In this document: piece by piece, positions 1 through 64,000 of the stretch
Numbering within the stretch: position 1 is the first letter of the stretch
Layout: each line of letters starts with the position of its first letter
Assembly (NCBI GenBank): GCA_919901555.1
Contig: CAKKPG010000132.1
Coordinates: 13,957-77,956, forward strand
Reading direction: 5' to 3'
Source of the DNA: Nitrospiria bacterium
GTDB lineage: Bacteria; Nitrospirota; UBA9217
Length of the DNA: 64,000 bases
Position numbers and translations under genes: made by a program
The notes under the pieces: generated by a model
Database searches by the model: none
What the model was told of the DNA's origin: nothing
What the model saw: only the letters and a program-made list of their open reading frames with translations

Positions 1-2148
1 CGGTTCTTTCACCACGATCACCTTGAACACGCCGGAATCCGCGAGCATGCCCTGGTTCATTGCCTTGAGGACCACGGACGCGGATACTGCGTACGGTTTT
101 GCGGCCTTGGCAACGACGGATTGGAGTGAGCCCTCGCCGGGTTTCCCTGCCTTCACCTTCCTTGCCGCAGCGGTGATGTCCTTGGCTTTCAACGCCTTTG
201 TCTTATTGACTGCCGCGGAAATATCGGAAGCGATCTCAACACCGTCCCTGGCCTCGCCGGCAGCGCTCTGCGCCTGGCCAAAGGCCTTGACCATGCCGTA
301 GGTATTCACAATGGTCCCCTGCTTTTCATACAGCGCGGCCATCGGAAGCACGAGGTCGGCCTTTTGTGCAAGGGGCGTCAGGTGGCTCGTCTGGACAATG
401 ATGAAATCCGACTTGAAATCCGAATCAGGCACATTCCCCGCGATGTAGAGCGCCTTCATGCCGGACTTCATATCGACATAGCCTTTGCCGGCCTTTTTGA
501 CCTTGGCATGTCCCGGCTCCCTGTCGGAAACGCAGCCCATCTGGATCGCGCCGAGGCTGTTCGCTTCGAGCATGAGCGGCAGAACGCCGGCGCTCCTGAG
601 CATCGCGAGGTTCAGCGCCTGGAGCGAGGCCTCCTCGTTCGCGGAAATACCCGTTCCGATGACGACCACGGGCTGCTTGGCGGCGGCGTACGCCTTGGCC
701 GCATTCGCGATCTGCTCGGCGGTAACGCCGGAACCGGATGCGGCTTGATCAACGGTCACCAGGGACTTTTTCAGCGCATCAAGCCCCTTCGCGGCCGCCG
801 CGGCGCCCTCTGCGATCGCAGCGCTCATAAGCCCTGCAAGGAGGACCGTATCGGTCCCTTCCTTGAGTTGGAGGTGGATGGCGTTCTGATGAGAAGCGAT
901 GTCCGTCTTCTCGGGATTCACCACGATCACTTTGGCCCCTGCCTGTGCCCTTCTCCGGATCATGACATCCACTTCCTGCAGGGACTGCTTCTTCTGGGAC
1001 GCATCCGAGCCGATCACCACAACGCAGTCCGCTGACTTGAGCTCGGCCTGGGAGGCGATAGTGACGCCTGCATCGCCGTAGACCGTGTGGAGGGCTGAAA
1101 TGAGGCCGCCCGCATAGGCCGATGCCGGGGTGTCGATGTTTGCGCTTCCGACCACATCACGGGCAAGGGACTGGAGGGCGAAGGCCTCTTCGTTCGTAAG
1201 CGAGCCGGAAGCAATGAAGCCCGCGTTCGCGCCGGCCTTCCTGAGGGCGTCACCCGCGATCTTTGCCGCATCGTCCCAGGTGGTCGGCACGAGCTTGCCG
1301 CCCTGCTTCTTCATGGGCGCGGTGACGCGGTTTGCGGATTTTAAGGAATCGAAGCCGAACCGGCCGATGGCGCAGATATAGCCGTTGTCTTCTTTTGCAT
1401 TCACCTTCACGATGCGGCCGTCCTTCTTGCTCACGACAACGCTGCAGCCCGATGCGCAGGCGGTACAGACCGACTCATGCTTCTCCAGGTCCCATTCCCG
1501 GCCGTGCTGCCAGCGGTCGCGCTCCATGATGGTGTTCACCGGGCAGGCATCGATGCAGGACCCGCAGAAAGTGCAGCCGGACTCGTGGAGCGGCTTGTCG
1601 AGCGCCGTCGAGACCTTGGTCGTGATGCCGCGGCCCATAAAGTCGAGCACGTTCGTACCCTGCTCCTTGCAGACCCGCACGCACCGGCCGCAGAGGATGC
1701 AGTAGTTGTTGTCGATGGTGATGAAGGGGCTCTTATCGTTCAGCTCATAATTGAAGCTCTTCCTGCCGAAGGACGATTCCTGTATCTTTAAGTCCGCGGC
1801 GTATCGCTGGAGGTCGCAAGCGCCGGCCTTGGGGCAGGTCATGCAGTCCAGGGGATGGAAGGAGAGGACCAGATCGGTCACGAATTTCCGGATCTCCTCC
1901 ACCTTCGGCGTTCTGGTCTGGACCTTCATCCCTTCCTTTGTCCGGGTGGTGCAGCCGGTGACGGGCGTCTTCATGCCCTCCACCTCCACCATGCACATGC
2001 GGCAGGCGCCCACGCCGCGCAGTTCCTTGATGTGGCAAAGGTTCGGGATGTGGACCCCCACGGCGGCGCCCGCATCCACGAGGGTCATGCCCTCGGGAAC
2101 GGACACGGCCTTCCCGTCAAATTCCATGTTCACCATCTTGGTCGTCAT
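1..2148 (-). CDS. NuoG/FdhA-like Fe-S molybdopterin-oxidoreductase-family subunit (75-kDa-subunit-like), partial; runs off the window start (C-terminus missing)
   Basis: Manual reverse translation from the ATG at 2146-2148: MTTKMVNMEFDGKAVSVPEGMTLVDAGA..CHIKELRGVGACRMCMVEV (2Fe-2S), HPLDCMTCPKAGAC (His-ligated 4Fe-4S), CILCGRCVRVC and CTFCGSCIDACP (2x 4Fe-4S), then CTACASGC..DNGYICAIGRFG (MopB N-terminal 4Fe-4S). No [FeFe]-hydrogenase H-cluster motifs seen. Not in the ORF track because it has no stop inside the window. Confidence 0.8.
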   Translation of the reverse strand, partial: MTTKMVNMEFDGKAVSVPEGMTLVDAGAAVGVHIPNLCHIKELRGVGACRMCMVEVEGMKTPVTGCTTRTKEGMKVQTRTPKVEEIRKFVTDLVLSFHPLDCMTCPKAGACDLQRYAADLKIQESSFGRKSFNYELNDKSPFITIDNNYCILCGRCVRVCKEQGTNVLDFMGRGITTKVSTALDKPLHESGCTFCGSCIDACPVNTIMERDRWQHGREWDLEKHESVCTACASGCSVVVSKKDGRIVKVNAKEDNGYICAIGRFGFDSLKSANRVTAPMKKQGGKLVPTTWDDAAKIAGDALRKAGANAGFIASGSLTNEEAFALQSLARDVVGSANIDTPASAYAGGLISALHTVYGDAGVTIASQAELKSADCVVVIGSDASQKKQSLQEVDVMIRRRAQAGAKVIVVNPEKTDIASHQNAIHLQLKEGTDTVLLAGLMSAAIAEGAAAAAKGLDALKKSLVTVDQAASGSGVTAEQIANAAKAYAAAKQPVVVIGTGISANEEASLQALNLAMLRSAGVLPLMLEANSLGAIQMGCVSDREPGHAKVKKAGKGYVDMKSGMKALYIAGNVPDSDFKSDFIIVQTSHLTPLAQKADLVLPMAALYEKQGTIVNTYGMVKAFGQAQSAAGEARDGVEIASDISAAVNKTKALKAKDITAAARKVKAGKPGEGSLQSVVAKAAKPYAVSASVVLKAMNQGMLADSGVFKVIVVKEP

Positions 2149-2158
2149 AGCAGCCTCC

Positions 2159-2245
2159 GAAAATTCTCGTACGGAATTGGAAATTTCAAATCGGAAATTG
2201 TAAATTTAAAATTTGATATTTACAATTTGCAATTTACAATGAAGT
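2159..2245. repeat. ~85% A+T tract made of repeated AAATTT / CAATTT(G/A) units, immediately upstream of the NuoG-like start codon inside a GC-rich operon
   Basis: Sequence reads ggaaatttcaaatcggaaattgtaaatttaaaatttgatatttacaatttgcaatttacaatg; flanking DNA is >60% GC. Confidence 0.6.
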
Positions 2246-2248
2246 CTT

Positions 2249-2815
2249 TTATTTGCCCGCCCCCACTACCGCCTGCTCTTCCACGATGAACACCGCGCCT
2301 ACGGGGCAGACCTTGACGCATTCGCCGCAGTGGGTGCAGCGGCGCTGCCGGATGCGGTAGGGCGTAAAGCCGGTCTTATAGGGCTCTTTCTTCTGGCCCT
2401 CGATGGCGAAGTCCTTGCACGCTTCGCGGCACTTGTCGCACATGGTGCAGAGCGTCGGGTTGATCTCGTACCTCACCAGATAGGCGCACTCGCGGCTCGT
2501 GCAGACGCCCTTGATGTGCCGTTCGAGGTCCGCTGCGTGGTCCTTCAGAAACGCCGCGAGGATGTCGGCGTGGTCCTTGCCCTTCTTGCACATGCCGCCG
2601 TCCTTCACGTCCTCGGCGATGCGCCTGAGGAGCGCAATGTGCTTCTCCTCGCCCCTGCCCGCCTGGATCGCCTCGAAGATCTTGACGGCATCGTAGATGC
2701 CGAGCTTGCAGGGGTGGCACTTGGAGCACATGCCGTTCTTGGAATCGTCGTTGTAGAAGAACTCCAGCCTGGCCTTCGTGATGCTGACCGGGCACTTACT
2801 TTCTTGCTGCGACAT
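2249..2815 (-). CDS. Small ferredoxin-like Fe-S protein (Cys-rich N-terminus plus C-terminal CxxCxxCxxxCP 4Fe-4S motif)
   Basis: 188-aa ORF with CTHCGECVKVCPVGAV plus CDKCREAC and CPVS..CSKCHPC; overlaps the NuoF-like stop by ~20 nt, so it is co-transcribed with the flanking oxidoreductase genes. Confidence 0.6.
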   Translation of the reverse strand: MSQQESKCPVSITKARLEFFYNDDSKNGMCSKCHPCKLGIYDAVKIFEAIQAGRGEEKHIALLRRIAEDVKDGGMCKKGKDHADILAAFLKDHAADLERHIKGVCTSRECAYLVRYEINPTLCTMCDKCREACKDFAIEGQKKEPYKTGFTPYRIRQRRCTHCGECVKVCPVGAVFIVEEQAVVGAGK

Positions 2816-4694
2816 GGGCCCCTCCTTTTTCGATCACGACGGCCTCCGTGGGGCAGACGCTGTAGCACGCCTTGCACTTGGTGCAGTAGTCCTGGTCGAT
2901 ATAGAACCGGTCCCTGAGCTCCACCACGGCGTCGAAGGCGCAGGCCTGCTTGCACAGGCCGCAGAGAATGCAGTGCTCGGGCAATATCCTGTACGACCCC
3001 AGCCCCTGGCAGCGCTTGGCGCGGCAGTACTTGTCGTTCACGTGCTCCTCGTATTCCTCACGGAAGTACCGGATGGTCGAGAGCACGGGGTTCGGCGCGC
3101 TGTTGCCCAGACCGCAGAGCGAGCCGGCCACGACGGCCTTGCCCAGCTTTTCGAGCCGCTCGATATCGCCTTCTTCTCCCCCGCCCGAAGTGATCTTTTC
3201 GAGCAGTTCATACATCTGCCACGTGCCGATGCGGCAGGGCGGACACTTTCCGCAGGACTCGCTCTTGGTGAAGGACAGGAAGAACTTGGCCACGTCCACC
3301 ATGCAGTCGTCCTCATCGAGGACCACCAAGCCGCCGGAGCCCATCATCGACCCTACGCCGGCAAGCGTGTCGAAGTCAACCTTCATATCGAGGAACTGGG
3401 CAGGGATACAGCCGCCCGAAGGGCCGCCGGTCTGGACCGCCTTGAACTGCCTTTCGGGGTTCAGCATGCCGCCGCCGATGTCGAAGATGATCTCCCGGAG
3501 CGTGATGCCCATGGGCACCTCGATGAGCCCCGTGTTCTTGATTTTTCCCGTAAGGGCGAAGACCTTGGTACCCTTTGATTTTTCCGTCCCGATCTTCGTA
3601 TAGTAGTCCAGGCCCTTCGTGATGATCGTCGGAACGTTTGCAAAGGTCTCGACGTTGTTGAGGTTCGTCGGCATGTTCCAGAGGCCGCCCGCCGCTTCGG
3701 AGAGACGCGGAGGACGGGGACGCGGCATGCCGCGCTCGCCCTCGAGGGAGGCCACGAGCGCCGTGGACTCGCCGCACACGAAGGCGCCGGCGCCTTCCTT
3801 GATCTCCACGGTGAAATCGAGGCCGCTGCCCAGGATGTTCCTGCCCAGGAGCCCCATGGCCTCGGCCTGCTTGATGGCGACGCCGAGGTTCTTCACGGCA
3901 AGGGGATACTCATGCCGCACGTAGATATAGCCGTATTGCGCGCCGATGGCATAGGCATTGATGAGCATGCCCTCGAGCACGGAGTGGGGGTCGCCTTCCA
4001 TGACCGAGCGGTCCATGAACGCGCCCGGATCGCCCTCGTCGCCGTTGCAGACGACGGCCTTGATTTTGGCGCCCGATTTTTTGGTGTGCTCCCACTTGAG
4101 CCCGGCAGGGAAGCCCGCGCCGCCGCGGCCGCGGAGGCCCGACTTCTTGACGAGCTCGATGACCTCGTCGGGCTTCATGTCGGTAATGACCTTGGCGAGG
4201 CCGGCATAGCCGTCCTCGCGGATCGCGTCGTAGATATTGCAGGGATCGACAACCCCGTTCCGGTGGAGCGCCACGCGCCGCTGCTTTTTATAGAAGGGAA
4301 TGTCCTTCATCGCGACATTCGGGTCGGACATCGGAAACTCGCGGTAGAGCTGCTTGCGGTAGGGTATGCCGCGGATCACGGAATCGGAGAACAGGCCGGA
4401 CACATCGTGCACCTTCACCTTCTGGTAAAAGATCTCCTGCGGGTCCTGGATCACGAGGGGACCGCGCTGGCAGAACCCCTGACAGCCGGTCTTCACGATC
4501 TCGAGCTTGACCTGCTTCTGCGCCGCCTCTTCCTCGAACTTCCGGATCAGCTTGTGTGAGCCCGAGGCCTGGCAGGCGGTGCCGCAGCAGACGCGGACGC
4601 GATAGGCATCGCTCTCCTTATGCTCCTTCTGGAGCTTCCGCCTCAGGGCATCCAGGTCTTTTACATTCTCCAGCCGCTTAAACGTGAGTTCCAT
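2796..4694 (-). CDS. NuoF-like NAD(H)-binding flavoprotein subunit (HndC/HydB/FdhB-type) with N-terminal thioredoxin-like 2Fe-2S domain and C-terminal 2x[4Fe-4S] ferredoxin domain
   Basis: 632 aa; GRGGAGFPAGLKW (NADH/FMN site), ESCGKCPPCRIG (4Fe-4S), C-terminal CILCGLCKQAC / CTKCKACYSVCP, N-terminal VCCGTAC..C.GFC. Confidence 0.85.
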   Translation of the reverse strand: MELTFKRLENVKDLDALRRKLQKEHKESDAYRVRVCCGTACQASGSHKLIRKFEEEAAQKQVKLEIVKTGCQGFCQRGPLVIQDPQEIFYQKVKVHDVSGLFSDSVIRGIPYRKQLYREFPMSDPNVAMKDIPFYKKQRRVALHRNGVVDPCNIYDAIREDGYAGLAKVITDMKPDEVIELVKKSGLRGRGGAGFPAGLKWEHTKKSGAKIKAVVCNGDEGDPGAFMDRSVMEGDPHSVLEGMLINAYAIGAQYGYIYVRHEYPLAVKNLGVAIKQAEAMGLLGRNILGSGLDFTVEIKEGAGAFVCGESTALVASLEGERGMPRPRPPRLSEAAGGLWNMPTNLNNVETFANVPTIITKGLDYYTKIGTEKSKGTKVFALTGKIKNTGLIEVPMGITLREIIFDIGGGMLNPERQFKAVQTGGPSGGCIPAQFLDMKVDFDTLAGVGSMMGSGGLVVLDEDDCMVDVAKFFLSFTKSESCGKCPPCRIGTWQMYELLEKITSGGGEEGDIERLEKLGKAVVAGSLCGLGNSAPNPVLSTIRYFREEYEEHVNDKYCRAKRCQGLGSYRILPEHCILCGLCKQACAFDAVVELRDRFYIDQDYCTKCKACYSVCPTEAVVIEKGGAHVAARK

Positions 4695-5166
4695 GTTCGC
4701 TCCTCACCGTGAGAATGATATCGTCCACCATTTTCGGCGTCAGCTCGCCGAAGAGCTCCTGGTCGTTCACGGTGACCACCGGCGCCAGGGCGCAGCACCC
4801 GACGCACCCCACGGTCTCAAGGGTGACGGACAGATCGGGCGTGGTCTCGCCTTCTTTGATACCCAGCTTTTGCTCCATCTCCGTGAGCACTGCCCTGGCG
4901 CCGCGCACGTGGCACGCAGTGCCCATGCAGACCTTGACGATGTTTTTGCCCCGGGGCTTGAAATGGAAGTGCTTGTAGAACGACGCCACGCCGTACACCT
5001 GCGAGAGGGAGAGCGACAGCCGGTCGGCGATCATGCCCATGGCGTCCTCGGGGAGGTAGCCGACCTTTTCCTGGACCCGCTGGAGCACGGTAATAAGGAC
5101 TCCCCGCTTACCCTCGGCATCGTCCAGAACGGTATCAATCTTTTTGACCTCTTCTTGTTGAAGCAC
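4678..5166 (-). CDS. NuoE-like 24-kDa 2Fe-2S subunit (HndA-type); start reassigned to a GTG 8 nt after a GAGGAGG Shine-Dalgarno sequence
   Basis: C-terminal part of the 262-aa ORF carries CMGTACHVRGA..CVGCCALAPV. The N-terminal 100 aa of the ORF are low-complexity and probably not translated; a GAGGAGG-N8-GTG (VLQQEEVKKIDTV) start fits. Overlaps the NuoF-like start. Confidence 0.7.
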   Translation of the reverse strand: MLQQEEVKKIDTVLDDAEGKRGVLITVLQRVQEKVGYLPEDAMGMIADRLSLSLSQVYGVASFYKHFHFKPRGKNIVKVCMGTACHVRGARAVLTEMEQKLGIKEGETTPDLSVTLETVGCVGCCALAPVVTVNDQELFGELTPKMVDDIILTVRSEHGTHV

Positions 5167-5693
5167 CGGCAACCTCCTCGATCTCGCTCCCCGGAAAAAA
5201 ACGGGATCCCGACCCCCCGGGGAATAAACAGTGTTTTTAAAGTGATGGAATGGACTTGACCGGACCAGAAAGGCTGTCAGAGCCGCAATCCCGAGCATCC
5301 GCTGCTGCCGTACGAGGCAGTCAGCAGCGTTACCGATCCACCAAAAAGCGCGCTGCCAAAATACACGGCAGGTCCGGAAATGCACTTGATTATGAAAGCG
5401 ATTGCGATTGAATATTAACCAGTAAAGATTAAAAATGCAAGCCAAAAAGTTATTAAAAATTTTCATGTAAAAATTACTATTATCTATTTCGGTAACGCCT
5501 GTTTACCGGGCCAATACATCTGCTTCTCGCCGGAATGCCCGCCATACCGCCCCGGTTCACTCATCACTTCGCCGTATCATCGCCCTTCTTCCCCTTTTTG
5601 CCCGACCGACCGCCCTCGCCCGGTCGCGGACCTTCGGGACTGACCGGCATTTTTCGCAGGGAATACCCCGGCTCGGGGCGCGGACTCGCAAAT

Positions 5694-5722
5694 TTGACAG
5701 CCTGATGCATGCCTGCTATTAT
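5694..5722 (+). promoter_or_regulatory. Sigma70-like promoter candidate for glgC (TTGACA-17 nt-TATTAT)
   Basis: ttgacagcctgatgcatgcctgctattat about 50 nt upstream of the glgC ATG; seen in sequence only. Confidence 0.4.
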
Positions 5723-5769
5723 TATATTATTCGACCACTGAAAAACCCACAACGCAGCAAGGAGACAGC

Positions 5770-7020
5770 ATGGGCATCCTGGCAATGATACTTGCGGGCG
5801 GCAAGGGAGAACGCCTCCATCCCCTCACGCTCCATCGGGCAAAGCCCGCCGTCCCCTTCGGCGGCATCTACCGGATCATCGACTTTACCCTGTCCAACTG
5901 CATCAACTCCGGCATCCGCAAGATCGCGGTCCTCACCCAGTACAAGTCCATGTCCCTGGACAAGCACCTCCGCCTCGGGTGGAACTTCTTCTCCGGCGAG
6001 TTGAACGAGTACATCATCTCCGTCCCGCCCCAGCAGCGCGTCGGGGACAAATGGTACCAGGGCACGGCCGATGCCATCTACCAGAACATCTACATGATAG
6101 AAAAGGACGCGCCGGACCATCTCATGATCCTCGCCGGCGACCACGTCTACAAGATGGACTACGCGGAGATGTTCAGGTTCCACCGCGAGCAGCGGGCCGA
6201 CGCCACCGTGGCCGCCATCGAAGTGCCCGTCGCGCAGGCCTCTGCCTTCGGGATCATCGAGGTAGAGGAGGACTGCCGGATCATCGGCTTCGAGGAAAAG
6301 CCAAAAAAGCCGAAGTCCATCCCGGGCAGGCCGGACATGGCGTTCGCGTCCATGGGCATCTACCTCTTCAACACCCGGAAGATACTGGAACACCTCCGGT
6401 TCGACGCCCTCAGGGACACGTCCCATGACTTCGGCAGGAACATCATCCCCGAGATGATGAAGACCGCCCGTGTCTGCGCCTACAACTTCATCGACGAGAA
6501 CAGGAAGGCGGCAAAGTACTGGCGGGACGTGGGGACCATCGACGCCTACTGGGAGGCGAACCGGGACCTGGTGAGCGTGGACCCGCTCCTGAACCTCTAC
6601 GACCGGGCCTGGCCGATCCGCACCTACCAGGCGCAGAACCCGCCGGCCAAGTTCGTCTTCGCCCAGGAGAAGAAGGGCGGCAGGCTCGGCATCGCGTTGG
6701 ACTCCATCGTGGCCCCCGGCTGCATCGTGAGCGGCGGCCGGGTGCAGAACTCGGTGCTCTCGCCCAACGTGCGCGTCAACAGCTACAGCGAGGTATATGA
6801 TTCCATCCTGATGGAGAACGTGGACATCGGCAGGCACTGCCGGATCAAGCGGGCGATCATCGACAAGGACGTCACGATCCCGCCGGGGACCGAGATCGGC
6901 TACGACCTCGACGAAGACCGTACGCGGTTCCATGTCACTCCATCGGGGATCGTGGTGATCGGGAAAGGGACCGAGCTGTGCGAGAGCGAGATGGAGCTGA
7001 CCGACGAACCCGCGGCGTGA
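5770..7020 (+). CDS. glgC: Glucose-1-phosphate adenylyltransferase
   Basis: 416 aa, MILAGGKGERLHPLT... N-terminus (E. coli GlgC LAGGRGTRLKDLT-like), left-handed beta-helix C-terminus; overall length and motif fit. Confidence 0.9.
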   Translation: MGILAMILAGGKGERLHPLTLHRAKPAVPFGGIYRIIDFTLSNCINSGIRKIAVLTQYKSMSLDKHLRLGWNFFSGELNEYIISVPPQQRVGDKWYQGTADAIYQNIYMIEKDAPDHLMILAGDHVYKMDYAEMFRFHREQRADATVAAIEVPVAQASAFGIIEVEEDCRIIGFEEKPKKPKSIPGRPDMAFASMGIYLFNTRKILEHLRFDALRDTSHDFGRNIIPEMMKTARVCAYNFIDENRKAAKYWRDVGTIDAYWEANRDLVSVDPLLNLYDRAWPIRTYQAQNPPAKFVFAQEKKGGRLGIALDSIVAPGCIVSGGRVQNSVLSPNVRVNSYSEVYDSILMENVDIGRHCRIKRAIIDKDVTIPPGTEIGYDLDEDRTRFHVTPSGIVVIGKGTELCESEMELTDEPAA

Positions 7021-7092
7021 ACAAAAATTCATGATATACCGCCGAGGACGCCGAGTTGATAAAATCAAATGAAACAGGTTTTCTCTGCGGGT

Positions 7093-7388
7093 AACATTGA
7101 TGGTCTCGTAAAAAGTCGTCATACCCGCGAAAGCGGGTATCCAGAGTCCAGTCAACCATCTGAAAAAACTGGATTCCCGTTTTCACGGGAATGACGAAAA
7201 AGGGCGGTTACGGACTTTTTACGAGACCACCAACATTGATTCATTCGTAAAAAGTTCTAAAAGCCGTCTTTGCGAGCGAAGCGAAGCAATCTCGCAGTTC
7301 ATAACCGCCTGAAAAATCGAGATTGCCGCGTCGCTCCGCTCCTCGCAATGACGGCATAAGGGGCTTTTTACGAGACCATCACATTCAA
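7093..7388. repeat. Two adjacent MITE-like palindromic elements (7093-7241 and 7242-7388) with terminal inverted repeats TGGTCTCGTAAAAAGTC / GACTTTTTACGAGACC and internal hairpins
   Basis: Left and right ends are reverse complements. Internal hairpins acccgcgaaagcgggt and ttcccgttttcacgggaa. The same TIR recurs at 50926-51058. The element abuts the nitroreductase stop codon. Confidence 0.75.
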
Positions 7389-8011
7389 CCGATCACCCTC
7401 ACGATCTCTTCCAGCGGTTTTCTGCTCCTCGCCGGCGGGTCCTCATCGGGCGCCCCCACGGGCAGGAGCGCGGCGATGTACTTTTCCTTGCCGTAGCCCA
7501 ATAACTTCTCAAAGGCCTCCTGCGCCACCAGCGGCCCCGTCATCCAGCAGGACCCGTAGCCGAGGGCGTGGATCGCCAGAAGCATGTTCTGGATCGCCGC
7601 TGAAACGCTCTGCAAACCCGGATGAGGACGGAGACGCACGGCTTCTTCCTCGCTATATCCCATCCTCATCAGTAGGCCAGTTGACACGTATGATTCCATA
7701 ACAACGGCGATCACGACCGGAGCGTTCTCGAAGAAAACATAATAATTACTCTTATATGCCGTCAGCCGCTGGGCCTGTTTCTCGCTCTCGGCATAGGGGA
7801 CCATCCGGTCCACCATCTCCCGGACAGCCTCGGCCATCTTCTTGAGAAGCGCACGGTCTTTGATGACAATAAAACTCCACGGCTGGGCATTGTTTGCGCT
7901 CGGCGCAAGCCTCCCGGCATCTAGGATTTTCCTGATGTCCTCGTCAGGAACCGGCGTCTGCTTGAACCGGCGAATACTTTTTCTGCCCTTGATAGCGTCA
8001 AAGAGGTCCAT
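7385..8011 (-). CDS. Nitroreductase-family (NAD(P)H-flavin oxidoreductase) protein
   Basis: 208 aa; MDLFDAIKGRKSIRRFKQTPVPDEDIRKILDAGRLAPSANNAQPWSFIVI is a classic nitroreductase N-terminus. Confidence 0.85.
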   Translation of the reverse strand: MDLFDAIKGRKSIRRFKQTPVPDEDIRKILDAGRLAPSANNAQPWSFIVIKDRALLKKMAEAVREMVDRMVPYAESEKQAQRLTAYKSNYYVFFENAPVVIAVVMESYVSTGLLMRMGYSEEEAVRLRPHPGLQSVSAAIQNMLLAIHALGYGSCWMTGPLVAQEAFEKLLGYGKEKYIAALLPVGAPDEDPPARSRKPLEEIVRVIG

Positions 8012-8293
8012 AGTTTATCTCACCTTCCCGATCGGGAACCCCATGCCGCTGATCGATATTGTAGGATATTGCGCCCTTTTAAAGACCTTCTCCGCAAGCG
8101 CCGGCACTTCATTATCCACGAAAAGAATATCTCACACAATCCCTAACCCGGACAAGCCGGAATTGAAAATTGAAAATTGCAAAATTGCGGTAAAAATCAA
8201 GACATTAAAGAAATATTCTTTCCATTTTTTGAGAAGAATTTGATTTTTTAGTAACTAACTCATTCCATTTTCTCCCATTATCCAGGGCCTACG

Positions 8294-8632
8294 CTAAAAC
8301 AGGCTCATTATCACGCTTATAACAACGGAGATGATAATCAACGCGATCACGATCATGGCTATCATCATCATCCAGTGCGGACCGAATCTCACACCCTGAG
8401 GCTCTGCGGGCTCAGGCGAGATCGCCTTGTCGATTCGGGCGAAAAATTCGGACTTGGACGCGAGCAGTCGTATCAGCGCGAAGGCAGGGAGCACGCTGAA
8501 TAAAAGACCGAAAGCCGCGAAGAGCCATGCGCCGCTGGATTGCTGCGCGTTGACCGCAAGAGAGACCAGGTAAAAGCAGAACGCGGCTATTGCCGCGGAT
8601 AGCCCGGCGAACATCAGATAGAAAAACGACAT
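8294..8632 (-). CDS. Small hypothetical membrane protein (3-4 TM); start moved to MSFFYLMFAGL
   Basis: Hydrophobic segments; the upstream part of the 196-aa ORF overlaps the 340-aa gene and is unlikely to be translated. Confidence 0.45.
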   Translation of the reverse strand: MSFFYLMFAGLSAAIAAFCFYLVSLAVNAQQSSGAWLFAAFGLLFSVLPAFALIRLLASKSEFFARIDKAISPEPAEPQGVRFGPHWMMMIAMIVIALIIISVVISVIMSLF

Positions 8633-8687
8633 CTTCTTCACGAGAGCCTCCTTCCAGGATGAACGACAACCGTTTGCATGGAGCTTC

Positions 8688-9710
8688 TTATCGGCGGAAC
8701 TGGGAATTGAACACCGCCTCGATATGCGCGTAACGCTCCCGCAGCCGGGCCTCTTCCTTCCCGAGCCCCAGCGACCCGGCCAGTCCGATGGCCCTGGACA
8801 GATGGCCGAGCGCATCATCCCTGTCGTCCTTGGGATAGCTCGATTCGTACATCCTGTCGTATGCCTGCTCGGCCCGTTCAGCATGCTGTCGCAGTTCGCC
8901 CACCAGGGCCAGGTCGTGATGCTCCCCGATCAGGTCGCTCTCCCGGGCGCTTCGCGGCGTGCTGATGCAGTCATGGACAAACGGTTTGTTCCCGCCGGAA
9001 GCCGCCGGGCTGATAATGGCAAAATCGTAGTTATGTTCATGCCCAGCCTCCCGGATCACACCGGCAAGCTGATGGAGAGACACCGGGATCTCGAGCCTGA
9101 GTCCATCGTCGGACAGGTCGGCAATTACCGCGTCCAGGTCAATGCCGAGCGTACCGATGAGTACCGGATACACCTCGGTCAGCCCAAGCAGGAACGCCCT
9201 GAAAAGGGGCAGATCGCTCTCCTGGTTCAGAGGTTTGTCCCTGCGCCAGCTCACGCCCTGAATCGTGGACAAGTCAAAGGCGAAACTGATCAGCACCAGT
9301 TCCCCGGACGACAATTCGTGCAGGAAGAGCCTTGCGTCTCTCTTTCCTGCCAAATCCAGCCGGAGATCCAACGACAGAGCCCGGTACGTTTTGTTAGGAT
9401 AAACAGGATCGGGTATCCCCTCTTCGTAATCGTCTATCTGATGCTGGAATTCCCTGTCCGGCGCAGCTATTTCCACTCCAGAGGGAATGTTCAGCAGCTC
9501 CCTGAGGAAACTCTGGATAAAATAGCTGCGGTTGGGGGGGCCTGGCAGAACCCGTGGCGCGGCGATTTCCGATGCTGAAGGACTGCTACGCAATGCGCTG
9601 AGGAGCTGCTCGTTCAATTCTCCTTCGTAAGAACTGCTCGACAGGAGGATGCTCGCCATATAGCAGGTTTTGTACTGGGAGGCAGGCGCCCTGTCTTCTT
9701 GTTCTTGCAT
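8688..9710 (-). CDS. Hypothetical protein (340 aa), ~110 nt downstream of the WD40-caspase gene, same strand
   Basis: Long ORF in GC-rich DNA with no recognisable motif; operon context only. Confidence 0.5.
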   Translation of the reverse strand: MQEQEDRAPASQYKTCYMASILLSSSSYEGELNEQLLSALRSSPSASEIAAPRVLPGPPNRSYFIQSFLRELLNIPSGVEIAAPDREFQHQIDDYEEGIPDPVYPNKTYRALSLDLRLDLAGKRDARLFLHELSSGELVLISFAFDLSTIQGVSWRRDKPLNQESDLPLFRAFLLGLTEVYPVLIGTLGIDLDAVIADLSDDGLRLEIPVSLHQLAGVIREAGHEHNYDFAIISPAASGGNKPFVHDCISTPRSARESDLIGEHHDLALVGELRQHAERAEQAYDRMYESSYPKDDRDDALGHLSRAIGLAGSLGLGKEEARLRERYAHIEAVFNSQFRR

Positions 9711-9819
9711 GGTTATTGTGAGCTCCCCCGATGATCCCGGATCACGATTGCAGCGAGCCCTGCTTGTTTCGCGGCAGCGTATAGTCGCTGATCTTTTTCA
9801 ATGGAGGCATCCTCCTGCG

Positions 9820-12800
9820 TTATTGCACCTTCCCGATCGGGAAGTTCGCGCCGGTCTGGATCGTCGGCGTCTGCTGACGCTTGAAGACCTCTTCGGACAG
9901 CTTCGTCACCTGCTCTTCCACGTAGTCCGCGAGGCCCAGCACGGTGATGAACCCGTCCTTCTTGATGTCCGCCTTGCCCCGGAGCCCTTCCATCAACACA
10001 TAGGTGAAGAGACCATGCCCCTTGTACCCTTCGAGCGCCTGCTGGGTGTCGGATGATGCGGAAAAGACCGCGGAGCCGATGGCCCGCTGGAGAAGCTTCA
10101 CTGCTGTTGATTCCGTGAGCCCCCTCGTCTGCTGCAAGAGCGCGATCTGGAGTTCCTTGCCGCCCTTGCCTGCATTGCAGGTGTCGAGGATCACGACCTT
10201 CTTCTGGGCGGGAATGTTCCCGATGAGCTTGGCAAGATCCTTCTGCCCCATGGCGTCTTCGCCGATGTGCCGGGAGGACAGAAGAAGGACATTGCTCGTG
10301 AGCAGGAAATACTGTTCTTCGTTGTTCACCACGTCCACCACTCCGTGGGAGGCGTCGTAGAATACAAAGAGGTCGTTGGGCTTGATCTTCAGGCGAAGCT
10401 CTTCAAAGGCCTTGGTGATGGCCTCTTTGGTCGTCGCATCTGGCGTCGTGAGTATCCGAATATCGGTTTTCTCAAACAAAGGCGCCGCGGTCTTCTTCAA
10501 GGTCTCTGCAAATGCCGCAGCATCAGGCACGGCATAGGTCAGCGATATGGACTTATTCTTGTATTCGTTGATGCCTATGACAAGGGCGTAGAGGTCCGGC
10601 TTCCGGAGAAGCGCTTTGGAGATGACGGAAATCTTCGCCGGGTTCGACTCCATGGAATTCTCTTTGTTGAAAGCGACAGCCCTGATCTCGTTCTGCCCTT
10701 CTATGAGAGGAATGGTAAAGGAGAGGAGCTTCTCATTTGCCGTTTCCCTGCCTTTTACAATCACCCCTCTCGTCTCATTCGCCACCTGGGCGCCGTTGAG
10801 ATAGATATTCACATTTCCGATCCCGCCGCCGTTATCGATGATCTTCAAGGAAACGGTGATGCTGTCCTTGTCAATAATTTCTCCTGCAACGGGTGATACG
10901 ATCCAGACCGCGGGGGCCGGCTTTTTGACCAGGATATCGCCGAAGGTCTCGCCTTTAGGAACTTCCTTGCCGGCCAGGGCCAGTTGAACAAGCTCGGGGC
11001 GGTAGAACCTGGCATAGAACTGGTCTATGCTGTAGACATTATTGCCGATCCTTACGTTAAGGTTTTTTGCGCCGTTGGGAGAGGCATTGAAGTAGCCTTC
11101 CGGGGTAATGACGATCCATTCTCCATCGTCAAATGTAATCATCCGACAAAGTTCACTGCCCGTTGCCGCGTTCCAGATGATGCTTGCCCCTCCCCCGCCC
11201 GTAAGCGCATATCTGCCGTCAGGGCCGTAGGCTACTGAGAGGACGAAATCCGCACTCCCCTTGACCTTAAGTGTCCTGATCACCTTTCCCGTTGAGATGT
11301 CCCAAATCCTGGCAGTACCATCAAAACTCCCGGAAAACACATGCCTGCCGTCAGGGCTGAAAGATACGGATCGCACGATTCCGGCATGCCCCTTGAACGT
11401 CCGCACCTCTTTGCCCGAAGACACGTCCCAGAGCTTAAGGGTATTGTCGCCGCTTCCCGACAGCACAAAGCGGCCATCGGGGCTGAAGGCCGCGGAGTAA
11501 ACACCATCTGAATGACCCTGAAACGTCCTTATCTCCCTGCCCGTGGACACGTCCCAAAGCTTAAGGGTTTTATCATGACTTCCGGACAGTGCAAAGCGGC
11601 CATCGGGGCTGAAGACCGCAGATGAGATATGATTTGAGTGCCCCTTGAGTGTTTTCACCTCATTCCCGGTGGAAACATCCCAAAGCTTCAGAGTAGGATC
11701 ATCAAGCCGACCACCGGTCAGCACATATTTACCGTCAGGGCTGAAGGCGACTGCTTCGACATAGCTTTTAAGCCCAAGAAAAATCCGTGTCTCCTCGCCG
11801 GTAGAGATGTCCCAAATCTTGGGAGCTAAACTGCTTGCAGACAGCGCGTACCTGCCGTCGGGGCTGAAGTATGCAGAGAGCATCGCCTCATATCTGTGCC
11901 CAGTAATTGAATACTTATATCCTTTAAGCTTTCGCACTTCTTTGCCGGCTACTATGTCCCAAAGCACTATCTTGCTTGCATAGGTTGCGGACAGTACGTT
12001 TCTGCCGTCAGGGCTGAAGGAAACCGATGAAACGCCGCTTGCCTGTCCCCGGAACGTCCGCAGTTCCTCTCCTGTCGACAGGTCCCACAGTTTAATGGTA
12101 TGATCGAAACTCCCGGAGAGCGCATATCTGCCGTCAGGGCTGAAAGAAACTGATGAAATCCCGTTCTCATGCCCCTTCCCCTTGAACGACTGCATCTCAT
12201 TTCCGGTAGAAACATTCCAAAGCTTCAGTAGTGGTGTATAATCATCATTCCGACCACCGATCAGCGCATATTTACCGTCGGGGCTGAAAACGACTGCGTT
12301 GACGCCGCCATGCCCAAGAAACCTCCGTGTCTCCACGCCGGCTGCAACGTCCCACAACCTGGCGGTTTTATCCTTACTCCCGGAAAGCGCAAATCTGCCG
12401 TCGGGGCTGAAAGAAACTGCCTTGACCTCATCTGAATGCCCCGAAAACGTCTTAATAGATGTTCCTGTACGCACGTCCCACAGCTTGATGGTTTTATCAC
12501 TGCTTCCCGTCAGCGCGAATTTACCGTCGGGGCTGAACGTTACGGCTGTAACATCATTTATATGCCCTTTCAGTGTTCTTACCAGCATCCCCGTTGAAAC
12601 ATTCCACAGCCTGACGGTAGTGTCCCAGCTTCCCGACAGCGCGAATTTGCCGTCGGGGCTGAAGGATACGGATATGACCGAGTCGACATGTCCGCCGAGT
12701 GTCCGCACGGCTCTGCCGTTTGACACGTCCCACAGTATGAGCGTTTTATCTGAACTCCCGGAGAGCGCATATCTCCCATCGGGACTGAAGGTTGCAGAAT

Positions 12801-13110
12801 TTACCCAATCTGAGTGCCCGTGTAACGTCCGAATCTCCCTGCCCGTAGACACGTCCCAAAGCTTCAGCGTTTTGTCCCAACTCCCGGACAAGGCATACCT
12901 GCCGTCCGGACTGAAGGCTACGGAGCTGACAAATCCTGAATGCCCCATCTGCACAAAGACTTCCGGCCCCTGATTTATGCGCTCCGGGGCGGGCTTTTCA
13001 CCGGCATACGCCGTGTTTCCGGGCAGGGAAATGCAGGCCATCATTATGGCCAAGGACCATATGATAATTGCTCTCTTTTGGAATAATCGCATCGAGCGAA
13101 ACATGATCAT
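9820..13110 (-). CDS. Secreted WD40-repeat protein (~14 blades, two predicted 7-bladed propellers) with C-terminal caspase-like peptidase C14 domain
   Basis: 1096 aa; N-terminal signal peptide ([31 protein letters not shown]); ~14 repeats of FSPDGR(Y/F)[23 protein letters not shown]; C-terminal 300 aa [13 protein letters not shown]...YDASHG...[10 protein letters not shown] (caspase His/Cys dyad context). Nucleotide-level tandem repeats show up as the shadow ORF 12299..12973. Confidence 0.85.
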
Positions 13111-13974
13111 CTCCCGGTTTTCACAACCACCTTGTCCTCAAAGAACTCCGAGGCTGCTGCGGAGGCGTTCTTGCTGTCCGTCTTTTCCGCCAGCTTGATC
13201 CCTCTCGTCTTCATCCCAATGTCGCGCGTCTGTGTCTTCACCTGATATACCCCGCCCTGGGCTTCGGTGCTGATCTCTCCAAGAGGCGATGAGCTCGCAT
13301 ACACGATGACGTTTTCTTCACCAAAGGGCGGGCTTACTTCCAGATCGAACTTGTCGTTCCCTGCAGGGATCTCGTAGACCGACCCGCCGTTGAAATAATT
13401 CTCCGCGCGATACGGATTGGGCAAAAGCTGGAGCGTCTCACCGCTCGCATCCTTATACAGAACACGGGCATAAAAGGGCTTGTTTCCCCTGATGTAGACC
13501 TTGATCTTCTCTCCGGTCTTATATTCCTTCTTGTCCGTCCAGGCCTTGACCTTTAAGGGGGCTGACGGGTCGTCGCTGAACCGGGTGTCCCTTGACAGGG
13601 TCTCCATTGCCTTTACATCGGGGATGATCTCCGCCTTGATCTTTATCTTGCAGCAATCGCCTGATGAGGGGTCCTTGTACCAGGACTTATCCAGCTCCTG
13701 GATGATCTTCACCTCTGCGTTTGCATATGCTGAAAGAAGGTCCTTCTCAAGCTCGAAGTTCTTGACGTGCGTTTCGCTTTTGATGTAGGTCGACGCGAAC
13801 TCGACGGCCCTTTTCTTGGCGTCGGCAAGGGCCGCCTGCTCGGTCTGCTTCCTGGACTTGTCATCCCCCATGCATGCATTACCGTCGGCTTCGGTGATGG
13901 TGGATTGCGCGGCATAGGCTGGCGTAAAGAGAACCAGAAACATGAGCACGATCAACGGAATAGGGGATTTCATA
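13107..13974 (-). CDS. Secreted/lipoprotein with DUF4384-like C-terminal domain (a domain family usually fused to or adjacent to bacterial caspases); 4-nt ATGA overlap with the WD40-caspase gene
   Basis: Signal peptide [21 protein letters not shown] preceded by GGAGG; C-terminal [42 protein letters not shown] resembles DUF4384. Start chosen at the internal ATG with SD rather than the ORF-track start at 14042. Confidence 0.6.
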
Positions 13975-14325
13975 CAGGACCTCCTCAAGAGTATGGCCGT
14001 ATTGTCAAGAATTAACCACAGAGCACACAGAGAAATCATCAAAACTCAAAATGTTGAAGGCTCTTTACCGGCCTCCCCCTCTGTGTCCTCTTACTACAGC
14101 ATTTATTTCGTTTTCTGCATTCTTCACATTTCCAAAAAAGGTCTTATTATCATGTCGGTTGAGAACACTGAGCACACCTCCGTGCTCTCTGTGGTTTCAT
14201 GCTGTGCCTCTCTTTTTTCATGAAACTTTTGACACTACCAGTATGGTGCTCATGGTGTTCTCGTAGAGCGCGCGAGCTGTAGTGAGACAAGTATTACAGA
14301 AGGGTCTGTTGGACGTCAAGGGAAG

Positions 14326-14540
14326 ATTCGCTGGGGGCGCATGGGGCATGGAGCATAGGGCATGGGGCATGGGGCATAGAGTAGATTCTCTTCCCTCTTC
14401 ACTCTTCACTCTTCCCTCTTCCCTCTTCCCTCTTACCTCTTCCCTCTGCTCTCTTCCCTCTGCTCTCTTCCCTCTGCGCTCTGCGCTCTTCCCTCTTCCC
14501 TCTTCCCTCTTCCCTCTTCCCTCTTCCCTCTGCGCTTTTC
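14326..14540. repeat. Compound simple-sequence repeat: (GCATGGGG/GCATAGGG)x~5 followed by (CTCTTCC)n with CTCTGCG/CTCTGCT variants, ~30 units
   Basis: gcatggggcatggagcatagggcatggggcatggggcatagag ... ctcttccctcttccctcttccctcttacctcttccctctgctc... read directly. Lies between the aroG 3' end and the promoter region of the DUF4384/WD40-caspase operon. Confidence 0.85.
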
Positions 14541-15568
14541 TAAACCATCCCCGCCAAATCCCGAATAAGCTTCTCCGAGTCCTTCCACCCCAGGCAGGGG
14601 TCGGTGATGGACTTGCCGTATACGTTCTCCGTCACCTTCTGCGCCCCTTCCTCGATAAAGCTCTCGATCATGAATCCCCTGATCATGTCCTTGAGCAGGG
14701 CGGAATGCCGGCGGCTCTGCATCACTTCCATGGCGATACGGGGCTGTTCGGCGAACTTCTTGTCGGAGTTGGCGTGGTTCGTGTCAACGATGATGGTGGG
14801 GTTGGCCAGACACCGCTTCTTGTATGCCTCGGCAAACCAGATGAGATCTTCATAATGATAGTTCGGGACCGTCACGCCGTGCGGATCAACGGCGCCCCGC
14901 AGCACCGCGTGGGTGAGGGGGTTGCCGGCGGTCTTCACTTCCCACCGGTTGTAGCTGAAGGTATGGGGCGCCTGGGAGGCCTGGATGGAATTGAGCGTCA
15001 CTTCCCTGTCGCCCGAGGTCGGATTTTTCATGCCCACGGGAATGTCCAGTCCGCTGCACGTGAGGCGATGGGCCTGGTTCTCCACGGAGCGGGCGCCCAC
15101 GGCCACGTAGCTCAGCACGTCCTCGAGATAGGGATAGTTCCCGGGGTAGAGCATCTCGTCGGCCGCGGGAAGGTATGATTCCTTGAGCGCGCGGATGTGC
15201 ATTTTCCTGATGGCCTTGAGGCCCTCGACGATGTTCGGCTCTTCCTGGGGATTGGGCTGATGGGCCATGCCCTTGTACCCGATGCCCGTGGTGCGCGGCT
15301 TGTTGGTGTAGATGCGCGGGATGATGATGATCGTGTCCTTTACCTCCGCCTGGACCTTCGCCAGCCGGGAAATATAGTCGCACACGGCGTCTTCGTCATG
15401 GGCCGAGCAGGGCCCGATGACGAGCAGGAACTTTCCGCTCTCGCGGGTAAACACGCCCTTGATGTCAAGATCGCGCTTTTTCTTGATCTCGACCAGGTCC
15501 TGGGAAAGCGGCATGGCCCCAAGGATTTCCTTGGGTTTCGGGATCTCCCGGATATATTCAAAGCTCAT
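14540..15568 (-). CDS. aroG: 3-deoxy-7-phosphoheptulonate (DAHP) synthase, class I-alpha
   Basis: 342 aa; VIGPCSAHDEDA, PRTTGIGYKGM, GARSVENQAHRL, TNHANSDK align motif-for-motif with E. coli AroG. Confidence 0.9.
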   Translation of the reverse strand: MSFEYIREIPKPKEILGAMPLSQDLVEIKKKRDLDIKGVFTRESGKFLLVIGPCSAHDEDAVCDYISRLAKVQAEVKDTIIIIPRIYTNKPRTTGIGYKGMAHQPNPQEEPNIVEGLKAIRKMHIRALKESYLPAADEMLYPGNYPYLEDVLSYVAVGARSVENQAHRLTCSGLDIPVGMKNPTSGDREVTLNSIQASQAPHTFSYNRWEVKTAGNPLTHAVLRGAVDPHGVTVPNYHYEDLIWFAEAYKKRCLANPTIIVDTNHANSDKKFAEQPRIAMEVMQSRRHSALLKDMIRGFMIESFIEEGAQKVTENVYGKSITDPCLGWKDSEKLIRDLAGMV

Positions 15569-15829
15569 AGGTTTTTGAAGCCTCCTTCACGCTGCATGGT
15601 TGTGCTCGAGAGTGGTATGCAGTATAAAATCCAAGGGAGCGCAAGTCAAGCCCAAAAGCGGGAGCGGGAGAAGTGAAAGCGCTGTCGGACACCAAGGGCT
15701 CTTCCCCTTGCGGGGCAAATCTCGGCACGCCCTGCGCAACGGTGAACAGGATGCCTGTCGGCATATCGGCGGATTTCCGCCAAAAAATCACTGGTTTTTT
15801 TTCCGGTAATATTGTATAAAGGTCGTGCC

Positions 15830-16729
15830 ATGGCCAAAAGAAAATCAAAGAAGGGCAGCCGGTATGACCAATGGATCGCCGCGGGGATCGTCATAACCCT
15901 GGCGGCCATCGTGCTCTATCTGTGGGGGCCGCTGCACACCTTCAAGGGGGCCAGGGAGGAAAAACGTCAGCCGGAGATAAAGAAGCTGGTGCCGCCTCCG
16001 AAACGCAGGCTTGCCCAGGAGCGGAAAGAGGCTGAGAAGCACAAACCCGCGGGCGCGGAAAAGGCCGCCGTCATCGCCGTGGTGATCGACGACCTGGGCC
16101 AGGATCTGATGCCTGCCCGCGAACTCCTCGCGCTGCCCTACAAGATCACCCTTGCCGTCATGCCCGGACTGCCCCAGTCGAAAAAGATCGCCGAGCTGGC
16201 AAAGCAGAGCGATCGCGAGGTCCTGCTCCACCTGCCCATGGAGCCGAAAAACCGGAACGGTAAGCGCGAGGCCTTCGGCACGCTGCGCTCGGACATGACG
16301 CCCATGGAATTCATGGCCGCCATCAGCGCGGACATTGATGCCGTGCCCGGCGCCGCGGGGGTGAACAACCACGAAGGCTCGGCATTGACCGAAAACAGCG
16401 AGGCCATGAAGTTCCTCATGGCGGAGCTGAAGGCACGCGGCCTCTTCTTCCTCGACAGCCTCACCAATCCCCGGAGCATTGCCTATTCCACGGCAAAGGA
16501 CTTCGGGCTGAAAGCCGCAAAGCGGGATGTCTTCATCGACAATGAGAGCAACAGTCCCGCCGCCATAGGGGCCCAGCTCGACGAGCTCGCGCGCATTGCC
16601 AGGAAACGCGGCTCAGCCATCGGGATAGGGCACCCTCACCCGGCCACCATGAGCGAGCTGAAGAAATGGCTCGCAACGCTCGACGAACAGGGGATCGAGA
16701 TCGTCCCGGTGTCACGGCTGGTGAAATAA
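15830..16729 (+). CDS. Divergent polysaccharide deacetylase family protein (YibQ-like) with N-terminal TM anchor
   Basis: MAKRKSKK..TM..; HLPMEP...NNHEGS...GIGHPHP motif pattern of divergent polysaccharide deacetylases; first ATG at 15830 (ORF track starts at a TTG 18 nt earlier). Confidence 0.7.
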   Translation: MAKRKSKKGSRYDQWIAAGIVITLAAIVLYLWGPLHTFKGAREEKRQPEIKKLVPPPKRRLAQERKEAEKHKPAGAEKAAVIAVVIDDLGQDLMPARELLALPYKITLAVMPGLPQSKKIAELAKQSDREVLLHLPMEPKNRNGKREAFGTLRSDMTPMEFMAAISADIDAVPGAAGVNNHEGSALTENSEAMKFLMAELKARGLFFLDSLTNPRSIAYSTAKDFGLKAAKRDVFIDNESNSPAAIGAQLDELARIARKRGSAIGIGHPHPATMSELKKWLATLDEQGIEIVPVSRLVK

Positions 16730-16832
16730 GACCGGGAGGAGTAAGGGGTTAGGCGTAAGGGGAAAATCGAGGTCCCACGCTCTTCGTTGTCCACGCCCCT
16801 CACGATTCACTCCTCCCGCCTCTCGAAAAAAA

Positions 16833-17837
<1,005 letters not shown>

Positions 17838-18040
17838 TTCCGGGCCGTGTCCGATCGGAGAGTGAGCCTGCTAAGTCACGCCTTCAGATAATTGAAGCAA
17901 TCATGAATTACTCGTTGAAACAGGTGAACGCGCGGGTGAGAGGCGCGGGGTTTTGAGCGCCCCTCGACCCGCTGGGCAGGATCATTGTGTCGGGATTTGC
18001 CTTGCTCTGCCCGGCCTGCAAAACCGATTCAGCCCGACGG

Positions 18041-18427
18041 CTATCGCCGGTTCTGAGCGGCATCGACGCTCCAAATCCCGCCGCCCTGCGTGGAGATAAA
18101 CAGAAAAACGAAGCAGTAAAGCGCCGCAAGCTCTCCGCCGTTCTGGAACGGCAGCAGCGCCTTCGGCCCGTGCGCCATCCAATACGCGGCGGCCATCAGA
18201 CCGCTTGCGAGGAAGGCCGACCAGCGCGTGAATAACCCTATCATGACCAGCGTGCCTCCGATCAGCTCGATCGGACCGGCGATGTAGATAATGAACGCGG
18301 GGACCTCTCCGGGCATGGGGCTCGGAATGCCGAACAGCTTCTGGGCGCCGTGCCAAAGAAAAAGAAATCCAACGACGATCCGCATCAGTGCGTAACCCTG
18401 GGAACTGTAGCTCGACAATGGCTTCAT
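18041..18427 (-). CDS. DoxX-family membrane protein
   Basis: 128 aa, four hydrophobic segments, GYALMRIVVGFLFLWHGAQKLFG DoxX signature. Confidence 0.7.
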   Translation of the reverse strand: MKPLSSYSSQGYALMRIVVGFLFLWHGAQKLFGIPSPMPGEVPAFIIYIAGPIELIGGTLVMIGLFTRWSAFLASGLMAAAYWMAHGPKALLPFQNGGELAALYCFVFLFISTQGGGIWSVDAAQNRR

Positions 18428-18530
18428 GGCAACACCTCCTGTTGGATTGTGGCGGTTAAGACGTTCAACCGCTCTTTAAAAAGAGAAATGGCCAATGCAA
18501 GTCAGCCATTGTAATGGAAGCGAACCGGTT

Positions 18531-18782
18531 TCATCCGAGCGCCGCATGGCCGCGGGCGAATACATCCTCGGCATCACGCAACTCCACCGACCCCTCATCC
18601 ACCTCGCGACAGCGCTTGCGCACTTCCTCTCGCCAGGCGGAAGACAGAGTAACTTCCGGTTCTGAATCGAGGCTTTCGATGAGTTTTTCCGCCACGAAAG
18701 CACGCGCTTGCGGCGAAAGAGAAAGGACTTCTGCTATGATCGTGTCTATGGTTGTTTTCATGACAATATTATATACCGGCAA
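18531..18782 (-). CDS. Putative addiction-module antitoxin component (TIGR02574-like), apparently orphan
   Basis: 83 aa; TIDTIIAEVLSLSPQARAFVAEKLIESLDSE...LSSAWREEVRKR pattern typical of that antitoxin family; no RelE/ParE-like ORF adjacent. Confidence 0.5.
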   Translation of the reverse strand: MPVYNIVMKTTIDTIIAEVLSLSPQARAFVAEKLIESLDSEPEVTLSSAWREEVRKRCREVDEGSVELRDAEDVFARGHAALG

Positions 18783-18866
18783 TACACAGACGTCAATATG
18801 TTGAATTGAATCGCGGTGCTGAGGCGGGCGTTCTTTGCCCGGCCCTCTCGAACAACTGGCTGCGCA

Positions 18867-19712
18867 TTACTCCATCTTGCCGCCATGAAGAATTGCTCGC
18901 GCGTATTCAATGAAGCTATGTTTTCGACTTCCAACTCTTCCTTTTGTACCGATATGCGGATCGTCATAAAAATAGCCGCTGCCAATTAGCCAAAAGACCT
19001 TGTCTGCGTTGTATGCGCTTTCATTGGCATGACCGGCAAGGCGGATAATAGCTTTAAACAATTGGTAGTCGTCTGCCTTATCTTGACATAGGTTAAGAGA
19101 TAAAAAAATATCACGAAGGTGGACATCTGGTTTTGAAAAGTTGACATAACCCATTTCCTTGAGAAAATCGCATGATAATGCGAAGCCGAATCCTTCAATT
19201 TCTCGACTCAGAAGCATTGGCAGACTCGCGCGCGCTCGATCGTCTCGGTCGAAAAAGTCTACCCAACTAAAAAAATCATTGGCTGATGCAAATTGCTCAA
19301 CAAAATTGGCTGCTGATAATATCGTCTGGCAATAGTGCGGCCAAATGCTCCGTGGAGTTCTGCGAAGTTCGCCTCGTGGATGAAGTTGTTCCACAATATC
19401 GTCAAGAACTACTTCCCAATCATCGCCGTATTTGTTCAAGACACTTTTCGGTGTGAAGTTGTCTAAGACAATGGACAGTTTTCCCACACCACCTATGGCT
19501 TTACCGATAACACCGGCCTTCATGTTTGCATTTTGTGCAGATTCAAGAAACCTTTGATAGATGCCTTGCTTTGTAGTCGGCTTGGGATTAATTGTTAAGG
19601 GGTTCAAATATTTTTCGATGAGATTTGGTGTTACCCCATTTATACCAAGGCTCGGCAAATAGCTTTTTGCCAGTAGATAGGCTTGCTTATCAATTTTTGC
19701 AGTATCAGTCAT
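18867..19712 (-). CDS. Hypothetical protein in R-M islet; possible helix-hairpin-helix (HhH-GPD-like) fold
   Basis: 281 aa, ~45-50% GC; segment EIEGFGFALSCDFLKEMGYVNFSKPDVHLRDIFLSL resembles the HhH-loop plus xDxHVxR element of HhH-GPD glycosylases, but this is a weak, by-eye similarity. Confidence 0.4.
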   Translation of the reverse strand: MTDTAKIDKQAYLLAKSYLPSLGINGVTPNLIEKYLNPLTINPKPTTKQGIYQRFLESAQNANMKAGVIGKAIGGVGKLSIVLDNFTPKSVLNKYGDDWEVVLDDIVEQLHPRGELRRTPRSIWPHYCQTILSAANFVEQFASANDFFSWVDFFDRDDRARASLPMLLSREIEGFGFALSCDFLKEMGYVNFSKPDVHLRDIFLSLNLCQDKADDYQLFKAIIRLAGHANESAYNADKVFWLIGSGYFYDDPHIGTKGRVGSRKHSFIEYARAILHGGKME

Positions 19713-19736
19713 TTTTTATTATGCACCATCGATAAG

Positions 19737-21305
19737 CTAAGGGGCGTGGCGTTTTTGCCGTGCCCCTCTTGGGCGCTTGGTTAAATACTGCGCTTGTTTC
19801 TCAAAGACGAGCAGACCTTGCTGGCTCTCAAACATCGCGGCATCTCTGAAGTATGAACGTGCTTCTCTTTCCAAGCCGAGCCTTTCTGCCACTCGTTTCA
19901 AATCAATACGGTTAAGCACGTCGATGGTAACCGGTCTCTTTGCATCAAAGAACGCGAGAGAATGAAGGAACCGCTGGGAGATGTCGGAATTGAGCAGAAG
20001 GCTCGCGAAATTTGCTTCCTCTTCGGAACCACAAGGAATGGAGTAACAGGTATCGTCTAAAACCACGGGTTTGTTCTTGTACTTTCCGACGACCACGAAC
20101 CGGCAATTTTTGTAGAGGCCGGAGATTGCGACTTTCCACGGAGAAAACGTGTAGTTTCCGACACCGAATACCGAAAATCGTGGTCGCTTCTGATAGATTA
20201 TGCTCTGACGCCGGTCCAGGACATCCGCGTGACGCAGCAGGTAAGCCCACGTCTTTGGAGCAGTTCTCACAATAGACTCCGTATCATCACCGGGCTTGCG
20301 CTGAGTAACAAGAACAAAGCGTTGCGGTATAAGCCTGTCATTGGCGAGATCGGAAGACTTCAATAATGGAAAGAGGTAGGTCGGTTCAACCTTAATGTGT
20401 TCATCGAACCCGTTGACCAGAGTGTCGCCGGACTTACGAAACTCCATGACGGAAGCTGCATCGTGTTTCACGCCTGAGCGCCATGTATAATAGCCGACCC
20501 CGTCGAGATCACGCAACCGGTGATATCCGTCAACGTCCGCAACCAGGTCTCTGCCTACGAGACCGAATGTCGTCAGTTTATGGTCGAAAGAAAGGTCCGC
20601 GTACACCCCTGCCGTGGACAGCAGGTCCGGAACGCCGGTGTGAACAACAAGCAAACAGGCATCAACCGAAACGCCGAAGTGCATCGCAGCGTCTATCAAG
20701 TGAAGGCTTGCCCTGCCGATATTAAACCGATTGAGCCAGCCGTGCCGGAGCACTTTCCGCGCGGTTGATGTCTTACAGAGCATGGCCAGACTACCGCGCC
20801 GGCCATCGAGGGCTTCGAGGAGTTTGATCAACATCCATTCTGAAATATCGAAGTTGGCCTTGCCCGTCTTGGCGGCAAAGCCAACGTGATTTTGGAAGTT
20901 TGTTTTCTTAGGAAGATTGTCGCTTCCCAGGGCCCCAAGTGCGGCGTTGGTAACCCAGGGAGGGTTTCCCAGAACAAGAATTTCATCGCGCAATGATGAG
21001 AAGAACTCTTTCCAATTATAGGTGAAGAAATCCTGTCGGGTCACATGCCAATGAGCGCTGTTTGTATCACGGATTTTTTTACGCAAAGCTGAGATATAGG
21101 CATCATTAATGTCGAAAGCAAATATCTGACGCGTTTTGGGAAAAACATCTTGTGCCGCGAGCGCAAAACTTCCATGGCCGCAGGTTGGTTCTACGATAGC
21201 GGAAGGCAGAATACCCGCGTCGCGGAGGAATGCCGTAACAGCGTCGGCCAAATCGCGGGGAGTCTGAAAATCTCCAAATTCTATTTTAGTCTTTTTGATC
21301 GTCAT
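19737..21305 (-). CDS. Gamma-class N6-adenine DNA methyltransferase (R-M system modification subunit, possible type IIG-like with C-terminal target-recognition domain)
   Basis: 522 aa; FQTPRDLADAV (motif X), EPTCGHGSF (motif I, AdoMet), LVLGNPPW (motif IV NPPW) in X-I-IV order; low GC versus flanks. Confidence 0.8.
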   Translation of the reverse strand: MTIKKTKIEFGDFQTPRDLADAVTAFLRDAGILPSAIVEPTCGHGSFALAAQDVFPKTRQIFAFDINDAYISALRKKIRDTNSAHWHVTRQDFFTYNWKEFFSSLRDEILVLGNPPWVTNAALGALGSDNLPKKTNFQNHVGFAAKTGKANFDISEWMLIKLLEALDGRRGSLAMLCKTSTARKVLRHGWLNRFNIGRASLHLIDAAMHFGVSVDACLLVVHTGVPDLLSTAGVYADLSFDHKLTTFGLVGRDLVADVDGYHRLRDLDGVGYYTWRSGVKHDAASVMEFRKSGDTLVNGFDEHIKVEPTYLFPLLKSSDLANDRLIPQRFVLVTQRKPGDDTESIVRTAPKTWAYLLRHADVLDRRQSIIYQKRPRFSVFGVGNYTFSPWKVAISGLYKNCRFVVVGKYKNKPVVLDDTCYSIPCGSEEEANFASLLLNSDISQRFLHSLAFFDAKRPVTIDVLNRIDLKRVAERLGLEREARSYFRDAAMFESQQGLLVFEKQAQYLTKRPRGARQKRHAP

Positions 21306-21952
21306 GCGATACGCTGTACACCGGTGACCTTGCCGGCCTGCTCAATGACCCGGGCATACTGAAGCCGCCACTGAAGTGCGTTTGAAATGGTCAGATAGCC
21401 CACTTTTGGTCTGGTTTTAAGGATTTCTTTCGCCAATTCCTCAGCCTGAATATCGTCCAATGGTAAAAAGCGCTCCATCATGAAAGCGATAAGATCATCA
21501 TTGTTGCCATTATTGTCCAATATTTTAAGGATTCCTGTCGTAGTCTGAAAGTCCCCGGTCTGACCGCTTTCGATGAAAATTACGTGTTTGATATCCAAGG
21601 TGGCTGTGCGTGTTTTCCGTTCGTCCTTCTTGTCATAAACGAAAACCAAGAGAGAATAACCAAGTCCGTATATTTTCTGCCGGGCGGATTTAAAGGGGCA
21701 GGAGGATTGAGGTTGCCGGATACTGGTCACCTTTATGTCTATATCCAGTTCGGGGAAGTCTATTCCTTTCGCCGAGGAACCTCGCGCGTACTCGTATTTC
21801 TTCTGTAGCGCTGCCTGGAACTTGTGTTCCAGATAAGTCCCGACGGCCTTGCCGTCCGTCACACCGAAAAGTGATTTCTCCTTGTGTCCTGATTCCCGAT
21901 CGGCAAAGACTTTTGCTTCGGTTTTCAGAAGTTGGGTTGTAAGTTTTTGCAT
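21302..21952 (-). CDS. Putative restriction endonuclease or other PD-(D/E)xK-like partner of the methyltransferase (4-nt overlap with the MTase start)
   Basis: 216 aa; GIDFPELDIDIKVTS could be a PD..(D/E)xK core; translational coupling to the MTase. Assignment tentative. Confidence 0.4.
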   Translation of the reverse strand: MQKLTTQLLKTEAKVFADRESGHKEKSLFGVTDGKAVGTYLEHKFQAALQKKYEYARGSSAKGIDFPELDIDIKVTSIRQPQSSCPFKSARQKIYGLGYSLLVFVYDKKDERKTRTATLDIKHVIFIESGQTGDFQTTTGILKILDNNGNNDDLIAFMMERFLPLDDIQAEELAKEILKTRPKVGYLTISNALQWRLQYARVIEQAGKVTGVQRIA

Positions 21953-22218
21953 ATCTTTCTCCCGGTTTTAATGGCTCAATTCGTAGCTCGATCTTGGAGC
22001 CATACGGTTTTATTGAGCCACATATTGAGAAGTTTTCTCGACTTTATCGTAATTTTCATGCGAAGTCAAACAAAGAAAGATATCAAACCAACATAACCAT
22101 CGGATTTCTTTATAAAAAGGCCAATAGGGGGTCAACTCCGGGATATCAACAGACTACCCTCTATCCGAATCACAAGCCCCCGTTGTCCCGCCCTGTAATA
22201 ACCATGGGGTTCGTCGAG

Positions 22219-23235
22219 CTACTCTTTTGCCGCGGCGCGGGCGCGCTTTACGCGCTCTGCTGTGACCGGATGGGACGAGACGTAGGCAAAGGCGCGCTCC
22301 TCTTGCTCGTGTTGTTTTGCGAGCCTTTCCATGAGCGAAGCAAATGCCGCCGGTGAGTGGCCTTTCTGTTTGAGCAGTCTGAAAGCAAAAGCATCGGCCG
22401 CGGCTTCGAACTCACGGGAGTATTTCGTCTGCGCCACCAGGACCGGAAGGCCGGCGACGGCGACGCTGAGCGATGCGGCATCAGCGGTGACGGTGGCGAC
22501 GACGACGGCGGTAACGGAGTTCTGGAGCACGCTCCTCAGGGTATGACGAAGCTCCACATGCCCGATCTCGTGGGCCAGCACTGCCTGCACTTCATCCGGA
22601 GACTCCGCTGCCTTCACCATATCGTCCGTGATGACGATGGTCCCTCCGGGAAGAGCAAAAGCGTTCGCACCGATGGCCCCGGCGGCGCGAAACTCCAGCT
22701 GATAGTGGTTTTTCAGCGGCAGCTCGCTGCGAAGCCTGTCAAAACCGTCCTGGATGCCTTTCTGCGTGTTCTTATCAAGGTTCGTCGGCGTGAACCATCC
22801 TTGCTCATCCAGCCAGGCCAGGGCCTGCTTGCCAAGCGTTTGCTCTGTTTCTATAGGTATACGGGCGGCAATGCGCTCGGCCGCGGCCGGCAGGCCGAAG
22901 AAGTAGCCTGCAAGCAGCATGCATGCGACGATCGCGACACCCGCCAGCGCAACGCCCCACCGCTCCTCCAGCCACGCCACAGGCCCTTCGGACGGGCTTG
23001 CCTGGGGCAGCGACTCCAGAAAAGCATGGTCAGCGCATTGAAATTGTCCGCCGCTAGGAAGGGCGATGAAACGGTCTGTCTTGCCGATACGCGGCGATAC
23101 TTTCAGCGTATCAACGGCATACCGCCCGGAAGTCAGGTTGGCAGTCAGTAACGCATCCTGGCCTGTGAATTCCATGGTGGCCGGCACGGCAATCGGCCAT
23201 CGGCCGTCGTAGTAGTGCCCCTCAATGGTGATCAT
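22219..23235 (-). CDS. M48-family zinc metallopeptidase (HtpX/Ste24-like), membrane-anchored
   Basis: 338 aa; LAHEIGHVELRH HExxH motif, N-terminal TM helix; 4-nt overlap with the upstream DUF898 gene. Confidence 0.8.
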   Translation of the reverse strand: MITIEGHYYDGRWPIAVPATMEFTGQDALLTANLTSGRYAVDTLKVSPRIGKTDRFIALPSGGQFQCADHAFLESLPQASPSEGPVAWLEERWGVALAGVAIVACMLLAGYFFGLPAAAERIAARIPIETEQTLGKQALAWLDEQGWFTPTNLDKNTQKGIQDGFDRLRSELPLKNHYQLEFRAAGAIGANAFALPGGTIVITDDMVKAAESPDEVQAVLAHEIGHVELRHTLRSVLQNSVTAVVVATVTADAASLSVAVAGLPVLVAQTKYSREFEAAADAFAFRLLKQKGHSPAAFASLMERLAKQHEQEERAFAYVSSHPVTAERVKRARAAAKE

Positions 23236-24638
23236 AGTGAAAGGTCCACGTCAAAAAAGTCCACGGTCTCGGCCCCGATCGCCTCCACCGCGAGCAGGTC
23301 GCTTCCCTGGAATTCGGCGAGTTCCCCTTCCTGCAGGACCCGCAGATTGTCGGCCCGGTACTTCAGGGTCCGCATCACCGCCCAGGGGATCAGAAGCCCC
23401 AGTGAGGCGATAATGGAGAGCGCGTTGGTCACGTAGAGTTTTGCCATGCCTCTGCCGAGCAGGGTGGATTGAAAGCGGAGCGGTCCGAGCCGTGTATGGT
23501 TCCAGACAACGTTGCTGCTGTGCGCCTGAACGTATGCGAATGCCAGCACGTATCCGGCGTAAATCGGAACGAGGGCGAGCAAAGCAATAAGCTGTGACTT
23601 CTTTGTGAACGCCAACAGCATGGCCGCGAGCAGGCCGGTGCTGATCAGGAAAGCCGCCATGATCAGGCCTGATATAAAATAGACCTTAAAGAACTGCCCG
23701 CCGGTGGCGGAAAAGGCCCCATTCCTTCCGCCATAGGAGGTATGGCCGATGAGAAAGTTCTTGAGCCGCTTTATCCACCAGGGGAATGCGAAGCTGAAAA
23801 CAATGACCAGAACGGCCGCGACAGCGTATTTCCCCCACCAATTGAACATCGTTCCGAGGACGAAGAAGGGAATGAGCCCCCACACGTAAATCTCTTTCAG
23901 GGCATCGGCATATCCCCCGTCGAAATGAAAGGTCATGTTGCGGAAGGCGGAGTAGCGGGCGTTGAATGCTGCCGAGCGGACGATCACCCATGGCGCGAGT
24001 ACCGCTCCGGCCCCAAATACATAGGGCAGCAGGGAGGTAAAAAAGTGATTCGATGCGTAATAAACCAGGAACGCCGCCGCCGCGATCACGCGGCCTTTGA
24101 GGATCGGGACCGGCTGGCCCAGATACTGGAACGGCGTGCCGTCCAGCGTGGTGTGGGAGTAGAAATAGCGTTTCTTGCGCACCTTCGCCCATGCGGAAAA
24201 GATGCCCAGGGTAAGGAGCGTCAGGCAGAGATTCACGATCCAGATCCGGAAATATTCGCTCGCTGAACCCCGGAACTTGAGCGCCAACTCGCGCTGTTGC
24301 CCCGGCATTTCTTTGTTTCGCAATAAAAATGTTTCGATAGGTCCGGGCGATTCCTTCGCCTCCTGCGGATCGACCTTGAACGGCCTGCTTGCGTCGTAGC
24401 CGCATGAGCATACGGCCATGTCCTCATGATTACTTGAACCACATTGTGGACATTCCCAGCCCATAACCTTATCCGGCTTTCGTAAAGGTTCAAAAAGAGG
24501 CGCTGTGTCGGACAAAGGGCTGCCGCAGTCGGAGCAGAAGGCTGCTCCTTTCAAGAACTCCGCTGGTTCCCCCAAACGTTTTCTATGGTCGCAATCGGGA
24601 TTTGGGCAGAAAGGCATGAGTTCCTCTGTCAATAACAA
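23232..24638 (-). CDS. DUF898 (YjgN-like) multi-pass membrane protein with two N-terminal zinc-ribbon modules
   Basis: 468 aa; CPNPDCDH...CSDCG and CPQCGSS...CSCG ribbons, then two copies of the DUF898 unit (F.GSASEYFRIWIVNLCLTLLTLGIFSAWAKVRKKRYF...). Confidence 0.7.
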   Translation of the reverse strand: MLLTEELMPFCPNPDCDHRKRLGEPAEFLKGAAFCSDCGSPLSDTAPLFEPLRKPDKVMGWECPQCGSSNHEDMAVCSCGYDASRPFKVDPQEAKESPGPIETFLLRNKEMPGQQRELALKFRGSASEYFRIWIVNLCLTLLTLGIFSAWAKVRKKRYFYSHTTLDGTPFQYLGQPVPILKGRVIAAAAFLVYYASNHFFTSLLPYVFGAGAVLAPWVIVRSAAFNARYSAFRNMTFHFDGGYADALKEIYVWGLIPFFVLGTMFNWWGKYAVAAVLVIVFSFAFPWWIKRLKNFLIGHTSYGGRNGAFSATGGQFFKVYFISGLIMAAFLISTGLLAAMLLAFTKKSQLIALLALVPIYAGYVLAFAYVQAHSSNVVWNHTRLGPLRFQSTLLGRGMAKLYVTNALSIIASLGLLIPWAVMRTLKYRADNLRVLQEGELAEFQGSDLLAVEAIGAETVDFFDVDLSL

Positions 24639-24861
24639 AGATTATGCGAAAAACTATTTATCCACTCTCTTGTGGTGATAATAAATCAGCAAATACTGTT
24701 CCTCAATAGCTAATTCGGGCTGAAGCATGCACGTTGCAATAAAAATGCAACTGCCGAAAAGTACAGGAAGAAGTCTATTTTTTTCTAAATTCGTTGTCAA
24801 TGGAAAGAAACGGCGCGAGAAGGAAAGGACGAAAAATAAGAAGTGATAAAGATGACGGTGC

Positions 24862-25155
24862 TTACACGGCCATTTTTGCGCTTGACGATCTCGGTTGATG
24901 ATTAATGCCGAGCAGGCCGTCAATTGACAAATCCTCATCTATGAGCGGCCAATGGATGCCATAACCTGATGGCGATATTTCGTAGGCTGCTCTCTCGGCT
25001 GGCGAAGCTTTGGCAAGTCTTTGCGAAATGTCCGTGAGGGCAAAAGAATATTCCTTACCGTCCACCATTATAATTACGGTGTCATCTTTGAAGAGAACCT
25101 TTTCGATTTCATGGTATCTGGTCAATTTTGCCTCTCCCGTTGGAACTTGTTCCAT
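24862..25155 (-). CDS. DUF2442-family small protein
   Basis: 97 aa; LFKDDTVIIMVDGKEYSFALTDI..L..ASPAERAAYEISPSGYGIHWPLIDEDLSIDGLL resembles DUF2442; sits in an AT-rich islet. Confidence 0.55.
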   Translation of the reverse strand: MEQVPTGEAKLTRYHEIEKVLFKDDTVIIMVDGKEYSFALTDISQRLAKASPAERAAYEISPSGYGIHWPLIDEDLSIDGLLGINHQPRSSSAKMAV

Positions 25156-25379
25156 TCGGTCTCAATAAAGTCAAAATACTCGAAAATGATCTTTTTGACC
25201 TCTCGCTTATTGCTGCTATTCATATTATAGCTATGTGCCTCTTCAACGTCAAAGTTCAGACTGTCGAGCCAGAACTTGCACTCCATCTCGCCTTTTTTAC
25301 AATGAACATGTATTGGCTCATTACCTTCGTTAGAATAAAAGAAAAATCTCCACCCCATAACGAATAGTATCGTTGGCAT
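25122..25379 (-). CDS. DUF4160-family small protein (usual partner of DUF2442)
   Basis: 85 aa; MPTI..GWRFFFYSNEGNEPIHVHC.KGE.E.KFWL matches the DUF4160 N-terminal signature; overlaps the DUF2442 gene start. Confidence 0.55.
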   Translation of the reverse strand: MPTILFVMGWRFFFYSNEGNEPIHVHCKKGEMECKFWLDSLNFDVEEAHSYNMNSSNKREVKKIIFEYFDFIETEWNKFQRERQN

Positions 25380-25542
25380 GATGAATAATATTATACACCT
25401 ATAGACAGAAAAATAAAGTCCTAAAGCTTTCTAGATGTAATCTTCATATTTCCAAAATATGCAACTGTCGCGTAGGAGGAAGTATGAAGCACTCTGATGG
25501 CTGAGTCGAATCCTGCTTGAGAGCGCGCCGGAGCATCCAGCC

Positions 25543-28500
25543 TCATGATTTTATCTCCTGCTTCGCCTCCCGGTACCCCTTCGCCTGGTGCATGAAGGCT
25601 TCGAGGCGGGTGAGGGTCTGGGAGTCCTTCTGGCCTTCGTAGGCGATCGAGAGCAGCGGGATATTATCGAAGTCCTCTCTCACGCGCTTCAGCAGCGCGC
25701 CGGCAATGGTGCCGGGCATGCAGGTAAAGGGCATCACGTTCACAATGCCTGATACGCCCCGCTTGATGTAGTCGATGGCCTTGCCCACGGACAGCACGGT
25801 CTCGCCCTCGAAGGAATGATGGACATAGGGCGCCGCGGCGCGGAGGGTCTCGCTGATCCTCGGCTCGTGAAGGCTCCGGAGGCTTCCATTGAAGCTGCTG
25901 ACCATTTTATGCTCTTCCCGCTCCTGCACCCAGCCGGCAACGTGCGATTTGAACAGGTCGCCCCATGCGCGGTTCATGCGGGCGGCGCCCTTTGCCGTCA
26001 CGTTCAGGTAGGCCAACCATTCGGAGATGGGCGCCACCCAGGCCTCGCCGCCGAGCTTCTCGATCTGGCGCACGATGTTCTCGTTCCCATAGCGGTTGGC
26101 GCGGATGTAGATTTCGCCGACAACGCCGATCACGGGCCGGTCGCGTTCGTTGCACTCGATGGCGTTGAATTCCCGGTAGGCCTCCTGCAGAACGGGCAGC
26201 GGTTCCTGCCGTTGCTCAATGGCGTCCGTGAGCTTGCGCAGGGCCTCGCCGTACACGCGGTCCGCTTCTCCTGTTCTCTTTTCATGGGGCCGGTGCTCCC
26301 AGAGCGCCTTCTGGAGCATGTCCACGCCGAGCGTTCCCTTCCAGCAGAGAAGGGAAAAGTCCTTTCCCAGCACGCCCACGTCGCGGTACAGGGTCTCGTC
26401 CTGCGAGGGCGAGAGGATGGGCACCTGTTCCAGGCCGAGCTGGTCCAGCACGAGCCGGTGGTAGCGGTTGTACTGGCCGAACCGGCAGGGCCCTTTGCCC
26501 GAGGGCATGAAGAAGGCGCTCCGTTCGGGGTCGAAGCCGGGCCTGCGCGTTGCCTTGATCATGTCGCCCGTGGTCAGCGCCAGGGGATAGCACTCCCTGC
26601 CGGAACTGTGCTCCTTGCCGATGCGCAGCGTCTCGTCGTCCGACTCGGGCAGCACTTCCGCCTCGACCCCGCAGGCCTTGAAGGCGGCGCTGATCGCGTA
26701 GGCATGATCGGTCATGGGCGGAAGATGGACCTTCTTCCGGTACGGCGACCCGTTCGTCCGGACCTCGAAGGTGCGCACCAGCGAGACGGCAGGAGCATGC
26801 TTCAGGCTGTCGAGGAAGGCCTCGATGCGGGTGACGGCGCCCGCGTCGGCGCTGTGCTCATCGATCTCGAGCTGCAGGAACGGTTTGTCGCCTGCTTCAT
26901 CCTTGAAAAAATGGGTGATGAAAGAATCGGGCCCGCACCCGAAGTTGGTGATATACACGGGATAGAGGTTCGGGTGCTCGCGCATGAACCGGCCGGCCGC
27001 AAGGATGCGCTGGCCCGACCGCCAGTACATGTCCTCCAGGCCGTCCATCGCCACGTCGTGCAGCGGCAGGAAGTCCATGGGGATGGCCTGGATGCCGAGG
27101 TCCCGGATCTTGGCCGGGAGGTTCATGTTCAGGCCCGTGTCGCTGGTGTTGTAGTTCCTGCCGATCAGCACCAGCGCCTTCTCGTCTTCCCGGAGCGAAC
27201 CGAGCACCTCGTTGCCCCGCGCCTCGGCGGATCGGGCGAACTCTTTCTGGGCCCGCTCCGCGCGGTGCATCGCCCGCAGCACAATCCTGCCGCGCTTCCC
27301 GAGGGCCTTGCCGAGGTCCCGCATGCTCTTGATGAAATGCCGGCGGTCCTGGAGCTGGAGCACGGGCTCGAGGGTCCTGGTATTCCCGAAACTGAGGGAC
27401 GCCCGGGCAAGGTAGGGAAAGGCCTGGACATAGGGGCAGGCCTGGGTGCCGGTCAGCTTTTGGTAGGCCACGGGAAAGCGGATGTAGCTCGGCAGGAACA
27501 GGAGGTCAACGCCCTTGTCCAGGAGGTCCTGCAGATGGCCGAGGGCGACCTTGGCCGGAAAACAGGTCTCGGCAGACGTGGCCTCGAGCCCCTTGTTGAC
27601 CAGCGTCCGGTTCGTACGGTCCGACAGCACCACCCGGTATCCCAGCTCGGCAAAGAAGGTCTTCCAGAAGGGCAGATAGTCGCTCACATAGAGCATGCGC
27701 GGAATGCCGATGGTCTTTCCGCCCTTTTCGGGGACCGGAGTATCGAGCAGCATCCGCTCCCGTTCGGCAAAGAGGTCGGGCAGGACCTGGCGGTCTGATG
27801 CTTTTTTCCTGACATCATACTTCTCGCACCTGCTGCCGTAGAAGAGCGGCTCTTCGCCTTCGAAGCTCACCTTGCGCACCGTGCACCGGTTGGCGCACTC
27901 GGCGCACTCGAAGGCCTTGACGGTATAGGCCCGTTTGCTCAGGTCGAAGCCCTTGAACGTGCTCGGCCGACCGTTCTGCTCGCGCATGGCGATGATGGCC
28001 GCGCCGATGGCGCCCGTCACTTCATGGTGCGGCGGCACGGTGATCGCCTTGCCCGTGACCTGTTCAAAGGCCGATACCACGGCCTTGTTCGCCGCCACGC
28101 CTCCCTGGAAGAAGATCCGGCTGCCCACGCGCTTGCCGGCGACGACCTTCTGAAGATAATTATGCACGATGGAATAGGCGAGTCCGGCGGTCAGTTCCTC
28201 CACGCCGGCGCCCTTGTTCATGAAGTGCACAAGGTCCGACTCCATGAACACCGTGCACCGCTCGCCGAGCCTGCAGGGCGATGCGGCCTTGAGCGCCTTT
28301 TCCTCGAACTCCTGCTTGATCCGGATGCCGAGCCGCTCGGCCTGTTCCTCGAGAAAAGACCCGGTGCCCGCGGCGCAGGCCTTGTTCATCTCGAAGTCCA
28401 CCACCGCTCCATTATCGAGGCTGATGAACTTTGAGTCCTGGCCGCCGATCTCGAAGATGGTGTCCACCGCCGGGTCGATCTCCGCGGCCGCCGTTGCTTG

Positions 28501-29709
28501 GGCCGTGATCTCGTTCCTGACCGCGTCTGCGCCGATCATGTCTCCCGTCAGGTACCTGCCGGAACCGGTGGTGCAGGCGCCCATGATCCTCACCCTGTCG
28601 CCGACCTCGGCGCCCACTTCGGCCAGCCCCTGCTTCACCGCCTCGATGGGCCTGCCCGCCGTCGGCAGATAGCGCTTTGACAGGACCCGCATCTGCCGGT
28701 CGATCACCACCACGTTCGTGGACACGGACCCCACGTCCACGCCGAGATAGGCCTCGATCAGGCCGTCCGCGCCCGGCGCCGCGTCCTGCTCGGGATTCGG
28801 CATGACGTTCGCAGGCATGCTGAGGGGGCTTGCTCCGGAGGGCGCCCTGCTGTCCGTCCCCGCTTCTTTGAGCCCCGCGAGGCCGCGATAGCGCAGGGCG
28901 CTCTCAGGAGCGTTGAGCGCCGAAAGCGCCGCGCCTATGGCGCCGGAGGTGTGAAAATGGTCCGGCACGGTCATCTCGCCGTCGGAAAGGCCCAGCACGT
29001 CGCTGAAAGCCCGGCGCATCCCCAGGTTCGCGGCCACGCCGCCGAGGAACAAGACGGGCGCGAGGAACTTCTTGCCCCTGCCGATCGTTGCCTTGAAGTT
29101 CCGCGCCATGGCATAGCACAGCCCGGCCACGATGTCGTGATCGGGCGTGGCGATCTGCTGGAGGTGGATCATGTCGCTCTTGGCGAAGACGCTGCAGCGG
29201 CCCGCCACGCGGGGCGGGTTCTCGGAGCGGAGGGCGATGCTGCTGAACTCCTCGATGGTCAGGTGGAGGCGGTTCGCCTGCTGGTCCAGGAAGGACCCTG
29301 TGCCCGCGGCGCAGGCGGCGTTCATGGAAAAATCCTCGATCCTGGCCTCGCCGCCGCTTTCCCGGCCGAGCACGATGAGCTTCGCGTCCTCGCCGCCCAT
29401 CTCGATGACGGTCCTCGCGGCGGGGTGAAAGCGGCCGACAAAACCCGACTGGGCCAGGATCTCGTTCATGAACCGGGCGCCGATCGCGTCGGCCACCTGC
29501 TTGCCGCCGCTGCCCGTGATGCCGGCGGCACGGATGCCGTCCTCCGGGTAGTGCGACGAGAGCTGGGCGAGTTCCTGCGTGAGAGACGATGCGGGGTCGC
29601 CTTTGATGCGGGTGTAGCGCTCCCAGTGCACCCGCGCGCGGGCGTCGAGGAGCACGACCTTGACGGTCACGGAGCCGATGTCAATACCCAGATAGAAGTT
29701 CCTGCCCAT
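25543..29709 (-). CDS. Giant fused 'CoA-substrate-specific enzyme activase' protein: two BadF/BadG/BcrA/BcrD (ASKHA) ATPase domains plus 2-hydroxyglutaryl-CoA-dehydratase-D-like (DUF2229/HgdB-like) domains
   Basis: ~1388 aa from the ATG after a GAGGGA SD; LGIDIGSVTVKVVLLD and a second LGVDVGSVSTNVVVID ATPase start, TGSG/ACAAGTGSFL repeated motifs, Cys-rich dehydratase-like middle and C-terminal regions. Confidence 0.75.
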   Translation of the reverse strand: MGRNFYLGIDIGSVTVKVVLLDARARVHWERYTRIKGDPASSLTQELAQLSSHYPEDGIRAAGITGSGGKQVADAIGARFMNEILAQSGFVGRFHPAARTVIEMGGEDAKLIVLGRESGGEARIEDFSMNAACAAGTGSFLDQQANRLHLTIEEFSSIALRSENPPRVAGRCSVFAKSDMIHLQQIATPDHDIVAGLCYAMARNFKATIGRGKKFLAPVLFLGGVAANLGMRRAFSDVLGLSDGEMTVPDHFHTSGAIGAALSALNAPESALRYRGLAGLKEAGTDSRAPSGASPLSMPANVMPNPEQDAAPGADGLIEAYLGVDVGSVSTNVVVIDRQMRVLSKRYLPTAGRPIEAVKQGLAEVGAEVGDRVRIMGACTTGSGRYLTGDMIGADAVRNEITAQATAAAEIDPAVDTIFEIGGQDSKFISLDNGAVVDFEMNKACAAGTGSFLEEQAERLGIRIKQEFEEKALKAASPCRLGERCTVFMESDLVHFMNKGAGVEELTAGLAYSIVHNYLQKVVAGKRVGSRIFFQGGVAANKAVVSAFEQVTGKAITVPPHHEVTGAIGAAIIAMREQNGRPSTFKGFDLSKRAYTVKAFECAECANRCTVRKVSFEGEEPLFYGSRCEKYDVRKKASDRQVLPDLFAERERMLLDTPVPEKGGKTIGIPRMLYVSDYLPFWKTFFAELGYRVVLSDRTNRTLVNKGLEATSAETCFPAKVALGHLQDLLDKGVDLLFLPSYIRFPVAYQKLTGTQACPYVQAFPYLARASLSFGNTRTLEPVLQLQDRRHFIKSMRDLGKALGKRGRIVLRAMHRAERAQKEFARSAEARGNEVLGSLREDEKALVLIGRNYNTSDTGLNMNLPAKIRDLGIQAIPMDFLPLHDVAMDGLEDMYWRSGQRILAAGRFMREHPNLYPVYITNFGCGPDSFITHFFKDEAGDKPFLQLEIDEHSADAGAVTRIEAFLDSLKHAPAVSLVRTFEVRTNGSPYRKKVHLPPMTDHAYAISAAFKACGVEAEVLPESDDETLRIGKEHSSGRECYPLALTTGDMIKATRRPGFDPERSAFFMPSGKGPCRFGQYNRYHRLVLDQLGLEQVPILSPSQDETLYRDVGVLGKDFSLLCWKGTLGVDMLQKALWEHRPHEKRTGEADRVYGEALRKLTDAIEQRQEPLPVLQEAYREFNAIECNERDRPVIGVVGEIYIRANRYGNENIVRQIEKLGGEAWVAPISEWLAYLNVTAKGAARMNRAWGDLFKSHVAGWVQEREEHKMVSSFNGSLRSLHEPRISETLRAAAPYVHHSFEGETVLSVGKAIDYIKRGVSGIVNVMPFTCMPGTIAGALLKRVREDFDNIPLLSIAYEGQKDSQTLTRLEAFMHQAKGYREAKQEIKS

Positions 29710-29948
29710 AAACCATTTCCCTCTCATGGAATGGATTGAACTGAACCAGCGCACTCCCTCTTTACGATCTCTCCGGCAACGAGGGAATGCAGCAGTGGAA
29801 CAGCGGAATTGGAGCGTACCGTCGCAATGGTATGGCTATTATAGTGATAATCCGCAGGAGAGTCAATACAGGTCGGCGGGAGAGTGAAGAATAAATAAAC
29901 CCCGGGGCCGAATAGGAACCCCGGGGGCGAAACATCGTTGGCGCCGGA

Positions 29949-30182
29949 CTACAGGGAGGGCACGTCCAGCTCTTTCTTTTTCTGGGATGGCGTCTTTTTC
30001 GATGACTTTGTGTCTGTTGACGTTGCTGTTTTTTTCGTCGTCGAGGACTTCTTAGAGGATGATGCTTTTTTCTTCTGGCCGGCCTTCGGCACCGGCTTCA
30101 GCTCTTCCTGCTTTTTACAGCCGGCAACGGTCATTCCGACGGCAGTGAAGACCGCCAGAACGAAAATGAAAAATCTTTTCAT
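29949..30182 (-). CDS. Small Lys/Ser/Thr-rich lipoprotein
   Basis: Lipobox MKRFFIFVLAVFTAVGMTVAGC then KKQEELKPVPKAGQKKKASSSKKSSTTKK...; followed by two CCCCGGGG palindromic hairpins (29891-29930), likely a terminator. Confidence 0.5.
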   Translation of the reverse strand: MKRFFIFVLAVFTAVGMTVAGCKKQEELKPVPKAGQKKKASSSKKSSTTKKTATSTDTKSSKKTPSQKKKELDVPSL

Positions 30183-30416
30183 ACTCCCCTCCTTTGGGAA
30201 AACCAAATTTGAAACAAAAAATTCTGTTAAACCTTATCATAAAATACCGGGGCTGTCAACCGTGATAAGCCCTCTGAAGGAGAGGCGTTAGCCGGGAAAC
30301 CACGGCGAGCAGGCGGCCCCTTGGCGTTCGGTACGCTTGACGGAACCTTTCAGACGCCGCAGGCCGCGGGGAAAAATGCTATACTATGCTTTATGTAAAA
30401 AGGAGGCGTTCAAAAC

Positions 30417-31967
30417 ATGATCGCGCCGGCAGGCGAAATACTCGGCATGACGGTCCCCCATTTCCTGCGGGGACTGCGCACAGCGAAAAAAACAGGCACC
30501 GTCGTCTTCGAACGGAACGGCGATGTCAAGAAGGTCTATCTCAAGGAAGGCGAGGTCATCTTCGCCTCCTCGAACCGGGATGAAGACCAGCTCGGTGAAT
30601 ACCTGCTCCGCGCGGGAACAATCACCAAGGCGCAGTACGATGCTGCCTCGGAAATAATCAAAAGGACGAACAAAAAGCTGGGCGCCATCCTCGTGGAGCT
30701 GGGGTTCCTCTCTCCCCACGACCTCGTGTCGGGAGTGAAGCTTCAGGTCAGGGACATCATCGTGAGCCTCTTTGCGTGGCGTGACGGCAATTACCGGTTT
30801 GACGAGGGCCCCCTTCCTCCCGACGACATCATCCCTCTCCACATGAGCACCGGGAACCTGGTTCTCGAAGGCGCGCGCGCCCTGGACTGGCAGGTGGTCC
30901 GAAAAATACTTCCGCCCCTCAACACGGTGCTGCGCCCGGCGCCCGATCCTTTCACGCTCTTTCAGAGCGCGGACCTCTCCCACGATCAGAGAACGGTCCT
31001 TTCGCTCATCGACGGCAGGCGAACGATGGAAGAGATCTGCTCGCTCGCCGGTTCAGGAGACTATAACACCCTGAAGGCCCTCTATCTGTTCCTTGCACTC
31101 CAGGTGGCCGTGGTCGGCGAGATCAAGACCGAGGAGGAAATGACCTCGGTCCGTGAAGCCCTGAGCCATGCCGCGGCCCCCGGAGCAGAGAAGGCCGAAG
31201 AGACGGCATCGCCGGAACAGCAGGCCGCGAGGATGATGATCCGGAAAGCCGCCGAAGAGCTGGAGGGCCGGGACCACTACCAGGCGCTCGGCGTGACCGA
31301 CGGCGCCTCCGGCGCCGAGATCAAAAAGGCGTACTTCAAGCTCGCCAAGCGCTATCATCCCGACCGGCATTTCGATCCCGAGTTGAACGACATGAAAAGT
31401 ACGCTCGAGTCGCTGTTTACGAGGATCACCGAAGCGTATAACGCGCTCAACGACGAGGCAAAGCGCAAAGCATACGACTTCTCCCGCATCAAGACGCCCA
31501 GGAAGGTCGAGTTCGAGGAAGACCACACGGACCGGACCGGGACCGCCGCCAACCAGTTCAACAAGGGCCTGAAGGAATATAAGGCAGGGAACTTCTGGGG
31601 CGCTCTCGAGGCCTTCGGCTGGGCCTGCCGCCTCGATCCGATAAACGCGAAATACTTTCATTACCTCGGGCTCGCTCTCCTTGAGATGCCCCGGAGACGC
31701 CACGATGCGGAAGAGAGCTTTAAAAAGGCCCTGGAAATGGAGCCATCGAGAGTGGACTCTCGTCTTGCGCTGGCGGACCTTTACCGCAGAGGCGGGCTCA
31801 AATCCCGGGCGCTCGCCATGCTCCGCGAAGCCTTACAGTGGGACCCCGACTCCGCGCAGATCAAGGAAGCAATGCTTGCCGTCGAATCCGGAGGGGCGGG
31901 CGGGGAACAAGGAGGGGAAAAAGAAAGCAGCGGCTTCCTGGGAAAACTCTTCGGGAATAAAAAGTGA
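30417..31967 (+). CDS. DUF4388 domain - DnaJ (J) domain - TPR repeat fusion protein
   Basis: 516 aa; N-terminal L..LRTAKKTGTVVFERNGDVKKVYLKEGEVIFASSN (DUF4388-like), central DHYQALGV...KKAYFKLAKRYHPDR (J domain HPD motif), C-terminal TPR-like repeats. Confidence 0.75.
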   Translation: MIAPAGEILGMTVPHFLRGLRTAKKTGTVVFERNGDVKKVYLKEGEVIFASSNRDEDQLGEYLLRAGTITKAQYDAASEIIKRTNKKLGAILVELGFLSPHDLVSGVKLQVRDIIVSLFAWRDGNYRFDEGPLPPDDIIPLHMSTGNLVLEGARALDWQVVRKILPPLNTVLRPAPDPFTLFQSADLSHDQRTVLSLIDGRRTMEEICSLAGSGDYNTLKALYLFLALQVAVVGEIKTEEEMTSVREALSHAAAPGAEKAEETASPEQQAARMMIRKAAEELEGRDHYQALGVTDGASGAEIKKAYFKLAKRYHPDRHFDPELNDMKSTLESLFTRITEAYNALNDEAKRKAYDFSRIKTPRKVEFEEDHTDRTGTAANQFNKGLKEYKAGNFWGALEAFGWACRLDPINAKYFHYLGLALLEMPRRRHDAEESFKKALEMEPSRVDSRLALADLYRRGGLKSRALAMLREALQWDPDSAQIKEAMLAVESGGAGGEQGGEKESSGFLGKLFGNKK

Positions 31968-32097
31968 CCGGTTCATAAAAAAACGATTTCACGACAGCGT
32001 CACGGAGGGCACGGAGTTTTTAGGCGCTTACGCCTATTACATCGACAAAAGATTGTCGATCTTTGAATCGAATTTAAAACAAAAAGACGAGTAATTT

Positions 32098-32200
32098 TCT
32101 CGCAAAGACGCCAAGCTCGCAAAGAAAGGCCAAGTCATTGGTATTTAAACCAAGATAAAGGATTTCCTTTGCGTTCTTTGCGGCTTTGCGTGAGACGCCT
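32098..32200. repeat. Imperfect palindrome of CGCAAAG / CTTTGCG repeats between convergent genes (candidate bidirectional terminator or small palindromic element)
   Basis: tctcgcaaagacgccaagctcgcaaagaaagg...cctttgcgttctttgcggctttgcgtgagacgcc. Confidence 0.5.
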
Positions 32201-32329
32201 TTTGGCTCTGTTTTTTTGTTCCGGTTTATCCGGGTTAGGAAGATGTGAGGGTGCGCGGAAGGCGGGTTGGAAAGGTTTTTGCGGTTTCTGTACGCGAAAC
32301 CGTTGTGTCGTTTGCCCGTTCAAAAATCC

Positions 32330-32968
32330 CTACTTCGGCTTCAGCCCTGCGATCTCCCAGATGCGGTGTTCCGCCTCCTGGGTTTTTCCCTGCTTCAGAA
32401 GCTCCATAACGTCCGAATCCACGATGGCCTGAAGCGCCCCTTTTCGAACGTCCTCATCCTTGACCTCTTCCAGAAGCCGTTTCCTGACCGCGGCCATCCT
32501 GTGGAGGAACAGCTCGTACTCCGGCCCGTATTTCTCCTCCAGCTCCCGCCGTATCCTGTGCGACAGGGCCGGGCTTACCCCCCCCGTTGATACGGCAATC
32601 AGAAGGTCTCCTTGCTCAACCACCGAGGGGAGGATGAAGCAGCCCTCTTCCGGGGGCGCGGCAACGTTCACGAGAATGTGCTGTTTCCTGCAGAGCCTGC
32701 CCGCCGCGCTGTTCACCTCCAGAGAATCGGTGGCCGCAATAACGAGGAACGCGCCGGCTAGGTCTTTTTCTTCGAGGGCTTTCTGCAGGTGAAGGACCTT
32801 TCCCGATGCGGCAAGCTCGCGCAGTTTGGGTGTCAGCGAGGGGCTTATGACCGTCACGTCGGCCCCGGCCCCGAGAAGAGACAGGGCCTTTCGTTCGGCC
32901 ACCCGGCCTCCGCCGATGACCACACAGGGCCGTTCGCGCAGGTCCAGGTAAATGGGATAGTATTTCAT
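32330..32968 (-). CDS. sirC: Precorrin-2 dehydrogenase / sirohydrochlorin ferrochelatase (siroheme synthase N-terminal-type)
   Basis: 212 aa; VVIGGGRVAERKALSLLGAGADVTVISP Rossmann N-terminus typical of CysG-N/Met8/SirC. Confidence 0.75.
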   Translation of the reverse strand: MKYYPIYLDLRERPCVVIGGGRVAERKALSLLGAGADVTVISPSLTPKLRELAASGKVLHLQKALEEKDLAGAFLVIAATDSLEVNSAAGRLCRKQHILVNVAAPPEEGCFILPSVVEQGDLLIAVSTGGVSPALSHRIRRELEEKYGPEYELFLHRMAAVRKRLLEEVKDEDVRKGALQAIVDSDVMELLKQGKTQEAEHRIWEIAGLKPK

Positions 32969-33693
32969 CGGGTCCGCAGTTTACTGATGAGAGACCCGGC
33001 GGTCTCGCTCATGGAGGGGTATTTCCGCGCCAGCGTTTCGAGCGCATCGAGCGCCCTGGCGCGCTCGCCTATTTCCCGGTACGCGAGGCCCATGTAGTAG
33101 AGCGTGTCTTTCTCAGACAGCGATGAAGGGTAATTCTTTACTATCCCTTCCAGGCGCCCCAGGGCCGACTTGTACGAGCCTTTTTTATAATAAAAGCGCG
33201 CAACGTAGAGTTCGTACTCCGCAAGGCGGTCCCGGCAGATGGCGGCGTACTTTTTCGCCTGCTCCACGTAAGGGGCCTTCGGATATTTCGAGGGCAGCTT
33301 CTCAAACTCCTTGAGCGCCGCACGGGTGAGCTCCGGGTCCCGGTCTATGGTCGACATCTGCTTGAAGCTGCACAGGGCGATCTGGAACTGGGCGTAGGGA
33401 GCGTCGCGGTGCACGGGGTGAAAGTTCAGGAAGGCCTGGTATTCCACCTGGGCCTCGTCGTACTTCTCCTCGCCGTAATAGGTGTCGGCGACCCTGAGCA
33501 TGATGTCCGCATCGTAGCTCCGGTCGGGCGACTTTTCCTGGAGCTCCTGGTAGGCCTTGCGCGCCTTCTCAAAAGATTCCTTGTGCATGTACGTCTCGGC
33601 CTCTTTGAACTTTGCGACCGGATCAAAGGTGACCTCTTTTGCCGCGCAGGCCGCGATGACGATGAGCGGAAGTATGATGAGAATTTTTTTCAT
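32965..33693 (-). CDS. bamD: Outer membrane protein assembly factor BamD (TPR lipoprotein)
   Basis: 242 aa; lipobox LIVIAAC, TPR repeats, phrases typical of BamD/YfiO (YELYVARFYYKKGSYKSA, NYPSS). 4-nt overlap with sirC. Confidence 0.8.
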   Translation of the reverse strand: MKKILIILPLIVIAACAAKEVTFDPVAKFKEAETYMHKESFEKARKAYQELQEKSPDRSYDADIMLRVADTYYGEEKYDEAQVEYQAFLNFHPVHRDAPYAQFQIALCSFKQMSTIDRDPELTRAALKEFEKLPSKYPKAPYVEQAKKYAAICRDRLAEYELYVARFYYKKGSYKSALGRLEGIVKNYPSSLSEKDTLYYMGLAYREIGERARALDALETLARKYPSMSETAGSLISKLRTR

Positions 33694-33980
33694 GGGAAGG
33701 ACTTTTTATCCACGGATCGCAGAGGTCTTGCAGATGAACAGCCTGCTTTCACCGGTGCCGAGCTGCGCCGTATGCGGACAGCGTGCGTTAAAGTACTTTA
33801 CAGACCGACATCTTGAATTTTGAGTCAAGTTTTTACCACGGAAAATGCCACGGAGTCTCACTGAAATGATGAGAAACATATTATAAAGATTGTTTTTTGC
33901 TCTTTCCGTGCGCCTCCTCCGTGCGCCTCCGTGGTAAAGTTTCTTTTATGGTCTGAGGTTCACCTCGTTAAGCTTTGAAT

Positions 33981-34067
33981 TGGTGCCGAAGGGGGGACTC
34001 GAACCCCCACGGGAATACTCCCACTGCGCCCTGAACGCAGCGCGTCTACCAGTTCCACCACTCCGGC
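33981..34067 (-). tRNA. tRNA-Leu (anticodon CAG), 87 nt with long variable arm, CCA encoded
   Basis: Reverse complement gccggagtggtggaactggtagacgcgctgcgttcagggcgcagtgggagtattcccgtgggggttcgagtcccccttcggcacca: 7-bp acceptor stem, D-arm, anticodon stem ctgcg/cgcag with loop ttCAGgg, long extra arm, T-arm GGTTCGAGTCC. Confidence 0.85.
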
Positions 34068-34153
34068 ACGGGCATAATATTAAAGCGAACGCAGAGGATT
34101 GTCAAGGGTTGTTTTGGCGGCTTCTCTTGCCTTTCCTCATGCGAAGCCGGACG

Positions 34154-35470
34154 TTATACCTTCTTCACCCACTTCCTGCTCTTTCCCAGTGCCGCCGCGA
34201 CCATTGACTGCACAAAGCGGGATTTTACCTGTTTGCTGAGCAGGGTCTTTTTCACCGGAGGCAGATTGAGGAAGACGCCGAGAAAACGGTTCAGGACCGT
34301 ATGGGTAAGGCTTTCGGGATCGCTGAAAAGGATGTGCTGGAGCTTTCCCCGCTCGAGCGCCATGTTCACGACCCGCTCCACCGTTGTCTCGGGCGTGAGC
34401 ACGCGCTCCGGCCGCGGATCCATGCCCATCGCCCTCTGATTACAGGCGGCCGCGCACACCCCGCAGCCCAGGCACAACGACTCGTCCACCCGCGCAGAGA
34501 GGGGGTATTTTTTTCTCTTGGCAAAGGGGACCGGAAGCAGGGAAACGGCGCCGATGGGACAGGCCCGCGCGCACCGGCCGCACCCGACGCAGGAAGCCGC
34601 ATCAACGTGGGCGATGAAGTTGCTCGTCTTGACGGCGTGGGGGATGCCGTGAAGGTTGATGCCCTGGAGCATGTTGCAGCAGCACCCGCAGCAGTTGCAG
34701 ATGAACGAAGGCTTCTGTTTGACGTTGTCGCAGATCTGGACGAGCCCCATGGCGCGGGACCTGGCGAGGAGATCCAGCAGTTCTTCTTTCGACGCCCTCC
34801 GCGCGAGGTCATGGCGGATGAGGTGCTCCGCGGCGTTGAACAGGCTGATGCACGTCTCAACGGGCTTATCGCACGCCGTGCCGAGGTGCCCGGCCTTGTG
34901 GCGGCAGTAGCAGAGCGTGACGCTCCCGCCCTTTGACTGCTCTATCAGCGCCGTGGCCCGCTCATAGTCCAGGATGTAGGAGACGTCTCCCTCGTTGACG
35001 GCGTTCTCATTTACCAGCGTACGGCCGTGGACCGTGTCTCCGCCGAAAAACATCTTTGCGAAGGCATGGTCTTCTTCCATGTAGCGATGATAGTGGCGCG
35101 CGAGCTCTTTCTGGTTGATATCCGTTCGCACGCGCATCAGCGAAAACTCGAAAAACCCGACGACCGGCGGCGCGAGCAGGTAAAAGGCCTTGCCGCTCCG
35201 GGGATGCACGGCATCGAGCACCAGCCCCTTGTCGGCCATGCGGTCGAGCTTCGCTTTGAGGGTTTCTTTGTTTTCCTTGAATCGCGCGGCGAGAATATCG
35301 ATGCTTGTGGGAACAATGGGAAGCCGGGCGGCCAGGGCCGCCTCTTCTTCGGAGAAGAGGATCTTCAAGATATCATACACTGCCGGCCCTTCGGGGAGGC
35401 CCGAGGGGGTCGTGTCGATACGCTTTCTGAGGTCCCGGTAGACCCGCTTTATTTCATGGAGATGGCCCAT
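34154..35470 (-). CDS. Fe-S cluster-binding protein with multiple 4Fe-4S ferredoxin-type motifs (function unknown)
   Basis: 438 aa; CNCCGCCCNMLQG, CVGCGRCARACP, CLGCGVCAAACN motifs; N-terminal region without a recognised domain. Confidence 0.6.
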   Translation of the reverse strand: MGHLHEIKRVYRDLRKRIDTTPSGLPEGPAVYDILKILFSEEEAALAARLPIVPTSIDILAARFKENKETLKAKLDRMADKGLVLDAVHPRSGKAFYLLAPPVVGFFEFSLMRVRTDINQKELARHYHRYMEEDHAFAKMFFGGDTVHGRTLVNENAVNEGDVSYILDYERATALIEQSKGGSVTLCYCRHKAGHLGTACDKPVETCISLFNAAEHLIRHDLARRASKEELLDLLARSRAMGLVQICDNVKQKPSFICNCCGCCCNMLQGINLHGIPHAVKTSNFIAHVDAASCVGCGRCARACPIGAVSLLPVPFAKRKKYPLSARVDESLCLGCGVCAAACNQRAMGMDPRPERVLTPETTVERVVNMALERGKLQHILFSDPESLTHTVLNRFLGVFLNLPPVKKTLLSKQVKSRFVQSMVAAALGKSRKWVKKV

Positions 35471-35494
35471 GGGTTGTCTTTAACCTTCTTGACG

Positions 35495-35555
35495 TGTAAC
35501 TCTCAGGTCTGCCGCTGAGCACAGGGGCAAAAAAGCGCGCGCGCAGCGAAAAGCT
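35495..35555. repeat. Partial copy (left end) of MITE family 2 (AACT(A)CTCAGGTCTGCCGCTGAGCACAGG...)
   Basis: gtaactctcaggtctgccgctgagcacaggggcaaaaaagcgcgcgcgcagcgaaaagctc nearly identical to the left ~60 nt of the full element at 36271-36455. Confidence 0.7.
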
Positions 35556-36131
35556 CTACTTCAAACCCCGGCTCCCCGGCTTCACCGGCGCGCTTCCCGC
35601 CTTGCACAGGGGACAGGCTTCGGGGGTATAGGTAGGAACGTTGAGCGTGACCAGGGATTTATAGGGCACCCCGAGTTCGGCCTTGCCGCCCGAGCGGTCG
35701 ACGAGCGAGCCGGCGGCCACGACCACGCCGCCCGCTTTTTTCACGACCTCGATGGTCTCCTTCGTGGACTTGCCCGTGGTGATCACGTCTTCCACCACGA
35801 GCACCCGCTCTCCCGGTTTTATCATGAACCCCCGGCGAAGCGTAAGCTCGCCGTTCACCCGTTCCGCGAACAGGGCGCGAACGCCCAGGGCACGCGCCGT
35901 CTCGTGGGAGACGAACACGCCGCCCAGCGCGGGTGCGATGACGGCCGCGATTTTTTCATCCTTGAAATGCCCGGCCAGCCCGGCGCAGAGCTTCGTTGCG
36001 ATGTCCGGCAGCTGAAGCACGAGCGCCGACTGCAGGTACTGCTCGCTATGCAGGCCGGACGACAGCAGGAAGTGGCCGGTGAGCAGTGCCCCGGTTCTTT
36101 TGTAGATGCCCAGTACTTCGTCTTGTGTCAT
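35556..36131 (-). CDS. pyrE: Orotate phosphoribosyltransferase
   Basis: 191 aa; PRPP-binding VLVVEDVITTGKS, LLTGHFLLSSGLHS N-terminal region. Confidence 0.85.
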   Translation of the reverse strand: MTQDEVLGIYKRTGALLTGHFLLSSGLHSEQYLQSALVLQLPDIATKLCAGLAGHFKDEKIAAVIAPALGGVFVSHETARALGVRALFAERVNGELTLRRGFMIKPGERVLVVEDVITTGKSTKETIEVVKKAGGVVVAAGSLVDRSGGKAELGVPYKSLVTLNVPTYTPEACPLCKAGSAPVKPGSRGLK

Positions 36132-36270
36132 AAAACGTTACCCCTTAAAATTTTTGCCACAGAGTTCACAGAGACCACCGAGTAAACATTCAAATTCAAA
36201 TATCAAAGCCTACCCTTGGAACTTATCTGTTTTGACATTCATTTGAAATTTGGATTTTGTCATTATCTGT

Positions 36271-36455
36271 AACTACTCAGGTCTGCCGCTGAGCACAGGC
36301 GCAAAAAAGCGCGCCGTGACCGTCATGGCAACGCCACCTCAGCCAAAACAGCGCGTGCGCAGCGAAAGCGCTGCGGGTACGGGTACCGACAGCGTGAAGG
36401 GCAATAGCACGCTGGCGCGCCTTGCGCCGAAGCGAAGTGGCTGACCTGAGTAGTT
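36271..36455. repeat. MITE family 2 full element (~185 bp) with terminal inverted repeats AACTACTCAGGTCTGCC / GGCTGACCTGAGTAGTT
   Basis: Ends are reverse complements. Left-half copy at 35495-35555, right-half copy at 39169-39241. Intergenic between pyrE and pyrF. Confidence 0.75.
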
Positions 36456-36501
36456 GCCATTGTCTTACCGCTGTGACCTCTGAGTGCTCTGTGGCTCAAA
36501 C

Positions 36502-37233
36502 TTATTGACCTATCTCTTCCAAAATCTTCTCCACCGCCGCCCTCCGGTCTTCCGCCTTGAGCACCGGCCTGCCGATCACGAGGTAATCGGCTCCGGCGGC
36601 GACCGCTTCGGCGGGTGTCATGGTCCTCTTCTGGTCATCCTTTCCCGCCCACGCGGGCCGCACGCCCGGCGTCAGGACGACGAACGCGCCCCGGACCGAC
36701 CGGCGAAGCATTTTTATCTCCTGCGGCGACGCCACCACGCCGTCCAGGCCGGCACGCTGGGCGAGCTTCGCCAGATGGCACACCTCGCGCCGGAGCGGCC
36801 GCGTGATTTTTAATTCCCGTTGCAGGCCCCGCTGGTCCATGCTCGTCAGGACCGTCACGGCAAGCACAACAGGCCGCGGCAGACCGTATTTTTCCGCCGT
36901 CTCTTTCGCCGAATCCGCCGCGGCCTTCATCATATCGAGACCGCCGAGAGCGTGGACATTGAAGATGCTCACGCCGAGCTTCACGGCCTCCGCCGACGCC
37001 TTTGCCACGGTATTCGGGATATCGTGATACTTGAGGTCCAGGAAAACACGGCCTCCCGAAGCCGTGATCCTGCGCACGATGTCGGGGCCATAGGCCGTGA
37101 AGAGCTGGTGCCCCACCTTGAACAGGCCCACCGCGTCCTTCAATTCGGCAACAAGCCCGAGCGCTTCCCGGTCATCGTCCACATCCAGGGCGAGGATAAG
37201 GCGATCAGTAGCCTTCAATTTTGCACTCCGCAT
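36502..37233 (-). CDS. pyrF: Orotidine 5'-phosphate decarboxylase
   Basis: 243 aa; LILALDV, FLDLKYHDIPNTV, conserved K..D.P catalytic motif region. Confidence 0.9.
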   Translation of the reverse strand: MRSAKLKATDRLILALDVDDDREALGLVAELKDAVGLFKVGHQLFTAYGPDIVRRITASGGRVFLDLKYHDIPNTVAKASAEAVKLGVSIFNVHALGGLDMMKAAADSAKETAEKYGLPRPVVLAVTVLTSMDQRGLQRELKITRPLRREVCHLAKLAQRAGLDGVVASPQEIKMLRRSVRGAFVVLTPGVRPAWAGKDDQKRTMTPAEAVAAGADYLVIGRPVLKAEDRRAAVEKILEEIGQ

Positions 37234-37248
37234 TCCGCAATCGCGTTA

Positions 37249-37818
37249 TCAGTATATCCTCAGGAGGCTGAGTATCCTGTCCTTGAATATCTCGCCGAGG
37301 GTCTGCAGGTTCGGCACGCTCAGAAAGTCGTCGGCGTTGTTCGAGAACAGGACCCACGCCTCGGCCGGAAAATCCTGGGTCTCCTGGGCCAGTTCCACAT
37401 GGAGGGACACCTTCGGCAGGGCGCGCACGGTGATCGCCATATCGCTGCTGATAATGCTCTCCGCCCGCTCGGCGTCAAAGAGGGGCAGGAGCGAAGCGGC
37501 CCGCGCGACGATATCCGCCGCATACTGCGCGATGGGCAATTCGACCTTTTTCCGGAAATCCGGCAGGGGAGCGCCTTTAAAATCGCCGACGGCGCGCCAC
37601 GGCCTGGCGATCAGCGCGGTCCCGGACGAAAACAGGTAATCAAGGATTACCGATACGTGGCCGTCCGGGGCCTTTTGCCCGTGGAGAAAGATCCCTTCGC
37701 GCCGTATCACGTACTCCTGGCCGAGCATGCCCAGGAGCAGGGCGTCTTCCTCTCCGTTGTAGAGGGCGCTGATCCGTTCGCCTATGTCCGGGAAAGAAGC
37801 GTGCTCCAGGGCTTTCAC
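37249..37818 (-). CDS. Hypothetical protein (possibly DUF3786-like)
   Basis: 189-aa ORF immediately upstream of pyrF on the same strand; no catalytic motif recognised. Confidence 0.4.
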   Translation of the reverse strand: MKALEHASFPDIGERISALYNGEEDALLLGMLGQEYVIRREGIFLHGQKAPDGHVSVILDYLFSSGTALIARPWRAVGDFKGAPLPDFRKKVELPIAQYAADIVARAASLLPLFDAERAESIISSDMAITVRALPKVSLHVELAQETQDFPAEAWVLFSNNADDFLSVPNLQTLGEIFKDRILSLLRIY

Positions 37819-37950
37819 TGCGGCCTCCGTTTCAGTTTACCTGGGGGCAATTATACCTATAACCTGCGGGAAGGACAACAGGAAAATACGAATACGCGGT
37901 GAACTGCGGGAAGGTGCCGGAGGAGAAAAAACGAAGGCGGCCGGAGGCCG

Positions 37951-38436
37951 TCAGGCTTCCTGCCGGATCCGCTGGATGATCTCCGTGATCAATTCCTGCA
38001 TATTGATCTGCAGCTGGATGATGTCGGTGGGGAAGGTCTCTTCGATGCGGTACGTCGCGTTTTCCAGCAGAAAAAGACTGTAGATGATCTCCTTGACCTG
38101 GGTCTTCAGGCCCGCGAACAGGTCTTTCGGAGTGACGAACCCCTTTTCGACGAGGAGCGCGCCCAGTTTCTTGAACCCGGCGGTCTTTTTCAGGAGCACG
38201 AGCGCTGTTTCCAGATGCTCCCTCGTAAGTTTGCCCGCCTTGATGAGGATTTCACCGAGGCGGTCGTTGCTGTCCGTGGACGTGGCAAAAACGATCTGGC
38301 CTTCCTTGAGGTGGACCGCCTTTTCCGAATCATCGCTGCGAACAACGATGGTCCCGGTGAACTTCCGGGTCCCCAGTTCCTCAAATAGAGCGGGGAGCGG
38401 GGCGTCCTGGATATTTCCAGACGATGATAGCGGCAT
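37951..38436 (-). CDS. DUF4388 domain protein (stand-alone)
   Basis: 161 aa; LPALFEELGTRKFTGTIVVRSDDSEKAVHLKEGQIVFATS parallels the N-terminal domain of the 30417..31967 protein. Confidence 0.6.
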   Translation of the reverse strand: MPLSSSGNIQDAPLPALFEELGTRKFTGTIVVRSDDSEKAVHLKEGQIVFATSTDSNDRLGEILIKAGKLTREHLETALVLLKKTAGFKKLGALLVEKGFVTPKDLFAGLKTQVKEIIYSLFLLENATYRIEETFPTDIIQLQINMQELITEIIQRIRQEA

Positions 38437-38443
38437 ACCCGGC

Positions 38444-39085
38444 TTAGTACTCGAACCGGATCCCGGCGCCGCCGAGGATGATGTCTCCGGCCTTGATTTC
38501 CGCGACGATCATGAACTTCTGGCTGATCTTCCATTCCATGCCGCCGAACACGTATACGTTCGTTTCATTGCTCGCCAGATACAGGGAAGAGCCATAGGTG
38601 GACGACATCTCGATCCCGGCGTAGGGCGTAAACTTGTATCCCCGCTCGGTGAGCGGGAAGCCCTTACTGAAAATGGTCGCGAACGTAAGTTCGCTCAGGT
38701 TGCCGCCGTTGATGATGTGCGTATCAAACCCCAGGTCCACCGCCATGTCGATCGGGATGCCTTCGGTCTCCTTGACGAGCTGGTATTTCATGTCGACACC
38801 CACAAGCGTCGCGAGCTTGTCTTCTGGTCCTACATCCACCGTGGTGACGCCGAACTTGACGCCTACTTCGAAAAACGCGCCGAGCCCGTATCGGAAGGCG
38901 GGGTAGTAGCTCCGATAATTGTCACCCAGGGTGAAGTGAATGCCGGTCTGGGTCATGCCGGGGTCGATGCTCTCGGCAGTGGTGAATTCGTTCTGGGTAA
39001 GGATGCCTTTGAACGGATCGGCATCGGCCCTGACTGCGGACATCGCCAGAACGGAGAATGAAAGTACGATGATAATTTTCTTCAT
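38444..39085 (-). CDS. Outer-membrane beta-barrel protein (OmpW/porin-like), signal peptide, C-terminal aromatic residue
   Basis: 213 aa; MKKIIIVLSFSVLAMSAVRA signal, alternating hydrophobic beta-strand pattern, ends ...GIRFEY. Confidence 0.6.
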   Translation of the reverse strand: MKKIIIVLSFSVLAMSAVRADADPFKGILTQNEFTTAESIDPGMTQTGIHFTLGDNYRSYYPAFRYGLGAFFEVGVKFGVTTVDVGPEDKLATLVGVDMKYQLVKETEGIPIDMAVDLGFDTHIINGGNLSELTFATIFSKGFPLTERGYKFTPYAGIEMSSTYGSSLYLASNETNVYVFGGMEWKISQKFMIVAEIKAGDIILGGAGIRFEY

Positions 39086-39168
39086 GAGCGGGCCTCCCTG
39101 TCATGCTGCATGGTCATTCTGCGGTAGGAACTATAACATCAAATCGCTTGATTGACAAGAAAAAAATC

Positions 39169-39241
39169 GGCGCCGCGCCTTGCGCCGACCTGCTTGCGCG
39201 TACACGCAGGCAAGAGCGAAGCGGCTGACCTGAGCAGTTAC
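39169..39241. repeat. Partial copy (right end) of MITE family 2
   Basis: ggcgccgcgccttgcgccga...gcgaagcggctgacctgagcagttac matches the right ~70 nt of 36271-36455. Confidence 0.65.
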
Positions 39242-39333
39242 TCTGAAACAAAAAACAGGATGCGGTCATGCAAGGCCTTGCAACCGCACCCTGTTCGGGG
39301 CATTCGGCGCCGCGTCGAGCGGCCGTTCCTGCA

Positions 39334-39870
39334 TCAGCCGTCCTTGTTCAGTTCGATGTTCCAGTACAGGTAGTCGCGCCAGCTGAGCGGGGCGCTCTTG
39401 ATTCCGAACGTGAGTGTCACCACCGGCATCCACGGGGGCTTTACGGGCTTTCTGATCAGCCTCATTCTCGCTTCGCGCGGGGTCCTGCCGCCTTTTTTGT
39501 TATTGCACGTCAGGCATGCCGTGACGATGTTTTCCCAGGTGGTATCGCCGCCCTGCACGAGCGGTATCACGTGGTCGAAGGTGAGCTCCTCGGCGTTGTA
39601 TCCGGCGCCGCAGTACTGGCACGTATGTTTATCGCGTTGATAAATGTTGGCCCGCGAGAACCGCACTTCACGGCCGGCGCGCTTGACCTTGACGAGCTTG
39701 AGAAGACGAAGGATGGAGGGGAGCTTGAACGAAATGGTCACACCGCGGATCTCGCGGTCATAGAAGTCGATCACCTCCACCTTGCCCTGGGTAAGGAGGG
39801 TGATCGCCCGCTGCCAGGAAATGATCTTGAGAGGCTCGAACGTCGCGTTTAGAAGAAGTGTCCGTTCCAT
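39334..39870 (-). CDS. HNH endonuclease family protein
   Basis: 178 aa; CQYCG...DHVIPLVQGG...WENIVTACLTCNNKKG HNH/Zn-finger core. Confidence 0.8.
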   Translation of the reverse strand: MERTLLLNATFEPLKIISWQRAITLLTQGKVEVIDFYDREIRGVTISFKLPSILRLLKLVKVKRAGREVRFSRANIYQRDKHTCQYCGAGYNAEELTFDHVIPLVQGGDTTWENIVTACLTCNNKKGGRTPREARMRLIRKPVKPPWMPVVTLTFGIKSAPLSWRDYLYWNIELNKDG

Positions 39871-39994
39871 GACCGTCTTCTCTCCGTACTCCTCTACGGG
39901 GATTCAGCGGTTCCCGGGGCCCGTCCCGCGAGAGGCAGGAATGAACCGGGATTATCGCATGATTAAGCTCTCAAAATACAGAAAACTTTAGGCT

Positions 39995-40909
39995 TTGTCA
40001 ATAGTTTTCAAAAACCGTATAATAGCAGCTATGTCCGGTACGGTGGATCAAAGGGCGGAAATGGCGGCTTCCGCAGGCAAAGAGGACCTTGGCCGGTTCG
40101 TCCATGACCCTTCGCCCAGGGTAATCAAGGCGCTCCTGACAAACAGGAACTTGTCCGAGCAGGAGGTCCTGATCATCGCAAGCAGGAAAAACCTGCCCGG
40201 CGACCTCCTGGAATCGATCGCCAAGGACAGGCGGTGGGCCGAGAGCTATCTTTTGCGCCTCGCCCTGGCGAAGAATCCGAAAACCCCGATGTTTGCGGCG
40301 CTCTCCATGGCGCGCTACCTGAGGCTCTTCGACCTTGCGGACATAGCCCGGAGCCATTTCCTTCCCCTCGTTTACCGGCACAAGCTCGAGGCGATTATCA
40401 TTGAAAAAATCCCCACCATGGCCCTGGGGCTCAAGAAGTCCCTGGCGAAAACGGTCGTGGGCAACGTGCTGCTCACCATGCTGCGGGACCAGGACCCTGA
40501 AGTCGTGCAGGCCTGCCTCAATAATCCCCATCTCCTGGAAAGCCACCTCTTTAAGGTCATCACCCGCCATGACACCGTGCCCGGCACGATCCGGATGATC
40601 GCCGAACACGCCGCGTGGTCAAACCGATATACTGTCCGGCTGGCGCTCGCGCGGAACAGCCATACTCCGCTTGCGCGGTGCGTCAGGTTTTTTGAGGACA
40701 TGAAAATCCGCGATCTTCGCGACCTCTACGAAGACCCCACGGCGCCCACGGGCATGAAGCCCTACATCCACCGGGAAATCATAGAGCGGGGGGAGGAAGT
40801 GGAGCGGGACGCAGAAGAGAAGAAGGAAGTTTATGAGATCGTCGAGGAAGATGGCGCTGCGGAACCGGAGCCGGACGATACAGAAGAAGGCGGGCAGGAT
40901 GAAGAATAA
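39995..40909 (+). CDS. Hypothetical repeat protein (HEAT/LRV-like L..N..TP repeats) with acidic C-terminal tail
   Basis: 304 aa; recurring LTNRNLSEQEV / LAKNPKTPMF / LNNPHLLESHLF / LARNSHTPLARCV units; C-terminal EEDGAAEPEPDDTEEGGQDEE. Confidence 0.5.
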   Translation: MSIVFKNRIIAAMSGTVDQRAEMAASAGKEDLGRFVHDPSPRVIKALLTNRNLSEQEVLIIASRKNLPGDLLESIAKDRRWAESYLLRLALAKNPKTPMFAALSMARYLRLFDLADIARSHFLPLVYRHKLEAIIIEKIPTMALGLKKSLAKTVVGNVLLTMLRDQDPEVVQACLNNPHLLESHLFKVITRHDTVPGTIRMIAEHAAWSNRYTVRLALARNSHTPLARCVRFFEDMKIRDLRDLYEDPTAPTGMKPYIHREIIERGEEVERDAEEKKEVYEIVEEDGAAEPEPDDTEEGGQDEE

Positions 40910-41071
40910 CGTACCTAAACAGAAGCGCTCCGCTTGCTGTCATACATAGCCCGCAACTGGCTTGGGCAGGAAGGCCCTCTCTCCCCGCCTCTCACGTGAT
41001 CCCTCCTCAGTGACGGGGATAACTGAGCAGAGCGAAAGGGCTGCTGCCCCCGTAACTGAAGGATTACCCTC

Positions 41072-41845
41072 TCACGCCTTCTGCAAAATTTCAACCATCT
41101 GATGATGAATCCTGCCATTGCTGGCAAGGATCTCCCTATCGGAGATGCTGAACCGCGTACCGGAGAAGTCCGTGACCGTGCCGCCCGCCTCCCTGACGAT
41201 CAGGCTGCCGGCGGCGACGTCCCAGGGGTTGAGCTTGAGTTCCCAGTAGCCGTCAAGCCGCCCGGCCGCCACGGAGCAGAGGTCCAGCGCGGCTGACCCG
41301 CTCCGCCGCACTTCCTGCGACGCCATGAGGAGGGCGGAGAAATAGTTCAGGTTGTTCTTTTCGCTCGTCATGCGGTCATAGGGAAAACCCGTGGCCAGAA
41401 GGCTCCGGATGAGCGTCTCCGCTTTCGAAACAGTGATGCCCTTCCCGTTGAGGTATGCTCCCCGCCCTTTCTCCCCGGTAAAAACTTCATTTCTCATGGC
41501 GTCATAGACCACGCCGAGGATGACCTCGCCCGATTTTTCGAGCGCGATGGACACGGAGAAATTGGGGTAGCCGTGGGCGTAGTTCGTGGTTCCGTCCAGC
41601 GGATCGATGATCCAGCGGAACTCCGACCCCTTGTCAATGTCCGTTTCCTCCTCCGCCACAATACCGTGGCCGGGAAAGGCTGCATGGAGGACCGCCACTA
41701 TGGTCCGCTCCGAGAGCCGGTCCATCTCGGTGACAAGGTTGATCTTGCCTTTATAGGAGATCTCGCGGGCGCCGTTGATATTGTCCCGCAGTATTTCGCC
41801 CGCCTTGAGCGCCGCTTCCTTTGCCACGGTCATGAAATCCTTCAT
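41072..41845 (-). CDS. suhB: Inositol monophosphatase family protein (SuhB-like)
   Basis: 257 aa; WIIDPLDGTTNYAHGYPNFSVSIAL and EE.D metal-site motifs. Confidence 0.85.
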   Translation of the reverse strand: MKDFMTVAKEAALKAGEILRDNINGAREISYKGKINLVTEMDRLSERTIVAVLHAAFPGHGIVAEEETDIDKGSEFRWIIDPLDGTTNYAHGYPNFSVSIALEKSGEVILGVVYDAMRNEVFTGEKGRGAYLNGKGITVSKAETLIRSLLATGFPYDRMTSEKNNLNYFSALLMASQEVRRSGSAALDLCSVAAGRLDGYWELKLNPWDVAAGSLIVREAGGTVTDFSGTRFSISDREILASNGRIHHQMVEILQKA

Positions 41846-42053
41846 TCGCCCTCCCTGGCGTTACAGACACATGATCCTTTATCGGGATACGCAAGGGAGG
41901 CATTCTACCACATCTTTTCCGAACCTCAATAATAAAATCTGCGGTCGGTGCGGCCACGCTGTTCCAGGCACACATAAAAAAGGGTAAGGCCCATATGCCT
42001 TACCCTGCGCGCAGATACTGTTATGAATACATGTTTGGCGGAGATCAGAGGGA

Positions 42054-42260
42054 CTACTGCACGATCCGCTCCATCTCCACACCGAGGTAGTCCGCCAGAA
42101 GTTTTACCGTGCGCGGCTTCATGGTCACGCCCTTTAAGGTCCTCGATACCGTGACCTTATGGAGCCCCAGCTTATCAGCGATCTCCGTGTAGCTCAGTCC
42201 TTTTTCCAAGCGTTTTTTCTCAAGGATTTCAATTTTATACATGGCTTTTTCCTCGCTCAT
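42054..42260 (-). CDS. XRE-family helix-turn-helix transcriptional regulator
   Basis: 68 aa; LSYTEIADKLGLHKVTVSRTLKG HTH. Confidence 0.7.
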   Translation of the reverse strand: MSEEKAMYKIEILEKKRLEKGLSYTEIADKLGLHKVTVSRTLKGVTMKPRTVKLLADYLGVEMERIVQ

Positions 42261-42391
42261 ATAGGACTCCCTCTTCGGCTTTTGAAACCACGAATAAAAC
42301 TCTTATAAAATTATAATTATGAATTTCGTATTATTATAGCACAGATTTGTGCAGTTTACATCGTATGCGAGGAACATTGTGCAACTTTATG

Positions 42392-42420
42392 TTGACATTC
42401 TTGTTGAAGCAGGGTATATA
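42392..42420 (+). promoter_or_regulatory. Near-consensus sigma70 promoter (TTGACA-17-TATATA) ~10 nt upstream of the XRE gene ATG, which suggests a leaderless or very short-leader mRNA
   Basis: ttgacattcttgttgaagcagggtatata in the AT-rich divergent region between two XRE genes. Confidence 0.45.
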
Positions 42421-42430
42421 TTATCTTATT

Positions 42431-42685
42431 ATGAATCTTTCTGGAAAACTGAGAAACTTTCGCCTTAAGAGCAAATTGTCGATGAGCCAGGTTGCGCGGC
42501 TGTCGGGGACCTCGTCTGATCCGCGCGGCAGGATTACCCAGGGTTACATTTCACGCTTGGAATCGGGCAAAGAAACCAATCCGAGCCTGCTCAAATTGGT
42601 GACGCTCTGCCGGATCTATAAAATCAGGCCGAGAGACCTCTTTCCTGAACCCTCCCGGCAACAGCGCTCAAAGTCCTCCCGTTAG
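42431..42685 (+). CDS. XRE-family helix-turn-helix transcriptional regulator (divergent from 42054..42260)
   Basis: LSMSQVARLSGTSSDPRGRITQGYISRLESGKETNPSLLKLVTLCRIYKIRPRDL HTH; start taken at the ATG at 42431 rather than the ORF-track start at 42347. Confidence 0.6.
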   Translation: MNLSGKLRNFRLKSKLSMSQVARLSGTSSDPRGRITQGYISRLESGKETNPSLLKLVTLCRIYKIRPRDLFPEPSRQQRSKSSR

Positions 42686-42732
42686 ATCCGAGCCGGCGCC
42701 TACCATGCTTCCCGATAAACAGTGATCCATCG

Positions 42733-43569
42733 TCACCGGGTCGTCCAGCGGTGAGGAATGTGGCATCCTATGCAGTGTTTGCCCGGCCGATGAACGGGTT
42801 TGCGCGCCAGGACCTCGCGCGTATGGCACCGGAGGCAATCATCATCAACAGGCTTGATGCAGGTATGGGGCTTGTGGCACTCGTAGCAGTTGAGCCTCGC
42901 CATGGGCGTTTTTTCCGGGAATCCCTCCTTCGATGATTTTTTATGGCATGACAGGCAGCGCGCGCGGTTCGGGATGAACGCCTCCTGCGCCTTCGATGAA
43001 AAGGGATGGCACGCCATGCAAGAAACCTCCCCCATTCCCACTCCGTGGATCTTCCAGTCCTCATGGCAGCGGAGGCATGCGCTCTCGTCCGGCCGGAAGG
43101 CGTGAATCTTCCTGCTGTGGCAGTCCTTGCATACCATCCGTTCCGCAAAAACATGCCTGGCATGGCCCGTTGACCTGTTTACGCTGATGGAGCCCTGCGC
43201 GGCCTCGTCCCAGTGGCACTCGGTGCACATCTTCCACGGCGTCTCGACCCCATGCGCCTCCGGCGTCTTCCGGTCGGTGGTAAAGACGAACTTTATGAGC
43301 AGCCGGTTCTGCTCGAGCAGGCCGAGCTGATGGCAGTCCTGGCATACGATGCTGTGGTGTCCCGAGAGTTTCCACGCGATATACGCCTCTTCCATGAGGT
43401 GACAGCTGCTGCAGAATTCCGGGCTCTTCTGGATGTAGTTGTAGTACCGGACGGCGAGCACGATCCCGAGAACGGAGATCACAAGCATGATCGAGATGAG
43501 GATCGTTTTGTCCCGGGGACTTAAGCCCCGCTCGAGGCGGTCGAATATTTTGGCGAGAAGGTTGTACAT
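42733..43569 (-). CDS. Membrane-anchored decaheme c-type cytochrome (NapC/NirT-like N-terminal anchor, 10 CxxCH motifs)
   Basis: CSSCH, CQDCH, CTECH, CKDCH, CLRCH, CMACH, CLSCH, CYECH, CLRCH, CIGCH; N-terminal TM helix ILISIMLVISVLGIVLAV. Start uncertain (the ATG at 43569 or the upstream GTG at 43599). Confidence 0.8.
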   Translation of the reverse strand: MYNLLAKIFDRLERGLSPRDKTILISIMLVISVLGIVLAVRYYNYIQKSPEFCSSCHLMEEAYIAWKLSGHHSIVCQDCHQLGLLEQNRLLIKFVFTTDRKTPEAHGVETPWKMCTECHWDEAAQGSISVNRSTGHARHVFAERMVCKDCHSRKIHAFRPDESACLRCHEDWKIHGVGMGEVSCMACHPFSSKAQEAFIPNRARCLSCHKKSSKEGFPEKTPMARLNCYECHKPHTCIKPVDDDCLRCHTREVLARKPVHRPGKHCIGCHIPHRWTTR

Positions 43570-43613
43570 GGGAAGAGTTCGGTATACGGCAGGCAGCACG
43601 CAGTAACAGGAAG

Positions 43614-44681
<1,068 letters not shown>

Positions 44682-44706
44682 TATCTGGAAAACCCTGACC
44701 TCTTTC

Positions 44707-45819
44707 TTATTTCTCGACCACGATCCGCAGCATGCGCCGGAGCGGCTCTGCCGCGCCCCAGAGGAGCTGGTCGCCGCAGGTGAATGCGTTCAGGAACGTC
44801 GGCCCCATGTTCATCTTGCGCAAGCGTCCGATCGGGACGGTAAGCGTTCCGGTGATTGCAGCAGGCGTCAGTTCCTTGATCGTGACCTCGCGCACGTTCG
44901 GTACGACCTTCACCCACTTGTTATGTTTCGAGATCATGTCCGTGATCTCGTTCAGAGGCACGTCTTTGGTCATTTTGATCGTGAGTGCATGGCTGTGGCA
45001 GCGCATGGCGCCGACGCGAACGCAGGTGCCGTCGATGGGGACCGGGTTCGACTCGCGGCCGAGGATCTTGTTCGTCTCGGCCTGGCCCTTCCATTCTTCC
45101 TTGCTCTGGCCGTTCTCGAGCTGCTTGTCGATCCAGGGGATAACGGAGCCCGCCAGCGGCACACCGAAGAACTCCTTGGGATAGGCATCGGAGCGGATAT
45201 GGTCCGCCACCTTTTTATCTATATCCAGGATAGCTCCTGCAGGGTCGTCCAGCAACGGCTTGACTGTACCGTGGATAGAGCCCATCTGCTTCAGCAGCTC
45301 ACGCATATTGTTTGCGCCGGCCCCTGAGGCCGCCTGATAGGTCATGGCGCTCATCCACTCGACGAGCCCTTTTTCGTACAGCCCGCCCAGGGCCATGAGC
45401 ATGAGCGACACGGTGCAATTGCCGCCGATATAGTTCTTGATGCCCTTGGCAAGACCGTCCTTGATCACCTTCATGTTCACGGGATCAAGGATGATGATGG
45501 CGTCCTTTTCCATTCGGAGAGTTGACGCTGCATCTATCCAGTATCCTTTCCAGCCCGAAGCGCGAAGCTTGGGGTATATCTCGCTCGTGTAATCGCCGCC
45601 CTGGCAGGAGATAACGGTGTCCAGCTTCTTGAGTTCATCAATATTCTTCGCGTCCTTGAGCGTCGGGACGTCCTTGCCGACATTCGGCCCCTTCCCGCCC
45701 ACGTTCGATGTCGTGAAGAACACCGGATCGACAAGGTCGAAATCCTTCTCTTCCTTCATACGGCCCATGAGCACCGAGCCCACCATGCCGCGCCAACCGA
45801 TAAAGCCTACTCGCATCAT
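44707..45819 (-). CDS. asd: Aspartate-semialdehyde dehydrogenase, long E. coli-like type (second asd paralog)
   Basis: 370 aa; near-collinear with E. coli Asd ([77 protein letters not shown]). Confidence 0.9.
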
Positions 45820-45925
45820 TGTTCTACTCCTGTCAAGAAATATCTGTTTCAGTAAAGCCTTATTTATCTGCCTTACCCACTTCGGTGGTCAAGCGGCCCC
45901 GCTGCCTGGCGATGCCGAAACCCGC

Positions 45926-46135
45926 TCAAGCCGCCTTCAATTTCTCAATTTTCTGCTCAACGGTCTTGATAATCGTTTGAATATCATCTACCTCATGCTC
46001 ATCAAAATATTTCTCGCCGCATTGAGTACAGACGTATGCCTGAACCTCGCGGATATAAAGGTGATACCCTTTCCTATCCACGGAGTAAGGAACGTTTTTC
46101 TTTTCCATCTCGCCATTGCACATCATGCATTTCAT
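45926..46135 (-). CDS. YgiT-type zinc-finger protein (MqsA-N-terminal-like; antitoxin-like partner)
   Basis: CMMCNGEM...CTQCGEKYFDEHEV paired CxxC motifs (TIGR03831-like); directly downstream of the DUF4258 gene. Confidence 0.55.
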   Translation of the reverse strand: MKCMMCNGEMEKKNVPYSVDRKGYHLYIREVQAYVCTQCGEKYFDEHEVDDIQTIIKTVEQKIEKLKAA

Positions 46136-46455
46136 GGCTTTTTCCTCCTCACCTTGAAACCAGGCTCCCATTTGTCCGGAGTAGGAGCATATACCGTTAT
46201 AACTGCCAAATACTCATCCTTCGGCGCGCAGACCACATGTACTGGCCTGTTGTTCTTAGTAACATTCATCAATAAACAGCTATGTCCCCTCTTATCTTCA
46301 GGATAGTCCTCAATAATCTCGCCGTTATAAACAACCTCTCTTACTTCATCCTTGGTAATAAGTTCCGTCTCAGCATTCATTTCATCAAGCGCGTGAATGC
46401 TATACAGTATCCTTTTGTCAGCAGCAATCCTTATACTATTGTGAATATCTTCCAT
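46132..46455 (-). CDS. DUF4258-family protein (toxin-like partner of the YgiT zinc-finger proteins)
   Basis: 107 aa, AT-rich gene; the DUF4258 + YgiT zinc-finger gene pair is a recurrent TA-like arrangement. Confidence 0.5.
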   Translation of the reverse strand: MEDIHNSIRIAADKRILYSIHALDEMNAETELITKDEVREVVYNGEIIEDYPEDKRGHSCLLMNVTKNNRPVHVVCAPKDEYLAVITVYAPTPDKWEPGFKVRRKKP

Positions 46456-46510
46456 TGGACCTAAGCTTTGCCCGGCTTACTGTTTTTGATTTTCATTCCG
46501 CATTCCGCAT

Positions 46511-47587
46511 TCATATCATCCCCGCTACCATGTCCCCCACTTCCGTCGTGGACATGCCCATCTTCCCGGCGGCCTGGCTCTTCATCTTCTTCATTACCGC
46601 TATCATGGCCGCTTCGATCGACTGCGAGGACTTTGCTTCCCCGAGCGCATCCAGCATCATCATGGCCGCGCCGATGGCCGCCATGGGGTTGATGACGTTC
46701 TGACCTGCATACTTCGGCGCGCTTCCGCCCATGGGCTCGAACATGGAAACTCCTTCAGGATTGATGTTCCCGCCGGAAGCAACGCCGAGCCCGCCCTGGA
46801 TCATGGCGCCGAGATCGGTGATGATGTCGCCGAAAAGGTTTTCCGTCACGGCCACGTCGAACCATTCGGGGTTCTTCACGAACCACATGTTCGCGGCATC
46901 GACGTGGTTGTAGTCGCGCTTGAGCTCGGGGTACTGCTTCGAGCCCATCTCTTCAAAAGCGCGGTACCAGAGGTCGCCGCAGTGGGTGAGTACATTCCGT
47001 TTGTGGATAAGCGTGATCGGTTTTTCCGCGTATTTCTTGTCCTTCGCGTTGCGCTTCCTCTTCAGCTCGAAGGCATACTTGAGGCAGCGGTCTACAGTGC
47101 GGCGGTCGTACACCATCAACTGCGTGGCGATCTCCTCGCTCGTGCCCACGCGCGTTGCGCCGCCGTGGCCCGTGTAAATGCCGCCGGTGTTCTCGCGGAT
47201 GACGATGAAATCGATGTGCTCGGGGCCCTTGTCCTTGAGCGGGGTCTCCACGTTCGGATAGAGCTTCACCGGCCGGAGATTGATGTACTGGTCCAGGGCA
47301 AAGCGTATCTTGAGCAGGATGCCGGTCTCGAGGATGCCCGGTTTTACGTCGGGATGGCCGATAGCGCCCAGAAACATGGAGTCGAACTTTTTGAATTCGT
47401 TGATCGCGCTGTCAGGAAGCGTCTCGCCGGTCTTCAGATACCGCGCGCCGCCGAAGTCGAACTCGGTGAACTCAAGCATGAACCCGCCCTTTGCGGCGGC
47501 GGCTTTCAGGACCTTTATAGCCTCCCGAACCACTTCCGGCCCGGTCCCGTCACCGGGGATCGTTGCGATCTTATAGGTTTTGGCCAT
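46511..47587 (-). CDS. leuB: 3-isopropylmalate dehydrogenase
   Basis: 358 aa; [47 protein letters not shown] motifs of isopropylmalate/isocitrate DH; context with leuCD. Confidence 0.85.
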
Positions 47588-47599
47588 TATTCTGAAATC

Positions 47600-48035
47600 C
47601 TCCTGTAACTACAACTAACTACAACGCACCCTGAAGGGTGCGGCTACAAAACAAATTTTGTTCGATTTGGTAGCCGCAGGCTTCAACCTGCGTTCTTCCT
47701 CGTACTGCAATTGTCCGTGCGCATCTCGGTGCAACTGTCATCGCCGGGAAGGAAGCCCAGGCCGCAACGGTGATCCGATGGCGTCAGAAGCACCGTATAC
47801 TGTGCGGTGTCCAGATTTTGGCTGAAATACACACAGGGCTGACAAAAGGATTGGTCTCTAAAACGGGAACCGCTCTGAAGCGCGCGCAACTTTAAAGCAT
47901 CCCGCCACAAAAGTCCCGCCTTCATTTTTTTCATGTTTTTAAAAAGTAGCGTCGGGGTTTATCCCCGACGACATTACGTTGCCCGTAAAGGACAACGCTA
48001 CAACCTCGCCCTCAATAAATGAGGGCGCTACCGAT
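47600..48035. repeat. Cluster of four hairpins each flanked by GCTAC/GTAGC (plus one CTACAAC on two of them) in the unusually long (448 bp) leuD-leuB intergenic region
   Basis: ctacaacGCACCCtgaaGGGTGCggctac (47619-47647), gtagccGCAGGcttcaaCCTGCg (47680-47702), gtagCGTCGGGGtttaTCCCCGACG (47945-47969), ctacaaccTCGCCCTCAataaaTGAGGGCGctac (47995-48030). Confidence 0.6.
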
Positions 48036-48536
48036 TTAACTCAAACCCGTCTTCTTCTTTGTGTATGCCATGAGCCCGCCGGCCGCGATCAGTTCCTGCA
48101 TGAACGGTGGCACCGGCGCGATCTTGAATTCCCTGCCTGACGAGAGGACACTGATTACTCCTGCGTCTGCGTCCACCTCGATCTCGTCGCCTTCCTTGAT
48201 GTTGTCCACGGCTTCGGGACTCTCGAAGATGGGAAGCCCCATGTTAAAGGAGTTCCGGTAGAAGATACGGGCAAAGCTCCTGGCCACCACGCAGTAAACG
48301 CCGGCGGTCTTGATCGCAATGGGCGCATGCTCGCGTGAGGACCCGCAGCCGAAGTTCTTCTCGGCAACGATAATGTCGCCGGGTTTCATCTTCTTCATGA
48401 ACTCCGGGTTCGACGAGTCCTCCATGCAATGGGAGGCGAGCTCCTTTGGGTCCGAGGTGTTGAGGTACCGCGCCGGGATGATCGCATCCGTGTCGACATC
48501 TGCCCCGAACTTCCATGCTTTGCCTTTGAATTTCAT
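48036..48536 (-). CDS. leuD: 3-isopropylmalate dehydratase small subunit
   Basis: 166 aa from [25 protein letters not shown]...; the ORF-track N-terminal extension (to 48875) is a GC-rich run-on through the palindromic element. Confidence 0.85.
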
Positions 48537-48642
48537 TCTGACTCCTTTTGCCACAAATAGACACGAAATGACACGAACTTTATTTTTGAATTTTAAGTTT
48601 ATTTTCGTGCCCGTTCGTGAAATTTCGTGGCAAATAAAATCC
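48537..48642. repeat. Palindromic element between leuC and leuD: TTGCCACAAATAGACACGAAATGACACGAAC ... GTTCGTGAAATTTCGTGGCAA flanking an AT-rich core
   Basis: Arms are reverse complements. A related GCCAC-(7-mer)n element occurs at 61022-61113 between psd and ilvC. Confidence 0.7.
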
Positions 48643-49905
48643 TTACCGCAGCTCTTCCGGTCTCCCGATCCTGCCGAGCACCGCCGATGCCGACGCAATG
48701 GCCGGGTTGGAAAGGTACACCTCGCTCTTGGGATGTCCCATCCTGCCCACGAAGTTCCTGTTCGTCGTGCTGATGGCCCGCTCGCCCGAGGCGAGGATGC
48801 CCATATGCCCGCCGAGGCAGGGGCCGCAGGTCGGCGTGCTGAAGGCCGCGCCCGCGTCGATGAAGATGTCCACAAGACCTTCTTTAATACACTGTTTGTA
48901 GATCGCCTGGGTCGCGGGGATCACGATCATGCGCACATAGGGATGGACCTTGTGTCCCTTGATGACCTTGGCTGCTTCGCGCATGTCCTCGATCCTCCCG
49001 TTGGTGCAGGAGCCTACCACGGACTGGTCGATATTGACGGCCGCGAGCTGGCTCACGGGCTTTACGTTCTCCGGAAGGTGCGGGCAGGCGATCTGGGGCT
49101 CCATGTTGGTGAGATCATACTCCCGTACTTCCGCATAGTTGGCCTTTTTGTCGCTCTTGTAGAATTTATATTTGCGGCGCGCCCGTTTCGATACGTATTT
49201 CTCAGTGATCTCGTCGGGCTCGATGATGCCGTTCTTGCCGCCTGCCTCGATGGCCATGTTGCAGATGGTGAGCCGCCCTGACATGGGCAGCTTCTTGATC
49301 ACCTCGCCCGTGAACTCCATGGCCCGGTAGAGAGCGCCGTCCACGCCGATGTCGCCGATGGTCCGGAGGATGATGTCCTTGCCGCCGACCCACTTGCCGA
49401 GCTTTCCTTTATAGATGAACTTCATACTCTCGGGCACCTTGAACCAGGCCTCGCCCGTGATCATGGCCGCGGCAACGTCGGTGCTGCCCACTCCCGTCGA
49501 GAACGCGCCCAGGCCGCCGTAGGTGCAGGTGTGGCTGTCCGCGCCGATCACCGCGTCACCGGGAACAACCAGCCCCTGCTCCGGCAGGAGCGCGTGCTCG
49601 ATGCCCATCCTGCCGACCTCGAAGTAGAGAGAGAGATTGTGCTCCCGCGAGAACTGACGAAGCAGATTGCACTGCTCGGCCGAGGGGATGTCCTTGTTCG
49701 GCGCGAAGTGGTCGGGAATGAGCGCGATCCGATCCGGATCGAACACCTTCTTCGCGCCCGCGGCGCGGAACTCCTTTATCGCAATAGGCGCGGTGATGTC
49801 GTTCGCAAGCACGAGATCGAGCTTCGCGTTTATCAACTCGCCGGGCTTGACTTCTTTTTTGCCGCAGTGCGCGGCCAGAATCTTTTCCGTGATTGTCATC
49901 GGCAT
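48643..49905 (-). CDS. leuC: 3-isopropylmalate dehydratase large subunit (short ~420-aa type)
   Basis: 420 aa; aconitase-family motifs [30 protein letters not shown]. Confidence 0.9.
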
Positions 49906-50540
49906 AGTGTGTGAATATACAATATCTAAACTCTCGTTGCAACTGTTTTTTCGTTGTTTTTCCAGCAGAAAAGGGGGAAAAGTACGGCAGGATAAGGCTT
50001 TTTCAGCTCACGGCCGGAGGGAACCGGCGGCGGTCGCCCAGATGATGATGCGACAATCGGTGGGGACCGTACAGGGTGAGACCGTACCTCGTCATGGAAA
50101 AGAAAACCGAGAAACAATGCCCCTGCATTTCTCACGGTAGACGAACCAGCCTTGTACGTATCCTGTTGATAACACCTGCAAGTCTGCACTTCTTATGGGT
50201 CGAAAGAGTTACCGATTACTGAATAAGGTATACGGAATGCGGCGCTGATCCGTCCGAATGTCCAAGCTCACCGGCGGCATTGTACCGTAGCGAAAGCGCC
50301 GCCGGGCAGCACCTTGTTAGGCGCAATGTTGAAATGTGACCGACCCGTTCTGGGTGCGGCGCGAAACGTCGGTGCCGAACTTTACCGCACTCGTGAACAG
50401 ACAAAGTTCATTAGCACGCTGCCCATAGTATCGGGTTTTATCTTGTTGCCTTTAGACCTCCAATCGGGCTCATATTTTAGTGAGTATGAAGAGTAAGAAA
50501 GGCCTTTCTGTCAATCATAAGCGGCTTTGCCGGCCACCCC

Positions 50541-50741
50541 TCAAACCCTATTGTCATTCTCATCATAAGTTCTGGTTTTTTGAGTGTAATAGACGAGACC
50601 ATCGGCATCTTTGCGAATGCTGTCCACATCTATAAGGGTCTCGTGTCCGGTATCTACCCAGTTTTCAGCGTGTGCCGCTGAGACAATCCAAAAGAGACAA
50701 ATACCTGCCGCTAATGTTGTTGCTATCTTGCCCGTTTTCAT
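50541..50741 (-). CDS. Small secreted hypothetical protein (66 aa with signal peptide)
   Basis: MKTGKIATTLAAGICLFWIVSAAHA signal; start moved to the internal ATG. Confidence 0.4.
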   Translation of the reverse strand: MKTGKIATTLAAGICLFWIVSAAHAENWVDTGHETLIDVDSIRKDADGLVYYTQKTRTYDENDNRV

Positions 50742-50925
50742 TTGTTTTCCCTTCGTTTGGTTTGTTCTGCACGCTGTTCCGTTAGATGGACGGAACCCGC
50801 CCCAATAATTCCGAAAATCCGATATTAGTCCGGCAAAAGAATGTCCCGGCGATTCAATCCAACGCATTCATTGGCATAATTTGTCACGACTATATGCCCC
50901 TTTTGCATTCAAGTCAATAATGATG

Positions 50926-51058
50926 GTCTCGTAAAAAGTCATTTTTTTAACCGCGGAGACGCAGAGGCACGGAGAAAAGCTCCTAAATTTCAATACGTTC
51001 TTCTCAGCGTCTCAGCGCCTCAGCGGTGAATTTTAGTTTTTACGACTACATCAATAAT
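50926..51058. repeat. MITE family 1 copy (TIR AATAATGATGGTCTCGTAAAAAGTC / TTAGTTTTTACGACTACATCAATAAT)
   Basis: Same TIR core (TCGTAAAAAG) as the 7093-7388 elements; internal gcagaggcacggagaaaag resembles ccgtgcgcctcc repeats at 33897-33940. Confidence 0.7.
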
Positions 51059-51185
51059 ATCGAATGGATATTTTGATCGTAGATGTTAATGGTAGACGTT
51101 AACGAATTCAGATTGATATTTTACGTGTTTCCAAGAATGGCAACCACAACAGCTTCAGGAAGAACTAAAAACGACCTATTATAGG

Positions 51186-51395
51186 TCACTTGTTTTGTTC
51201 CCGTTCTTTCAACCGCCTTTCATACTCGCCGTGGCTCATCCCGGACCTTCTGGAACACTCGTCCCGATCAGCTCCCTGGAGTTTTTCGCAGTCCATTTCC
51301 TGGCGGAAGCGGAGCCCGTCATAGAGGTTCCTGGGCCCGCAGCCGTAGCCCATCAGGATAAAAAGCATGGTCGAGACAAAGGCAATGACTTTCAT
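51186..51395 (-). CDS. Small Cys-containing secreted/lipoprotein-like hypothetical protein
   Basis: 69 aa; MKVIAFVSTMLFILMGYGC lipobox-like start. Confidence 0.35.
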   Translation of the reverse strand: MKVIAFVSTMLFILMGYGCGPRNLYDGLRFRQEMDCEKLQGADRDECSRRSGMSHGEYERRLKEREQNK

Positions 51396-51561
51396 TTCCG
51401 CCCCTTTTCGTTTGCGCCGGCTCTCGTAGTTATAAACGGTCTCATAATAGGAACGACATCATTTTCAAAAATCCCTCCTGTCCTCCCTTTGCCAAAGGGA
51501 GGAATTCGCCCTCTTTGGAAAAGAGGGGATAGGGGAGATTTAAAGAAAACATATTCATACA

Positions 51562-51744
51562 TCATGTGCGAGCTTTTTTTCGGCCTTTGTTGTTTTTCTT
51601 GGGAGGTTTGCAGGACTCGCAATAGATCCCCTTGTCGTCGACGCCGCCGGGATGCCAGAGGATCGCGCCGGAGGCCGTCTTCTCGCTCAGCCTCTTGCCG
51701 CAAATGCTGCAATGGGACTTTCTTGTCGTTGTATTTTGTTTCAC
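51562..51744 (-). CDS. Small zinc-ribbon protein, Lys-rich C-terminus (hypothetical)
   Basis: 60 aa; CSICGKR...CESCKPPKKNNKGRKK. Confidence 0.3.
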   Translation of the reverse strand: MKQNTTTRKSHCSICGKRLSEKTASGAILWHPGGVDDKGIYCESCKPPKKNNKGRKKART

Positions 51745-51847
51745 GCAGGCACCTCCTGTTCACCATCTCTGTTTCTTTAGTTCAGGGAACTTTTGACACC
51801 GCCTTATTGCGCGCTGATTCTCCGGCAGCGGACCGGCTGAAGGCGTA

Positions 51848-52408
51848 TCAAGGCGTGAATACCTGCTTCTTGATCTGGTCGATGTCAGCGTCCTTGATGA
51901 ACGCGGGGATGTTGCCGTACATCGAATGGTACCCGTATCCTCCGTTCTTCAGCTCGTCGACCGCCTCTTCTTTCGACCAGTTCTGAAAAACGATCCGGTA
52001 CATGGCGCTGATCAACCCGGTCCGATCGGACCCGTGCCAGCAATGGATCAGGATGGGACCCTCGGATTCCCTGATGATCCTGAGCGCAGTGACGACGTCC
52101 CGGACCTTGATGTCCCCGGCCTCCATCTTCACCCGGTAAAGCTTCATTCCCAGCCCCTTCGCCTCGTCGTTGTCGGAATGGTAATCCCGCAGGTTCAGGA
52201 TGTTCCGGATGCCGAGTTGCTGAAGAGACCGGCACCCCTTCCGGCCCGGCTGGGCTGAACGATAGACCTTTGCATCGAGCTGATAGAAATTCTCCAGGTT
52301 CCCGGCGTTCAGCGGCTTTGCCCAGTTCTCCGGCCGGGTCTTGACCTCCCCGGCATGGAGGAGGGTGGAAACAAAAAGAAGAACGACAAAGACAACGGTC
52401 CTTTTCAT
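51848..52408 (-). CDS. Secreted dual-specificity / tyrosine protein phosphatase family protein
   Basis: 186 aa; signal peptide; CX5R P-loop HCWHGSDRTG. Confidence 0.75.
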   Translation of the reverse strand: MKRTVVFVVLLFVSTLLHAGEVKTRPENWAKPLNAGNLENFYQLDAKVYRSAQPGRKGCRSLQQLGIRNILNLRDYHSDNDEAKGLGMKLYRVKMEAGDIKVRDVVTALRIIRESEGPILIHCWHGSDRTGLISAMYRIVFQNWSKEEAVDELKNGGYGYHSMYGNIPAFIKDADIDQIKKQVFTP

Positions 52409-52450
52409 GATCGGCTGCCTCCTGACAAAGGGATTACCTGCCTGCGCACA

Positions 52451-52963
52451 TTACTTCTCTTGACAGTAACCGGTTGGATGGCGCTTCCGGTAATCTTCCC
52501 GTTTTTCGGCCGCCTGACGCTGCTCTTCCGGCGTCAGCGGCCGGTATCCCCTGCCGTACTTCCATCCGTATCCCCAGCGATACCAGGTAGGGAACGCCGG
52601 ATGTCCTCCGGCACGGACGCCCTGATACATCAGGTCCGCAAGGGCCTTGTCCCCCGTCCGCTCCCTCACGCAGGCCTGCAGCGCCTTATCGGCCAGTTTC
52701 CGTTCCTCTGCAGTGCCTCCGCGCCAATAGGCGAGGTCATGCGCAAAGCAGCATTCGCACCACAGCGTCCGGTCCTTGATGCTGCCGTCCGGAAAAAGAC
52801 TGCACCCGTCACTCGTGAAATCATGCAGGTCAGACGCGCCTGCGCAGCCGCAGGCCTGCAGCGCGAGACTCAGCGCCAGAATCCGAAGAAGGAATCGCAC
52901 GGACCTTCCCCTGTCCACCGGGCCGCCATGCAGCAGTGCATTCCACATGAAGTAAGCCCCCAA
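52451..52963 (-). CDS. Secreted hypothetical protein with a prokaryotic phospholipase-A2-like CCxxHDxxY motif
   Basis: 170 aa; LWCECCFAHDLAYWRGG resembles the catalytic His-Asp segment of bacterial secreted PLA2s (e.g. Streptomyces ACARHDFGYRNY); tentative. Confidence 0.4.
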   Translation of the reverse strand: MGAYFMWNALLHGGPVDRGRSVRFLLRILALSLALQACGCAGASDLHDFTSDGCSLFPDGSIKDRTLWCECCFAHDLAYWRGGTAEERKLADKALQACVRERTGDKALADLMYQGVRAGGHPAFPTWYRWGYGWKYGRGYRPLTPEEQRQAAEKREDYRKRHPTGYCQEK

Positions 52964-53044
52964 GGCCAGTTCTCGAAGCCTATTGCGTTTTTCTCGCGCG
53001 CGGAATCATTTACTTCTTGATCGTGGAGATCGCCGCGCCTTTGG

Positions 53045-53299
53045 TCATTTCAGCAGTTTATCATACTCCGCATGCGTTCCTATCCAGAACCACAGCAGCC
53101 CTTCATCCACTTCCACGGCAAGTGCGCGATATTTCATGCCGACTCGCACTGACCAGTACTTTCCCGTTTTCTTAATGTGGAGGGATGGATGGTGGGGATT
53201 TTCCTTCAGCAATTCAAAATTCTTGTCAGCCAGCTCTTTTATTTGATCAGGAAGTTTATTGTAGCACTCCCGGAAAGACGGGCTGGCAAGATGTCTCAT
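53045..53299 (-). CDS. ParE/RelE-superfamily type II toxin
   Basis: 84 aa, downstream of and 4-nt overlapping a 66-aa antitoxin-like gene; KYWSVRVGMKYRALAVEVDEGLLWFWIGTHAEYDKLL matches ParE/RelE family C-termini. Confidence 0.65.
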   Translation of the reverse strand: MRHLASPSFRECYNKLPDQIKELADKNFELLKENPHHPSLHIKKTGKYWSVRVGMKYRALAVEVDEGLLWFWIGTHAEYDKLLK

Positions 53300-53496
53300 A
53301 GCGGTTTAAATTTCCCTTTTTCGTAATCTTTGACTGCTCTTTCTGCAACCCTGTCGAGCCTGCCGGACTTTACGTCTTCTTCAAATTGCTTATCCCAGAA
53401 TACGGCGTCAAATTCCTCAAACCACGTCCGGAATTCTGCGAGTTCTTCCGGCGGCAAGATGGAGACCGCCTTTTCGAGTTCTTTCACCGTAATCAT
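53296..53496 (-). CDS. Type II antitoxin (small acidic protein preceding the ParE-like toxin)
   Basis: 66 aa, MITVKELEKAVSILPPEELAEFRTWFEEFD...; gene order and overlap are typical of TA pairs. Confidence 0.6.
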   Translation of the reverse strand: MITVKELEKAVSILPPEELAEFRTWFEEFDAVFWDKQFEEDVKSGRLDRVAERAVKDYEKGKFKPL

Positions 53497-53864
53497 ACTC
53501 TCACCTCGTTTCCTGATGCTTCAGATCAGGCGCTTTGTTGTTCGTGCTTTTTTGAATATAAAACGGATGCATTGCTTTGTCAAGGCATCTTTCGGCTCAG
53601 GACAGGCGGCCAGGAAGTCTCCGATGATTGATCAAAATACAAATGGCCCCTCTGCGGGGGCCATTTGATTAGGGTAATATTATTCGGGGAGTTTACCCTG
53701 AGCATCGCGTGAGATTCTTCGGGGCTCCGCCCCTCAGAATGACGGGCAAGGGATTGGAATGACACAGGAGGCTGGATTGCCACGTCACTACGCGCTTCGC
53801 AATGACAGCGTAACGGAGCTTTTTGCATTTGCCTTCATTCGTGAAAATTCATGTCAATTCTTCG

Positions 53865-54075
53865 TAAAAGATCAGCTCTTCCCTTTCCCCTTCTTCCAGG
53901 ACTCCAGCTTGTTCAGCGCGTTCACATAGGCCTTGGCACTCGCCACGATGATGTCCGTGTCGGCGCCGTGGCCGCCTACCTTTTTGCCCGCCTCCTCGAC
54001 CCTCGCAGTCACTTCGCCGAACGCGTCGGCGCCGCCGGTGATGGCTTTCACGAGATATGCGTCAAGCCTGCTGCG
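53865..54075 (-). pseudogene. Duplicated 3' fragment of leuA (encodes ~70 aa matching the LeuA C-terminus) followed by a copy of the leuA terminator at ~53645-53675
   Basis: Reverse translation gives ...[54 protein letters not shown], versus the LeuA C-terminus ...[54 protein letters not shown]. Nucleotide identity ~80% over >300 bp to 57845-58180. Confidence 0.8.
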
Positions 54076-54401
54076 GAAATAGAGAATAATGAACTCTTAA
54101 TGACAATATTCCATATTTTCATACTTATGTATTATTGACAAAGTGATGATTGTTTGATAAAAGGTAACCCAACCTTCCAACTGCCTATACATAAATGCAT
54201 TAGTGTGATTCCCCCTGAATCAGTTTGTACGCATGCTGCGTCGAAGAGTGCAACATGAACTCAGCCCATTATTGACTCGGTCAGCTATCGTACAGCCATA
54301 TATTCATAATAGCAAATGTTTTCTGTCTATTAAGCAAGAAGTCCGCAATGTCGGCGCGGCATAGTTTGATGTAAACAACTCACGGAGAAAAGGAGGCAAT
54401 C

Positions 54402-57400
54402 ATGCAAAGAATGAAAGTGCTGGTTAAAAAAGCTGGTTTCGGTTTGATTGGATTGATGGTATTCCTGATTGTTGCAAGCATGGCCATCGCAGAGGAAAGG
54501 ACGCTCGATGGACCGATCCGGGAGGTGGTAAACAGCGCAAAAGCCCGGACACTGGATGCAGCAGGCGGGGGAGCGATCGTACAGTCCGCCGTCGTCGACA
54601 GACTGAATCGCGGCGAGGAGACTGTCGACGTCATCGTTCTCCTGAAAGGATACAAAGAGTATGTCGGAAAGATCAAGGCGGACAAATCGGCGGAAATGAA
54701 GAAGTTTCAGGCGGAGATTCGTCCCAGGCAGGATGCTGTCCTGAAGCGGCTCAGCCGGTCCCAGTTCACGCCGAAGCATCGCTTCGACAATATTCTCGGC
54801 TTTGCCGGAACGGTCAGCAGGGACGGCCTTGAGGCGCTCGCGGCAATGCAGGAGGTCGAGTCCATTGAGGAAGACCAGAAAGTCGAGGCCCATCTGGCCC
54901 AGGGCATTCCCCTGATGAACGGATCTCATGTGCGGTCGTCCTATGACGGCGCCGGAGTATCAATTGCAATTACGGATACCGGCATCGATTACACGCACCC
55001 GATGCTCGGCGGCGCGGCCTTTCCCAATGCCAAGGTGATCGGCGGATATGACTTCGGCGACAGCGACGCCGACCCCATGGACTGCCAGGGACACGGCACC
55101 TCGGTGGCCGGGATTGCGGCCGGGACAGCCGCAGCCGGACCGGGCGACTACATCGGCGGTGTGGCCCCTAACGCGAGGCTGTACGCCCTGAAGATCGTCG
55201 CCGGCTGCAGTGGTTCGTCTGCCTTTTCGACCATCGCGGCTGCCTGGGACTGGGCGGTATCGCACAAAAATGACGACCCTGCCAACCCGATCCTGGCGAT
55301 CAACACGAGTTTCGGCGGCGGATACTACACCGCGGCCTGCGATGCCTCCATACCGACGATTGCTGCCGCTGCCAATAACGCGGCCGCGAACGGAATCACG
55401 CTCTTTTCGTCATCAGGAAATGACGGCTTTTCCGACGGCATGGGCGCGCCTGCCTGTGTATCGAATTCCCTTTCCGTGGGCGCCGTATACGATGCGAACA
55501 TCGGTTCCCGATACTGGTCCCCCTGCACCGACCTGATGACGGCGCCTGACCAGGTTACGTGTTATTCCAACAGCGCCAATTTTCTGAATATCCTGGCGCC
55601 GAGCAACGACGCCTACACCACGGCGGTCGGCGGCGGATACCGGACGAATTTTGGCGGCACGTCGGCAGCATCCCCCTATTCAGCCGGGGCCGGGGCTGTT
55701 TTGCAGAGCTACGCCAAAAAAACGGCAGGACATTACTACAGCGCGGCAGAGTTGAGGGCGCGCCTGATCAGCACCGGAGACCCGGTCATTGATCCGAAGA
55801 ACGGGATCACGAAACCGCGCGTGAACATCGGCGTTGCCGCAGTCCAGCTTGAACAGACACCGTGGAAGACGAACGAGAACGGCACGGTCGCGACCGATGT
55901 CGCCTGGAATTACACCATGGGATATCATTTTACTCCTGTCAAAGACGGCCATATCCGCTGGCTGGGCGGATACTTTAACGGGACCAAGACCGTCTCTCTC
56001 TGGAACAAGGCGACGGGAGCGCTGCTCGCATCGGCCGTGGTGACATCCTCCAACGGATGGGGCTATACGGCTATCAAGGCAGTGCCCGTCACCGCGGGAA
56101 CCACCTATACCGTGGCCGTGTATCTCGGCGGGAGCGGCGGGAGCTATCGATACAACATTGCTCCCCTCCCCGACACCTACGGCGACGTCACGATAAACGG
56201 CTCAACGTATATTGCCGGAAATGCGCGGCCGACGAACACCTACACCACCTATATGTTCGGCCAGGCGGACTTCGGCTATGTGCCGGCTTCCGTGCAGACG
56301 CCGTGGCTCACGAACGAGAACGGCACGCTCGTGACCGATATCGCATGGGATTACACCATGGGATACAACTTTACCCCTCGTAAAGACGGACAGATCACGA
56401 GGCTCAGCGGGTATTTCAACGGCGCCAAAACCGTCTCGCTCTGGAATAAGGCGACCGGTGAACTGCTGGCACAGCAGAACGTAACGTCGAGCAACAACTG
56501 GAGCTCTGTTGATATCGACCCCGTGCTCTTAAACGCCGGCGTCACCTATACCGTGGCCGTCTACCTGGGAGGGAGCGGCGGAAGCTATCGGTCCGGCATT
56601 GCCGCATTTCCGCAGACCTACGGGGACATCACAATCGAAGGCTCTGCGTGGCTTTTCGGCAACGGCCGGCCGACCAATAATTATGCATCCATAATGTACG
56701 GCCAGGTCGACGTCGGTTTCTCCGCCTTCTCCGGCCAGACGCCCTGGAAGCGAAATGAGAACGGCACACTCGTAACGGATATTGCCTGGGATTACACCAT
56801 GGGATACCACTTTACGCCCAAGCGAAGCGGCACCATCACGTGGCTCGGCGGATATTTCAACGGGACCAAAACGGTTTATCTCTGGAACAAATCCACAGGC
56901 GCCCTGCTCGCACAGGCAACGGTGTCGTCAGCCAACGGTTGGGGGTATGCCAATATCGATCCCGTGCGCGTAACGGCCGGGACGACCTATACCGTGGCCG
57001 TCTATCTGGCCGGAAGCGGCGGAAGCTATCGATACAGCATCACCGCATTGCCGCAGACCTATGGAGACATCACCATTGAAGGCACGACATGGCTCGTCGG
57101 GAACGGAAGACCTACCATCGACTATGCTTACAACATGTACGGCCAGATGGACATCGGGTTTGTCCCCGACAGCAGTCAGACGCCGTGGATGAACAACGAG
57201 AACGGCACGCTGGTAACGGATATCGCCTGGGATTATACGATGGGATATCATTTCATACCGGCGAGAAATGGGACCATTTCGAGACTAGGCGGGTATTTCA
57301 ACGGCGCGAAGACCGTCTCTCTCTGGGACACCGCCACGGGAACGCTGCTCGCCCAGGCGCCGGTGACCTCCTCCAACGCCTGGAGCTATGTGGGAATATC

Positions 57401-57611
57401 TCCGGTCTCCGTGACGGCCGGGACGACTTACACGGTGGCCGTCTATCTGGGGGGGGGCGGCGGGAGCTATCGGTACGGAATTTCGACGTTCCCCCAGACG
57501 TACGAAGACGTCACAATCACCGGTTCAACGTGGCTGTCCGGCAACGGGCGGCCCACGAATACGATAACGACGTACATGTACGGCCAGGTCGACGTGGAGT
57601 TTGAGCCGTAG
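54402..57611 (+). CDS. Secreted subtilisin-like serine peptidase (S8) with propeptide and four C-terminal ~147-aa tandem repeat domains
   Basis: 1069 aa; signal peptide; catalytic triad contexts AITDTGID (Asp), HGTSVAG (His), GGTSAASP (Ser); four repeats starting QTPW(K/L/M).NENGT.VTDIAW.YTMGY.FTP..G.I..L.GYFNG.KTVSLWN..TG.LLA...V.S.N.W...I.PV.V.AG.TYTVAVYLGGSGGSYR..I...P.TYGD.TI.GS.W..GNGRPT (nucleotide period ~441 bp; 55854-57608). Confidence 0.85.
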   Translation: MQRMKVLVKKAGFGLIGLMVFLIVASMAIAEERTLDGPIREVVNSAKARTLDAAGGGAIVQSAVVDRLNRGEETVDVIVLLKGYKEYVGKIKADKSAEMKKFQAEIRPRQDAVLKRLSRSQFTPKHRFDNILGFAGTVSRDGLEALAAMQEVESIEEDQKVEAHLAQGIPLMNGSHVRSSYDGAGVSIAITDTGIDYTHPMLGGAAFPNAKVIGGYDFGDSDADPMDCQGHGTSVAGIAAGTAAAGPGDYIGGVAPNARLYALKIVAGCSGSSAFSTIAAAWDWAVSHKNDDPANPILAINTSFGGGYYTAACDASIPTIAAAANNAAANGITLFSSSGNDGFSDGMGAPACVSNSLSVGAVYDANIGSRYWSPCTDLMTAPDQVTCYSNSANFLNILAPSNDAYTTAVGGGYRTNFGGTSAASPYSAGAGAVLQSYAKKTAGHYYSAAELRARLISTGDPVIDPKNGITKPRVNIGVAAVQLEQTPWKTNENGTVATDVAWNYTMGYHFTPVKDGHIRWLGGYFNGTKTVSLWNKATGALLASAVVTSSNGWGYTAIKAVPVTAGTTYTVAVYLGGSGGSYRYNIAPLPDTYGDVTINGSTYIAGNARPTNTYTTYMFGQADFGYVPASVQTPWLTNENGTLVTDIAWDYTMGYNFTPRKDGQITRLSGYFNGAKTVSLWNKATGELLAQQNVTSSNNWSSVDIDPVLLNAGVTYTVAVYLGGSGGSYRSGIAAFPQTYGDITIEGSAWLFGNGRPTNNYASIMYGQVDVGFSAFSGQTPWKRNENGTLVTDIAWDYTMGYHFTPKRSGTITWLGGYFNGTKTVYLWNKSTGALLAQATVSSANGWGYANIDPVRVTAGTTYTVAVYLAGSGGSYRYSITALPQTYGDITIEGTTWLVGNGRPTIDYAYNMYGQMDIGFVPDSSQTPWMNNENGTLVTDIAWDYTMGYHFIPARNGTISRLGGYFNGAKTVSLWDTATGTLLAQAPVTSSNAWSYVGISPVSVTAGTTYTVAVYLGGGGGSYRYGISTFPQTYEDVTITGSTWLSGNGRPTNTITTYMYGQVDVEFEP

Positions 57612-57850
57612 GACGTTGAAGTGAGGGGTCGGAAAGGGCTCAAACTGACTCTTGAGAACGGGAGACGCTGAATCTCCTGTCGGTAGAAAAAATCGAAAGC
57701 AGGCATGACCTGCCCCTCCTGTGGTTCACGCCGCAGGAGAGGCAGGGATTTTTTACGCAGGAACACAGAGTCACCTATTAATCTATCAGCGTCATTGCCG
57801 CTGCCGATCCTGAAGTTATTCTCCGGGATTACCGTTCTCTGATCGTTTCT

Positions 57851-57880
57851 TAAAAAAATGGCCCCGCAAGGGGGGCCATG
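57851..57880 (-). terminator. Rho-independent terminator of leuA (GGCCCCCCTTGCGGGGCC hairpin followed by a T-run on the minus strand)
   Basis: Plus strand aaaaaaatggccccgcaaggggggccat; reads as hairpin + TTTTTTT on the coding strand of leuA. Confidence 0.65.
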
Positions 57881-57971
57881 TGATTAGTGGGTCAGATGCG
57901 GGATTCTTCGCTTCGCTCAGAATGACAACATGACTACGCTTTGTTCATTCGCGTCAATTCGCGGCGGAAAA

Positions 57972-59498
57972 TCAGCTTTTCCCCTTCCCCTTCTTCCAGT
58001 ACTCCAGCTTGTTCAAGGCATTCACGTACGCCTTGGCGCTGGCGACAATAATGTCCGTGTCCGCGCCGTGGCCGGTGGCCTTCTTGCCGCCTTCCTCGAG
58101 CTTCACTGTCACCTCACCGAGAGCGTCCGTGCCGCCGGTGATGCCCTTGACGAGATAGGCGTCAAGCTTGCTCTTTGTATTGGTGATGGCGGCGATCGTC
58201 TTGTACACCGCATCCACCTGACCGTCGCCGTGGCCCGTCTGCTTGTCGGATTTGCCGTTAATCTCCATCTCCACCGTGGCCGTGGGTGTAACGCCCGTGC
58301 CGCTTTCGGCCCGGAGGCTTTTCAGGATATAGACTTCCTTAATATGCTGCACTTCGTCCGAGATGATTGCTTCAAGGTCTTCATCGAAGACCTCTTTCTT
58401 CTGGTCCGCAAGCCGCTTGAACCGCTCGAAGGCCCTGTTCAGGTCCTCGTCCGAAAGCTCGTACCCGATCTCCTTGAGCCGGTCGCGGAAGGCGTGCCTG
58501 CCTGAGTGCTTGCCCAGAACAAGATTCGTTTTCACCAGACCGATGGACTCCGGCCGCATGATCTCATAGGTAGTCCGTTCCTTCAAGAGCCCGTCCTGGT
58601 GGATTCCGGATTCATGCGCGAACGCATTCGCGCCCACGATCGCCTTGTTCGGCTGCACCTGAATGCCCGTGATCTTCGTCACGAGCCTGCTCGAGCGGAT
58701 GATCTCCTCGCTGTGGATTCCGGTATCGGCGTTAAAGAAATCCTTCCTCGTACGCAGCGCCATCACCACCTCTTCCAAAGAGCAGTTGCCTGCCCGCTCG
58801 CCGATGCCGTTGATGGTGCACTCCACCTGTGTCGCGCCGTTCCGGATGGCAGAGAGCACATTCGCGACAGCCAAGCCAAGGTCATTGTGGCAGTGAACGG
58901 AGATCGTAGCCTTATCGATATTTTTGACCCTGGTCTTGATCTCTTTAATGAGCGCGCCGAACTCCTCGGGCATGGCATAGCCCACCGTATCGGGAATGTT
59001 CACGGTCGAAGCGCCTGCCGCGATCACGGCTTCCACCACCTCAAGGAGGTATGTCACATCGGTCCGCGTGGCATCCATGGGCGAGAACTCCACGTCCTCC
59101 ACGTAGGACCGGGCATGCGTGACCATGTCCACGGAACGCTTGAGCGCTTCCTCGCGCGAAATCCGGTACTGATGCTTCAAATGGATATCGGACGTCGAGT
59201 GGAAGGTGTGGATACGTTTCTTCGGCGCGTCCTTGAGCGCTTCCCAGGCGCGGTCGATGTCTTCCTTTTTCGCCCGTGCGAGACTGCAGATCACCGGCCC
59301 TTCCACTTCGGCGCCGATCCGTTTGATGGCCTCGAAGTCGCCGGGCGAGCTGATGGCGAACCCGGCCTCGATGATGTCCACCCCCAGCCGGGCGAGCTGC
59401 TTTGCGAGGGTGATCTTCTCCTCGACGTTCATGCTCGCGCCCGGGGACTGCTCACCGTCGCGGAGCGTGGTATCGAATATTTTGATGGTCCTGCTCAT
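57972..59498 (-). CDS. leuA: 2-isopropylmalate synthase
   Basis: 508 aa; IFDTTLRDGEQSPGASM, HCHNDLGLAVAN, C-terminal LeuA regulatory domain. Confidence 0.9.
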   Translation of the reverse strand: MSRTIKIFDTTLRDGEQSPGASMNVEEKITLAKQLARLGVDIIEAGFAISSPGDFEAIKRIGAEVEGPVICSLARAKKEDIDRAWEALKDAPKKRIHTFHSTSDIHLKHQYRISREEALKRSVDMVTHARSYVEDVEFSPMDATRTDVTYLLEVVEAVIAAGASTVNIPDTVGYAMPEEFGALIKEIKTRVKNIDKATISVHCHNDLGLAVANVLSAIRNGATQVECTINGIGERAGNCSLEEVVMALRTRKDFFNADTGIHSEEIIRSSRLVTKITGIQVQPNKAIVGANAFAHESGIHQDGLLKERTTYEIMRPESIGLVKTNLVLGKHSGRHAFRDRLKEIGYELSDEDLNRAFERFKRLADQKKEVFDEDLEAIISDEVQHIKEVYILKSLRAESGTGVTPTATVEMEINGKSDKQTGHGDGQVDAVYKTIAAITNTKSKLDAYLVKGITGGTDALGEVTVKLEEGGKKATGHGADTDIIVASAKAYVNALNKLEYWKKGKGKS

Positions 59499-59612
59499 AG
59501 TGTCCTCCGCATCCTAACACATGAAGGGTGAAAATAGATATTGAGATATTAAGACATTTAGGGAATCGAAGGCTGACTGCTTAATATCTTAATCCCTCAA
59601 TCGCTGAATATC

Positions 59613-60362
59613 TTACGAAGCGGTGGCCTTCCGTCTTCTCAGAAGTCCGAAGAGCGCCTCGCCGATGCCCGCGAGGACATAGGAGAGGATGATGAGGAAC
59701 AGCACGAGGGCGGGATGGTAGGCCACGACCGCGAGAAGCGCCGCAATGACAACAAGGAGACCGAAAGGCCGGCGCTCCTTCAGGTTGGCCTCCTTCAGGC
59801 TGTGATAGGTAATATTGCTCACCATGAGGCCGGCCAGAGTGAACGTGAGCGCCAGGATCCAGTAATCCGCGCTGACCGCATCGGCCAGCCAGGGGAGCTG
59901 GAGGTTCCGCAGGATCTCGAGGAGCTCATCATAGGCCAGCACGGTCGTGGCGATCATCAGGGCAGCCGCCGGCGTGGGCATGCCCGTAAAGTGTTTTTTC
60001 TCCGTACTGCCCATCTGGACGTTGAAGCGGGCGAGCCGGAGCGCGGCGCAGGCCACGAGGAAGAACGCCCCCGTCCACCCGATGCGGCCGAAGGACCGCA
60101 GCGCCCAGCTGTACACCAGGATGCCGGGCGCCACGCCGAAGGAGATCACGTCCGCAAGGGAGTCGATCTCGATCCCGAAGCGCGTCGCGGTATGCGTGAT
60201 CCTCGCCACCCACCCGTCGAGCACGTCGAAGACGGAGGCGGCCAGGATGGCCCATGCCGCGGTGGTATATTCCGAATTGAACGAGGCCGCAATGGAGTAG
60301 AACCCGAAGAACATGCTCGTGAGCGTCATCAGATTCGGGAGGATGTAGATGCCCTTTCTCAT
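59613..60362 (-). CDS. pssA: CDP-diacylglycerol--serine O-phosphatidyltransferase (CDP-alcohol phosphatidyltransferase family)
   Basis: 249 aa from MRKGIYILPNLMT...; DVLDGWVARITHTATRFGIEIDSLADVISFG matches D-x2-DG-x2-AR...G-x3-D-x3-D. ORF-track N-terminal extension rejected. Confidence 0.85.
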   Translation of the reverse strand: MRKGIYILPNLMTLTSMFFGFYSIAASFNSEYTTAAWAILAASVFDVLDGWVARITHTATRFGIEIDSLADVISFGVAPGILVYSWALRSFGRIGWTGAFFLVACAALRLARFNVQMGSTEKKHFTGMPTPAAALMIATTVLAYDELLEILRNLQLPWLADAVSADYWILALTFTLAGLMVSNITYHSLKEANLKERRPFGLLVVIAALLAVVAYHPALVLFLIILSYVLAGIGEALFGLLRRRKATAS

Positions 60363-61003
60363 TTGAGCACCCCGATGACGTCCCGCGCGCCTTTGATCCG
60401 GTCGCCCACCTTGACCCTGAGCTCGGCGCTTTTCGGCAGGAACAGGTCGACCCGCGAGCCGAAGCGGATGAGGCCGTAGCGTTCTCCCGTCTTGAGCGTG
60501 TCCCCCGGCTTTGCATAGCACACGATGCGCCTGGCGATGAGCCCGGCGATCTGCTTCACCAGGATCTTGTCCTTGCCGTTCGCGATCACCACGGCCGTCT
60601 GCTCGTTATCGAGCGAGGCCTTGTCCGCCGAGGCAACGTGGAATTTGCCGGGGTTATATTTCACGGCCTCGACGGAGCCCCCGAAGGGCGCACGGTTCAC
60701 GTGTACGTTGAACACGGACAGGAAGATGCTGATCTGCTTCACGTCCTGCTTGAGGTAGGTGGGCTCGTACACGTCCTTGATCACGATCACCCTGCCGTCG
60801 GCGGGAGAGACCACGATCCCCTTGCCCTGGGGTATGGTGCGCTCGGGGTCGCGAAAAAAGAACAGGACGAAGAGCGTGAGCACGAGCGAGACAGCGCCGG
60901 CATTCTTCCAGCCCTGCACAAAGAGAAGCGCCGTCAGCAGGGTCAGCGGAATAATGAACGGCCAACCTTCCGAGGCAACGGGTATTCCGTAGTTTTTCAT
61001 CAT
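60359..61003 (-). CDS. psd: Phosphatidylserine decarboxylase proenzyme (short archaeal/Psd-related type)
   Basis: ~214 aa; GERYGLIRFGSRVDLFLP (self-cleavage G-S region), N-terminal TM; 4-nt overlap with pssA. Confidence 0.8.
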   Translation of the reverse strand: MMKNYGIPVASEGWPFIIPLTLLTALLFVQGWKNAGAVSLVLTLFVLFFFRDPERTIPQGKGIVVSPADGRVIVIKDVYEPTYLKQDVKQISIFLSVFNVHVNRAPFGGSVEAVKYNPGKFHVASADKASLDNEQTAVVIANGKDKILVKQIAGLIARRIVCYAKPGDTLKTGERYGLIRFGSRVDLFLPKSAELRVKVGDRIKGARDVIGVLK

Positions 61004-61021
61004 AATCAATAAAAACCTTAC

Positions 61022-61113
61022 CCGCCACAAAGGCACTAAGGCACTAAGAAATTCAAACTTTTAAATTCTTTCCCCTGGATTTATACTTCGTGTCTTCGTG
61101 ACTTCGTGGCAAA
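61022..61113. repeat. Palindromic GCCAC-(heptamer)n element between psd and ilvC (GCCACAAAGGCACTAAGGCACTAAG ... CTTCGTGTCTTCGTGACTTCGTGGC)
   Basis: Arms approximately reverse-complementary with a 7-nt internal periodicity; same architecture as the 48537-48642 element. Confidence 0.65.
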
Positions 61114-61125
61114 TCTTCTTTGAGA

Positions 61126-62917
<1,792 letters not shown>

Positions 62918-62918
<1 letters not shown>

Positions 62919-63391
62919 TACTCGCGGGTGATCGCCACTTTGCCGGTACGGACGATCTCCTTGATGCCGATGGGGCGCAGCAGCTCGATGAACGCCTCGA
63001 TCTTTTTCTCATCGCCCGTAACCTGAAAGGTATAGGTCTTGATCGTCGAGTCCACCACGCGGGCGCGGAAGATATCGGCGATCCGGAGCGCCTCGCCCCG
63101 GTGCTCGGCAGGCGCATTGACCTTGATGAGGCACATCTCCCGCTCCACGAACTCCTTCTCGGCAAAGTCCGTGACCTTGATGACGTCAATGAGCTTGTTG
63201 AGCTGCTTGATGATCTGTTCGAGGATGCGTTCGTCGCCCGTGGTCACGATGGTCATCTGGGAAATCGAAGGGTCGAGCGTGGGGCCGATGGAGATCGTCT
63301 CAATATTGAATCCCCTGCCGCTGAACAGCCCCGATACCCGCGACAGCACGCCGAATTTGTTTTCCACCAGCACTGATATGATATGTTTCAT
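62918..63391 (-). CDS. ilvN: Acetolactate synthase small (regulatory) subunit
   Basis: 157 aa; [41 protein letters not shown] domain start typical of IlvH/IlvN. Confidence 0.9.
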
Positions 63392-63504
63392 CTACTCACC
63401 TTTTGGATCGAGGCAACCGCCTGCGCCCAGCGTTTATGAGTGCAAAGCGCGAATGCAGGGTGTGTTGCCGTACTTGACGCCGACACGGTCGGCTTGGTCC
63501 ACAT

Positions 63505-64000
63505 TTACTTCACCGCCTTGAGCCTCTTTTCCTCTTTCTTCTTTTCCTCGCCGAAGATCATCTCATTGATGGACGCGCCCGCAGGCACCATGGGGAAGAC
63601 CTTTTCATACCGGTCGATGACGAAGTCCATGAACACGGGCTTCTTGACCTTGAGCGCCTCCTTGAGCACCGCGGCGACTTCGGAAGGCTTCTCCGCGCGC
63701 AGCCCCACCGCCCCGTAGGCCTCGGCAAGCTTGACGAAGTCCGGCGTGCTCCCCAGGTCGGTGGATGAATACCGCTCGCCGTAGAACAGCTCCTGCCACT
63801 GCCGCACCATGCCGAGGTACCGGTTGTTCAGGATCGCCACCTTCACGGGGATGTTGTTCTCCACGGCCGTGCCCAGTTCCTGGATGTTCATCTGGATGCT
63901 GCCGTCTCCGGAGATGCTGAACACGGTCTTTTCGGGGTGCGCCACCTTGGCGCCGATGGCCGCCGGGAACCCGTACCCCATGGTGCCGAGGCCGCCGGAG
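63505..64000 (-). CDS. ilvB: Acetolactate synthase large subunit, C-terminal part (gene continues beyond the window end)
   Basis: TPP-binding [14 protein letters not shown].. and C-terminal region; the first Met in the ORF track is internal, since the ORF is open to the window edge. Confidence 0.8.

Follow-up and report, generated by a model that had tools for sequence, protein, structure and literature searches.

Bacterial caspase homologues have been discussed almost exclusively as cytoplasmic cell-death or defence proteases. Nonetheless, a survey from 2012 pointed out that many prokaryotic metacaspases probably have signal peptides and might act outside the cell (PMC3501461). Fusions of DUF4384 to caspases and other proteases have been documented (PMC7475262; bioRxiv 10.1101/2022.08.17.504292), and a DUF4384 domain is found at the C-terminus of some Csx30 proteins, the substrates of the CHAT protease in Craspase. 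Here we analyzed a 64,000-nucleotide stretch of DNA (the window) from a groundwater Nitrospirota bacterium, in which a DUF4384 protein (g1) and a WD40-caspase protein (g2) are encoded next to each other and both carry export signals. We favor the reading, at about an even chance, that g2 is an envelope, Arg-specific, self-processing protease and that g1 is the partner which it cleaves or by which it is regulated. The features of the locus, with the evidence for each, are as follows.

14290-14319, minus strand: candidate sigma-70-type promoter TTGACG-N18-AATACT (consensus scan; consensus match only)
13107-13973, minus strand: g1, 288 aa, with signal peptide, Lpp20/FlgT_N-like domain, DUF4384 and conserved C-terminal tail (open reading frame, ribosome-binding site, Pfam, AF2)
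13911-13973, minus strand: g1 signal peptide, residues 1-21, ending before AQS, signal-peptidase-I type (translation)
13614-13910, minus strand: g1 N-terminal alpha/beta domain, Lpp20/FlgT_N-like (weak Pfam and Foldseek matches)
13284-13526, minus strand: g1 DUF4384 domain, a macroglobulin (MG)-like beta-sandwich (Pfam)
13200-13211, minus strand: g1 K-T-R257-G motif, candidate cleavage or recognition site (conservation; cleavage putative)
9820-13110, minus strand: g2, 1096 aa, with signal peptide, 14 WD40 blades, linker, Ig domain and caspase (C14) domain (open reading frame, Pfam, NCBIfam, AF2, Foldseek)
13003-13110, minus strand: g2 signal peptide, residues 1-36, ...LPGNTAYA↓GEKP, the arrow marking the predicted cut (translation and homologues)
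11131-12957, minus strand: 14 WD40 blades, two 7-bladed propellers (FSPDG/LWD units, Pfam)
10921-11130, minus strand: post-propeller linker module of about 70 aa, with ...FYRPELV (conserved columns in 99 homologues)
10618-10911, minus strand: Ig-like (Big_7) beta-sandwich with a conserved E-T-R781-G loop (Pfam Big_7 E=1.8e-6; AF2 strands 95-192)
9853-10590, minus strand: Peptidase_C14 (caspase/metacaspase-fold) domain (Pfam, Foldseek)
10345-10347, minus strand: catalytic His922, in YDASHG (invariant; profile alignment)
10177-10179, minus strand: catalytic Cys978, in LDTCNAG (D-T-C invariant in 57 sequences)
10120-10128, minus strand: T995-R996-G997 in the loop after the catalytic Cys, candidate autoprocessing site (conservation; processing putative)
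8688-9710, minus strand: g3, a 340-aa soluble orphan protein, accessory/dispensable (open reading frame; no family match)
8294-8641, minus strand: g4, 115 aa, three transmembrane segments, lineage-specific (ribosome-binding site, hydrophobic segments)

With the orthocaspases and metacaspases of MEROPS family C14B (Microcystis MaOC1, T. brucei MCA2, yeast Yca1, Geobacter GSU0716), g2 has in common the C14 match, the fold, the His-Cys dyad and the acidic S1 residues (Asp863; Asp976-x-Cys), and it has a conserved Arg in the post-Cys loop where orthocaspases self-process. Unlike in these relatives, a signal peptide, 14 blades, a linker and an Ig domain precede the protease domain of g2, which occupies the very C-terminus, and export of the whole protein is predicted. 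The pairing of caspase and WD40, the expansion of paralogues and the variable loci are reminiscent of the cytoplasmic STAND-type caspase-NACHT/NB-ARC-WD40 proteins and the EACC1 caspases of bacterial conflict systems, but the domain order of g2 is reversed, secretion signals are present, and both an NTPase and an EAD/EACC1 adaptor are missing. Assignment to the EACC1-associated caspases (NF047832) was rejected, as g2 scores 70.2 bits where the curated cutoff is 140, leaving it in no named NCBIfam subfamily, and no EACC1-like neighbour was found.

Craspase (Csx29/Csx30) likewise places a repeat-scaffold clan-CD protease beside a small dedicated partner, and TPR-CHAT proteins occur as partners of g1 homologues as well. 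However, the likeness is one of logic only, since no Cas7-11, CRISPR array, Csx31 or RpoE was found around the cassette and both proteins are predicted to be secreted; in the periplasm, activation by RNA would be impossible. Membership in type III-E Craspase was also rejected: local CHAT and TPR profiles matched no ORF anywhere in the 64-kb window, no translated or scanned ORF near the cassette resembled a Cas protein, and positions 7000-16000 held no CRISPR-like repeat array. In operons of gasdermins with caspase-like proteases, too, a repeat-containing protease stands beside a protein possibly cut near its C-terminus, but g1, g3 and g4 match no gasdermin model and the proteins here are predicted to be extracytoplasmic. 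Gingipains (C25) of Porphyromonas and other secreted clan-CD proteases such as clostripain (C11) resemble g2 as secreted or surface caspase-fold proteases with Arg/Lys specificity and an adjoining Ig-like domain, and the carriers are anaerobic, a setting where an extracytoplasmic thiol protease stays reduced. In contrast to these enzymes, g2 has no C25 or C11 matches, its Ig domain lies ahead of the catalytic domain, and it lacks a T9SS C-terminal domain; neither the WD40 propellers nor the g1 partner has a counterpart there. Compared with alpha-2-macroglobulin, including its periplasmic bacterial form, and complement, g1 has a single MG-like sandwich, no MG chain and no thioester domain, and its likeness to MG domains may be that of a generic beta-sandwich fold only. 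Membership in the alpha-2-macroglobulin family was discarded, as multiple MG domains are lacking and no A2M Pfam match was found in g1.

Genes for a DAHP synthase and a nitroreductase flank the cassette, which runs g1-g2-g3-g4. All four genes are on one strand, as in the original prediction made from this DNA, and that strand is the minus strand. The predicted ATGA overlap of the g1 stop and g2 start is found at 13107-13110, and it is kept both in the nearest genome (L002) and in a near-identical contig (L078). Of the downstream gaps, put at about 110 nt, the one between g2 and g3 holds at 109 nt but that between g3 and g4 is 46 nt if g4 starts at GTG 8641. The start of g1, formerly placed at TTG 14042, was moved to ATG 13973, which has a GAGGAGG ribosome-binding site 6 nt ahead of it and gives a 288-aa protein 100% identical to an NCBI entry ('DUF4384 domain-containing protein [Nitrospirota bacterium]'). 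For g2, ATG 13104 (Met3) is spaced better from GGGAG than ATG 13110. The promoter candidate falls within a 126-nt block upstream of g1 (14242-14367) that is 90% identical to L002, compared with about 81-84% for coding DNA. The GC content of the cassette is below that of its flanks, and its chromosomal position is variable.

The predicted export of g2 and the C-terminal position of its caspase domain were both borne out: the signal peptide is present and export is predicted family-wide. As a criterion for lipoproteins, we required a lipobox, [LVI][ASTVI][GAS]C, at the signal-peptide end. None was found in g2, whose atypical MMAC sits within the hydrophobic core; its close homologues instead keep AxA↓xEKPE. 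The expected propellers are also there, with 14 FSPDG...LWD units spaced about 42 aa (Pfam WD40 E=3.8e-150) and a 126-nt DNA period at 11396-11695 within the propeller region. Similarity of the propellers to TolB and Dpp5-type propellers in NCBIfam is weak and all far under the cutoffs. Between the propellers and the caspase domain lie two modules which the original prediction had overlooked, the Big_7 domain and a linker that is modelled as short strands and helices (pLDDT 76-90) and matched no Pfam family.

The caspase domain itself was confirmed by PF00656 (E=7.9e-17, 62.1 bits vs a gathering score of 21.4, residues 841-1086). The AF2 model (mean pLDDT 82) finds MALT1, GSU0716 (3bij), metacaspases and caspases as its top Foldseek matches in the PDB, with E down to 2.7e-10, a probability of 1.0 and a target TM-score of about 0.6. 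A single-sequence search of the PDB found no sequence-level relative, and a profile reaches MCA2 only at E~0.01. Both proposed dyad contexts, YDASH(922)G and ILDTC(978)NAG, are present; His922 and Cys978 are conserved in at least 95% of 99 homologues, and SHG and DTCNAG are invariant in 57 sequences. In a profile alignment, His922 aligns with the catalytic His (SGHGT) of T. brucei MCA2, the invariant Asp863 aligns with TbMCA2 Asp95, and Asp976 lies two residues ahead of Cys978 in the D-x-C arrangement of metacaspases (MCA2, Yca1). Given what is known of MCA2, the acidic S1 residues Asp863 and Asp976 suggest that g2 would be specific for Arg or Lys.

The DUF4384 domain of g1 was recovered over the whole profile (PF14326, positions 1-81 of 81, E=8.4e-25, 87.1 bits vs a gathering score of 27). 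Contrary to what was once proposed, g1 is not a lipoprotein: its signal is of signal-peptidase-I type, with a cleavage region PAYA↓AQS that has no lipobox Cys; across 20-50 homologues a hydrophobic core followed by xYA↓AQS is kept and a Cys at +1 is absent. Its N-terminal domain matches Pfam FlgT_N below the cutoff (E=3.5e-4, 21.5 bits vs 28.8) and, by Foldseek, Lpp20 HP1456 (5ok8; probability 0.97, E=1.3e-2, target TM-score 0.43). The AF2 model of g1 has a mean pLDDT of 80. Cys34 and Cys107 are invariant in 50 sequences and may form a disulfide.

The architecture of g2, initially thought to be unusual, is not rare and belongs to a very large family. Our search at E<=1e-30 returned 3,204 cluster representatives, most of them about 1,050-1,150 aa long, with the two-propeller form of about 1,100 aa as the commonest length class and 'caspase family protein' as the NCBI annotation. 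With g2, the locus belongs to a family of thousands of predicted exported, WD40-mounted caspase-fold proteases, common among anaerobic bacteria of groundwater and sediment; the literature we searched held no experimental work on any family member. Almost all full-length homologues carry an SPI signal, AxA↓(A/S/G)EKPE(I/V)FVQ(L/M)GH, or a canonical lipobox such as FLSSC↓A, and many one-propeller paralogues in other genomes carry true lipoboxes. The mature N-terminus begins directly at the first blade. Tandem arrays are frequent, with expansion in Syntrophales and Smithella. The genes nearby encode further repeat-scaffold proteins (TPR-CHAT, ankyrin) and not transporters or clustered peptidases.

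A DUF4384 partner encoded in trans, as originally predicted, recurs beside these exported proteases. Of 14 g1-seeded loci with at least 3.5 kb of flanking sequence on each side, 10 have a caspase gene no more than 1.5 kb from g1 and two more have a TPR protein. In 42 of 43 pairs, g1 and the protease share a strand and only a short gap separates them. Caspase-seeded loci have g1 at most 10 kb from the caspase gene in 17 of 77. In the remaining 60 no g1 was found within 10 kb, an observation that speaks against a g1-g2 partnership. The g1 orthologues are 61-89% identical, and the adjacent exported protease ranges from 90% to 27% identity, being swapped for a divergent caspase, or is a TPR-CHAT protein, which is exported too; a single, highly conserved DUF4384 protein is found with exported clan-CD proteases of very different kinds. 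Conservation this strong, with the proteases swapped, is as compatible with a generic regulator, chaperone or anchor as with a substrate.

TRG, a short motif that we picked after inspection of the sequences, occurs exactly twice in g2 (R781, R996) and once in g1 (R257), each time at a (near-)invariant position and adjoining a low-pLDDT segment of the models. In g2, R781 is conserved in 98 of 99 homologues and lies at the low-pLDDT segment 142-147 of the AF2 model. R996 and G997 are conserved in all 99, in a loop inside the lowest-confidence AF2 segment (354-372), and a TRG is found 17-19 aa past the Cys motif in 91 of 130 family ORFs; a cut between R996 and G997 would separate the p20-like from the p10-like part of g2. 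In g1, R257 is invariant in 50 homologues, a tail TRG is present in 83 of 93 g1-family ORFs, and the dominant form is TRG[VI]K[LI]. R257 lies just ahead of the low-pLDDT segment 263-271, at a predicted helix end and outside the disordered stretch. TRG loops are absent from most of the divergent caspases and from all but one of the TPR-CHAT proteases that pair with g1, yet g1 retains its TRG beside all these partner types. The invariant TRG[VI]K[LI] of g1 matches the protease's own conserved loop, a match for which recognition by the active site would be the easier explanation.

In our favored reading, g2 would be exported via Sec into the periplasm or cell envelope as an active clan-CD, family-C14 cysteine protease of metacaspase/orthocaspase type that cuts after Arg (or Lys). 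Its double WD40 propeller may recruit protein targets or ligands, with the catalytic domain hung via the Ig-like spacer, and g2 would probably be a zymogen that cuts itself at two T-R↓G loops, one at R781 (Ig) and one at R996 (post-Cys). Translationally coupled to g2, g1 would be secreted as its dedicated partner, and the Lpp20-like domain and MG-like DUF4384 sandwich would present the invariant K-T-R257↓G-(V/I)-K-(L/I). This segment matches the g2 Ig-loop consensus, and g1 may be bound and cut there, either as a substrate/effector or as a bait-type regulator. The pairing of one conserved DUF4384 protein with such different proteases suggests a specific hypothesis for this domain of unknown function, as a protease substrate or regulator in the envelope. 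We also put forward, as a rather doubtful proposal, a periplasmic pathway from sensor-protease to effector in which g1 would be the conserved effector, cut at the invariant T-R↓G by interchangeable exported clan-CD proteases. Through its repeats (one to three WD40 propellers or TPR), each protease would sense its own envelope signal, invader or protein of a neighbouring cell, and the cut would release or unmask an activity of the Lpp20-like/macroglobulin-like body of g1. If true, Craspase-Csx30 or protease-gasdermin signalling would have a counterpart outside the cytoplasm, one that is widespread among Nitrospirota and Desulfobacterota living without oxygen.

Other readings of the two proteins fit parts of these data. 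In a less likely but plausible view, g1 would not be a substrate but would assist exported caspase-fold proteases in general without being cleaved, for instance as an inhibitor or immunity protein silencing the protease in the producer's envelope, a maturation chaperone, or an outer-membrane/peptidoglycan anchor acting via its Lpp20-like domain. The level of g1 identity (61-89%) beside changing partners would be expected if g1 recognized a shared clan-CD feature or envelope site, and the ATGA coupling suggests stoichiometric co-production; the macroglobulin-like fold, the Lpp20/FlgT_N-like N-domain and the TRG loops missing in most CHAT partners are also consistent with such a role. However, MG-like sandwiches are generic scaffolds that are not inhibitory themselves, g1 has no thioester or multi-MG architecture, its invariant TRG[VI]K[LI] resembles the protease's own loop, and most family proteases are without a nearby g1. 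It would seem unlikely that g2 is instead a secreted digestive or scavenging protease, with its propellers as a substrate filter (prolyl-oligopeptidase/DPP-IV-like) and g1, g3 and g4 unrelated to it. Although the export signals, the sub-cutoff TolB/Dpp5-type similarity and the tandem-array expansion in Syntrophales and Smithella agree with this, the repeats are canonical WD40 of the protein-protein interaction type, two further domains stand between propellers and catalytic domain, the linkage to g1 is strong, same-strand and sometimes overlapping, and the gene neighbourhood is one of repeat-scaffold proteins.

We consider it highly improbable that g2 is a cytoplasmic suicide or anti-phage caspase, like the STAND/NACHT-WD40 or protease-gasdermin systems, whose N-terminal hydrophobic segments have been misread. 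The original prediction had listed anti-phage suicide among its options, and variable chromosomal position, low GC relative to the flanks, PADLOC matches of g2 to 'caspase' and 'HEAT-ARM_XIII' domains and a weak NCBIfam match to the EACC1-associated type would agree with it. The PADLOC matches, however, were only generic and made up no system, with nothing significant on g1, g3 or g4, and the EACC1-type score was 70 against a cutoff of 140; no specific sign of phage defence was found. Moreover, there is no NTPase, gasdermin, EACC1 partner or effector-associated domain and g3 and g4 match nothing, signal peptides or lipoboxes are conserved family-wide with the mature N-terminus at the first blade, and g1 is predicted to be secreted too and has a conserved Cys pair. 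A similarly slim chance attaches to g2 as a non-catalytic scaffold or adhesin that uses its caspase fold for binding only. Pseudo-orthocaspases are common, and the 2012 survey gave 57% dyad conservation in Nitrospirae metacaspases (PMC3501461), but the His, the Cys and both S1 Asp of g2 are (near-)invariant across 57-99 homologues, down to 45% identity, which argues for selection on catalysis.

The four-gene neighbourhood is not conserved beyond g1-g2, reducing the proposed operon to a two-protein module with defined residues (Cys978, Arg781 and Arg996 in g2; Arg257 in g1). The window segment 8707-9691, corresponding to g3, is precisely missing from L002, and other loci at the same chromosomal position are without g3 and g4; both are lineage-specific add-ons outside the core. 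Neither has a Pfam, NCBIfam or PADLOC match. Of these two proposed membrane proteins, g3, which has only 24 homologues, shows one marginal hydrophobic stretch and no signal peptide, whereas g4 does have three transmembrane segments. The length of g4, given before as 112 aa, is probably 115 aa from GTG 8641, 5 nt ahead of which lies a ribosome-binding site (GGAAGGAGG). Among the first 77 loci, tblastn detected g4 in L002 only (90% identity), and the near-identical contig L078 also has a 115-aa gene at the g4 position.

ORF calling identified four minus-strand ORFs within the interval singled out by the original prediction, flanked by a DAHP synthase gene and a nitroreductase gene:

13107-13973 (-): g1, secreted DUF4384 partner, 288 aa
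9820-13110 (-): g2, WD40-caspase, 1096 aa
8688-9710 (-): g3, orphan protein, 340 aa
8294-8641 (-): g4, small membrane protein, 115 aa

We place the true g1 start at ATG 13973, and not at TTG 14042 as originally proposed, because a GAGGAGG ribosome-binding site lies 6 nt upstream of this ATG. The resulting 288-aa protein is a 100% match to the NCBI entry 'DUF4384 domain-containing protein [Nitrospirota bacterium]'. The g2 start ATG sits within an ATGA that overlaps the g1 stop (13107-13110), and an alternative in-frame ATG at 13104 has better GGGAG spacing. The g2 stop and the g3 start are separated by 109 nt, while g4 most likely starts at GTG 8641, 5 nt past GGAAGGAGG and 46 nt past the g3 stop. 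The g2-g3 spacer also holds a 22-codon ORF (MPPLKKISDYTLPRNKQGSLQS, window 9755-9823) directly after an AGGAGG, the zero spacing of which makes its translation doubtful. All four genes are present in L078, a contig of the Hainich H41 groundwater metagenome that is 99.9% identical and in which the nitroreductase, glgC and nuoE-like genes likewise follow the cassette; this identifies a groundwater population of Nitrospirota as the source. Among genomes of the species-level collection, Nitrospirae bacterium GWC2_57_13 is the closest.

From N- to C-terminus, g2 comprises a 36-residue signal peptide, 14 WD40 blades, a conserved linker of ~70 residues, an Ig-like Big_7 domain (E = 1.8e-6) and a C-terminal Peptidase_C14 domain (E = 7.9e-17). 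These Pfam matches, together with a His922 and Cys978 that are invariant across the family, confirm the predicted 14 blades and C-terminal caspase domain with a His/Cys dyad. g2 belongs to peptidase family C14, and its WD40 domains and the DUF4384 domain of g1 are likewise genuine members of their families. As a single sequence the g2 C-terminus found no match in the PDB; when its last 457 residues were modeled with AlphaFold (mean pLDDT 82), the best PDB matches were MALT1, Geobacter GSU0716, fungal metacaspases and animal caspases. Profile alignment placed His922 on the catalytic His of Trypanosoma brucei MCA2 and the invariant Asp863 on MCA2 Asp95. Taken with the Asp976-x-Cys978 motif of g2, this alignment predicts an acidic S1 pocket like that of metacaspases with Arg/Lys specificity, such as MCA2 and Yca1.

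The g2 C-terminal module matched at least 475 proteins among 8,000 candidates scored, and an exhaustive HMMER scan with the module recovered 3,204 representatives at E<=1e-30 and 15,283 at E<=1e-10, each representing one 50%-identity cluster. With 3,204 cluster representatives at the stricter threshold, the architecture is not the rarity that it had been taken for. The module lies at the extreme C-terminus in nearly all of the best 150 HMMER representatives, most of which are 1,000-1,150 aa long. In 76 genome loci the proteins fall into length classes of about 770, 1,100 and 1,400 aa, corresponding to one, two and three propellers, and often stand in tandem, with as many as five genes in a row. 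The best 120 word-indexed matches, all <=800 aa, had suggested that the two-propeller length of 1,096 aa was unusual; we dropped this reading given the ~1,100- and ~1,400-aa ORFs in the loci and the lengths of the top HMMER representatives. Carriers include Syntrophales/Smithella, Geobacter, Desulfobacterales, Nitrospirota, Holophaga, spirochaetes, Gallionella and Rhodocyclales. Almost every full-length member begins with a secretion signal, either a signal-peptidase-I type followed directly by EKPEIFVQLGH of the first blade or a canonical lipobox (e.g., FLSSC|AATP), so export is a conserved property of the family and not a quirk of g2. The mostly anaerobic or microaerophilic hosts would suit an extracytoplasmic thiol protease. 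A 2012 survey (PMC3501461) found an N-terminal helix, probably a signal peptide, in many prokaryotic metacaspases, speculated on extracellular roles, and reported the highest metacaspase density in the Nitrospirae. Our literature search found no paper describing this architecture or its g1-type partner.

Syntrophales/Smithella-type loci carry two to five WD40-caspase paralogues in tandem, each with one to three propellers. The tandem-array loci are:

L006, L007, L011, L013-L016, L027, L030, L031, L043, L044, L051, L067

Interleaved with the caspase genes are large ankyrin-repeat proteins, TPR-CHAT proteins (repeat-scaffold clan-CD proteases), recurrent small orphans (~150, 180 and 274 aa) and TPR proteins sharing the N-terminal domain of g1. 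A few kb 3' of the arrays in L007, L027, L030 and L043 lie Radical-SAM/SPASM genes of ~400 aa, in some cases duplicated, accompanied by conserved ~130- and ~300-aa ORFs; this group may be a peptide-modification cluster.

The g1 protein had been described as a lipoprotein with a C-terminal DUF4384 domain. The domain (Pfam E = 8.4e-25) and a signal peptide were both found, but the signal is of the signal-peptidase-I type (PAYA|AQS) and lacks the lipobox Cys, which rules out a lipoprotein. The N-terminal alpha/beta domain has a weak likeness to FlgT_N and Lpp20, and two cysteines (Cys34 and Cys107) are invariant in the g1 family. An AlphaFold model (mean pLDDT 80, pTM 0.73) arranges the protein as this alpha/beta domain, a DUF4384 beta-sandwich, a helix (249-256), a disordered segment (263-271) and a final strand. 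The modeled DUF4384 domain looks macroglobulin-like, which may reflect only a generic sandwich fold, although the likeness is still notable given the tie of g1 to proteases. A g1 profile gave only insignificant matches against PDB sequences.

The pairing of g1 with proteases recurs beyond the window. Among caspase-seeded loci, 17 of 77 had a g1-type gene (Lpp20-like plus DUF4384) within their 10-kb flanks. Conversely, of the 14 g1-seeded metagenome loci with at least 3.5 kb on each side, 10 had a caspase gene within 1.5 kb, two had a TPR protein and two had neither; many further g1-protease pairs were seen on short contigs. Adjacent pairs are on the same strand in 42 of 43 cases, their genes being -4 to a few hundred nt apart, and across the 43 pairs the protease may be upstream or downstream of g1. 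While g1 orthologues are 61-89% identical to the window g1, the neighboring protease ranges from 90% down to 27%, and some neighbors are TPR-CHAT proteins without any alignment to g2 that also bear signal peptides or lipoboxes. Because the g1-protease pairing recurs while g3 and g4 are lineage-restricted, we consider the conserved unit to be g1 plus an exported clan-CD protease. The core of the original prediction, an uncharacterised exported protease-scaffold with DUF4384 encoded in trans, was right. In L139, a compared locus, the N-terminal region of a caspase ORF (1411-3543) beside a g1 homologue resembles, by eye, a formylglycine-generating-enzyme (FGE-sulfatase) domain, suggesting that g1 may also pair with an FGE-sulfatase-like caspase architecture.

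Across its 1,096 residues, g2 has exactly two copies of the tripeptide TRG, and g1 has a single one. Its arginine is conserved at R781 (98/99) and R996 (99/99) of g2 and at R257 of g1 (50/50), and every copy lies at or beside a low-confidence segment of the models. In 91 of 130 family ORFs an R996 equivalent is found 17-19 residues past the catalytic Cys motif, the position at which processing separates the large- and small-subunit parts of caspases and orthocaspases. The consensus is D-T-R-G-V-K-(I/V) at R781 in the g2 family and K-T-R-G-(V/I)-K-(L/I) at R257 in g1. We read TRG, a pattern defined post hoc, as the putative preferred site of the protease, carried both by its own loops and by its partner. 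TRG loops are absent in most of the divergent caspases and most of the TPR-CHAT proteins beside g1, so they are unsupported as a trait shared by every protease that accompanies g1.

The sequences show that the C14 catalytic apparatus of g2 is intact, that g1 and g2 both carry export signals, that their linkage is tight and recurrent, and that they share the TRG motifs; the model that follows is inferred. g2 would be a periplasmic or envelope-located Arg-specific protease that recruits protein partners through its double propeller, matures via self-cleavage at TR|G and acts on g1 at KTR257|G; g1 would then be either a latent effector or substrate or a regulator of the bait type. In the main rival reading, g1 remains uncleaved and serves exported caspase-fold proteases generally, as their inhibitor, chaperone or anchor, and such an accessory would explain equally well the conservation of g1 beside swapped proteases. 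Three other readings are less likely. A purely digestive g2 is disfavored by the canonical WD40 repeats; a cytoplasmic suicide or defence role is at odds with the family-wide export signals and with the absence of an NTPase, gasdermin or adaptor; and a non-catalytic scaffold would not be expected to have an invariant active site. We regard a sharpened, testable g1-protease hypothesis as the most valuable outcome of this analysis.

The cassette does not belong to any PADLOC defence system, and g2, which scored below the cutoff for the EACC1-associated caspase subfamily, is not a member of that subfamily. The g1-g2 cassette is also neither a Craspase nor a gasdermin system, and g1 is not a member of the alpha-2-macroglobulin family. 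In its predicted workings the pair comes closest to two known kinds: secreted clan-CD proteases such as gingipains, where an anaerobe likewise places a thiol protease and an Ig domain outside its cytoplasm, and protease-substrate pairs such as Csx29-Csx30, in which some Csx30 substrates contain DUF4384.

The slot between the DAHP synthase and nitroreductase genes is filled differently among relatives.

Content of the DAHP synthase-nitroreductase slot
Window and L078: g1, two-propeller caspase, g3, g4
GWC2_57_13 (L002): g1, two-propeller caspase, g4
L041 (Nitrospirota MAG): g1, one-propeller lipoprotein caspase
L081 (3.25-Mb genome): empty; g1 + TPR-CHAT pair ~7 kb off

In tblastn searches of the first 77 loci, L001 alone had g3, in the form of a shorter relative, and L002 alone had g4; both are present in the near-identical L078. 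A clean 985-bp indel removes window 8707-9691, nearly the entire g3 coding region and little else, from L002 (at 6643-6645). L002 keeps the first and last 19 nt of g3, so the gene was deleted in GWC2_57_13 and is dispensable. A conserved four-gene operon was therefore rejected: in the neighborhood check g3 was confined to L001 and L078 and g4 to L002 and L078, and g3 is deleted in L002. g3 had no match in Pfam, NCBIfam or PADLOC and has only 24 database relatives, located in hypothetical-gene clusters, sometimes with CHAT, TPR, ankyrin, YdjM or ECF-sigma genes, contexts in which we found no clear functional pointer. Both g3 and g4 had been called membrane proteins. This holds for g4, with three hydrophobic segments, but is ruled out for g3, which lacks a signal peptide and shows a single, marginal hydrophobic stretch that does not make a convincing membrane segment. 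Both genes are passengers or accessories specific to their lineage. The GC content across window 8001-14000, the cassette, is 0.54-0.55 versus 0.58-0.61 in the flanks, and this low GC, along with a slot that is empty or differently filled in relatives, would fit an island that varies or has been exchanged.

Side by side in window 14339-14531, with the DAHP synthase stop on one side and the g1 promoter region on the other, are two tandem arrays of heptanucleotides:

14388-14531, plus-strand reading: (CTCTTCC) x20.6
14339-14377, plus-strand reading: (GCATGGG) x5.6

L078 maps with about 13 fewer CTCTTCC copies than the window, possibly an assembly artefact because that contig begins inside the array. 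A non-coding block 5' of g1 (14242-14367) is 90% identical to GWC2_57_13, compared to ~81-84% for adjoining coding DNA, and holds a promoter-like TTGACG-N18-AATACT that would give g1 a predicted 5' leader of ~310 nt; no Rfam family matched this block. Elsewhere, a profile search of the 64-kb window found no other caspase, CHAT or DUF4384 gene. An ORF of ~1,070 aa at 54402-57611 (+) has a weak match (E = 5e-5) to a caspase-family WD40 profile and possibly encodes another beta-propeller protein. Rfam matched the window at one place only, a tRNA gene (33984-34067, -), and the sequence downstream of g4 includes a short AATTGAA x3.7 repeat (8161-8187).

Follow-up and report, generated by a model that had tools for sequence, protein, structure and literature searches.

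Introduction

To our knowledge, contingency control by SSRs has been documented almost only in host-adapted pathogens. In H. influenzae, hmw1A and hmw2A carry (ATCTTTC)n arrays of 9–28 copies together with a complementary G-rich arm, and expression is inversely proportional to copy number; the hmw1A array is transcribed in the 5' UTR and gives rise to a long hairpin that is cut by RNase III (PMC12721329; PMC2424069). The survey of Mrazek (2007), as relayed by two later papers (PMC4679880; PMC4692102), ranks heptanucleotides first in abundance among the long SSRs of most bacterial genomes and attributes them to polymerase slippage. Two G-rich heptamers, GGGAATC in Xanthomonas and GGGGA(T/C)T in Nostoc, occupy intergenic sites near the ends of ORFs, form inverted pairs in some cases and reach up to 26 units; their length varies between relatives, and no regulatory role was found for them (Rehm et al., 2015; PMC4692102). 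The STRR heptamers of Calothrix PCC 7601, as cited in PMC4692102, are intergenic tandem heptamers of unknown function. TAACTGA repeats occur in Beggiatoaceae, Cyanobacteria and Bacteroidetes, with most sets just upstream of start codons (PMC4679880). A search of the literature for heptamer repeats in Nitrospirota found no prior description.

Here, we describe a compound heptamer tract between aroG and an operon that begins with a DUF4384 gene and continues with a WD40-repeat gene carrying a caspase domain. The tract lies in a 64-kb stretch of DNA that was analysed as a whole (the window). It belongs to the known class of intergenic heptanucleotide SSRs and is a candidate G-quadruplex former. 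Like the long intergenic SSRs of the Mrazek (2007) survey, in so far as PMC4679880 and PMC4692102 report it, the tract consists of head-to-tail 7-nt units, is intergenic and varies between close relatives; its main array of 21 units differs from the typical SSRs reported there in lying at the long end of the range. The likeness to the SSRs of Rehm et al. (2015; PMC4692102) includes a 7-nt unit of the form G3-4N3-4, a location near an ORF end with the G-rich strand downstream on the coding strand, and variation in both length and sequence at the same intergenic site between relatives. However, the unit here is GGGAAGA, all purine, and its G-quadruplex is a prediction only; furthermore, in contrast to the one unit found genome-wide in that family, the GGGAAGA-type unit is present at a single site in the window.

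With hmw1A, the tract shares a 7-nt purine/pyrimidine-biased unit upstream of an accessory operon whose product is exported (here putatively so), a length that varies in natural populations, and the pairing of a variable array with a shorter, non-variable block of complementary composition. Unlike at hmw1A, the predicted promoter is downstream of the array and the two arms fold no better than shuffled sequences. The STRR and TAACTGA repeats resemble the present arrays in being intergenic tandem heptamers, often of several kinds per spacer, in genomes with WD40- and caspase-type genes, but their unit sequences differ; and while most TAACTGA sets lie just upstream of start codons, the arrays described here and in relatives more often follow stop codons.

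Results

The tract consists of two heptamer arrays in inverted arrangement

TRF and in-register parsing resolved the compound tandem repeat at 14339-14534 into two neighbouring arrays, each with a period of 7 (Table 1). TRF reported CTCTTCC x20.6 at 14388-14531 (period 7, score 211) for array 1 and GCATGGG x5.6 at 14339-14377 (period 7) for array 2. On the plus strand, array 1 comprises 13 CTCTTCC, 3 CTCTGCG, 2 CTCTGCT, 2 CTCTTCA and 1 CTCTTAC, and the units of array 2 read GCATGGG, GCATGGA, GCATAGG, GCATGGG, GCATGGG and GCATAGA. Array 2 is the inverted counterpart of array 1, to which it is partly complementary (4–5 of 7 positions). The layout in gene sense is TAG-AAAAG-(GGAAGAG-type)x21-AATCTAC-(CCCCATG/CCCTATG-type)x6. 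An earlier note on this DNA had reported a compound repeat near 14326-14540; its existence was confirmed, but its period, unit count and host lineage had to be revised. The first block had been taken for an octamer repeat, a reading of 14339-14380 that is ruled out by the period of 7 obtained both with TRF and by direct parsing, the latter resolving six heptamers, and the supposed ~25 heptamer units came down to 21 on parsing.

Two consecutive units (GGAAGAGGGAAGAG, with at most 1 mismatch) matched 11 times in the window, always within the tract, compared to 0.02 matches in shuffles, and the array 1 unit occurs at one site only in the window. The tract is entirely outside coding sequence, as aroG stops at 14540 and DUF4384 starts at 13973, and its placement by the earlier note between aroG and the promoter region of the DUF4384/WD40-caspase operon was correct. 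A covariance search of 13000-16000 against Rfam identified no family, the sole match being a chance-level miRNA (E 0.3).

Table 1. Positions of the repeat arrays, predicted elements and genes in the window.
Feature	Position	Strand	Details
Nitroreductase gene	7385..8011	-	PF00881; 6.5 kb from aroG, beyond the island
WD40-repeat gene with C-terminal caspase domain	9820..13110	-	Pfam WD40 families; PF00656 Peptidase_C14, E 1.5e-17
DUF4384 gene	13107..13973	-	288 aa; ATG at 13973 with GGAGG before it; PF14326, E 8e-25; first gene of the operon
Leader	13974..14338	-	365 nt, from the repeat to the DUF4384 start codon
Sigma-70-like promoter candidate	14290..14319	-	TTGACG, 18 nt, TG-extended AATACT; 20 nt downstream of array 2
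Array 2	14339..14380	-	6 imperfect heptamers; CCCCATG/CCCTATG in sense, GCATGGG on plus strand
Linker	14381..14387	-	AATCTAC (sense), 7 nt; maintains the 7-nt register between the arrays; corresponds to the hairpin loop in relatives
Array 1	14388..14534	-	21 heptamers, 13 perfect; consensus GGAAGAG in gene sense, CTCTTCC on plus strand; length-variable part
G-quadruplex motif	14491..14528	-	(G3N4)5G3; six perfect units; predicted only
aroG	14540..15568	-	aroFGH-type DAHP synthase, 342 aa; PF00793, E 6e-46; TIGR00034 aroFGH, 255 bits (cut-off 173)
Control array	43615..43671	-	(TAGACAG)x8, perfect; between asd and a NapC/NirT-type cytochrome gene

The tract lies upstream of a conserved leader and a divergent WD40-caspase gene

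The aroG, DUF4384 and WD40-caspase genes are all on the minus strand. Array 1 begins 5 nt past the aroG stop codon (TAG at 14540-14542), and the DUF4384 start codon (13973) is 366 nt past the repeat. The WD40-caspase gene overlaps or abuts the DUF4384 stop, and the caspase identity given to it in the earlier note was borne out by the PF00656 match at its C-terminus. A scan for promoter consensus sequences returned 2 sites compared to 0.7 expected, which is weak evidence for the candidate at 14319-14290; this candidate is downstream of the array, and the array is outside the predicted core promoter (-35/-10 spacer). The leader contains an inverted repeat at 14014-14032 and 14178-14196 (CCACAGAG...CTCTGTGG). 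On the minus strand, a search for rho-independent terminators (GC-rich stem-loop followed by a T-run) gave none after aroG and none in or around the tract.

Besides the DUF4384 and WD40-caspase genes, the 6.5-kb segment between aroG and the nitroreductase gene contains ORFs of 340 aa and 115 aa. Searches of the encoded proteins with PADLOC and NCBIfam gave generic WD40/HEAT and caspase matches and no named defence system. Signal-peptide-like N-termini were noticed, by eye and not with a predictor, in the DUF4384 protein and in the longer version of the WD40 ORF.

Compared to a 13-unit allele of the same species (L164; 16-kb alignment), the leader contains 1 mismatch, while the flanking genes diverge by 2.5–4.9%. 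This conservation suggests, at the level of sequence comparison, that the leader may be a functional regulatory region. The WD40-caspase gene shares only 80–88% nucleotide identity with its L164 allele and is a divergence hot spot in a backbone that, on the nitroreductase side, is 100% identical over 8.7 kb.

Unit number differs between strains of the same species

When genome and metagenome collections were compared at aroG, the closest loci came from Nitrospirota metagenome-assembled genomes (83–91% amino-acid identity). The host is therefore a member of the Nitrospirota, and a deltaproteobacterial origin, which the earlier note had assumed when it spoke of a deltaproteobacterial-type chromosome, is ruled out. 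Exact look-ups with the DUF4384 and nitroreductase proteins retrieved same-species contigs from Hainich groundwater metagenomes (ENA ERZ12926xx and Logan ERR3858120/1), several of which are 100% identical to the window. The exact look-up with the aroG protein of the window returned no record, and look-ups with TsaD and the 340-aa protein retrieved contigs, none of them spanning the array.

The window allele has 21 units in the order C G6 C2 G A G A G T G3 T2 G, where G is GGAAGAG, C is CGCAGAG, A is AGCAGAG, the single T is GTAAGAG and T2 stands for two TGAAGAG. Two independent assemblies from well H52 (L164 and L165) share an allele of 13 units (CGCAGAG, GGAAGAG x2, CGCAGAG x2, GGAAGAG x8); short-read unit counts can be lower bounds, and this count is possibly one, since its perfect run of 8 units covers 60 periodic nt, about as much as an assembly with k=55 can resolve. 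The difference in the first sub-run, 6 units in the window compared to 2 in L164 and L165, is bracketed by variant units and is secure. A contig from well H41 (L161) has 8 units, including the private variants GGAAGCG and GGACGAG; its aroG 3' end has diverged, either because recombination took place at the array or because the start of the contig is chimeric. At least 4 units are visible in L162, a contig of ERR3858120 that begins within the array; here GGAAGAG replaces the two TGAAGAG units of the window, and the remainder is identical over 1.8 kb. The same run gave both this variant and contigs 100% identical to the window.

In the 16-kb alignment of the window with L164, two 28-nt (4-unit) gaps in the array were the only intergenic indels. 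The number of units in array 2 is equal in all alleles, with a 2-base change in one unit of L165, and the 365-nt leader shows 0–1 differences across alleles (99.7–100% identity). The differences thus come in whole units (21, 13 and 8 units plus the L162 variant) next to an almost identical downstream flank, and the prediction of the earlier note that the tract is hypermutable by slippage holds; an equal repeat number in every strain, which that note had named as grounds for refutation, was not observed.

Heptamer arrays are frequent in these genomes and vary elsewhere in the window

To place this variation in context, we used as a control the second-longest array in the window, (TAGACAG)n, whose first TAG is the stop codon of asd (Table 1). 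It has 4 units in one related contig (L170), where this is the sole gap in a 4.6-kb alignment at 98.9% identity, and at least 8 units in three others (L171, which has an N gap, L172 and L176); 8 of the 10 public contigs end inside it. Length variability is not special to the WD40-caspase operon, since an array between two housekeeping-type genes is equally polymorphic.

Every match in a tandem-repeat scan of the window (periods 4–12, at least 3 units) had a period of 7. When TRF was applied to the window together with 160 aroG loci (1.59 Mb, arrays of at least 3 copies), period 7 accounted for 52 of ~120 arrays, compared to 15, 16 and 12 for periods 6, 8 and 9, which agrees with the published predominance of heptanucleotides among long bacterial SSRs (PMC4679880; PMC4692102). 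The notion that such SSRs are unusual for this chromosome, which was built on the wrong taxonomic guess, is at odds with period 7 being the commonest in this sample. Heptamer units in the sample are highly diverse, and most arrays have 3–5 copies; the 21-unit array of the window is the longest of the 52. Of the 52 heptamer arrays, 45 are intergenic when placed on a crude ORF map, ~17 begin within 13 nt past a stop codon and ~7 lie beside a start codon. A G3 or C3 tract was found in ~12 of the 52, about a quarter, with no enrichment over chance, so G-quadruplex formation is not a general explanation for heptamer arrays.

The two-armed element predates the operon

In 12 related loci, aroG is directly before the nitroreductase gene, with a spacer of 64–219 nt. 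The 6.5-kb segment thus represents an inserted island, because the two genes are adjacent in relatives and 6.5 kb apart here. The relatives that lack the island carry a short two-armed heptamer element just past the aroG stop and before the nitroreductase gene. In L001/L083, L013 and L014, CAGAGNG units follow right after the aroG stop, then CCCTATGC/CCCCATGC, and the nitroreductase ATG is 64–73 nt past that stop. The elements are GAG-CAGAGAG-CAGAGAG...CCCTTTGCCCTATGC in L001/L083; GAG-CAGAGGG-AAGAGGG x3...CCCTATGCGCTCTGC in L013, which has 4 copies of the GGGAAGA unit of the window; and CAGAGCG-CAGAGAA...CGCTTTGCCCCATGC in L014. A GCATRGN-type version is present in L003, with a 106-nt spacer and no island. 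The presence of a two-armed element at the aroG 3' end in relatives without the island shows that the element is older than the operon.

The two-armed spacers of these relatives fold into hairpins that take up the full length between the two genes (z -2.6, -2.7, -4.75 and -1.7). A second type of hairpin, made of CAAATNN and NNATTTG heptamers, was found in five further loci (L005, L008, L011, L084 and L086), with z down to -5.8. Covariation in the spacer hairpin of the relatives amounted to 1 compensatory pair among 4 sequences, and selection for structure is not demonstrated by so few covarying positions.

The sense strand of the tract is predicted to form a G-quadruplex

The sense strand of array 1 contains ~13 GGG tracts in total, with at least 4 G3+ tracts separated by loops of 1–7 nt. 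A regular-expression scan found 2 canonical G4 motifs in the 64-kb window, one being 14491-14528, and ViennaRNA with G-quadruplexes allowed placed a quadruplex at 14491-14528 in the minimum-energy RNA fold. We also considered the H-DNA triplex put forward in the earlier note. There is a pure purine/pyrimidine stretch of 46 bp at 14486-14531; despite this run, H-DNA is a poor fit and was set aside as a good candidate, because the array and its mirror image agree at no more than 15 of 21 positions (5 of 7). In these predictions, a G-quadruplex fits the tract better than H-DNA.

Pairing between the two arrays was evaluated in four constructs of this species. The arm-to-arm hairpin folded no better than shuffles (z -1.1, -1.2, -0.5 and +0.6), and a long hairpin between the arrays is thus not supported in this species. 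The shuffles preserve the G-rich/C-rich composition, which makes the arm-folding test conservative.

Discussion

We favour, with modest confidence, the view that the tract is a generic hypermutable heptamer SSR and not a dedicated switch: one arm of a stem-loop inherited at the 3' end of aroG has lengthened, and slippage or unequal exchange adds and removes whole units in blocks. The variation of the tract would be largely a by-product, and its likeliest physical effect would be on the aroG 3' end or on read-through. The anatomy of the tract, the descent of the element, its polymorphism in length and the similar behaviour of other heptamer arrays are shown by the comparisons above; the abundance of period 7 and the published literature also favour this view. 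The element from which the tract descends is found after the aroG stop in related Nitrospirota and combines a small number of G(C/A)AGAGN heptamers with a short loop and a C(C/T)CYATGC block that is complementary to them in part; in relatives it is predicted to form an intercistronic stem-loop between aroG and the nitroreductase gene. The 6.5-kb island, with the DUF4384 gene, the WD40-caspase gene and two ORFs of unknown function, would then have inserted downstream of the element, and the aroG-proximal arm would have expanded to 8–21 units. We infer that its changes, in blocks of whole 7-nt units, arise through slipped-strand mispairing or unequal exchange, and that most of the length variation is a by-product with little or no selective effect. 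Any effect would probably be felt at the 3' end of aroG, or as altered read-through into the island, and would be exerted through a purine-only, G-quadruplex-prone sense strand.

Several observations count against variation as a by-product. No other array among the 52 heptamer arrays sampled is as long (21 units compared to the typical 3–5), which could reflect selection for length. The array is also located just upstream of a promoter-like site that precedes an accessory operon with a hypervariable WD40-caspase gene, an arrangement frequent among contingency loci. Furthermore, the adjacent 365-nt leader is unusually conserved.

A rival reading, raised in the earlier note, is a rheostat or contingency locus, in which repeat number would tune the DUF4384/WD40-caspase operon, via promoter context or, should the array be transcribed into the leader, via a length-dependent RNA structure; we consider this possible but unlikely. 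The array is polymorphic in length between strains, but (TAGACAG)n between housekeeping-type genes varies equally. It ends 20 nt upstream of the TTGACG-18-TGnAATACT site, yet it lies outside the -35/-10 spacer. The operon is accessory and absent from relatives, its proteins have N-termini that resemble signal peptides by eye, its WD40-caspase gene is hypervariable between strains and its leader is unusually conserved; however, the element predates the operon at the aroG site. The hmw1A precedent matches in unit size and architecture (PMC12721329; PMC2424069), but the arms fold no better than shuffled sequence in any allele, and an hmw-type long hairpin is therefore not supported; moreover, no regulatory role emerged when similar heptamer SSRs were surveyed (PMC4692102). 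By analogy with hmw1A, unit number (8–21) might set a graded output of a hypervariable, putatively exported WD40-caspase module through an hmw1A-like RNA or G-quadruplex effect, a proposal that we regard as doubtful.

Alternatively, the tract may be a selected element of the aroG 3' end, in which a (GGGAAGA)n G-quadruplex or R-loop, or pairing with the C-rich arm, stabilises or terminates the aroG transcript and insulates the island from read-through, with array length kept above a functional minimum. The G-rich strand coincides with the coding strand of aroG, 5 nt separate the array from the stop codon, no classical terminator follows aroG, and relatives have hairpins at the same position; but 2–4 units suffice in those relatives, and the 2.6-fold spread in length among alleles argues against tight selection on length. 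The (G3N4)5G3 motif is among only 2 canonical G4 motifs in 64 kb and is predicted in the minimum-energy fold, and the G-rich heptamer SSRs of Xanthomonas and Nostoc favour a downstream position on the coding strand and form G4 in vitro (PMC4692102). On the other hand, only about a quarter of the sampled heptamer arrays have a G3/C3 tract, approximately as expected by chance. On balance, we judge such an element to be rather improbable.

It is very unlikely that the array serves as a binding platform whose ~20 evenly spaced GGA/GAGG motifs, once transcribed, titrate CsrA-like, cold-shock or S1-domain proteins or the anti-Shine-Dalgarno of the 30S subunit. Each unit does contain AGGGA and GAGG in a purine-only RNA unable to self-pair, and for the heptamer repeats of Beggiatoaceae, a role as readers has been suggested for cold-shock, S1 and Csr proteins (PMC4679880), but the case is motif-based only, no binder was identified within the window, and the great diversity of heptamer units in this genome makes a single reader protein unlikely. 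That the tract or its length is an artefact of a misassembled low-complexity region is scarcely credible: public short-read contigs do often break in heptamer arrays (8 of 10 in (TAGACAG)n, and L162 starts inside the array), but independent assemblies of different samples recovered the locus and the array structure, L164 and L165 have the same array, and variant units interrupt the window array and keep its perfect runs to 46 nt or less, a length that assembly can resolve.

Read plainly as a generic hypermutable SSR, the tract would provide a clean natural example of heptamer microsatellites outpacing point substitutions in an uncultivated aquifer bacterium. It also carries a warning for assembly, since most short-read contigs break in heptamer arrays, and the array is a possible strain marker for the populations of the Hainich wells. 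If unit number does tune the WD40-caspase operon, the variation would matter more, as the neighbouring gene is a hot spot of strain divergence; if the array were indeed a rheostat, SSR rheostats would extend from host-adapted pathogens to free-living environmental bacteria.

A 6.5-kb island between aroG and the nitroreductase gene

In 12 related loci aroG and the nitroreductase gene are adjacent; in the window they are separated by a 6.5-kb island that carries DUF4384, WD40-caspase and two further ORFs. None of these four (DUF4384, WD40-caspase, the 340-aa ORF and the 115-aa ORF) matched a named defence system. The same aroG/nitroreductase site holds other insertions in further relatives, such as those at loci L096 and L082.

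The leader between the heptamer array and DUF4384 is conserved

We compared the 365-nt leader (13974-14338), which extends from the heptamer array at 14339-14534 to the DUF4384 start, with that of L164, a Hainich groundwater contig of the same species. The leader differed at a single position, whereas its flanks had diverged by 2.5% (aroG) and 4.9% (DUF4384), so that approximately 9-18 differences were expected. The sequence comparison suggests either that the leader is under constraint, as a 5' UTR or a region with a regulatory role, or that it recombined as a tract of its own.

The WD40-caspase gene is itself a hot spot of divergence (window 9820-13110 versus L164 2986-6192). Identity to L164 was 80% over 11710-13106 and 88% over 9820-11709, while the adjacent 8.7 kb (window 1-8687) was 100% identical between the two strains. 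The called protein lengths were 1096, 1088, 1074 and 1068 aa depending on the strain, owing to in-frame indels and, in part, to differing start-codon calls.

In L161, the contig from Hainich well H41, the island is 100% identical to that of the window outside the array. The 3' end of aroG in this contig is diverged, with about 7 differences in 45 nt (L161 1-53 versus window 14540-14590), and its aroG stop codon also differs. Lineages may have recombined at the array, which would then mark the junction; alternatively, the start of the L161 contig may be chimeric.

Heptamer arrays and inverted pairs elsewhere

Other heptamer arrays are present in the window (see table). The first TAG of (TAGACAG)n is the asd stop codon. 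The array differs in length among strains, with 4 units at the low end and at least 8 at the high end; of 10 public short-read contigs, 8 break off in its interior. Of the two AT-rich arrays, both identical in L164, the first separates two genes on the minus strand that belong to an iron-sulfur/NADH-dehydrogenase-like cluster and starts 9 nt past a stop codon, and the second precedes the start of the nitroreductase gene by approximately 150 nt. Across 1.59 Mb scanned with TRF (the window and 160 aroG loci), about 17 of the 45 intergenic heptamer arrays start 13 nt or less after a stop codon.

Different heptamer arrays directly follow the aroG stop in other Nitrospirota (L030, L011, L086 and L084). 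In L030, (TAGGGGG)x4.9 lies immediately past this stop, and a second site is an inverted pair, (TAGGGGG)n then (CTAATCC)n.

Coordinates of the island, repeat arrays and inverted pairs (window unless stated)
Feature	Position	Remark
6.5-kb island	8012-14300	DUF4384, WD40-caspase, 340-aa ORF, 115-aa ORF
(TAGACAG)x8, perfect	43615-43671	begins at asd stop codon
AT-rich imperfect heptamer arrays AAATTNN, CAATTTT	2175-2240 and 8161-8187	
126-bp tandem repeat	11396-11695	inside WD40-caspase gene region
Heptamer arrays of L030	7033-7066 and 9440-9508	L030 coordinates
Inverted pair	14014-14032 / 14178-14196	intergenic
Inverted pair	36157-36180 / 36470-36495	intergenic
Inverted pair	61026-61048 / 61085-61108	intergenic

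A comparable CACAGAG-type hairpin was seen 3' of aroG in the related locus L100. The arms of the window's three intergenic inverted pairs are built of short tandem units. In one arm type GCCACAGAG..CACAGAG stands opposite CTCTGTG..CTCTGTGGC; in the other, (GCACTAAG)n stands opposite (ACTTCGTG)n. Such tandem-unit inverted pairs may represent a repeat-element class of these genomes.

Follow-up and report, generated by a model that had tools for sequence, protein, structure and literature searches.

Here we report that a low-GC insert (islet) in the genome of a Nitrospiria bacterium, analysed within a 64,000-nucleotide stretch of its DNA (the window), carries beside a restriction-modification (R-M) cassette a gene of 281 codons, which is best read as a stand-alone mobile DNA glycosylase lodged in a variable hotspot. 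The data make it highly probable that three mutually independent mobile modules have accumulated here as a mosaic, with the glycosylase gene independent of the R-M system, and we are surer still of the HhH-GPD glycosylase fold of the 281-aa protein. A role in defence rather than repair, argued from context and analogy, would be an even call. As a compromise between these three levels of confidence, a mosaic with a stand-alone, probably defence-associated glycosylase is moderately favoured as the best explanation of the whole.

The islet lies between a DoxX gene and an M48 peptidase gene. The first-pass annotation, made from the sequence alone, had described a low-GC patch with four open reading frames here; the patch is real and all four minus-strand frames (216, 522, 281 and 83/76 aa) are present, but the extent given, 18531-21952, was slightly too narrow once the borders were re-mapped by comparison with two sister genomes (Table 1). 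In the sister genome L008 (92% nucleotide identity) synteny stops at 18477 and resumes at 22158, and the 3,680 bp of the islet are matched at the same place by 1,290 bp of unrelated sequence. The GC content is 0.42-0.51 across 18750-22250 against about 0.58-0.62 in the flanks (0.480 for the islet against 0.569 for the window), and GC3 is 0.39-0.57 in islet genes against 0.70-0.83 in host genes. With three different contents in three sister genomes, the DoxX-M48 site is a hypervariable hotspot in this Nitrospirota lineage. As noted earlier, no integrase or transposase gene lies in the islet or adjoins it, nor does a tRNA or an Rfam family, and a search for terminal repeats at the islet ends found none.

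Table 1. Features of the islet, in window coordinates
Feature	Coordinates	Strand	Basis
Variable low-GC insert (islet) between DoxX and M48 peptidase	18478..22157	.	Synteny break versus L008, GC
NspV-family Type IIP restriction endonuclease, 216 aa	21302..21952	-	NF052465, PADLOC REase_II, PF27258
Cognate gamma-class N6-adenine-type DNA methyltransferase, 522 aa	19737..21305	-	PADLOC MTase_II, Pfam N6_Mtase, motifs
R-M cassette as mobile unit (nucleotide homology span)	19728..21971	-	blastn to L097/L100/L102
Stand-alone HhH-GPD-fold DNA glycosylase-like gene, 281 aa	18867..19712	-	Profile, AF2, Foldseek
HhH hairpin G174-G176; Asp D196; D237-K-x-x-W241 motif	281-aa protein	-	Column conservation
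Sigma-70-like promoter for antitoxin	18768..18796	-	TTGACG-17-TATAAT, 11/12, consensus match only
Orphan PF09720/TIGR02574-type antitoxin, 76 aa from ATG at 18761	18531..18761	-	Pfam Unstab_antitox 2.9e-13
parE stump (MKPVRFHYNG, stop), ATG overlapping antitoxin stop	18502..18534	-	Alignment with intact partner
Terminator-like hairpin then T-run, ending at islet border	18487..18510	-	Consensus match only

The 216-aa and 522-aa genes are a canonical, self-contained two-gene Type II R-M system of the NspV family with its own nuclease. The 216-aa protein matches the NCBIfam equivalog NF052465 over its full length (344 bits, cutoff 290), PADLOC REase_II (8e-98) and, in precomputed Pfam annotation, PF27258 'NspV', and none of 25 homologues departs from it at the candidate core positions E42, D65 and D72-I-K74. 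Its AF2 model is of low confidence (pLDDT 55.7), and a Foldseek search with so poor a model was uninformative on the fold; assignment of the family to the PD-(D/E)XK type comes from published sequence analysis, at reliability 2, and from the invariant D65 and D72-x-K74, and NspV itself recognises TTCGAA. The 522-aa protein matches PADLOC MTase_II (PDLC03310, 3e-155) and Pfam N6_Mtase (20.7 bits, cutoff 20.4), and carries motif X (FQTP), motif I (EPTCGHGSF) and motif IV (NPPW) in that order. The earlier proposal of a restriction-modification pair with a gamma-class N6A-type methyltransferase is borne out, as a Type II system, by the PADLOC, Pfam and NCBIfam matches; the GNPPW motif that it cited is present in the translation, and the ATGA overlap of the two genes (4 bp) follows from their coordinates.

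Both the R-to-M gene order and the overlap recur at homologous loci, plasmid and chromosomal, and complete pairs of the NspV type were found at 69 loci. The islet cassette is 62% identical to Nostoc plasmid copies, and blastn against L097, L100 and L102 gives 77-90% identity over exactly the span in Table 1 and nothing beyond, the homology among copies ending 9 bp past the methyltransferase stop codon, short of the 281-aa gene. GC3 of the two genes is 0.54-0.56. In its full-length endonuclease match, gene order, overlap and gamma-class methyltransferase the cassette resembles known NspV-family Type IIP systems, with nothing notable to set it apart, and its predicted specificity is probably TTCGAA. 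This hexamer occurs 6 times in the window against 14.4 expected (z = -2.2), a modest depletion that makes it the third most depleted of 64 palindromes and not uniquely low. The PD-(D/E)XK-type nuclease would cut its sites, probably this hexamer or another palindrome akin to it, where they are unmethylated, and the translationally coupled methyltransferase would shield host DNA through adenine methylation.

The third module would be the remnant of a toxin-antitoxin (TA) pair, in which deletion of parE after codon 7 left behind a promoter-bearing orphan antitoxin. As called, the antitoxin frame spans 83 aa (18531-18782); homologues are 76 aa long, so the internal ATG is probably the real start. 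The gene is common to the sister genome L184, at the same site. In L095 and L096 the intact partner is a 98-aa ParE (PF05016) starting MKPVRFHPEADAEM, with the same ATGA overlap of start and stop codons as in the islet. Alignment with this intact parE at the DNA level matches through codon 7, with homology ending at about 18513. The islet antitoxin shares 89-97% identity with antitoxins from complete PF09720/ParE type II pairs, but its toxin gene is cut to seven homologous codons, and this deletion accounts for the orphan state that had been recognised at first pass. Terminator-like sites, one of which ends at the islet border, are no more numerous in the region than shuffled sequence would lead one to expect.

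The fold of the 281-aa protein is very well supported. A profile of its family searched against the PDB matched MjOgg (3knt/3fhf; E 0.0015-0.002), with an alignment that covers both hairpin and Asp; the AF2 model is all-helical (pLDDT 84.7), in keeping with the all-alpha, two-domain architecture of the superfamily, and the top Foldseek matches are all HhH-GPD glycosylases at probability 1.0, MjOgg included, with a target-normalised TM of 0.60-0.65 to 3knt. These profile matches to Ogg2 enzymes and the Foldseek result uphold the HhH-GPD fold suggested at first pass, and the segment quoted there as a hairpin plus Asp element does align to MjOgg as such. Pfam Ogg-HhH is touched, weakly, by 33 of 60 family members (best 1e-5); the islet protein has no Pfam match, with neither PF00730 (HhH-GPD) nor PF22175 (Ogg-HhH) above the gathering score, so that membership in HhH-GPD applies at the level of superfamily and fold only.

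Residue conservation was counted over 60 diverse family members. In the hairpin, E-I-E-G174-F-G176, which aligns to that of MjOgg, G174 is kept in 59 and G176 in 55; D196, 22 residues past G174 and aligned with the Asp of 'IIDRHI' in 3knt, is kept in 58, D237 in all 60, W241 in 54 and K194 in 59. Position 178, the site of the canonical catalytic lysine, holds Ala (48), Pro (7) or Thr (5) and Lys in none; conserved alternative lysines are K185, K194 and K238. The Ogg2/AGOG enzymes (MjOgg 3knt, SsOgg 3fhg, Pab-AGOG) are the best matches in both sequence profile and fold, and their hairpin, downstream Asp and C-terminal D-x3-W helix align with the 281-aa protein. At the same time, identity is only 13-15%, the 281-aa protein exceeds these enzymes by about 75 residues and differs from them in its N-terminal region, and its family has a K-P-D-x-H motif of its own. 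MjOgg places its catalytic lysine two residues past the hairpin (G-I-G-Y-K), and the absence of this residue from all 60 members sets the family apart from Ogg2, a bifunctional 8-oxoG glycosylase/lyase family. The 281-aa protein is most likely catalytically active: it would flip a non-canonical base, the probable substrate class, into a pocket built around W241 and use D196 and D237 to cleave the N-glycosidic bond, which would leave an abasic site. Having no hairpin lysine such as bifunctional enzymes possess, it is probably monofunctional and would depend on host AP endonucleases to break the strand.

The family to which this protein belongs comprises 852 clusters at 50% identity and is without annotation in Pfam, NCBIfam and PADLOC. 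Members occur in more than 10 phyla and also in Methanothrix and Methanobacterium (identity 42-70%), with bacterial and archaeal copies 64-70% identical to each other; the family is present, very patchily, in no fewer than 213 of the 185,579 species genomes, a pattern-limited lower bound. At 57 of 66 loci the family gene has a lower GC content than the distal flanks (mean difference -6.1 points, p = 3e-9), each gene being measured against its own flanks only. Some members lie in integrase/TA islands, in a conjugative element or next to an Mrr-type nuclease, and tyrosine recombinases lie within 10 kb at 11 of 80 loci (a raw count); many members are surrounded by housekeeping genes. The largest non-self neighbour cluster was found at 5 of the 80 loci, and no family occurs more than twice among 139 nearest neighbours. 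Phage genomes yielded no member and plasmids only one. In the islet, the stretch homologous to the nearest relatives runs from 19713 to 18840 and no further, and GC3 of the gene is 0.39. This is a large, horizontally mobile family without a conserved neighbour.

From a functional standpoint, the closest parallel is with the Dag proteins. Solo HhH glycosylases, which occur in AT-rich mobile contexts, protect against phages that carry modified guanines (bioRxiv 10.1101/2025.10.29.685425); in Dag1, a bifunctional enzyme, lysine K118 is required and the D184/W188 pair is essential, K118 and D184 being the catalytic residues and W188 the stacking Trp (Getz et al., bioRxiv 10.1101/2025.10.29.685425). 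Compared by description, both groups are single-gene HhH-superfamily glycosylases missed by sequence annotation, with Ogg2/AGOG structures (3KNT, 3FHG, 7OLB) as closest solved relatives and with AT-rich, mobile or defence-associated contexts scattered widely across phyla; the Asp-x3-Trp pair of Dag1 recurs as D237/W241. The 281-aa family differs from Dag in having no counterpart of K118, with predicted monofunctionality, in not being known from integron cassettes and in reaching archaea. By this analogy, the most likely role of the enzyme would be to attack phage DNA whose modified bases let it escape restriction, and it would thereby complement the neighbouring R-M system without being part of it.

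The strongest competitor to a defence role is an accessory base-excision repair enzyme, spread horizontally and acting for example on oxidised or alkylated purines, which we consider possible but less likely. Its nearest relatives in sequence and structure (Ogg2, AGOG, EndoIII and AlkA) are repair enzymes, and both the many housekeeping neighbours and the near-absence from phages and plasmids would suit such a function. The mobile and patchy distribution, unlike that of a core repair gene, the high identity between bacterial and archaeal copies, the strong AT bias relative to flanks, the lack of conserved synteny, the members in integrase/TA islands and conjugative elements, the position of the islet copy in a strain-variable hotspot beside an R-M system and the missing Ogg2 lysine all weigh against it.

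It had also been suggested at first pass that the 281-aa protein might be a third R-M component, an anti-modification factor or a restriction glycosylase in the manner of R.PabI, rather than a canonical nuclease. This is not supported: the R-M system has its own NspV-family nuclease, the cassette is a two-gene unit elsewhere, and the endonuclease, methyltransferase and antitoxin of the islet are absent from all 80 genome loci and all 7 metagenome loci of the glycosylase family (0 of 87). The likeness to R.PabI is one of concept, base excision against foreign DNA beside an m6A methyltransferase; R.PabI adopts a half-pipe fold and invariably occurs with a cognate methyltransferase (PMC10273834), whereas the fold here is HhH-GPD and linkage to a methyltransferase is not conserved, methyltransferases being rare among the nearest neighbours of the family.

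A looser, facultative partnership, in which the glycosylase would cooperate with this NspV-type system, for instance by processing sites that the nuclease cannot cut or repairing methylation-related damage, appears improbable. The 281-aa gene lies 24 bp downstream of the methyltransferase and shares its strand, and no convincing terminator separates the two, an arrangement that allows co-transcription. A second cassette lineage, L097, the closest other one (endonuclease 97% identical to that of the islet), has, two genes further downstream, a distant homologue of the glycosylase (hhalign probability 96%, E 3e-9), which hints at more than random co-location. Yet L097 is the only other such lineage, about 2 of some 38 independent NspV-type loci whose flanks reach 2 kb or more carry such a glycosylase, as do 0 of 3 plasmid copies of the cassette, and the reciprocal count in the glycosylase family is nil. 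The homology breakpoints and the difference in GC3 show separate origins, and the nuclease of the R-M system is its own. Precedents for partnership exist in Mig.MthI and Vsr, which accompany m5C R-M systems and are linked to a methyltransferase whose product deaminates to T:G. Mismatch repair of this type was rejected for the islet: the methyltransferase carries the NPPW amino-methyltransferase motif and matches N6_Mtase and MTase_II, and the deamination-repair logic that holds for m5C systems has no bearing on an N6-adenine enzyme.

That the protein is an inactive HhH DNA-binding protein, a reader of lesions or modifications or a regulator that has lost glycosylase chemistry, is very unlikely: the Schiff-base lysine is missing in 60 of 60 members and Pfam HhH-GPD does not recognise the protein, but the monofunctional HhH-GPD glycosylases MutY and AlkA also do without that lysine, the Asp aligned with the catalytic Asp of MjOgg is nearly always kept, and invariant D237 with W241 four residues on matches the essential pair of Dag1.

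A bolder extension of the preferred reading, a stand-alone mobile glycosylase probably engaged in defence, can be offered only tentatively. The family might form a pan-prokaryotic, lysine-less clade of stand-alone antiviral base-excision enzymes, marked by the K-P-D-x-H and D-K-x-x-W signature, distinct from the published Dag families and possibly directed at another class of phage base modification. Such enzymes would lodge beside R-M cassettes because their prey is complementary, R-M systems taking unmodified DNA and the glycosylase hypermodified DNA.

Neither the R-M pair nor the TA remnant is out of the ordinary, and the case shows that a gene's adjacency to R-M genes inside a low-GC islet provides no evidence for a three-gene system. 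The 281-aa gene, on the other hand, flags a large unannotated family whose glycosylase fold is confident, whose catalytic-type residues are fixed and which behaves in genomes like a mobile accessory gene passed between bacteria and archaea. Since solo HhH glycosylases defend against modified-guanine phages, this family offers a ready candidate with which to extend that class of defence, an extension which would reach well beyond Vibrio integrons and may bring a different chemistry, with no hairpin lysine, or a different substrate. If it does function in phage defence, the gene would enter defence catalogues as a compact single-gene system, and it might supply biotechnology with a new glycosylase specific for modified bases.

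The low-GC islet between the DoxX and M48 peptidase genes of this Nitrospirota MAG contig is a mosaic, in which an ordinary NspV-type restriction-modification (R-M) system and a toxin-antitoxin (TA) remnant accompany a stand-alone mobile glycosylase of the HhH-GPD fold that belongs to an unannotated family. All four open reading frames (ORFs) reported in the first-pass annotation were found, on the minus strand, and GC content is 0.42-0.51 over positions 18750-22250 against ~0.58-0.62 on both sides. Since synteny with a sister genome of ~92% nucleotide identity (L008) stops at 18477 and returns at 22158, the borders of the islet lie at 18478-22157; the interval between the syntenic flanks measures 1,290 bp in this genome, where it contains two small ORFs that are unrelated, and 3,680 bp in the window. 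A search of the borders for terminal repeats, direct or inverted, and for tRNA and Rfam elements found none; the islet carries no integrase, as had already been noted.

ORFs of the islet (window positions) and the distant glycosylase homologue near the closest other lineage of the R-M cassette (L097 positions)
Feature	Product	Positions	Strand	Remark
REase ORF	216 aa	21302-21952	minus	
MTase ORF	522 aa	19737-21305	minus	4-bp overlap with 216-aa ORF
Glycosylase-like ORF	281 aa	18867-19712	minus	
Antitoxin ORF	83 aa	18531-18782	minus	
L097 gene	268 aa	8997-9803	plus	also in L098, L099

Codon-position GC differs by module, with GC3 of 0.39 in the glycosylase gene, 0.54-0.56 in the R-M genes, 0.57 in the antitoxin and 0.70-0.83 in host genes. 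A third relative (L184, 94.5% nucleotide identity) matches the window without interruption up to 18823, antitoxin and promoter included, and beyond this point has at least 7.6 kb of other low-GC sequence, from which both the R-M and the glycosylase are absent. Because the match ends there, the antitoxin module is the older one and the segment with glycosylase and R-M (~18824-22157) is lineage-specific. The islet site is a hotspot. The AT-rich insert of L184, at the same DoxX-proximal site (L184:11871-19475, GC 0.35-0.45), has few recognisable genes, one of them Adhesin_E-like, and its gene calls look fragmented, possibly owing to assembly errors. Elsewhere in the window, a second strain-variable low-GC patch (24295-25563, GC 0.39-0.49), absent from L008, holds the gene of a DUF2442 protein (24862-25155, minus strand, 3e-17) with small ORFs beside it, and is possibly another small TA-like module.

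The antitoxin itself (PF09720, 2.9e-13), preceded by a strong promoter-like site matching the consensus, is a relic. Downstream of its close homologues, and overlapping them at ATGA, lies the gene of a 98-aa ParE toxin that begins MKPVRFHPEADAEM. Of this gene the window keeps the ATG and seven codons (MKPVRFH), with homology lost from ~18513; the antitoxin, already described as an orphan, thus became one through deletion of its toxin. The parE partner of this antitoxin family has also been lost in L093 (3231-3540) and is apparently frameshifted in L094 (3228-3494), leaving an 88-aa product without a Pfam match, and loss of the toxin with retention of the antitoxin appears to have happened repeatedly.

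The R-M pair is a canonical, self-contained two-gene cassette. Over its full length the REase matches the NCBIfam equivalog NF052465 (‘type II restriction-modification system restriction endonuclease’; 344 bits, cutoff 290); it also matches a PADLOC Type II REase model, and precomputed Pfam annotation assigns it to PF27258 ‘NspV’. According to a published sequence analysis (PMC2441816), the NspV family belongs to the PD-(D/E)XK superfamily, an assignment given reliability 2. The structure model of this candidate PD-(D/E)XK nuclease (pLDDT 55.7) was too poor for a meaningful fold search; among 25 homologues, D65 and D72-x-K74, the candidate residues, never vary. The MTase scores 3e-155 against a PADLOC Type II MTase model and just exceeds the cutoff of Pfam N6_Mtase, and its motifs X, I and IV (NPPW) follow the gamma-class order. 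NspV recognizes TTCGAA (PMC2779907); six such sites occur in the window against 14.4 expected, a depletion not unique to TTCGAA among palindromes, so that this specificity is one we infer. The same REase-MTase arrangement is found on unrelated plasmids of Aeromonas (a 6.8-kb qnrS2 plasmid), Nostoc and Lactococcus, on none of which is a gene resembling that of the 281-aa protein located near the R-M.

Searched directly against Pfam, NCBIfam, PADLOC and PDB sequences, the 281-aa protein gave no match. Only a profile of diverse family members (n = 60) reached the archaeal Ogg2 N-glycosylase/DNA lyases 3knt and 3fhf (E 0.0015-0.002), in an alignment that spans the hairpin and the Asp at the catalytic position, while 33 of the 60 members individually gave weak matches to Pfam Ogg-HhH. 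The AlphaFold2 model is all-helical (pLDDT 84.7), and a Foldseek search of the PDB with it placed only HhH-GPD glycosylases at the top (MjOgg, SsOgg, AGOG, EndoIII, AlkA and OGG1), with a probability of 1.0 and a target TM of 0.60-0.65 for MjOgg. Profile and model together bear out the HhH-GPD fold first guessed from a motif. Among the 60 members, the hairpin glycines G174 and G176 are conserved in 59 and 55, K194 in 59, D196 in 58, D237 in all, K238 in 55 and W241 in 54. Since the Schiff-base lysine of bifunctional enzymes (G-x-G-x-K) is replaced by Ala, Pro or Thr in 60/60, the enzyme is predicted to be monofunctional, unless K194 or another conserved lysine stands in.

The glycosylase gene does not belong to the R-M system. 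Between the window and copies of the R-M found elsewhere (REases 89-97% identical), nucleotide homology extends over 21971-19728 and no further, ending 9 bp past the MTase stop and 16 bp ahead of the glycosylase start codon, and the homology of the glycosylase gene to its nearest relatives is likewise confined to the ORF itself (19713-18840). Homologues of this REase, MTase or antitoxin were absent from 7 metagenomic and 80 genomic family loci; clustering of neighbours within 5 kb found no partner in more than 5 of the 80 loci, and among the 139 nearest neighbours each Pfam or PADLOC family was seen at most twice. With this R-M at 0 of 87 family loci and homology stopping between the genes, the idea of a third R-M component is not supported; the observations of the first-pass annotation stand, as do its R-M, HhH-GPD fold and orphan antitoxin.

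A caveat comes from L097, which favours a looser link between R-M and glycosylase. Here the gene two positions downstream of the MTase encodes a distant homologue of the family (hhalign probability 96%, E 3e-9; motifs AKPDRHI and LDNAIW). This protein also weakly matches Pfam Tag (Adenine_glyco); the R-M copy is 97%/87% identical to that of the window, and a 215-aa gene of no known function separates the MTase from the homologue. Eighty further R-M loci brought the survey to 90, with 69 complete pairs and 38-39 having at least 2 kb of flank, and none of them gave a further case when scanned with a family HMM that recovers the L097 protein (E 3.5e-8). Two other candidates were rejected: L092 is the same locus in a sister population (97.9% nucleotide identity) and not an independent MTase-glycosylase junction, and the HhH-GPD gene 2 kb from the R-M copy in L102 is a canonical Nth beside secG, unrelated to the family. 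Co-location, by non-orthologous copies, in ~2/38 lineages is far above random placement, yet it is the exception. Clustering in defence islands or functional complementarity accounts for it better than an obligate system would.

Members of the family behave like mobile accessory genes. One database yielded 1,397 matches and a second one 852 clusters at 50% identity; most are of 270-290 aa and all are annotated ‘hypothetical’. The family is present in at least ~0.1% of species genomes (a pattern-limited lower bound). Bacterial hosts include Desulfobacterota, Verrucomicrobiota, Planctomycetota, Acidobacteriota, Chloroflexota, Actinobacteriota, Bacteroidota and Burkholderiales. Copies in the archaea Methanothrix/Methanotrichaceae (L020, L022, L023, L033, L036; 62-70% for Methanothrix) and Methanobacterium (L088; 42%) are so similar to the Nitrospirota protein as to imply recent inter-domain transfer. 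In 57/66 loci the GC content of the gene is below that of its distal flanks (mean -6.1 points, p = 3e-9). Among its settings are integrase/TA islands, a conjugative element and a Mrr-type nuclease gene that overlaps it; 11/80 loci have a tyrosine recombinase within 10 kb, as a raw count without matched control. There was no match in a phage collection and one on plasmids (34%, a Pseudomonas megaplasmid).

Individual family loci show further arrangements. In a Desulfobacterales genome (L004:6989-8017, the same locus as L016), the gene of a 342-aa Mrr_cat/DUF8426 restriction-type nuclease overlaps the start of the glycosylase homologue by 17 bp and could form an operon of modification-dependent nuclease and glycosylase. 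At L005 (8968-9594; also L006 and L007), on a conjugative-element-like contig with TraG, SLT and AbiE, the gene after the glycosylase homologue encodes a 208-aa protein that weakly matches GIY-YIG nuclease (E 0.004). A shared, conserved ~204-aa gene ends 24 bp upstream of the homologue on the same strand in L066 and two further Bacteroidota-type loci, which may be a lineage-specific two-gene arrangement, and several loci between L009 and L088 hold a second paralogue in tandem or close by (seven extra copies, five upstream on the same strand).

The analogy first drawn with R.PabI-type restriction glycosylases, which have a half-pipe fold and always an adjacent MTase (PMC10273834), fails on both counts, as the 281-aa family has the HhH-GPD fold and lacks the MTase linkage. 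The main rival explanation is that the protein is a horizontally spread repair enzyme. The closest concept is that of the Dag proteins, solo HhH-superfamily glycosylases of Vibrio integrons that protect against phages carrying 7-deazaguanine-type bases, occur in AT-rich mobile contexts and were compared structurally to 3KNT, 3FHG and 7OLB (bioRxiv 10.1101/2025.10.29.685425). The same PDB entries recur in our comparison, the relation to Dag being judged from the published description. D184 and W188 are essential in Dag1 (bioRxiv 10.1101/2025.10.29.685425) and are paralleled by D237 and W241 of the family, whereas Dag1 also needs K118 and is bifunctional. The 281-aa glycosylase is most likely a Dag-like defence enzyme.

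Follow-up and report, generated by a model that had tools for sequence, protein, structure and literature searches.

The leuA gene of the window, as the 64-kb stretch of DNA analysed here is called, is chimeric, and so is a second copy of its 3' end, which lies on the far side of a subtilase gene. The cassette made up of the 3' part of leuA, its terminator, the subtilase gene and an old leuA stub was probably imported by recombination at a variable hotspot, and the second copy is best regarded as a pseudogene stub of the leuA 3' end, a recombination scar and not the att site of an integrative element. The stub most likely has no function. The arrangement is ordinary bacterial genome mosaicism, with no new kind of mobile element or mechanism.

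An earlier note on this DNA had described two direct repeats of about 80% identity, each with the end of leuA and its terminator, on either side of a segment whose only gene encodes a subtilase. Alignment and blastn confirmed the description: copies A (53618-54078) and B (57836-58178), both on the minus strand, are ~80% identical, each runs from the final 66-67 leuA codons and their stop through a spacer to a GGCCCC hairpin terminator, and the 3.76-kb segment that they bracket has the gene of a 1069-aa S8 subtilase as its sole gene (Table 1). When the two regions were aligned, the similarity spanned 200 nt of coding sequence, more than the hairpin alone. A repeat search of the window returned 53847-54072 against 57947-58172 (80% over 226 nt) and, for the terminators, 53641-53672 against 57856-57887 (84%), while blastn of the two copies gave 79.6% over 226 nt (E = 2e-53). 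In the gapped alignment the homology sets in sharply at 54078/58178, takes in both stop codons (53872-53874 and 57972-57974), the spacers and the hairpins, and stops ~20-25 nt beyond the hairpins, at 53618/57836, with spacer A ~115 nt longer than spacer B. Identity between the copies is 73% in the proximal half and 85% in the distal half, rising to ~91% in the last 45 nt. The longest exact word common to both has 15 nt (TTCCCCTTCTTCCAG, at 53885/57985), a length compatible with short att cores, none of which is marked. Copy A consists of 66 in-frame codons and a stop, free of frameshifts, with 11 of the 66 residues differing from B, and a tblastn search of the window with LeuA matched at these two places only (stub, E = 1.7e-28). 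These E values, for DNA and protein, together with the extent of coding sequence, ruled out chance or low-complexity similarity. A genome-wide repeat (REP or common terminator) was also ruled out: the hairpin motif ATGGCCCC-N6-GGGGCCAT has two sites in the 64 kb, both in the repeats, against 0.02 expected, and the GTCATTCTGAG motif is likewise confined to these two units. Both hairpins fold in a terminator-like manner. Homology to every leuA aligned starts at 54072-54078, and the adjoining 54079-54401 showed no similarity to any relative locus compared. The non-coding remainder between the repeats amounts to 323 + 224 nt, and only the subtilase ORF has a family match.

Table 1. Features of the leuA-leuC region, with positions in the window.
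Feature	Position	Strand	Basis or remark
leuA (2-isopropylmalate synthase), 508 aa, intact, chimeric	57972-59498	-	Pfam HMGL-like, HCS_D2, LeuA_dimer
leuA resident-type part, nt 1-530	58969-59498	-	comparison with L084/L085/L086
leuA part read as imported, nt 531-1527	57972-58968	-	comparison with L084/L085/L086 and L001
Repeat copy B: last 67 codons of functional leuA, stop (57972-57974), short spacer, terminator B and ~22 nt beyond	57836-58178	-	alignments
Terminator B hairpin, ATGGCCCC-N6-GGGGCCAT followed by a T run; predicted to terminate leuA	57858-57879	-	motif and fold (-15.6 kcal/mol)
Subtilase intrinsic terminator: 16 pairs in two helices, then AUUUUUU	57709-57753	+	fold (-31.7 kcal/mol, z = -5.2)
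S8 subtilase, 1069 aa	54402-57611	+	Pfam Peptidase_S8 (2.9e-31), Inhibitor_I9 (1.7e-6)
AT-rich region upstream of the subtilase gene, GC 0.44-0.49	54079-54401	+	meets the leuA stub abruptly, with no homology, at its left edge (between 54078 and 54079)
Stub A proximal half, leuA nt ~1321-1423: old, foreign fragment	53976-54078	-	<=83% to any sampled leuA
Stub A distal half and stop, leuA nt ~1424-1527: resident-type 3' end	53872-53975	-	92-95% to L084/L085/L086
Spacer A, orthologous to the L084 spacer downstream of leuA; GTCATTCTGAG...GAAGAATC hairpin motifs	53668-53871	-	alignment, motif search
Terminator A hairpin (53640-53667) and ~22 nt of conserved post-terminator sequence; repeat ends here	53618-53667	-	fold (-20.2 kcal/mol)
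Toxin-antitoxin (TA) pair: 66-aa antitoxin-like ORF (53296-53496), 84-aa ParE-like toxin (53045-53299)	53045-53496	-	Pfam ParE_like (2.8e-6)
Promoter-like site of the TA pair	53555-53583		promoter scan score 11/12
orf170	52451-52963	-	90% aa identical to L084/L085
Dual-specificity phosphatase (PTP)	51848-52408	-	Pfam Y_phosphatase2, DSPc; 89-92% aa to L084/L085
69-aa lipoprotein-like ORF	51186-51395	-	in an older island (51186-52963) common to the closest relatives
leuC	48643-49905	-	Pfam Aconitase

The backbone of the genome is that of the lineage of three relatives, L084, L085 and L086, and it is against these that the chimeric structure of leuA is seen. Compared with their majority sequence, leuA has 13 differences in 530 positions before nt 530 and 200 in 994 after it; the identity is 95-98% at nt 1-520 and 78% at nt 530-1320, a stretch over which the three relatives remain 97% identical to one another. 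The informative sites switch between leuA nt 513 and 531 (window 58986-58968), and sliding windows agree. Over the first 520 nt the window is nearest to L085, with 12 differences, versus 20-27 among the others. Nucleotides 531-1423, upstream of and within the proximal repeat, are 78-83% identical to the resident group, and the identity to another relative, L001, is 85% in the first segment and 88.5% in the later one. Within copy B, the proximal half is nearest to L001 (89%, with 83.5% to the L084 group) and the distal half to L085 (91%); the variants common to B and L001 in nt 1424-1470 are frequent among relatives and carry little weight for the position of the crossover. The leuA gene is a mosaic here, and its naive phylogenetic use is inadvisable.

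Stub A is chimeric as well, its distal half and spacer being resident-like and its proximal half foreign. Against the majority of the L084 group it shows 25 differences in 98 nt of the proximal half and 5 in 100 nt of the distal half, with a breakpoint at 53975 (permutation p = 0.003 for heterogeneity, over only 198 nt). The proximal half, at most 83% identical to any sampled leuA and 70-75% to L084, L085 and L086, bears ~6 extra non-synonymous changes, some of them at otherwise invariant residues (dN 0.12-0.16, versus 0.03-0.10 for copy B), and the distal half has one Tyr-to-Ser change at an invariant residue. Between A and B, dS is ~1 and dN/dS 0.09, so the two diverged as functional genes in separate lineages, which bears out the earlier view that they are too different for a recent in-situ duplication. 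The earlier note had taken the extra copy to come from a different genome; here it is the 3' two-thirds of the functional leuA and copy B that look foreign, and the distal half of the 'extra' copy A and its spacer are resident sequence. The 59- to 80-aa 'LeuA_dimer' ORF that gene callers report here is best taken as the pseudogene stub.

The unoccupied site that the earlier note had proposed to compare in relatives was seen in L084, the closest relative found, where the order is leuA-spacer-terminator-TA-orf165-PTP, with neither the subtilase nor the duplicate. Nucleotide identity to L084 is 94-99% from 63990 to ~59000 (ilvB, ilvN, pssA region), apart from part of ilvC (62165-61481; only 82-86%), and 86-99% across orf170-PTP; with both flanks this close, L084 shows the unoccupied state. 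A hairpin at 11680 of L084 matches terminator A, which is at the ancestral position of the leuA terminator, and spacer A is 87.6% identical to L084 11528-11624 over 97 nt. The TA position of L084 holds a different pair (DUF2281/PemK), with no nucleotide homology across that stretch. L001 was rejected as the nearest relative, as its closeness is limited to leuA from nt ~150 onwards and its flanks are much more remote (pssA 77%, ilvC 88%).

The subtilase gene, which is convergent with leuA, is the cargo of the tract read as imported. Its product has an N-terminal signal-like segment, an I9 propeptide, an S8 catalytic domain and four tandem C-terminal repeats of 147 aa (441 nt). The nearest non-identical homologues (67-72%) are located elsewhere, in a conserved Rieske/cytochrome b - CstA - subtilase - MscS locus that is absent from the 64-kb window, and only the coding sequence is similar to these loci. 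Joint travel of the subtilase with leuA in other genomes was rejected, as the homologues occupy a different chromosomal locus; the cargo is a chromosomal gene. The bracketed segment makes up only a portion of the 8-kb variable island that separates leuA from leuC and also contains the TA pair, orf170 and the phosphatase; the neighbours of the island in the window are ilv, leu and asd genes. In the synteny comparison, leuC follows 44 nt after leuA in most of the more distant relatives; others hold unrelated inserts of 0.6-5 kb in the gap, several with TA pairs, and L012 has a terminator-unit duplication of its own (67 nt, 90% identical) around a 1.9-kb cargo. The leuA-leuC gap is a variable hotspot in the clade. 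Neither a second leuA stub nor the subtilase was found in the 80 related loci compared.

As judged from the chimeric leuA and stub, the foreign tract measures ~5 kb (53976-58968). Both of its boundaries (58969 and 53975) are in leuA-homologous sequence, and the cargo-free L084 matches its flanks at 94-99% and 86-99%. As both ends are in leuA homology, the simplest history is one import with two homologous crossovers, which would have taken place at leuA nt ~530 on one side and at stub nt ~1424 (at GGCCACGGCGCCGACACGGACAT) on the other. The tract would then comprise the distal two-thirds of leuA (closest to L001), the spacer and terminator of the donor, the convergent subtilase gene together with the upstream region and terminator that belong to it, and, from an older stub now decayed, the first ~100 nt. 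The donor would have been related and would already have borne the order leuA - terminator - subtilase - leuA stub, the direction of transfer being suggested by the position of the window inside the L084 group over leuA nt 1-520. An illegitimate join between 54078 and 54079, one-sided and anchored by homology, may have formed the stub originally, in the lineage of the donor; it would have displaced the old 3' end, the incoming DNA bringing a complete new one, and with the full 3' end so supplied leuA would have stayed functional. The 100 nt on the leuA side of this junction are not recipient-like, and the join may therefore predate entry into the lineage of the window. No donor was found: the best match to the leuA 3' part is L001 (88.5%), whose downstream DNA is unrelated, a LeuA protein search gave nothing closer than 93-94%, no subtilase homologue above 72% was seen outside the same population, and a junction 26-mer and a spacer-B 24-mer were absent from the JGI metagenomes in an exact-word search. 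That the donor already carried the stub is thus only what we infer.

Illegitimate or other recombination had been named earlier as an alternative, and of this, recombination was upheld as the best reading, with a single illegitimate event in this lineage only a rival to it. In such an event of homology-facilitated illegitimate recombination (HFIR), which we consider unlikely, linear DNA would have been anchored at leuA nt ~530 and its far end joined illegitimately at resident nt ~1320 (between 54078 and 54079), with the deletion of ~800 nt and the whole resident 3' end left as the stub. This would account for a left breakpoint in homology and an abrupt right junction, for the missing resident leuA nt ~531-1320, and for the resident-like distal stub half, spacer and terminator, and the mechanism is experimentally documented (PMC3240628 and references cited in PMC5361080). 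However, the proximal 100 nt of the stub should then be ~96% identical to L084, L085 and L086, and 70-75% was observed (heterogeneity p = 0.003). Neutral decay cannot explain the divergence of this proximal part, since the adjacent distal half differs by only ~5%. The resident allele could itself be mosaic, in which case one illegitimate, one-sided event in the lineage of the window would suffice.

It is distinctly improbable that the segment is a non-autonomous integrative element, consisting of the subtilase and an att region mimicking the leuA 3' end and terminator, which integrated by a site-specific or Campbell-type single crossover inside the repeat and was either mobilised in trans or lost its integrase. 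Direct repeats of a gene 3' end and terminator around a cargo fit such an element, as do the equivalent positions at which both repeats begin and end and a stub that is chimeric in the expected sense, switching at the conserved GGCCACGGCGC...GACACGGACAT stretch; a stub with a foreign proximal and a resident distal part is expected also from a reciprocal crossover within the repeat (Campbell-type or att), which counts against the import reading. The independent terminator-unit duplication of L012, with a different cargo, also fits, e14 likewise leaves a 163-bp icd' stub (PMC6379469), and the unoccupied site in L084 agrees with an element, although it is equally expected under the recombination models. 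Against an element, foreign sequence runs ~800 nt upstream of the repeat into leuA and the proximal half of copy B is non-resident (83.5%), so that a second, independent recombination patch ending at the att crossover would be needed. For the same reason, the 3.8-4.2-kb element with only a replacement leuA tip that had been suggested earlier fails, the foreign DNA beginning ~800 nt further upstream, at nt ~530 (~58969). The absence of an integrase inside the segment, as previously noted, was borne out by Pfam searches of the ORFs, and neither an integrase nor a transposase was present in the segment or the 8-kb island, nor in the set of ten ORFs examined from 34-46 kb and from the island. Moreover, the repeats have no exact word in common longer than 15 nt, the phage, plasmid and IMG/VR collections gave no match, and none of ~45 related loci has a second leuA stub. 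A tRNA or other RNA gene as target was not found either: the sole tRNA is at 33981-34067, and Rfam returned nothing over 53400-58200 even at E <= 1.

The recurrence of a terminator-unit duplication in L012 hints at a mechanism more systematic than a rare illegitimate join. There is a slim chance that, in this Nitrospirota clade, small cassettes without a recombinase land repeatedly at the unit of leuA 3' end, spacer and hairpin terminator, being inserted ~20-25 nt beyond the hairpin while the unit is duplicated, through a trans-acting recombinase that recognises hairpins or terminators or through Campbell-type integration of circularised chromosomal fragments. If so, the subtilase segment of the window and the 1.9-kb segment of L012 would be two instances of one mechanism.

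An assembly artefact, with co-occurring strains fused by the metagenome assembler where leuA is conserved, is very improbable. Contig ends near the breakpoints in two assemblies, L081 (window 59023) and L082 (53945, 58014), suggest that the assembly graph branches there. Nevertheless, the same arrangement was recovered in three further assemblies, from three Hainich H41 samples, with identities of 99.81% over 12 kb (L090, which covers everything), 99.90% (L081) and 99.76% (L082). A single 18.6-kb contig of L090, whose sample was another replicate, reads through the two breakpoints as well as the junction, the window's own contig and L081 agree with it, and all of these assemblies have the join at 54078 where the region upstream of the subtilase meets the leuA stub; reproduced independently in this way, the arrangement is not an assembly chimera. 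Least credible is a history in which the leuA 3' end and terminator were duplicated in tandem in situ and the two copies, after diverging for a long time, received the subtilase gene between them, for although A and B both end in ...KKGKGKS*, one codon shorter than the relatives compared (L084, also of 508 aa, ends in KGKAKS*), and share ~91% identity over the last 45 nt, they are not mutual closest relatives (B is nearest L001/L085, distal A nearest L084/L085/L086), their dS of ~1 and dN/dS of 0.09 indicate coding constraint on both, unlike a non-functional duplicate, the closest relative, L084, has no duplicate, and C-terminal length varies among relatives (L017, L024), so that the common codon loss may be homoplasy.

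Read as an import, the locus is a well-bounded example, from an uncultured groundwater Nitrospirota, of the entry of an accessory gene (for a large, predicted secreted protease) into a core biosynthetic operon. Entry would have been by recombination inside a housekeeping gene, which was kept intact by the replacement 3' part, the old tip being left as a datable scar.

Several known systems are comparable. Demonstrations of HFIR come from naturally transformed Acinetobacter, Streptococcus pneumoniae and Pseudomonas stutzeri and from conjugation in E. coli (PMC3240628 and references in PMC5361080). As in HFIR and in the homologous import of accessory genes at chromosomal hotspots, foreign DNA would have entered here by crossing over within a conserved core gene, bringing non-homologous cargo along, part of the recipient copy is lost and no recombinase gene takes part; a non-homologous junction (between 54078 and 54079) is also present, its leuA side not being recipient-like. 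Unlike in HFIR, both ends of the lineage-foreign tract are in homology, so the illegitimate join was probably earlier, in the donor lineage. The displaced 'orphan' 3' ends of Rhs, CDI and T6SS effector loci, for which a model is discussed in PMC5361080, are similar in that a new 3' portion with linked cargo is acquired through a conserved 5' part and the old end, pushed downstream, persists as a promoterless stub in direct orientation. In contrast to these orphans, the gene here encodes a housekeeping biosynthetic enzyme whose 3' end does not encode a variable toxin domain, no immunity gene accompanies it, the stub is single and the cargo is a convergent protease gene. For e14 and phage 21, which are inserted in the 3' end of icd in E. 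coli and leave a 163-bp icd' pseudogene (PMC6379469, citing Hill et al. 1989), the likeness is that an imperfect direct duplication of the 3' end of a metabolic gene brackets the inserted DNA, while the gene remains intact with a substitute 3' end from the incoming DNA. These elements have an integrase beside attP and recombine at a defined core of identical sequence, with replacement limited to what lies downstream of it, whereas the leuA locus has no integrase and no identical core above 15 nt, and its foreign sequence reaches ~800 nt upstream of the repeat.

The direct repeats around the subtilase gene, described in the earlier note as ~80% identical and each holding the leuA 3′ end, stop codon and terminator, were confirmed by a repeat search of the window, a gapped alignment and blastn. 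The repeat search recovered a coding pair (53847–54072 and 57947–58172, 80% identity) and a hairpin pair (53641–53672 and 57856–57887, 84% identity), with offsets of 4100 and 4215, respectively, that differ because the spacer downstream of the stop codon is ~115 nt longer in copy A, the second leuA 3′ end or stub, than in copy B, the real leuA 3′ end. In the gapped alignment, the homology between the copies showed a sharp onset at 54078/58178 and ended at 53618/57836, about 20–25 nt past the hairpins, and blastn gave 79.6% identity over 226 nt (E = 2e-53). Copy A retains 66 in-frame codons and the stop codon without a frameshift, 11 of the 66 residues differing from copy B, and the similarity covers these codons, the stop and the spacer, beyond the terminator hairpin alone. 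The ATGGCCCC-N6-GGGGCCAT hairpin was found at only two sites in the 64 kb, one per repeat copy, and both fold as terminators. Another hairpin-forming motif, GTCATTCTGAG(G/C-rich)GAAGAATC, is present in the leuA-downstream spacers as two variants in copy A (53709–53744), one in copy B (57898–57927) and one in the closest relative (L084:11640–11670), with no occurrence elsewhere in the window. The subtilase gene, its own terminator and its AT-rich upstream DNA are the sole contents between the repeats, in agreement with the claim that this is the only gene of the bracketed segment. Four tandem 441-nt (147-aa) repeats, 68–79% identical, lie inside the gene (55854–57603); among close homologues the copy number is three (in proteins of 924 or 932 aa) or four (1072 aa), and some of them match DUF4082.

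Features of the branched-chain amino-acid operon and of the segment between the repeats
Feature	Window position	Strand	Remark
ilvB (partial)		minus	
ilvN	62918–63391	minus	
226-aa ORF	62238–62918	minus	
ilvC	61126–62220	minus	
psd + pssA	about 59613–61036	minus	
leuA	57972–59498	minus	508 aa
Terminator of the subtilase gene	57709–57753		strong
S8 subtilase	54402–57611	plus	1069 aa; convergent with leuA
AT-rich DNA upstream of subtilase gene			323 nt
leuC	48643–49905	minus	8 kb beyond leuA

The source is an uncultured Nitrospirota bacterium, and contigs identical or 99.8–99.9% identical to the window originate from Hainich H41 groundwater metagenomes. The 302-aa mechanical "pssA" ORF (59613–61036) is over-extended; the gene calls of an identical contig, L090, place there two overlapping genes, for a phosphatidylserine decarboxylase (214 aa) and a CDP-alcohol phosphatidyltransferase (249 aa). 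Two neighbouring paralogues of the aspartate-semialdehyde-dehydrogenase family (370 and 337 aa) are found downstream of the leu genes at 43668–45819. Between leuC and the shared island, positions 49906–51190 are of low GC (0.39–0.50) with small ORFs only, and a 36-nt stretch (51506–51541) is 94% identical to the related locus L003 (6997–7032).

A LeuA scan of species-representative genomes yielded 80 loci. Most Nitrospirota relatives have 44 nt from the leuA stop codon to the leuC start, and others carry unrelated inserts of 0.6–5 kb, several with toxin-antitoxin pairs, which marks the gap as a variable hotspot. Neither a second leuA fragment nor a subtilase gene was present at these relatives' loci. 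The closest relative, L084 (GCA_040960975.1), found by LeuA protein search and context look-ups, showed amino-acid identities to the window of 97.5% for both ilvB and ilvN, 95% for ilvC, 92.7% for pssA (no other locus exceeds 79%) and 90% for LeuA. Its order is leuA, spacer, hairpin terminator, toxin-antitoxin pair (DUF2281/PemK), orf165, phosphatase and a 69-aa ORF, the same island as the one beyond terminator A in the window. L084 lacks both the subtilase gene and a duplicated leuA end; it shows the empty site that the earlier note had suggested comparing in related genomes, and L085 is similar (leuA, orf171, phosphatase). The toxin-antitoxin pair that separates the leuA terminator from orf165/170 differs between the two genomes, being ParE-like with a 66-aa partner in the window (53045–53496) and DUF2281/PemK in L084 (11837–12441), and nucleotide homology is lost exactly over this slot. 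The related Nitrospirota genome L012 has an independent 67-nt direct repeat, 90% identical (11549–11615 and 13438–13504), that runs from the last part of the spacer behind leuA through the hairpin terminator to ~15 nt past it; it surrounds a 1.9-kb cargo of two ORFs (289 and 120 aa), which L018 shares. The leuA terminator unit has therefore been duplicated more than once at this hotspot.

Sliding-window nucleotide identity to L084 was 94–99% over most of the stretch from 63990 to ~59000 and fell to 74–86% in the rest of leuA, where L001, from another lineage, was closest (85–92%). Over leuA nt 1–520, the window is 95.8, 97.7 and 95.2% identical to L084, L085 and L086, respectively, and 85% identical to L001; over nt 530–1320, the values are 78–79% and 88.5%, and L084, L085 and L086 are still 97% identical among themselves. 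In a maximum chi-square scan, the first 530 nt contained 13 differences and the following 994 nt contained 200, which put the breakpoint at nt 530 (window 58969); the affinity of the informative sites changes between nt 513 and nt 531. Because the window falls inside the L084/85/86 group over leuA nt 1–520 (12 differences to L085 versus 20–27 among the other three), it, rather than its relatives, is more likely to be the recombinant, in a comparison that spans only 520 nt. The identity of ilvC to L084 also drops to 82–86% at 61481–62165, between flanks of 94–99%, and ilvC forms ~61% and ~90% identity classes among relatives, pointing to other recombination patches in the operon. In a group of relatives, L036–L043, LeuA is only 66% identical overall to that of the window and 80–85% over the last 67 residues, with ilvC and leuC ~90% identical, a pattern suggestive of replaced leuA alleles in other parts of the clade, the 3′ end being conserved.

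The stub is chimeric as well. Its distal half (53975–53872) is 92–95% identical to L084/85/86 and spacer A is a clear ortholog of the L084 spacer, whereas its proximal half (54078–53976) reaches at most 83% identity to any sampled leuA (70–75% to the L084 group) and bears about six extra non-synonymous changes, some at residues invariant in ~27 aligned relatives. The heterogeneity (25 differences in 98 nt versus 5 in 100 nt, breakpoint 53975) was significant by permutation (p = 0.003). A dS of about 1 and a dN/dS of 0.09 separate copies A and B, which were therefore functional genes in separate lineages while they diverged; these values exclude in-situ duplication of the leuA 3′ end and bear out the earlier argument that the divergence speaks against a recent duplication.

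Compared with its closest kin, the genome holds about 5 kb of foreign DNA (~53976–58968). Within this tract lie leuA from nt 531 onwards, spacer B (of the same family as spacer A but shortened), terminator B, the subtilase gene and its flanking DNA, and the proximal portion of an older stub; both tract ends fall in sequence homologous to leuA. The simplest history would be a single import in which two homologous crossovers brought in the tract from a related but unsampled donor already carrying "leuA – terminator – subtilase – stub"; homologue and LeuA protein searches and JGI metagenome exact-word searches did not find this donor. The stub would predate the import, its most plausible route being a homology-anchored illegitimate join at 54078|54079, in which the incoming DNA would have supplied a complete new 3′ end and displaced the old one, as in homology-facilitated illegitimate recombination (HFIR; PMC3240628) and the model and references for a displaced 3′ end (PMC5361080). 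The main rival, one HFIR event within this lineage, accounts for all the features but one, leaving the foreign proximal half of the stub unexplained.

The integrative element with a replacement 3′ end proposed in the earlier note was not supported. In its favour, the stub is chimeric in the way expected of a reciprocal crossover, the two repeats begin and end at the same points, and L012 has its own cargo between duplicated spacer ends and terminators. Against it, the repeats have no identical word in common longer than 15 nt, and no recombinase gene was found in the segment, where the lack of an integrase had already been remarked, in the island or in ten ORFs checked at 34–46 kb and in the island. 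Phage, plasmid and IMG/VR collections gave no match, and the cargo has its nearest homologues (67–72%) on chromosomes, as ordinary genes of a Rieske/cytochrome b – CstA – subtilase – MscS locus. Foreign sequence, moreover, reaches ~800 nt upstream of the repeat, so integration at an att site would need a second recombination patch ending at the att crossover. An assembly artefact was also questioned, as the same-population contigs L081 (ending at window 59023) and L082 (53945 and 58014) end within ~50 nt of recombination breakpoints or inside repeats, but L090, from another replicate sample, covers the whole stretch between ilvB and the phosphatase with a single contig (99.81% identity); the contig ends suggest co-occurring alleles, as the assembly graph would branch there if strains differing in their leuA allele shared these groundwater samples.

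Among known systems, e14/icd, which has a stub of 163 bp, icd′ (PMC6379469), offers a good analogy in structure, although two features that define it, a recombinase gene in or next to the element and a native host gene upstream of the repeat, were not found here. The structure is best read as a scar left by recombination at a hotspot, one more example of an event type already known.
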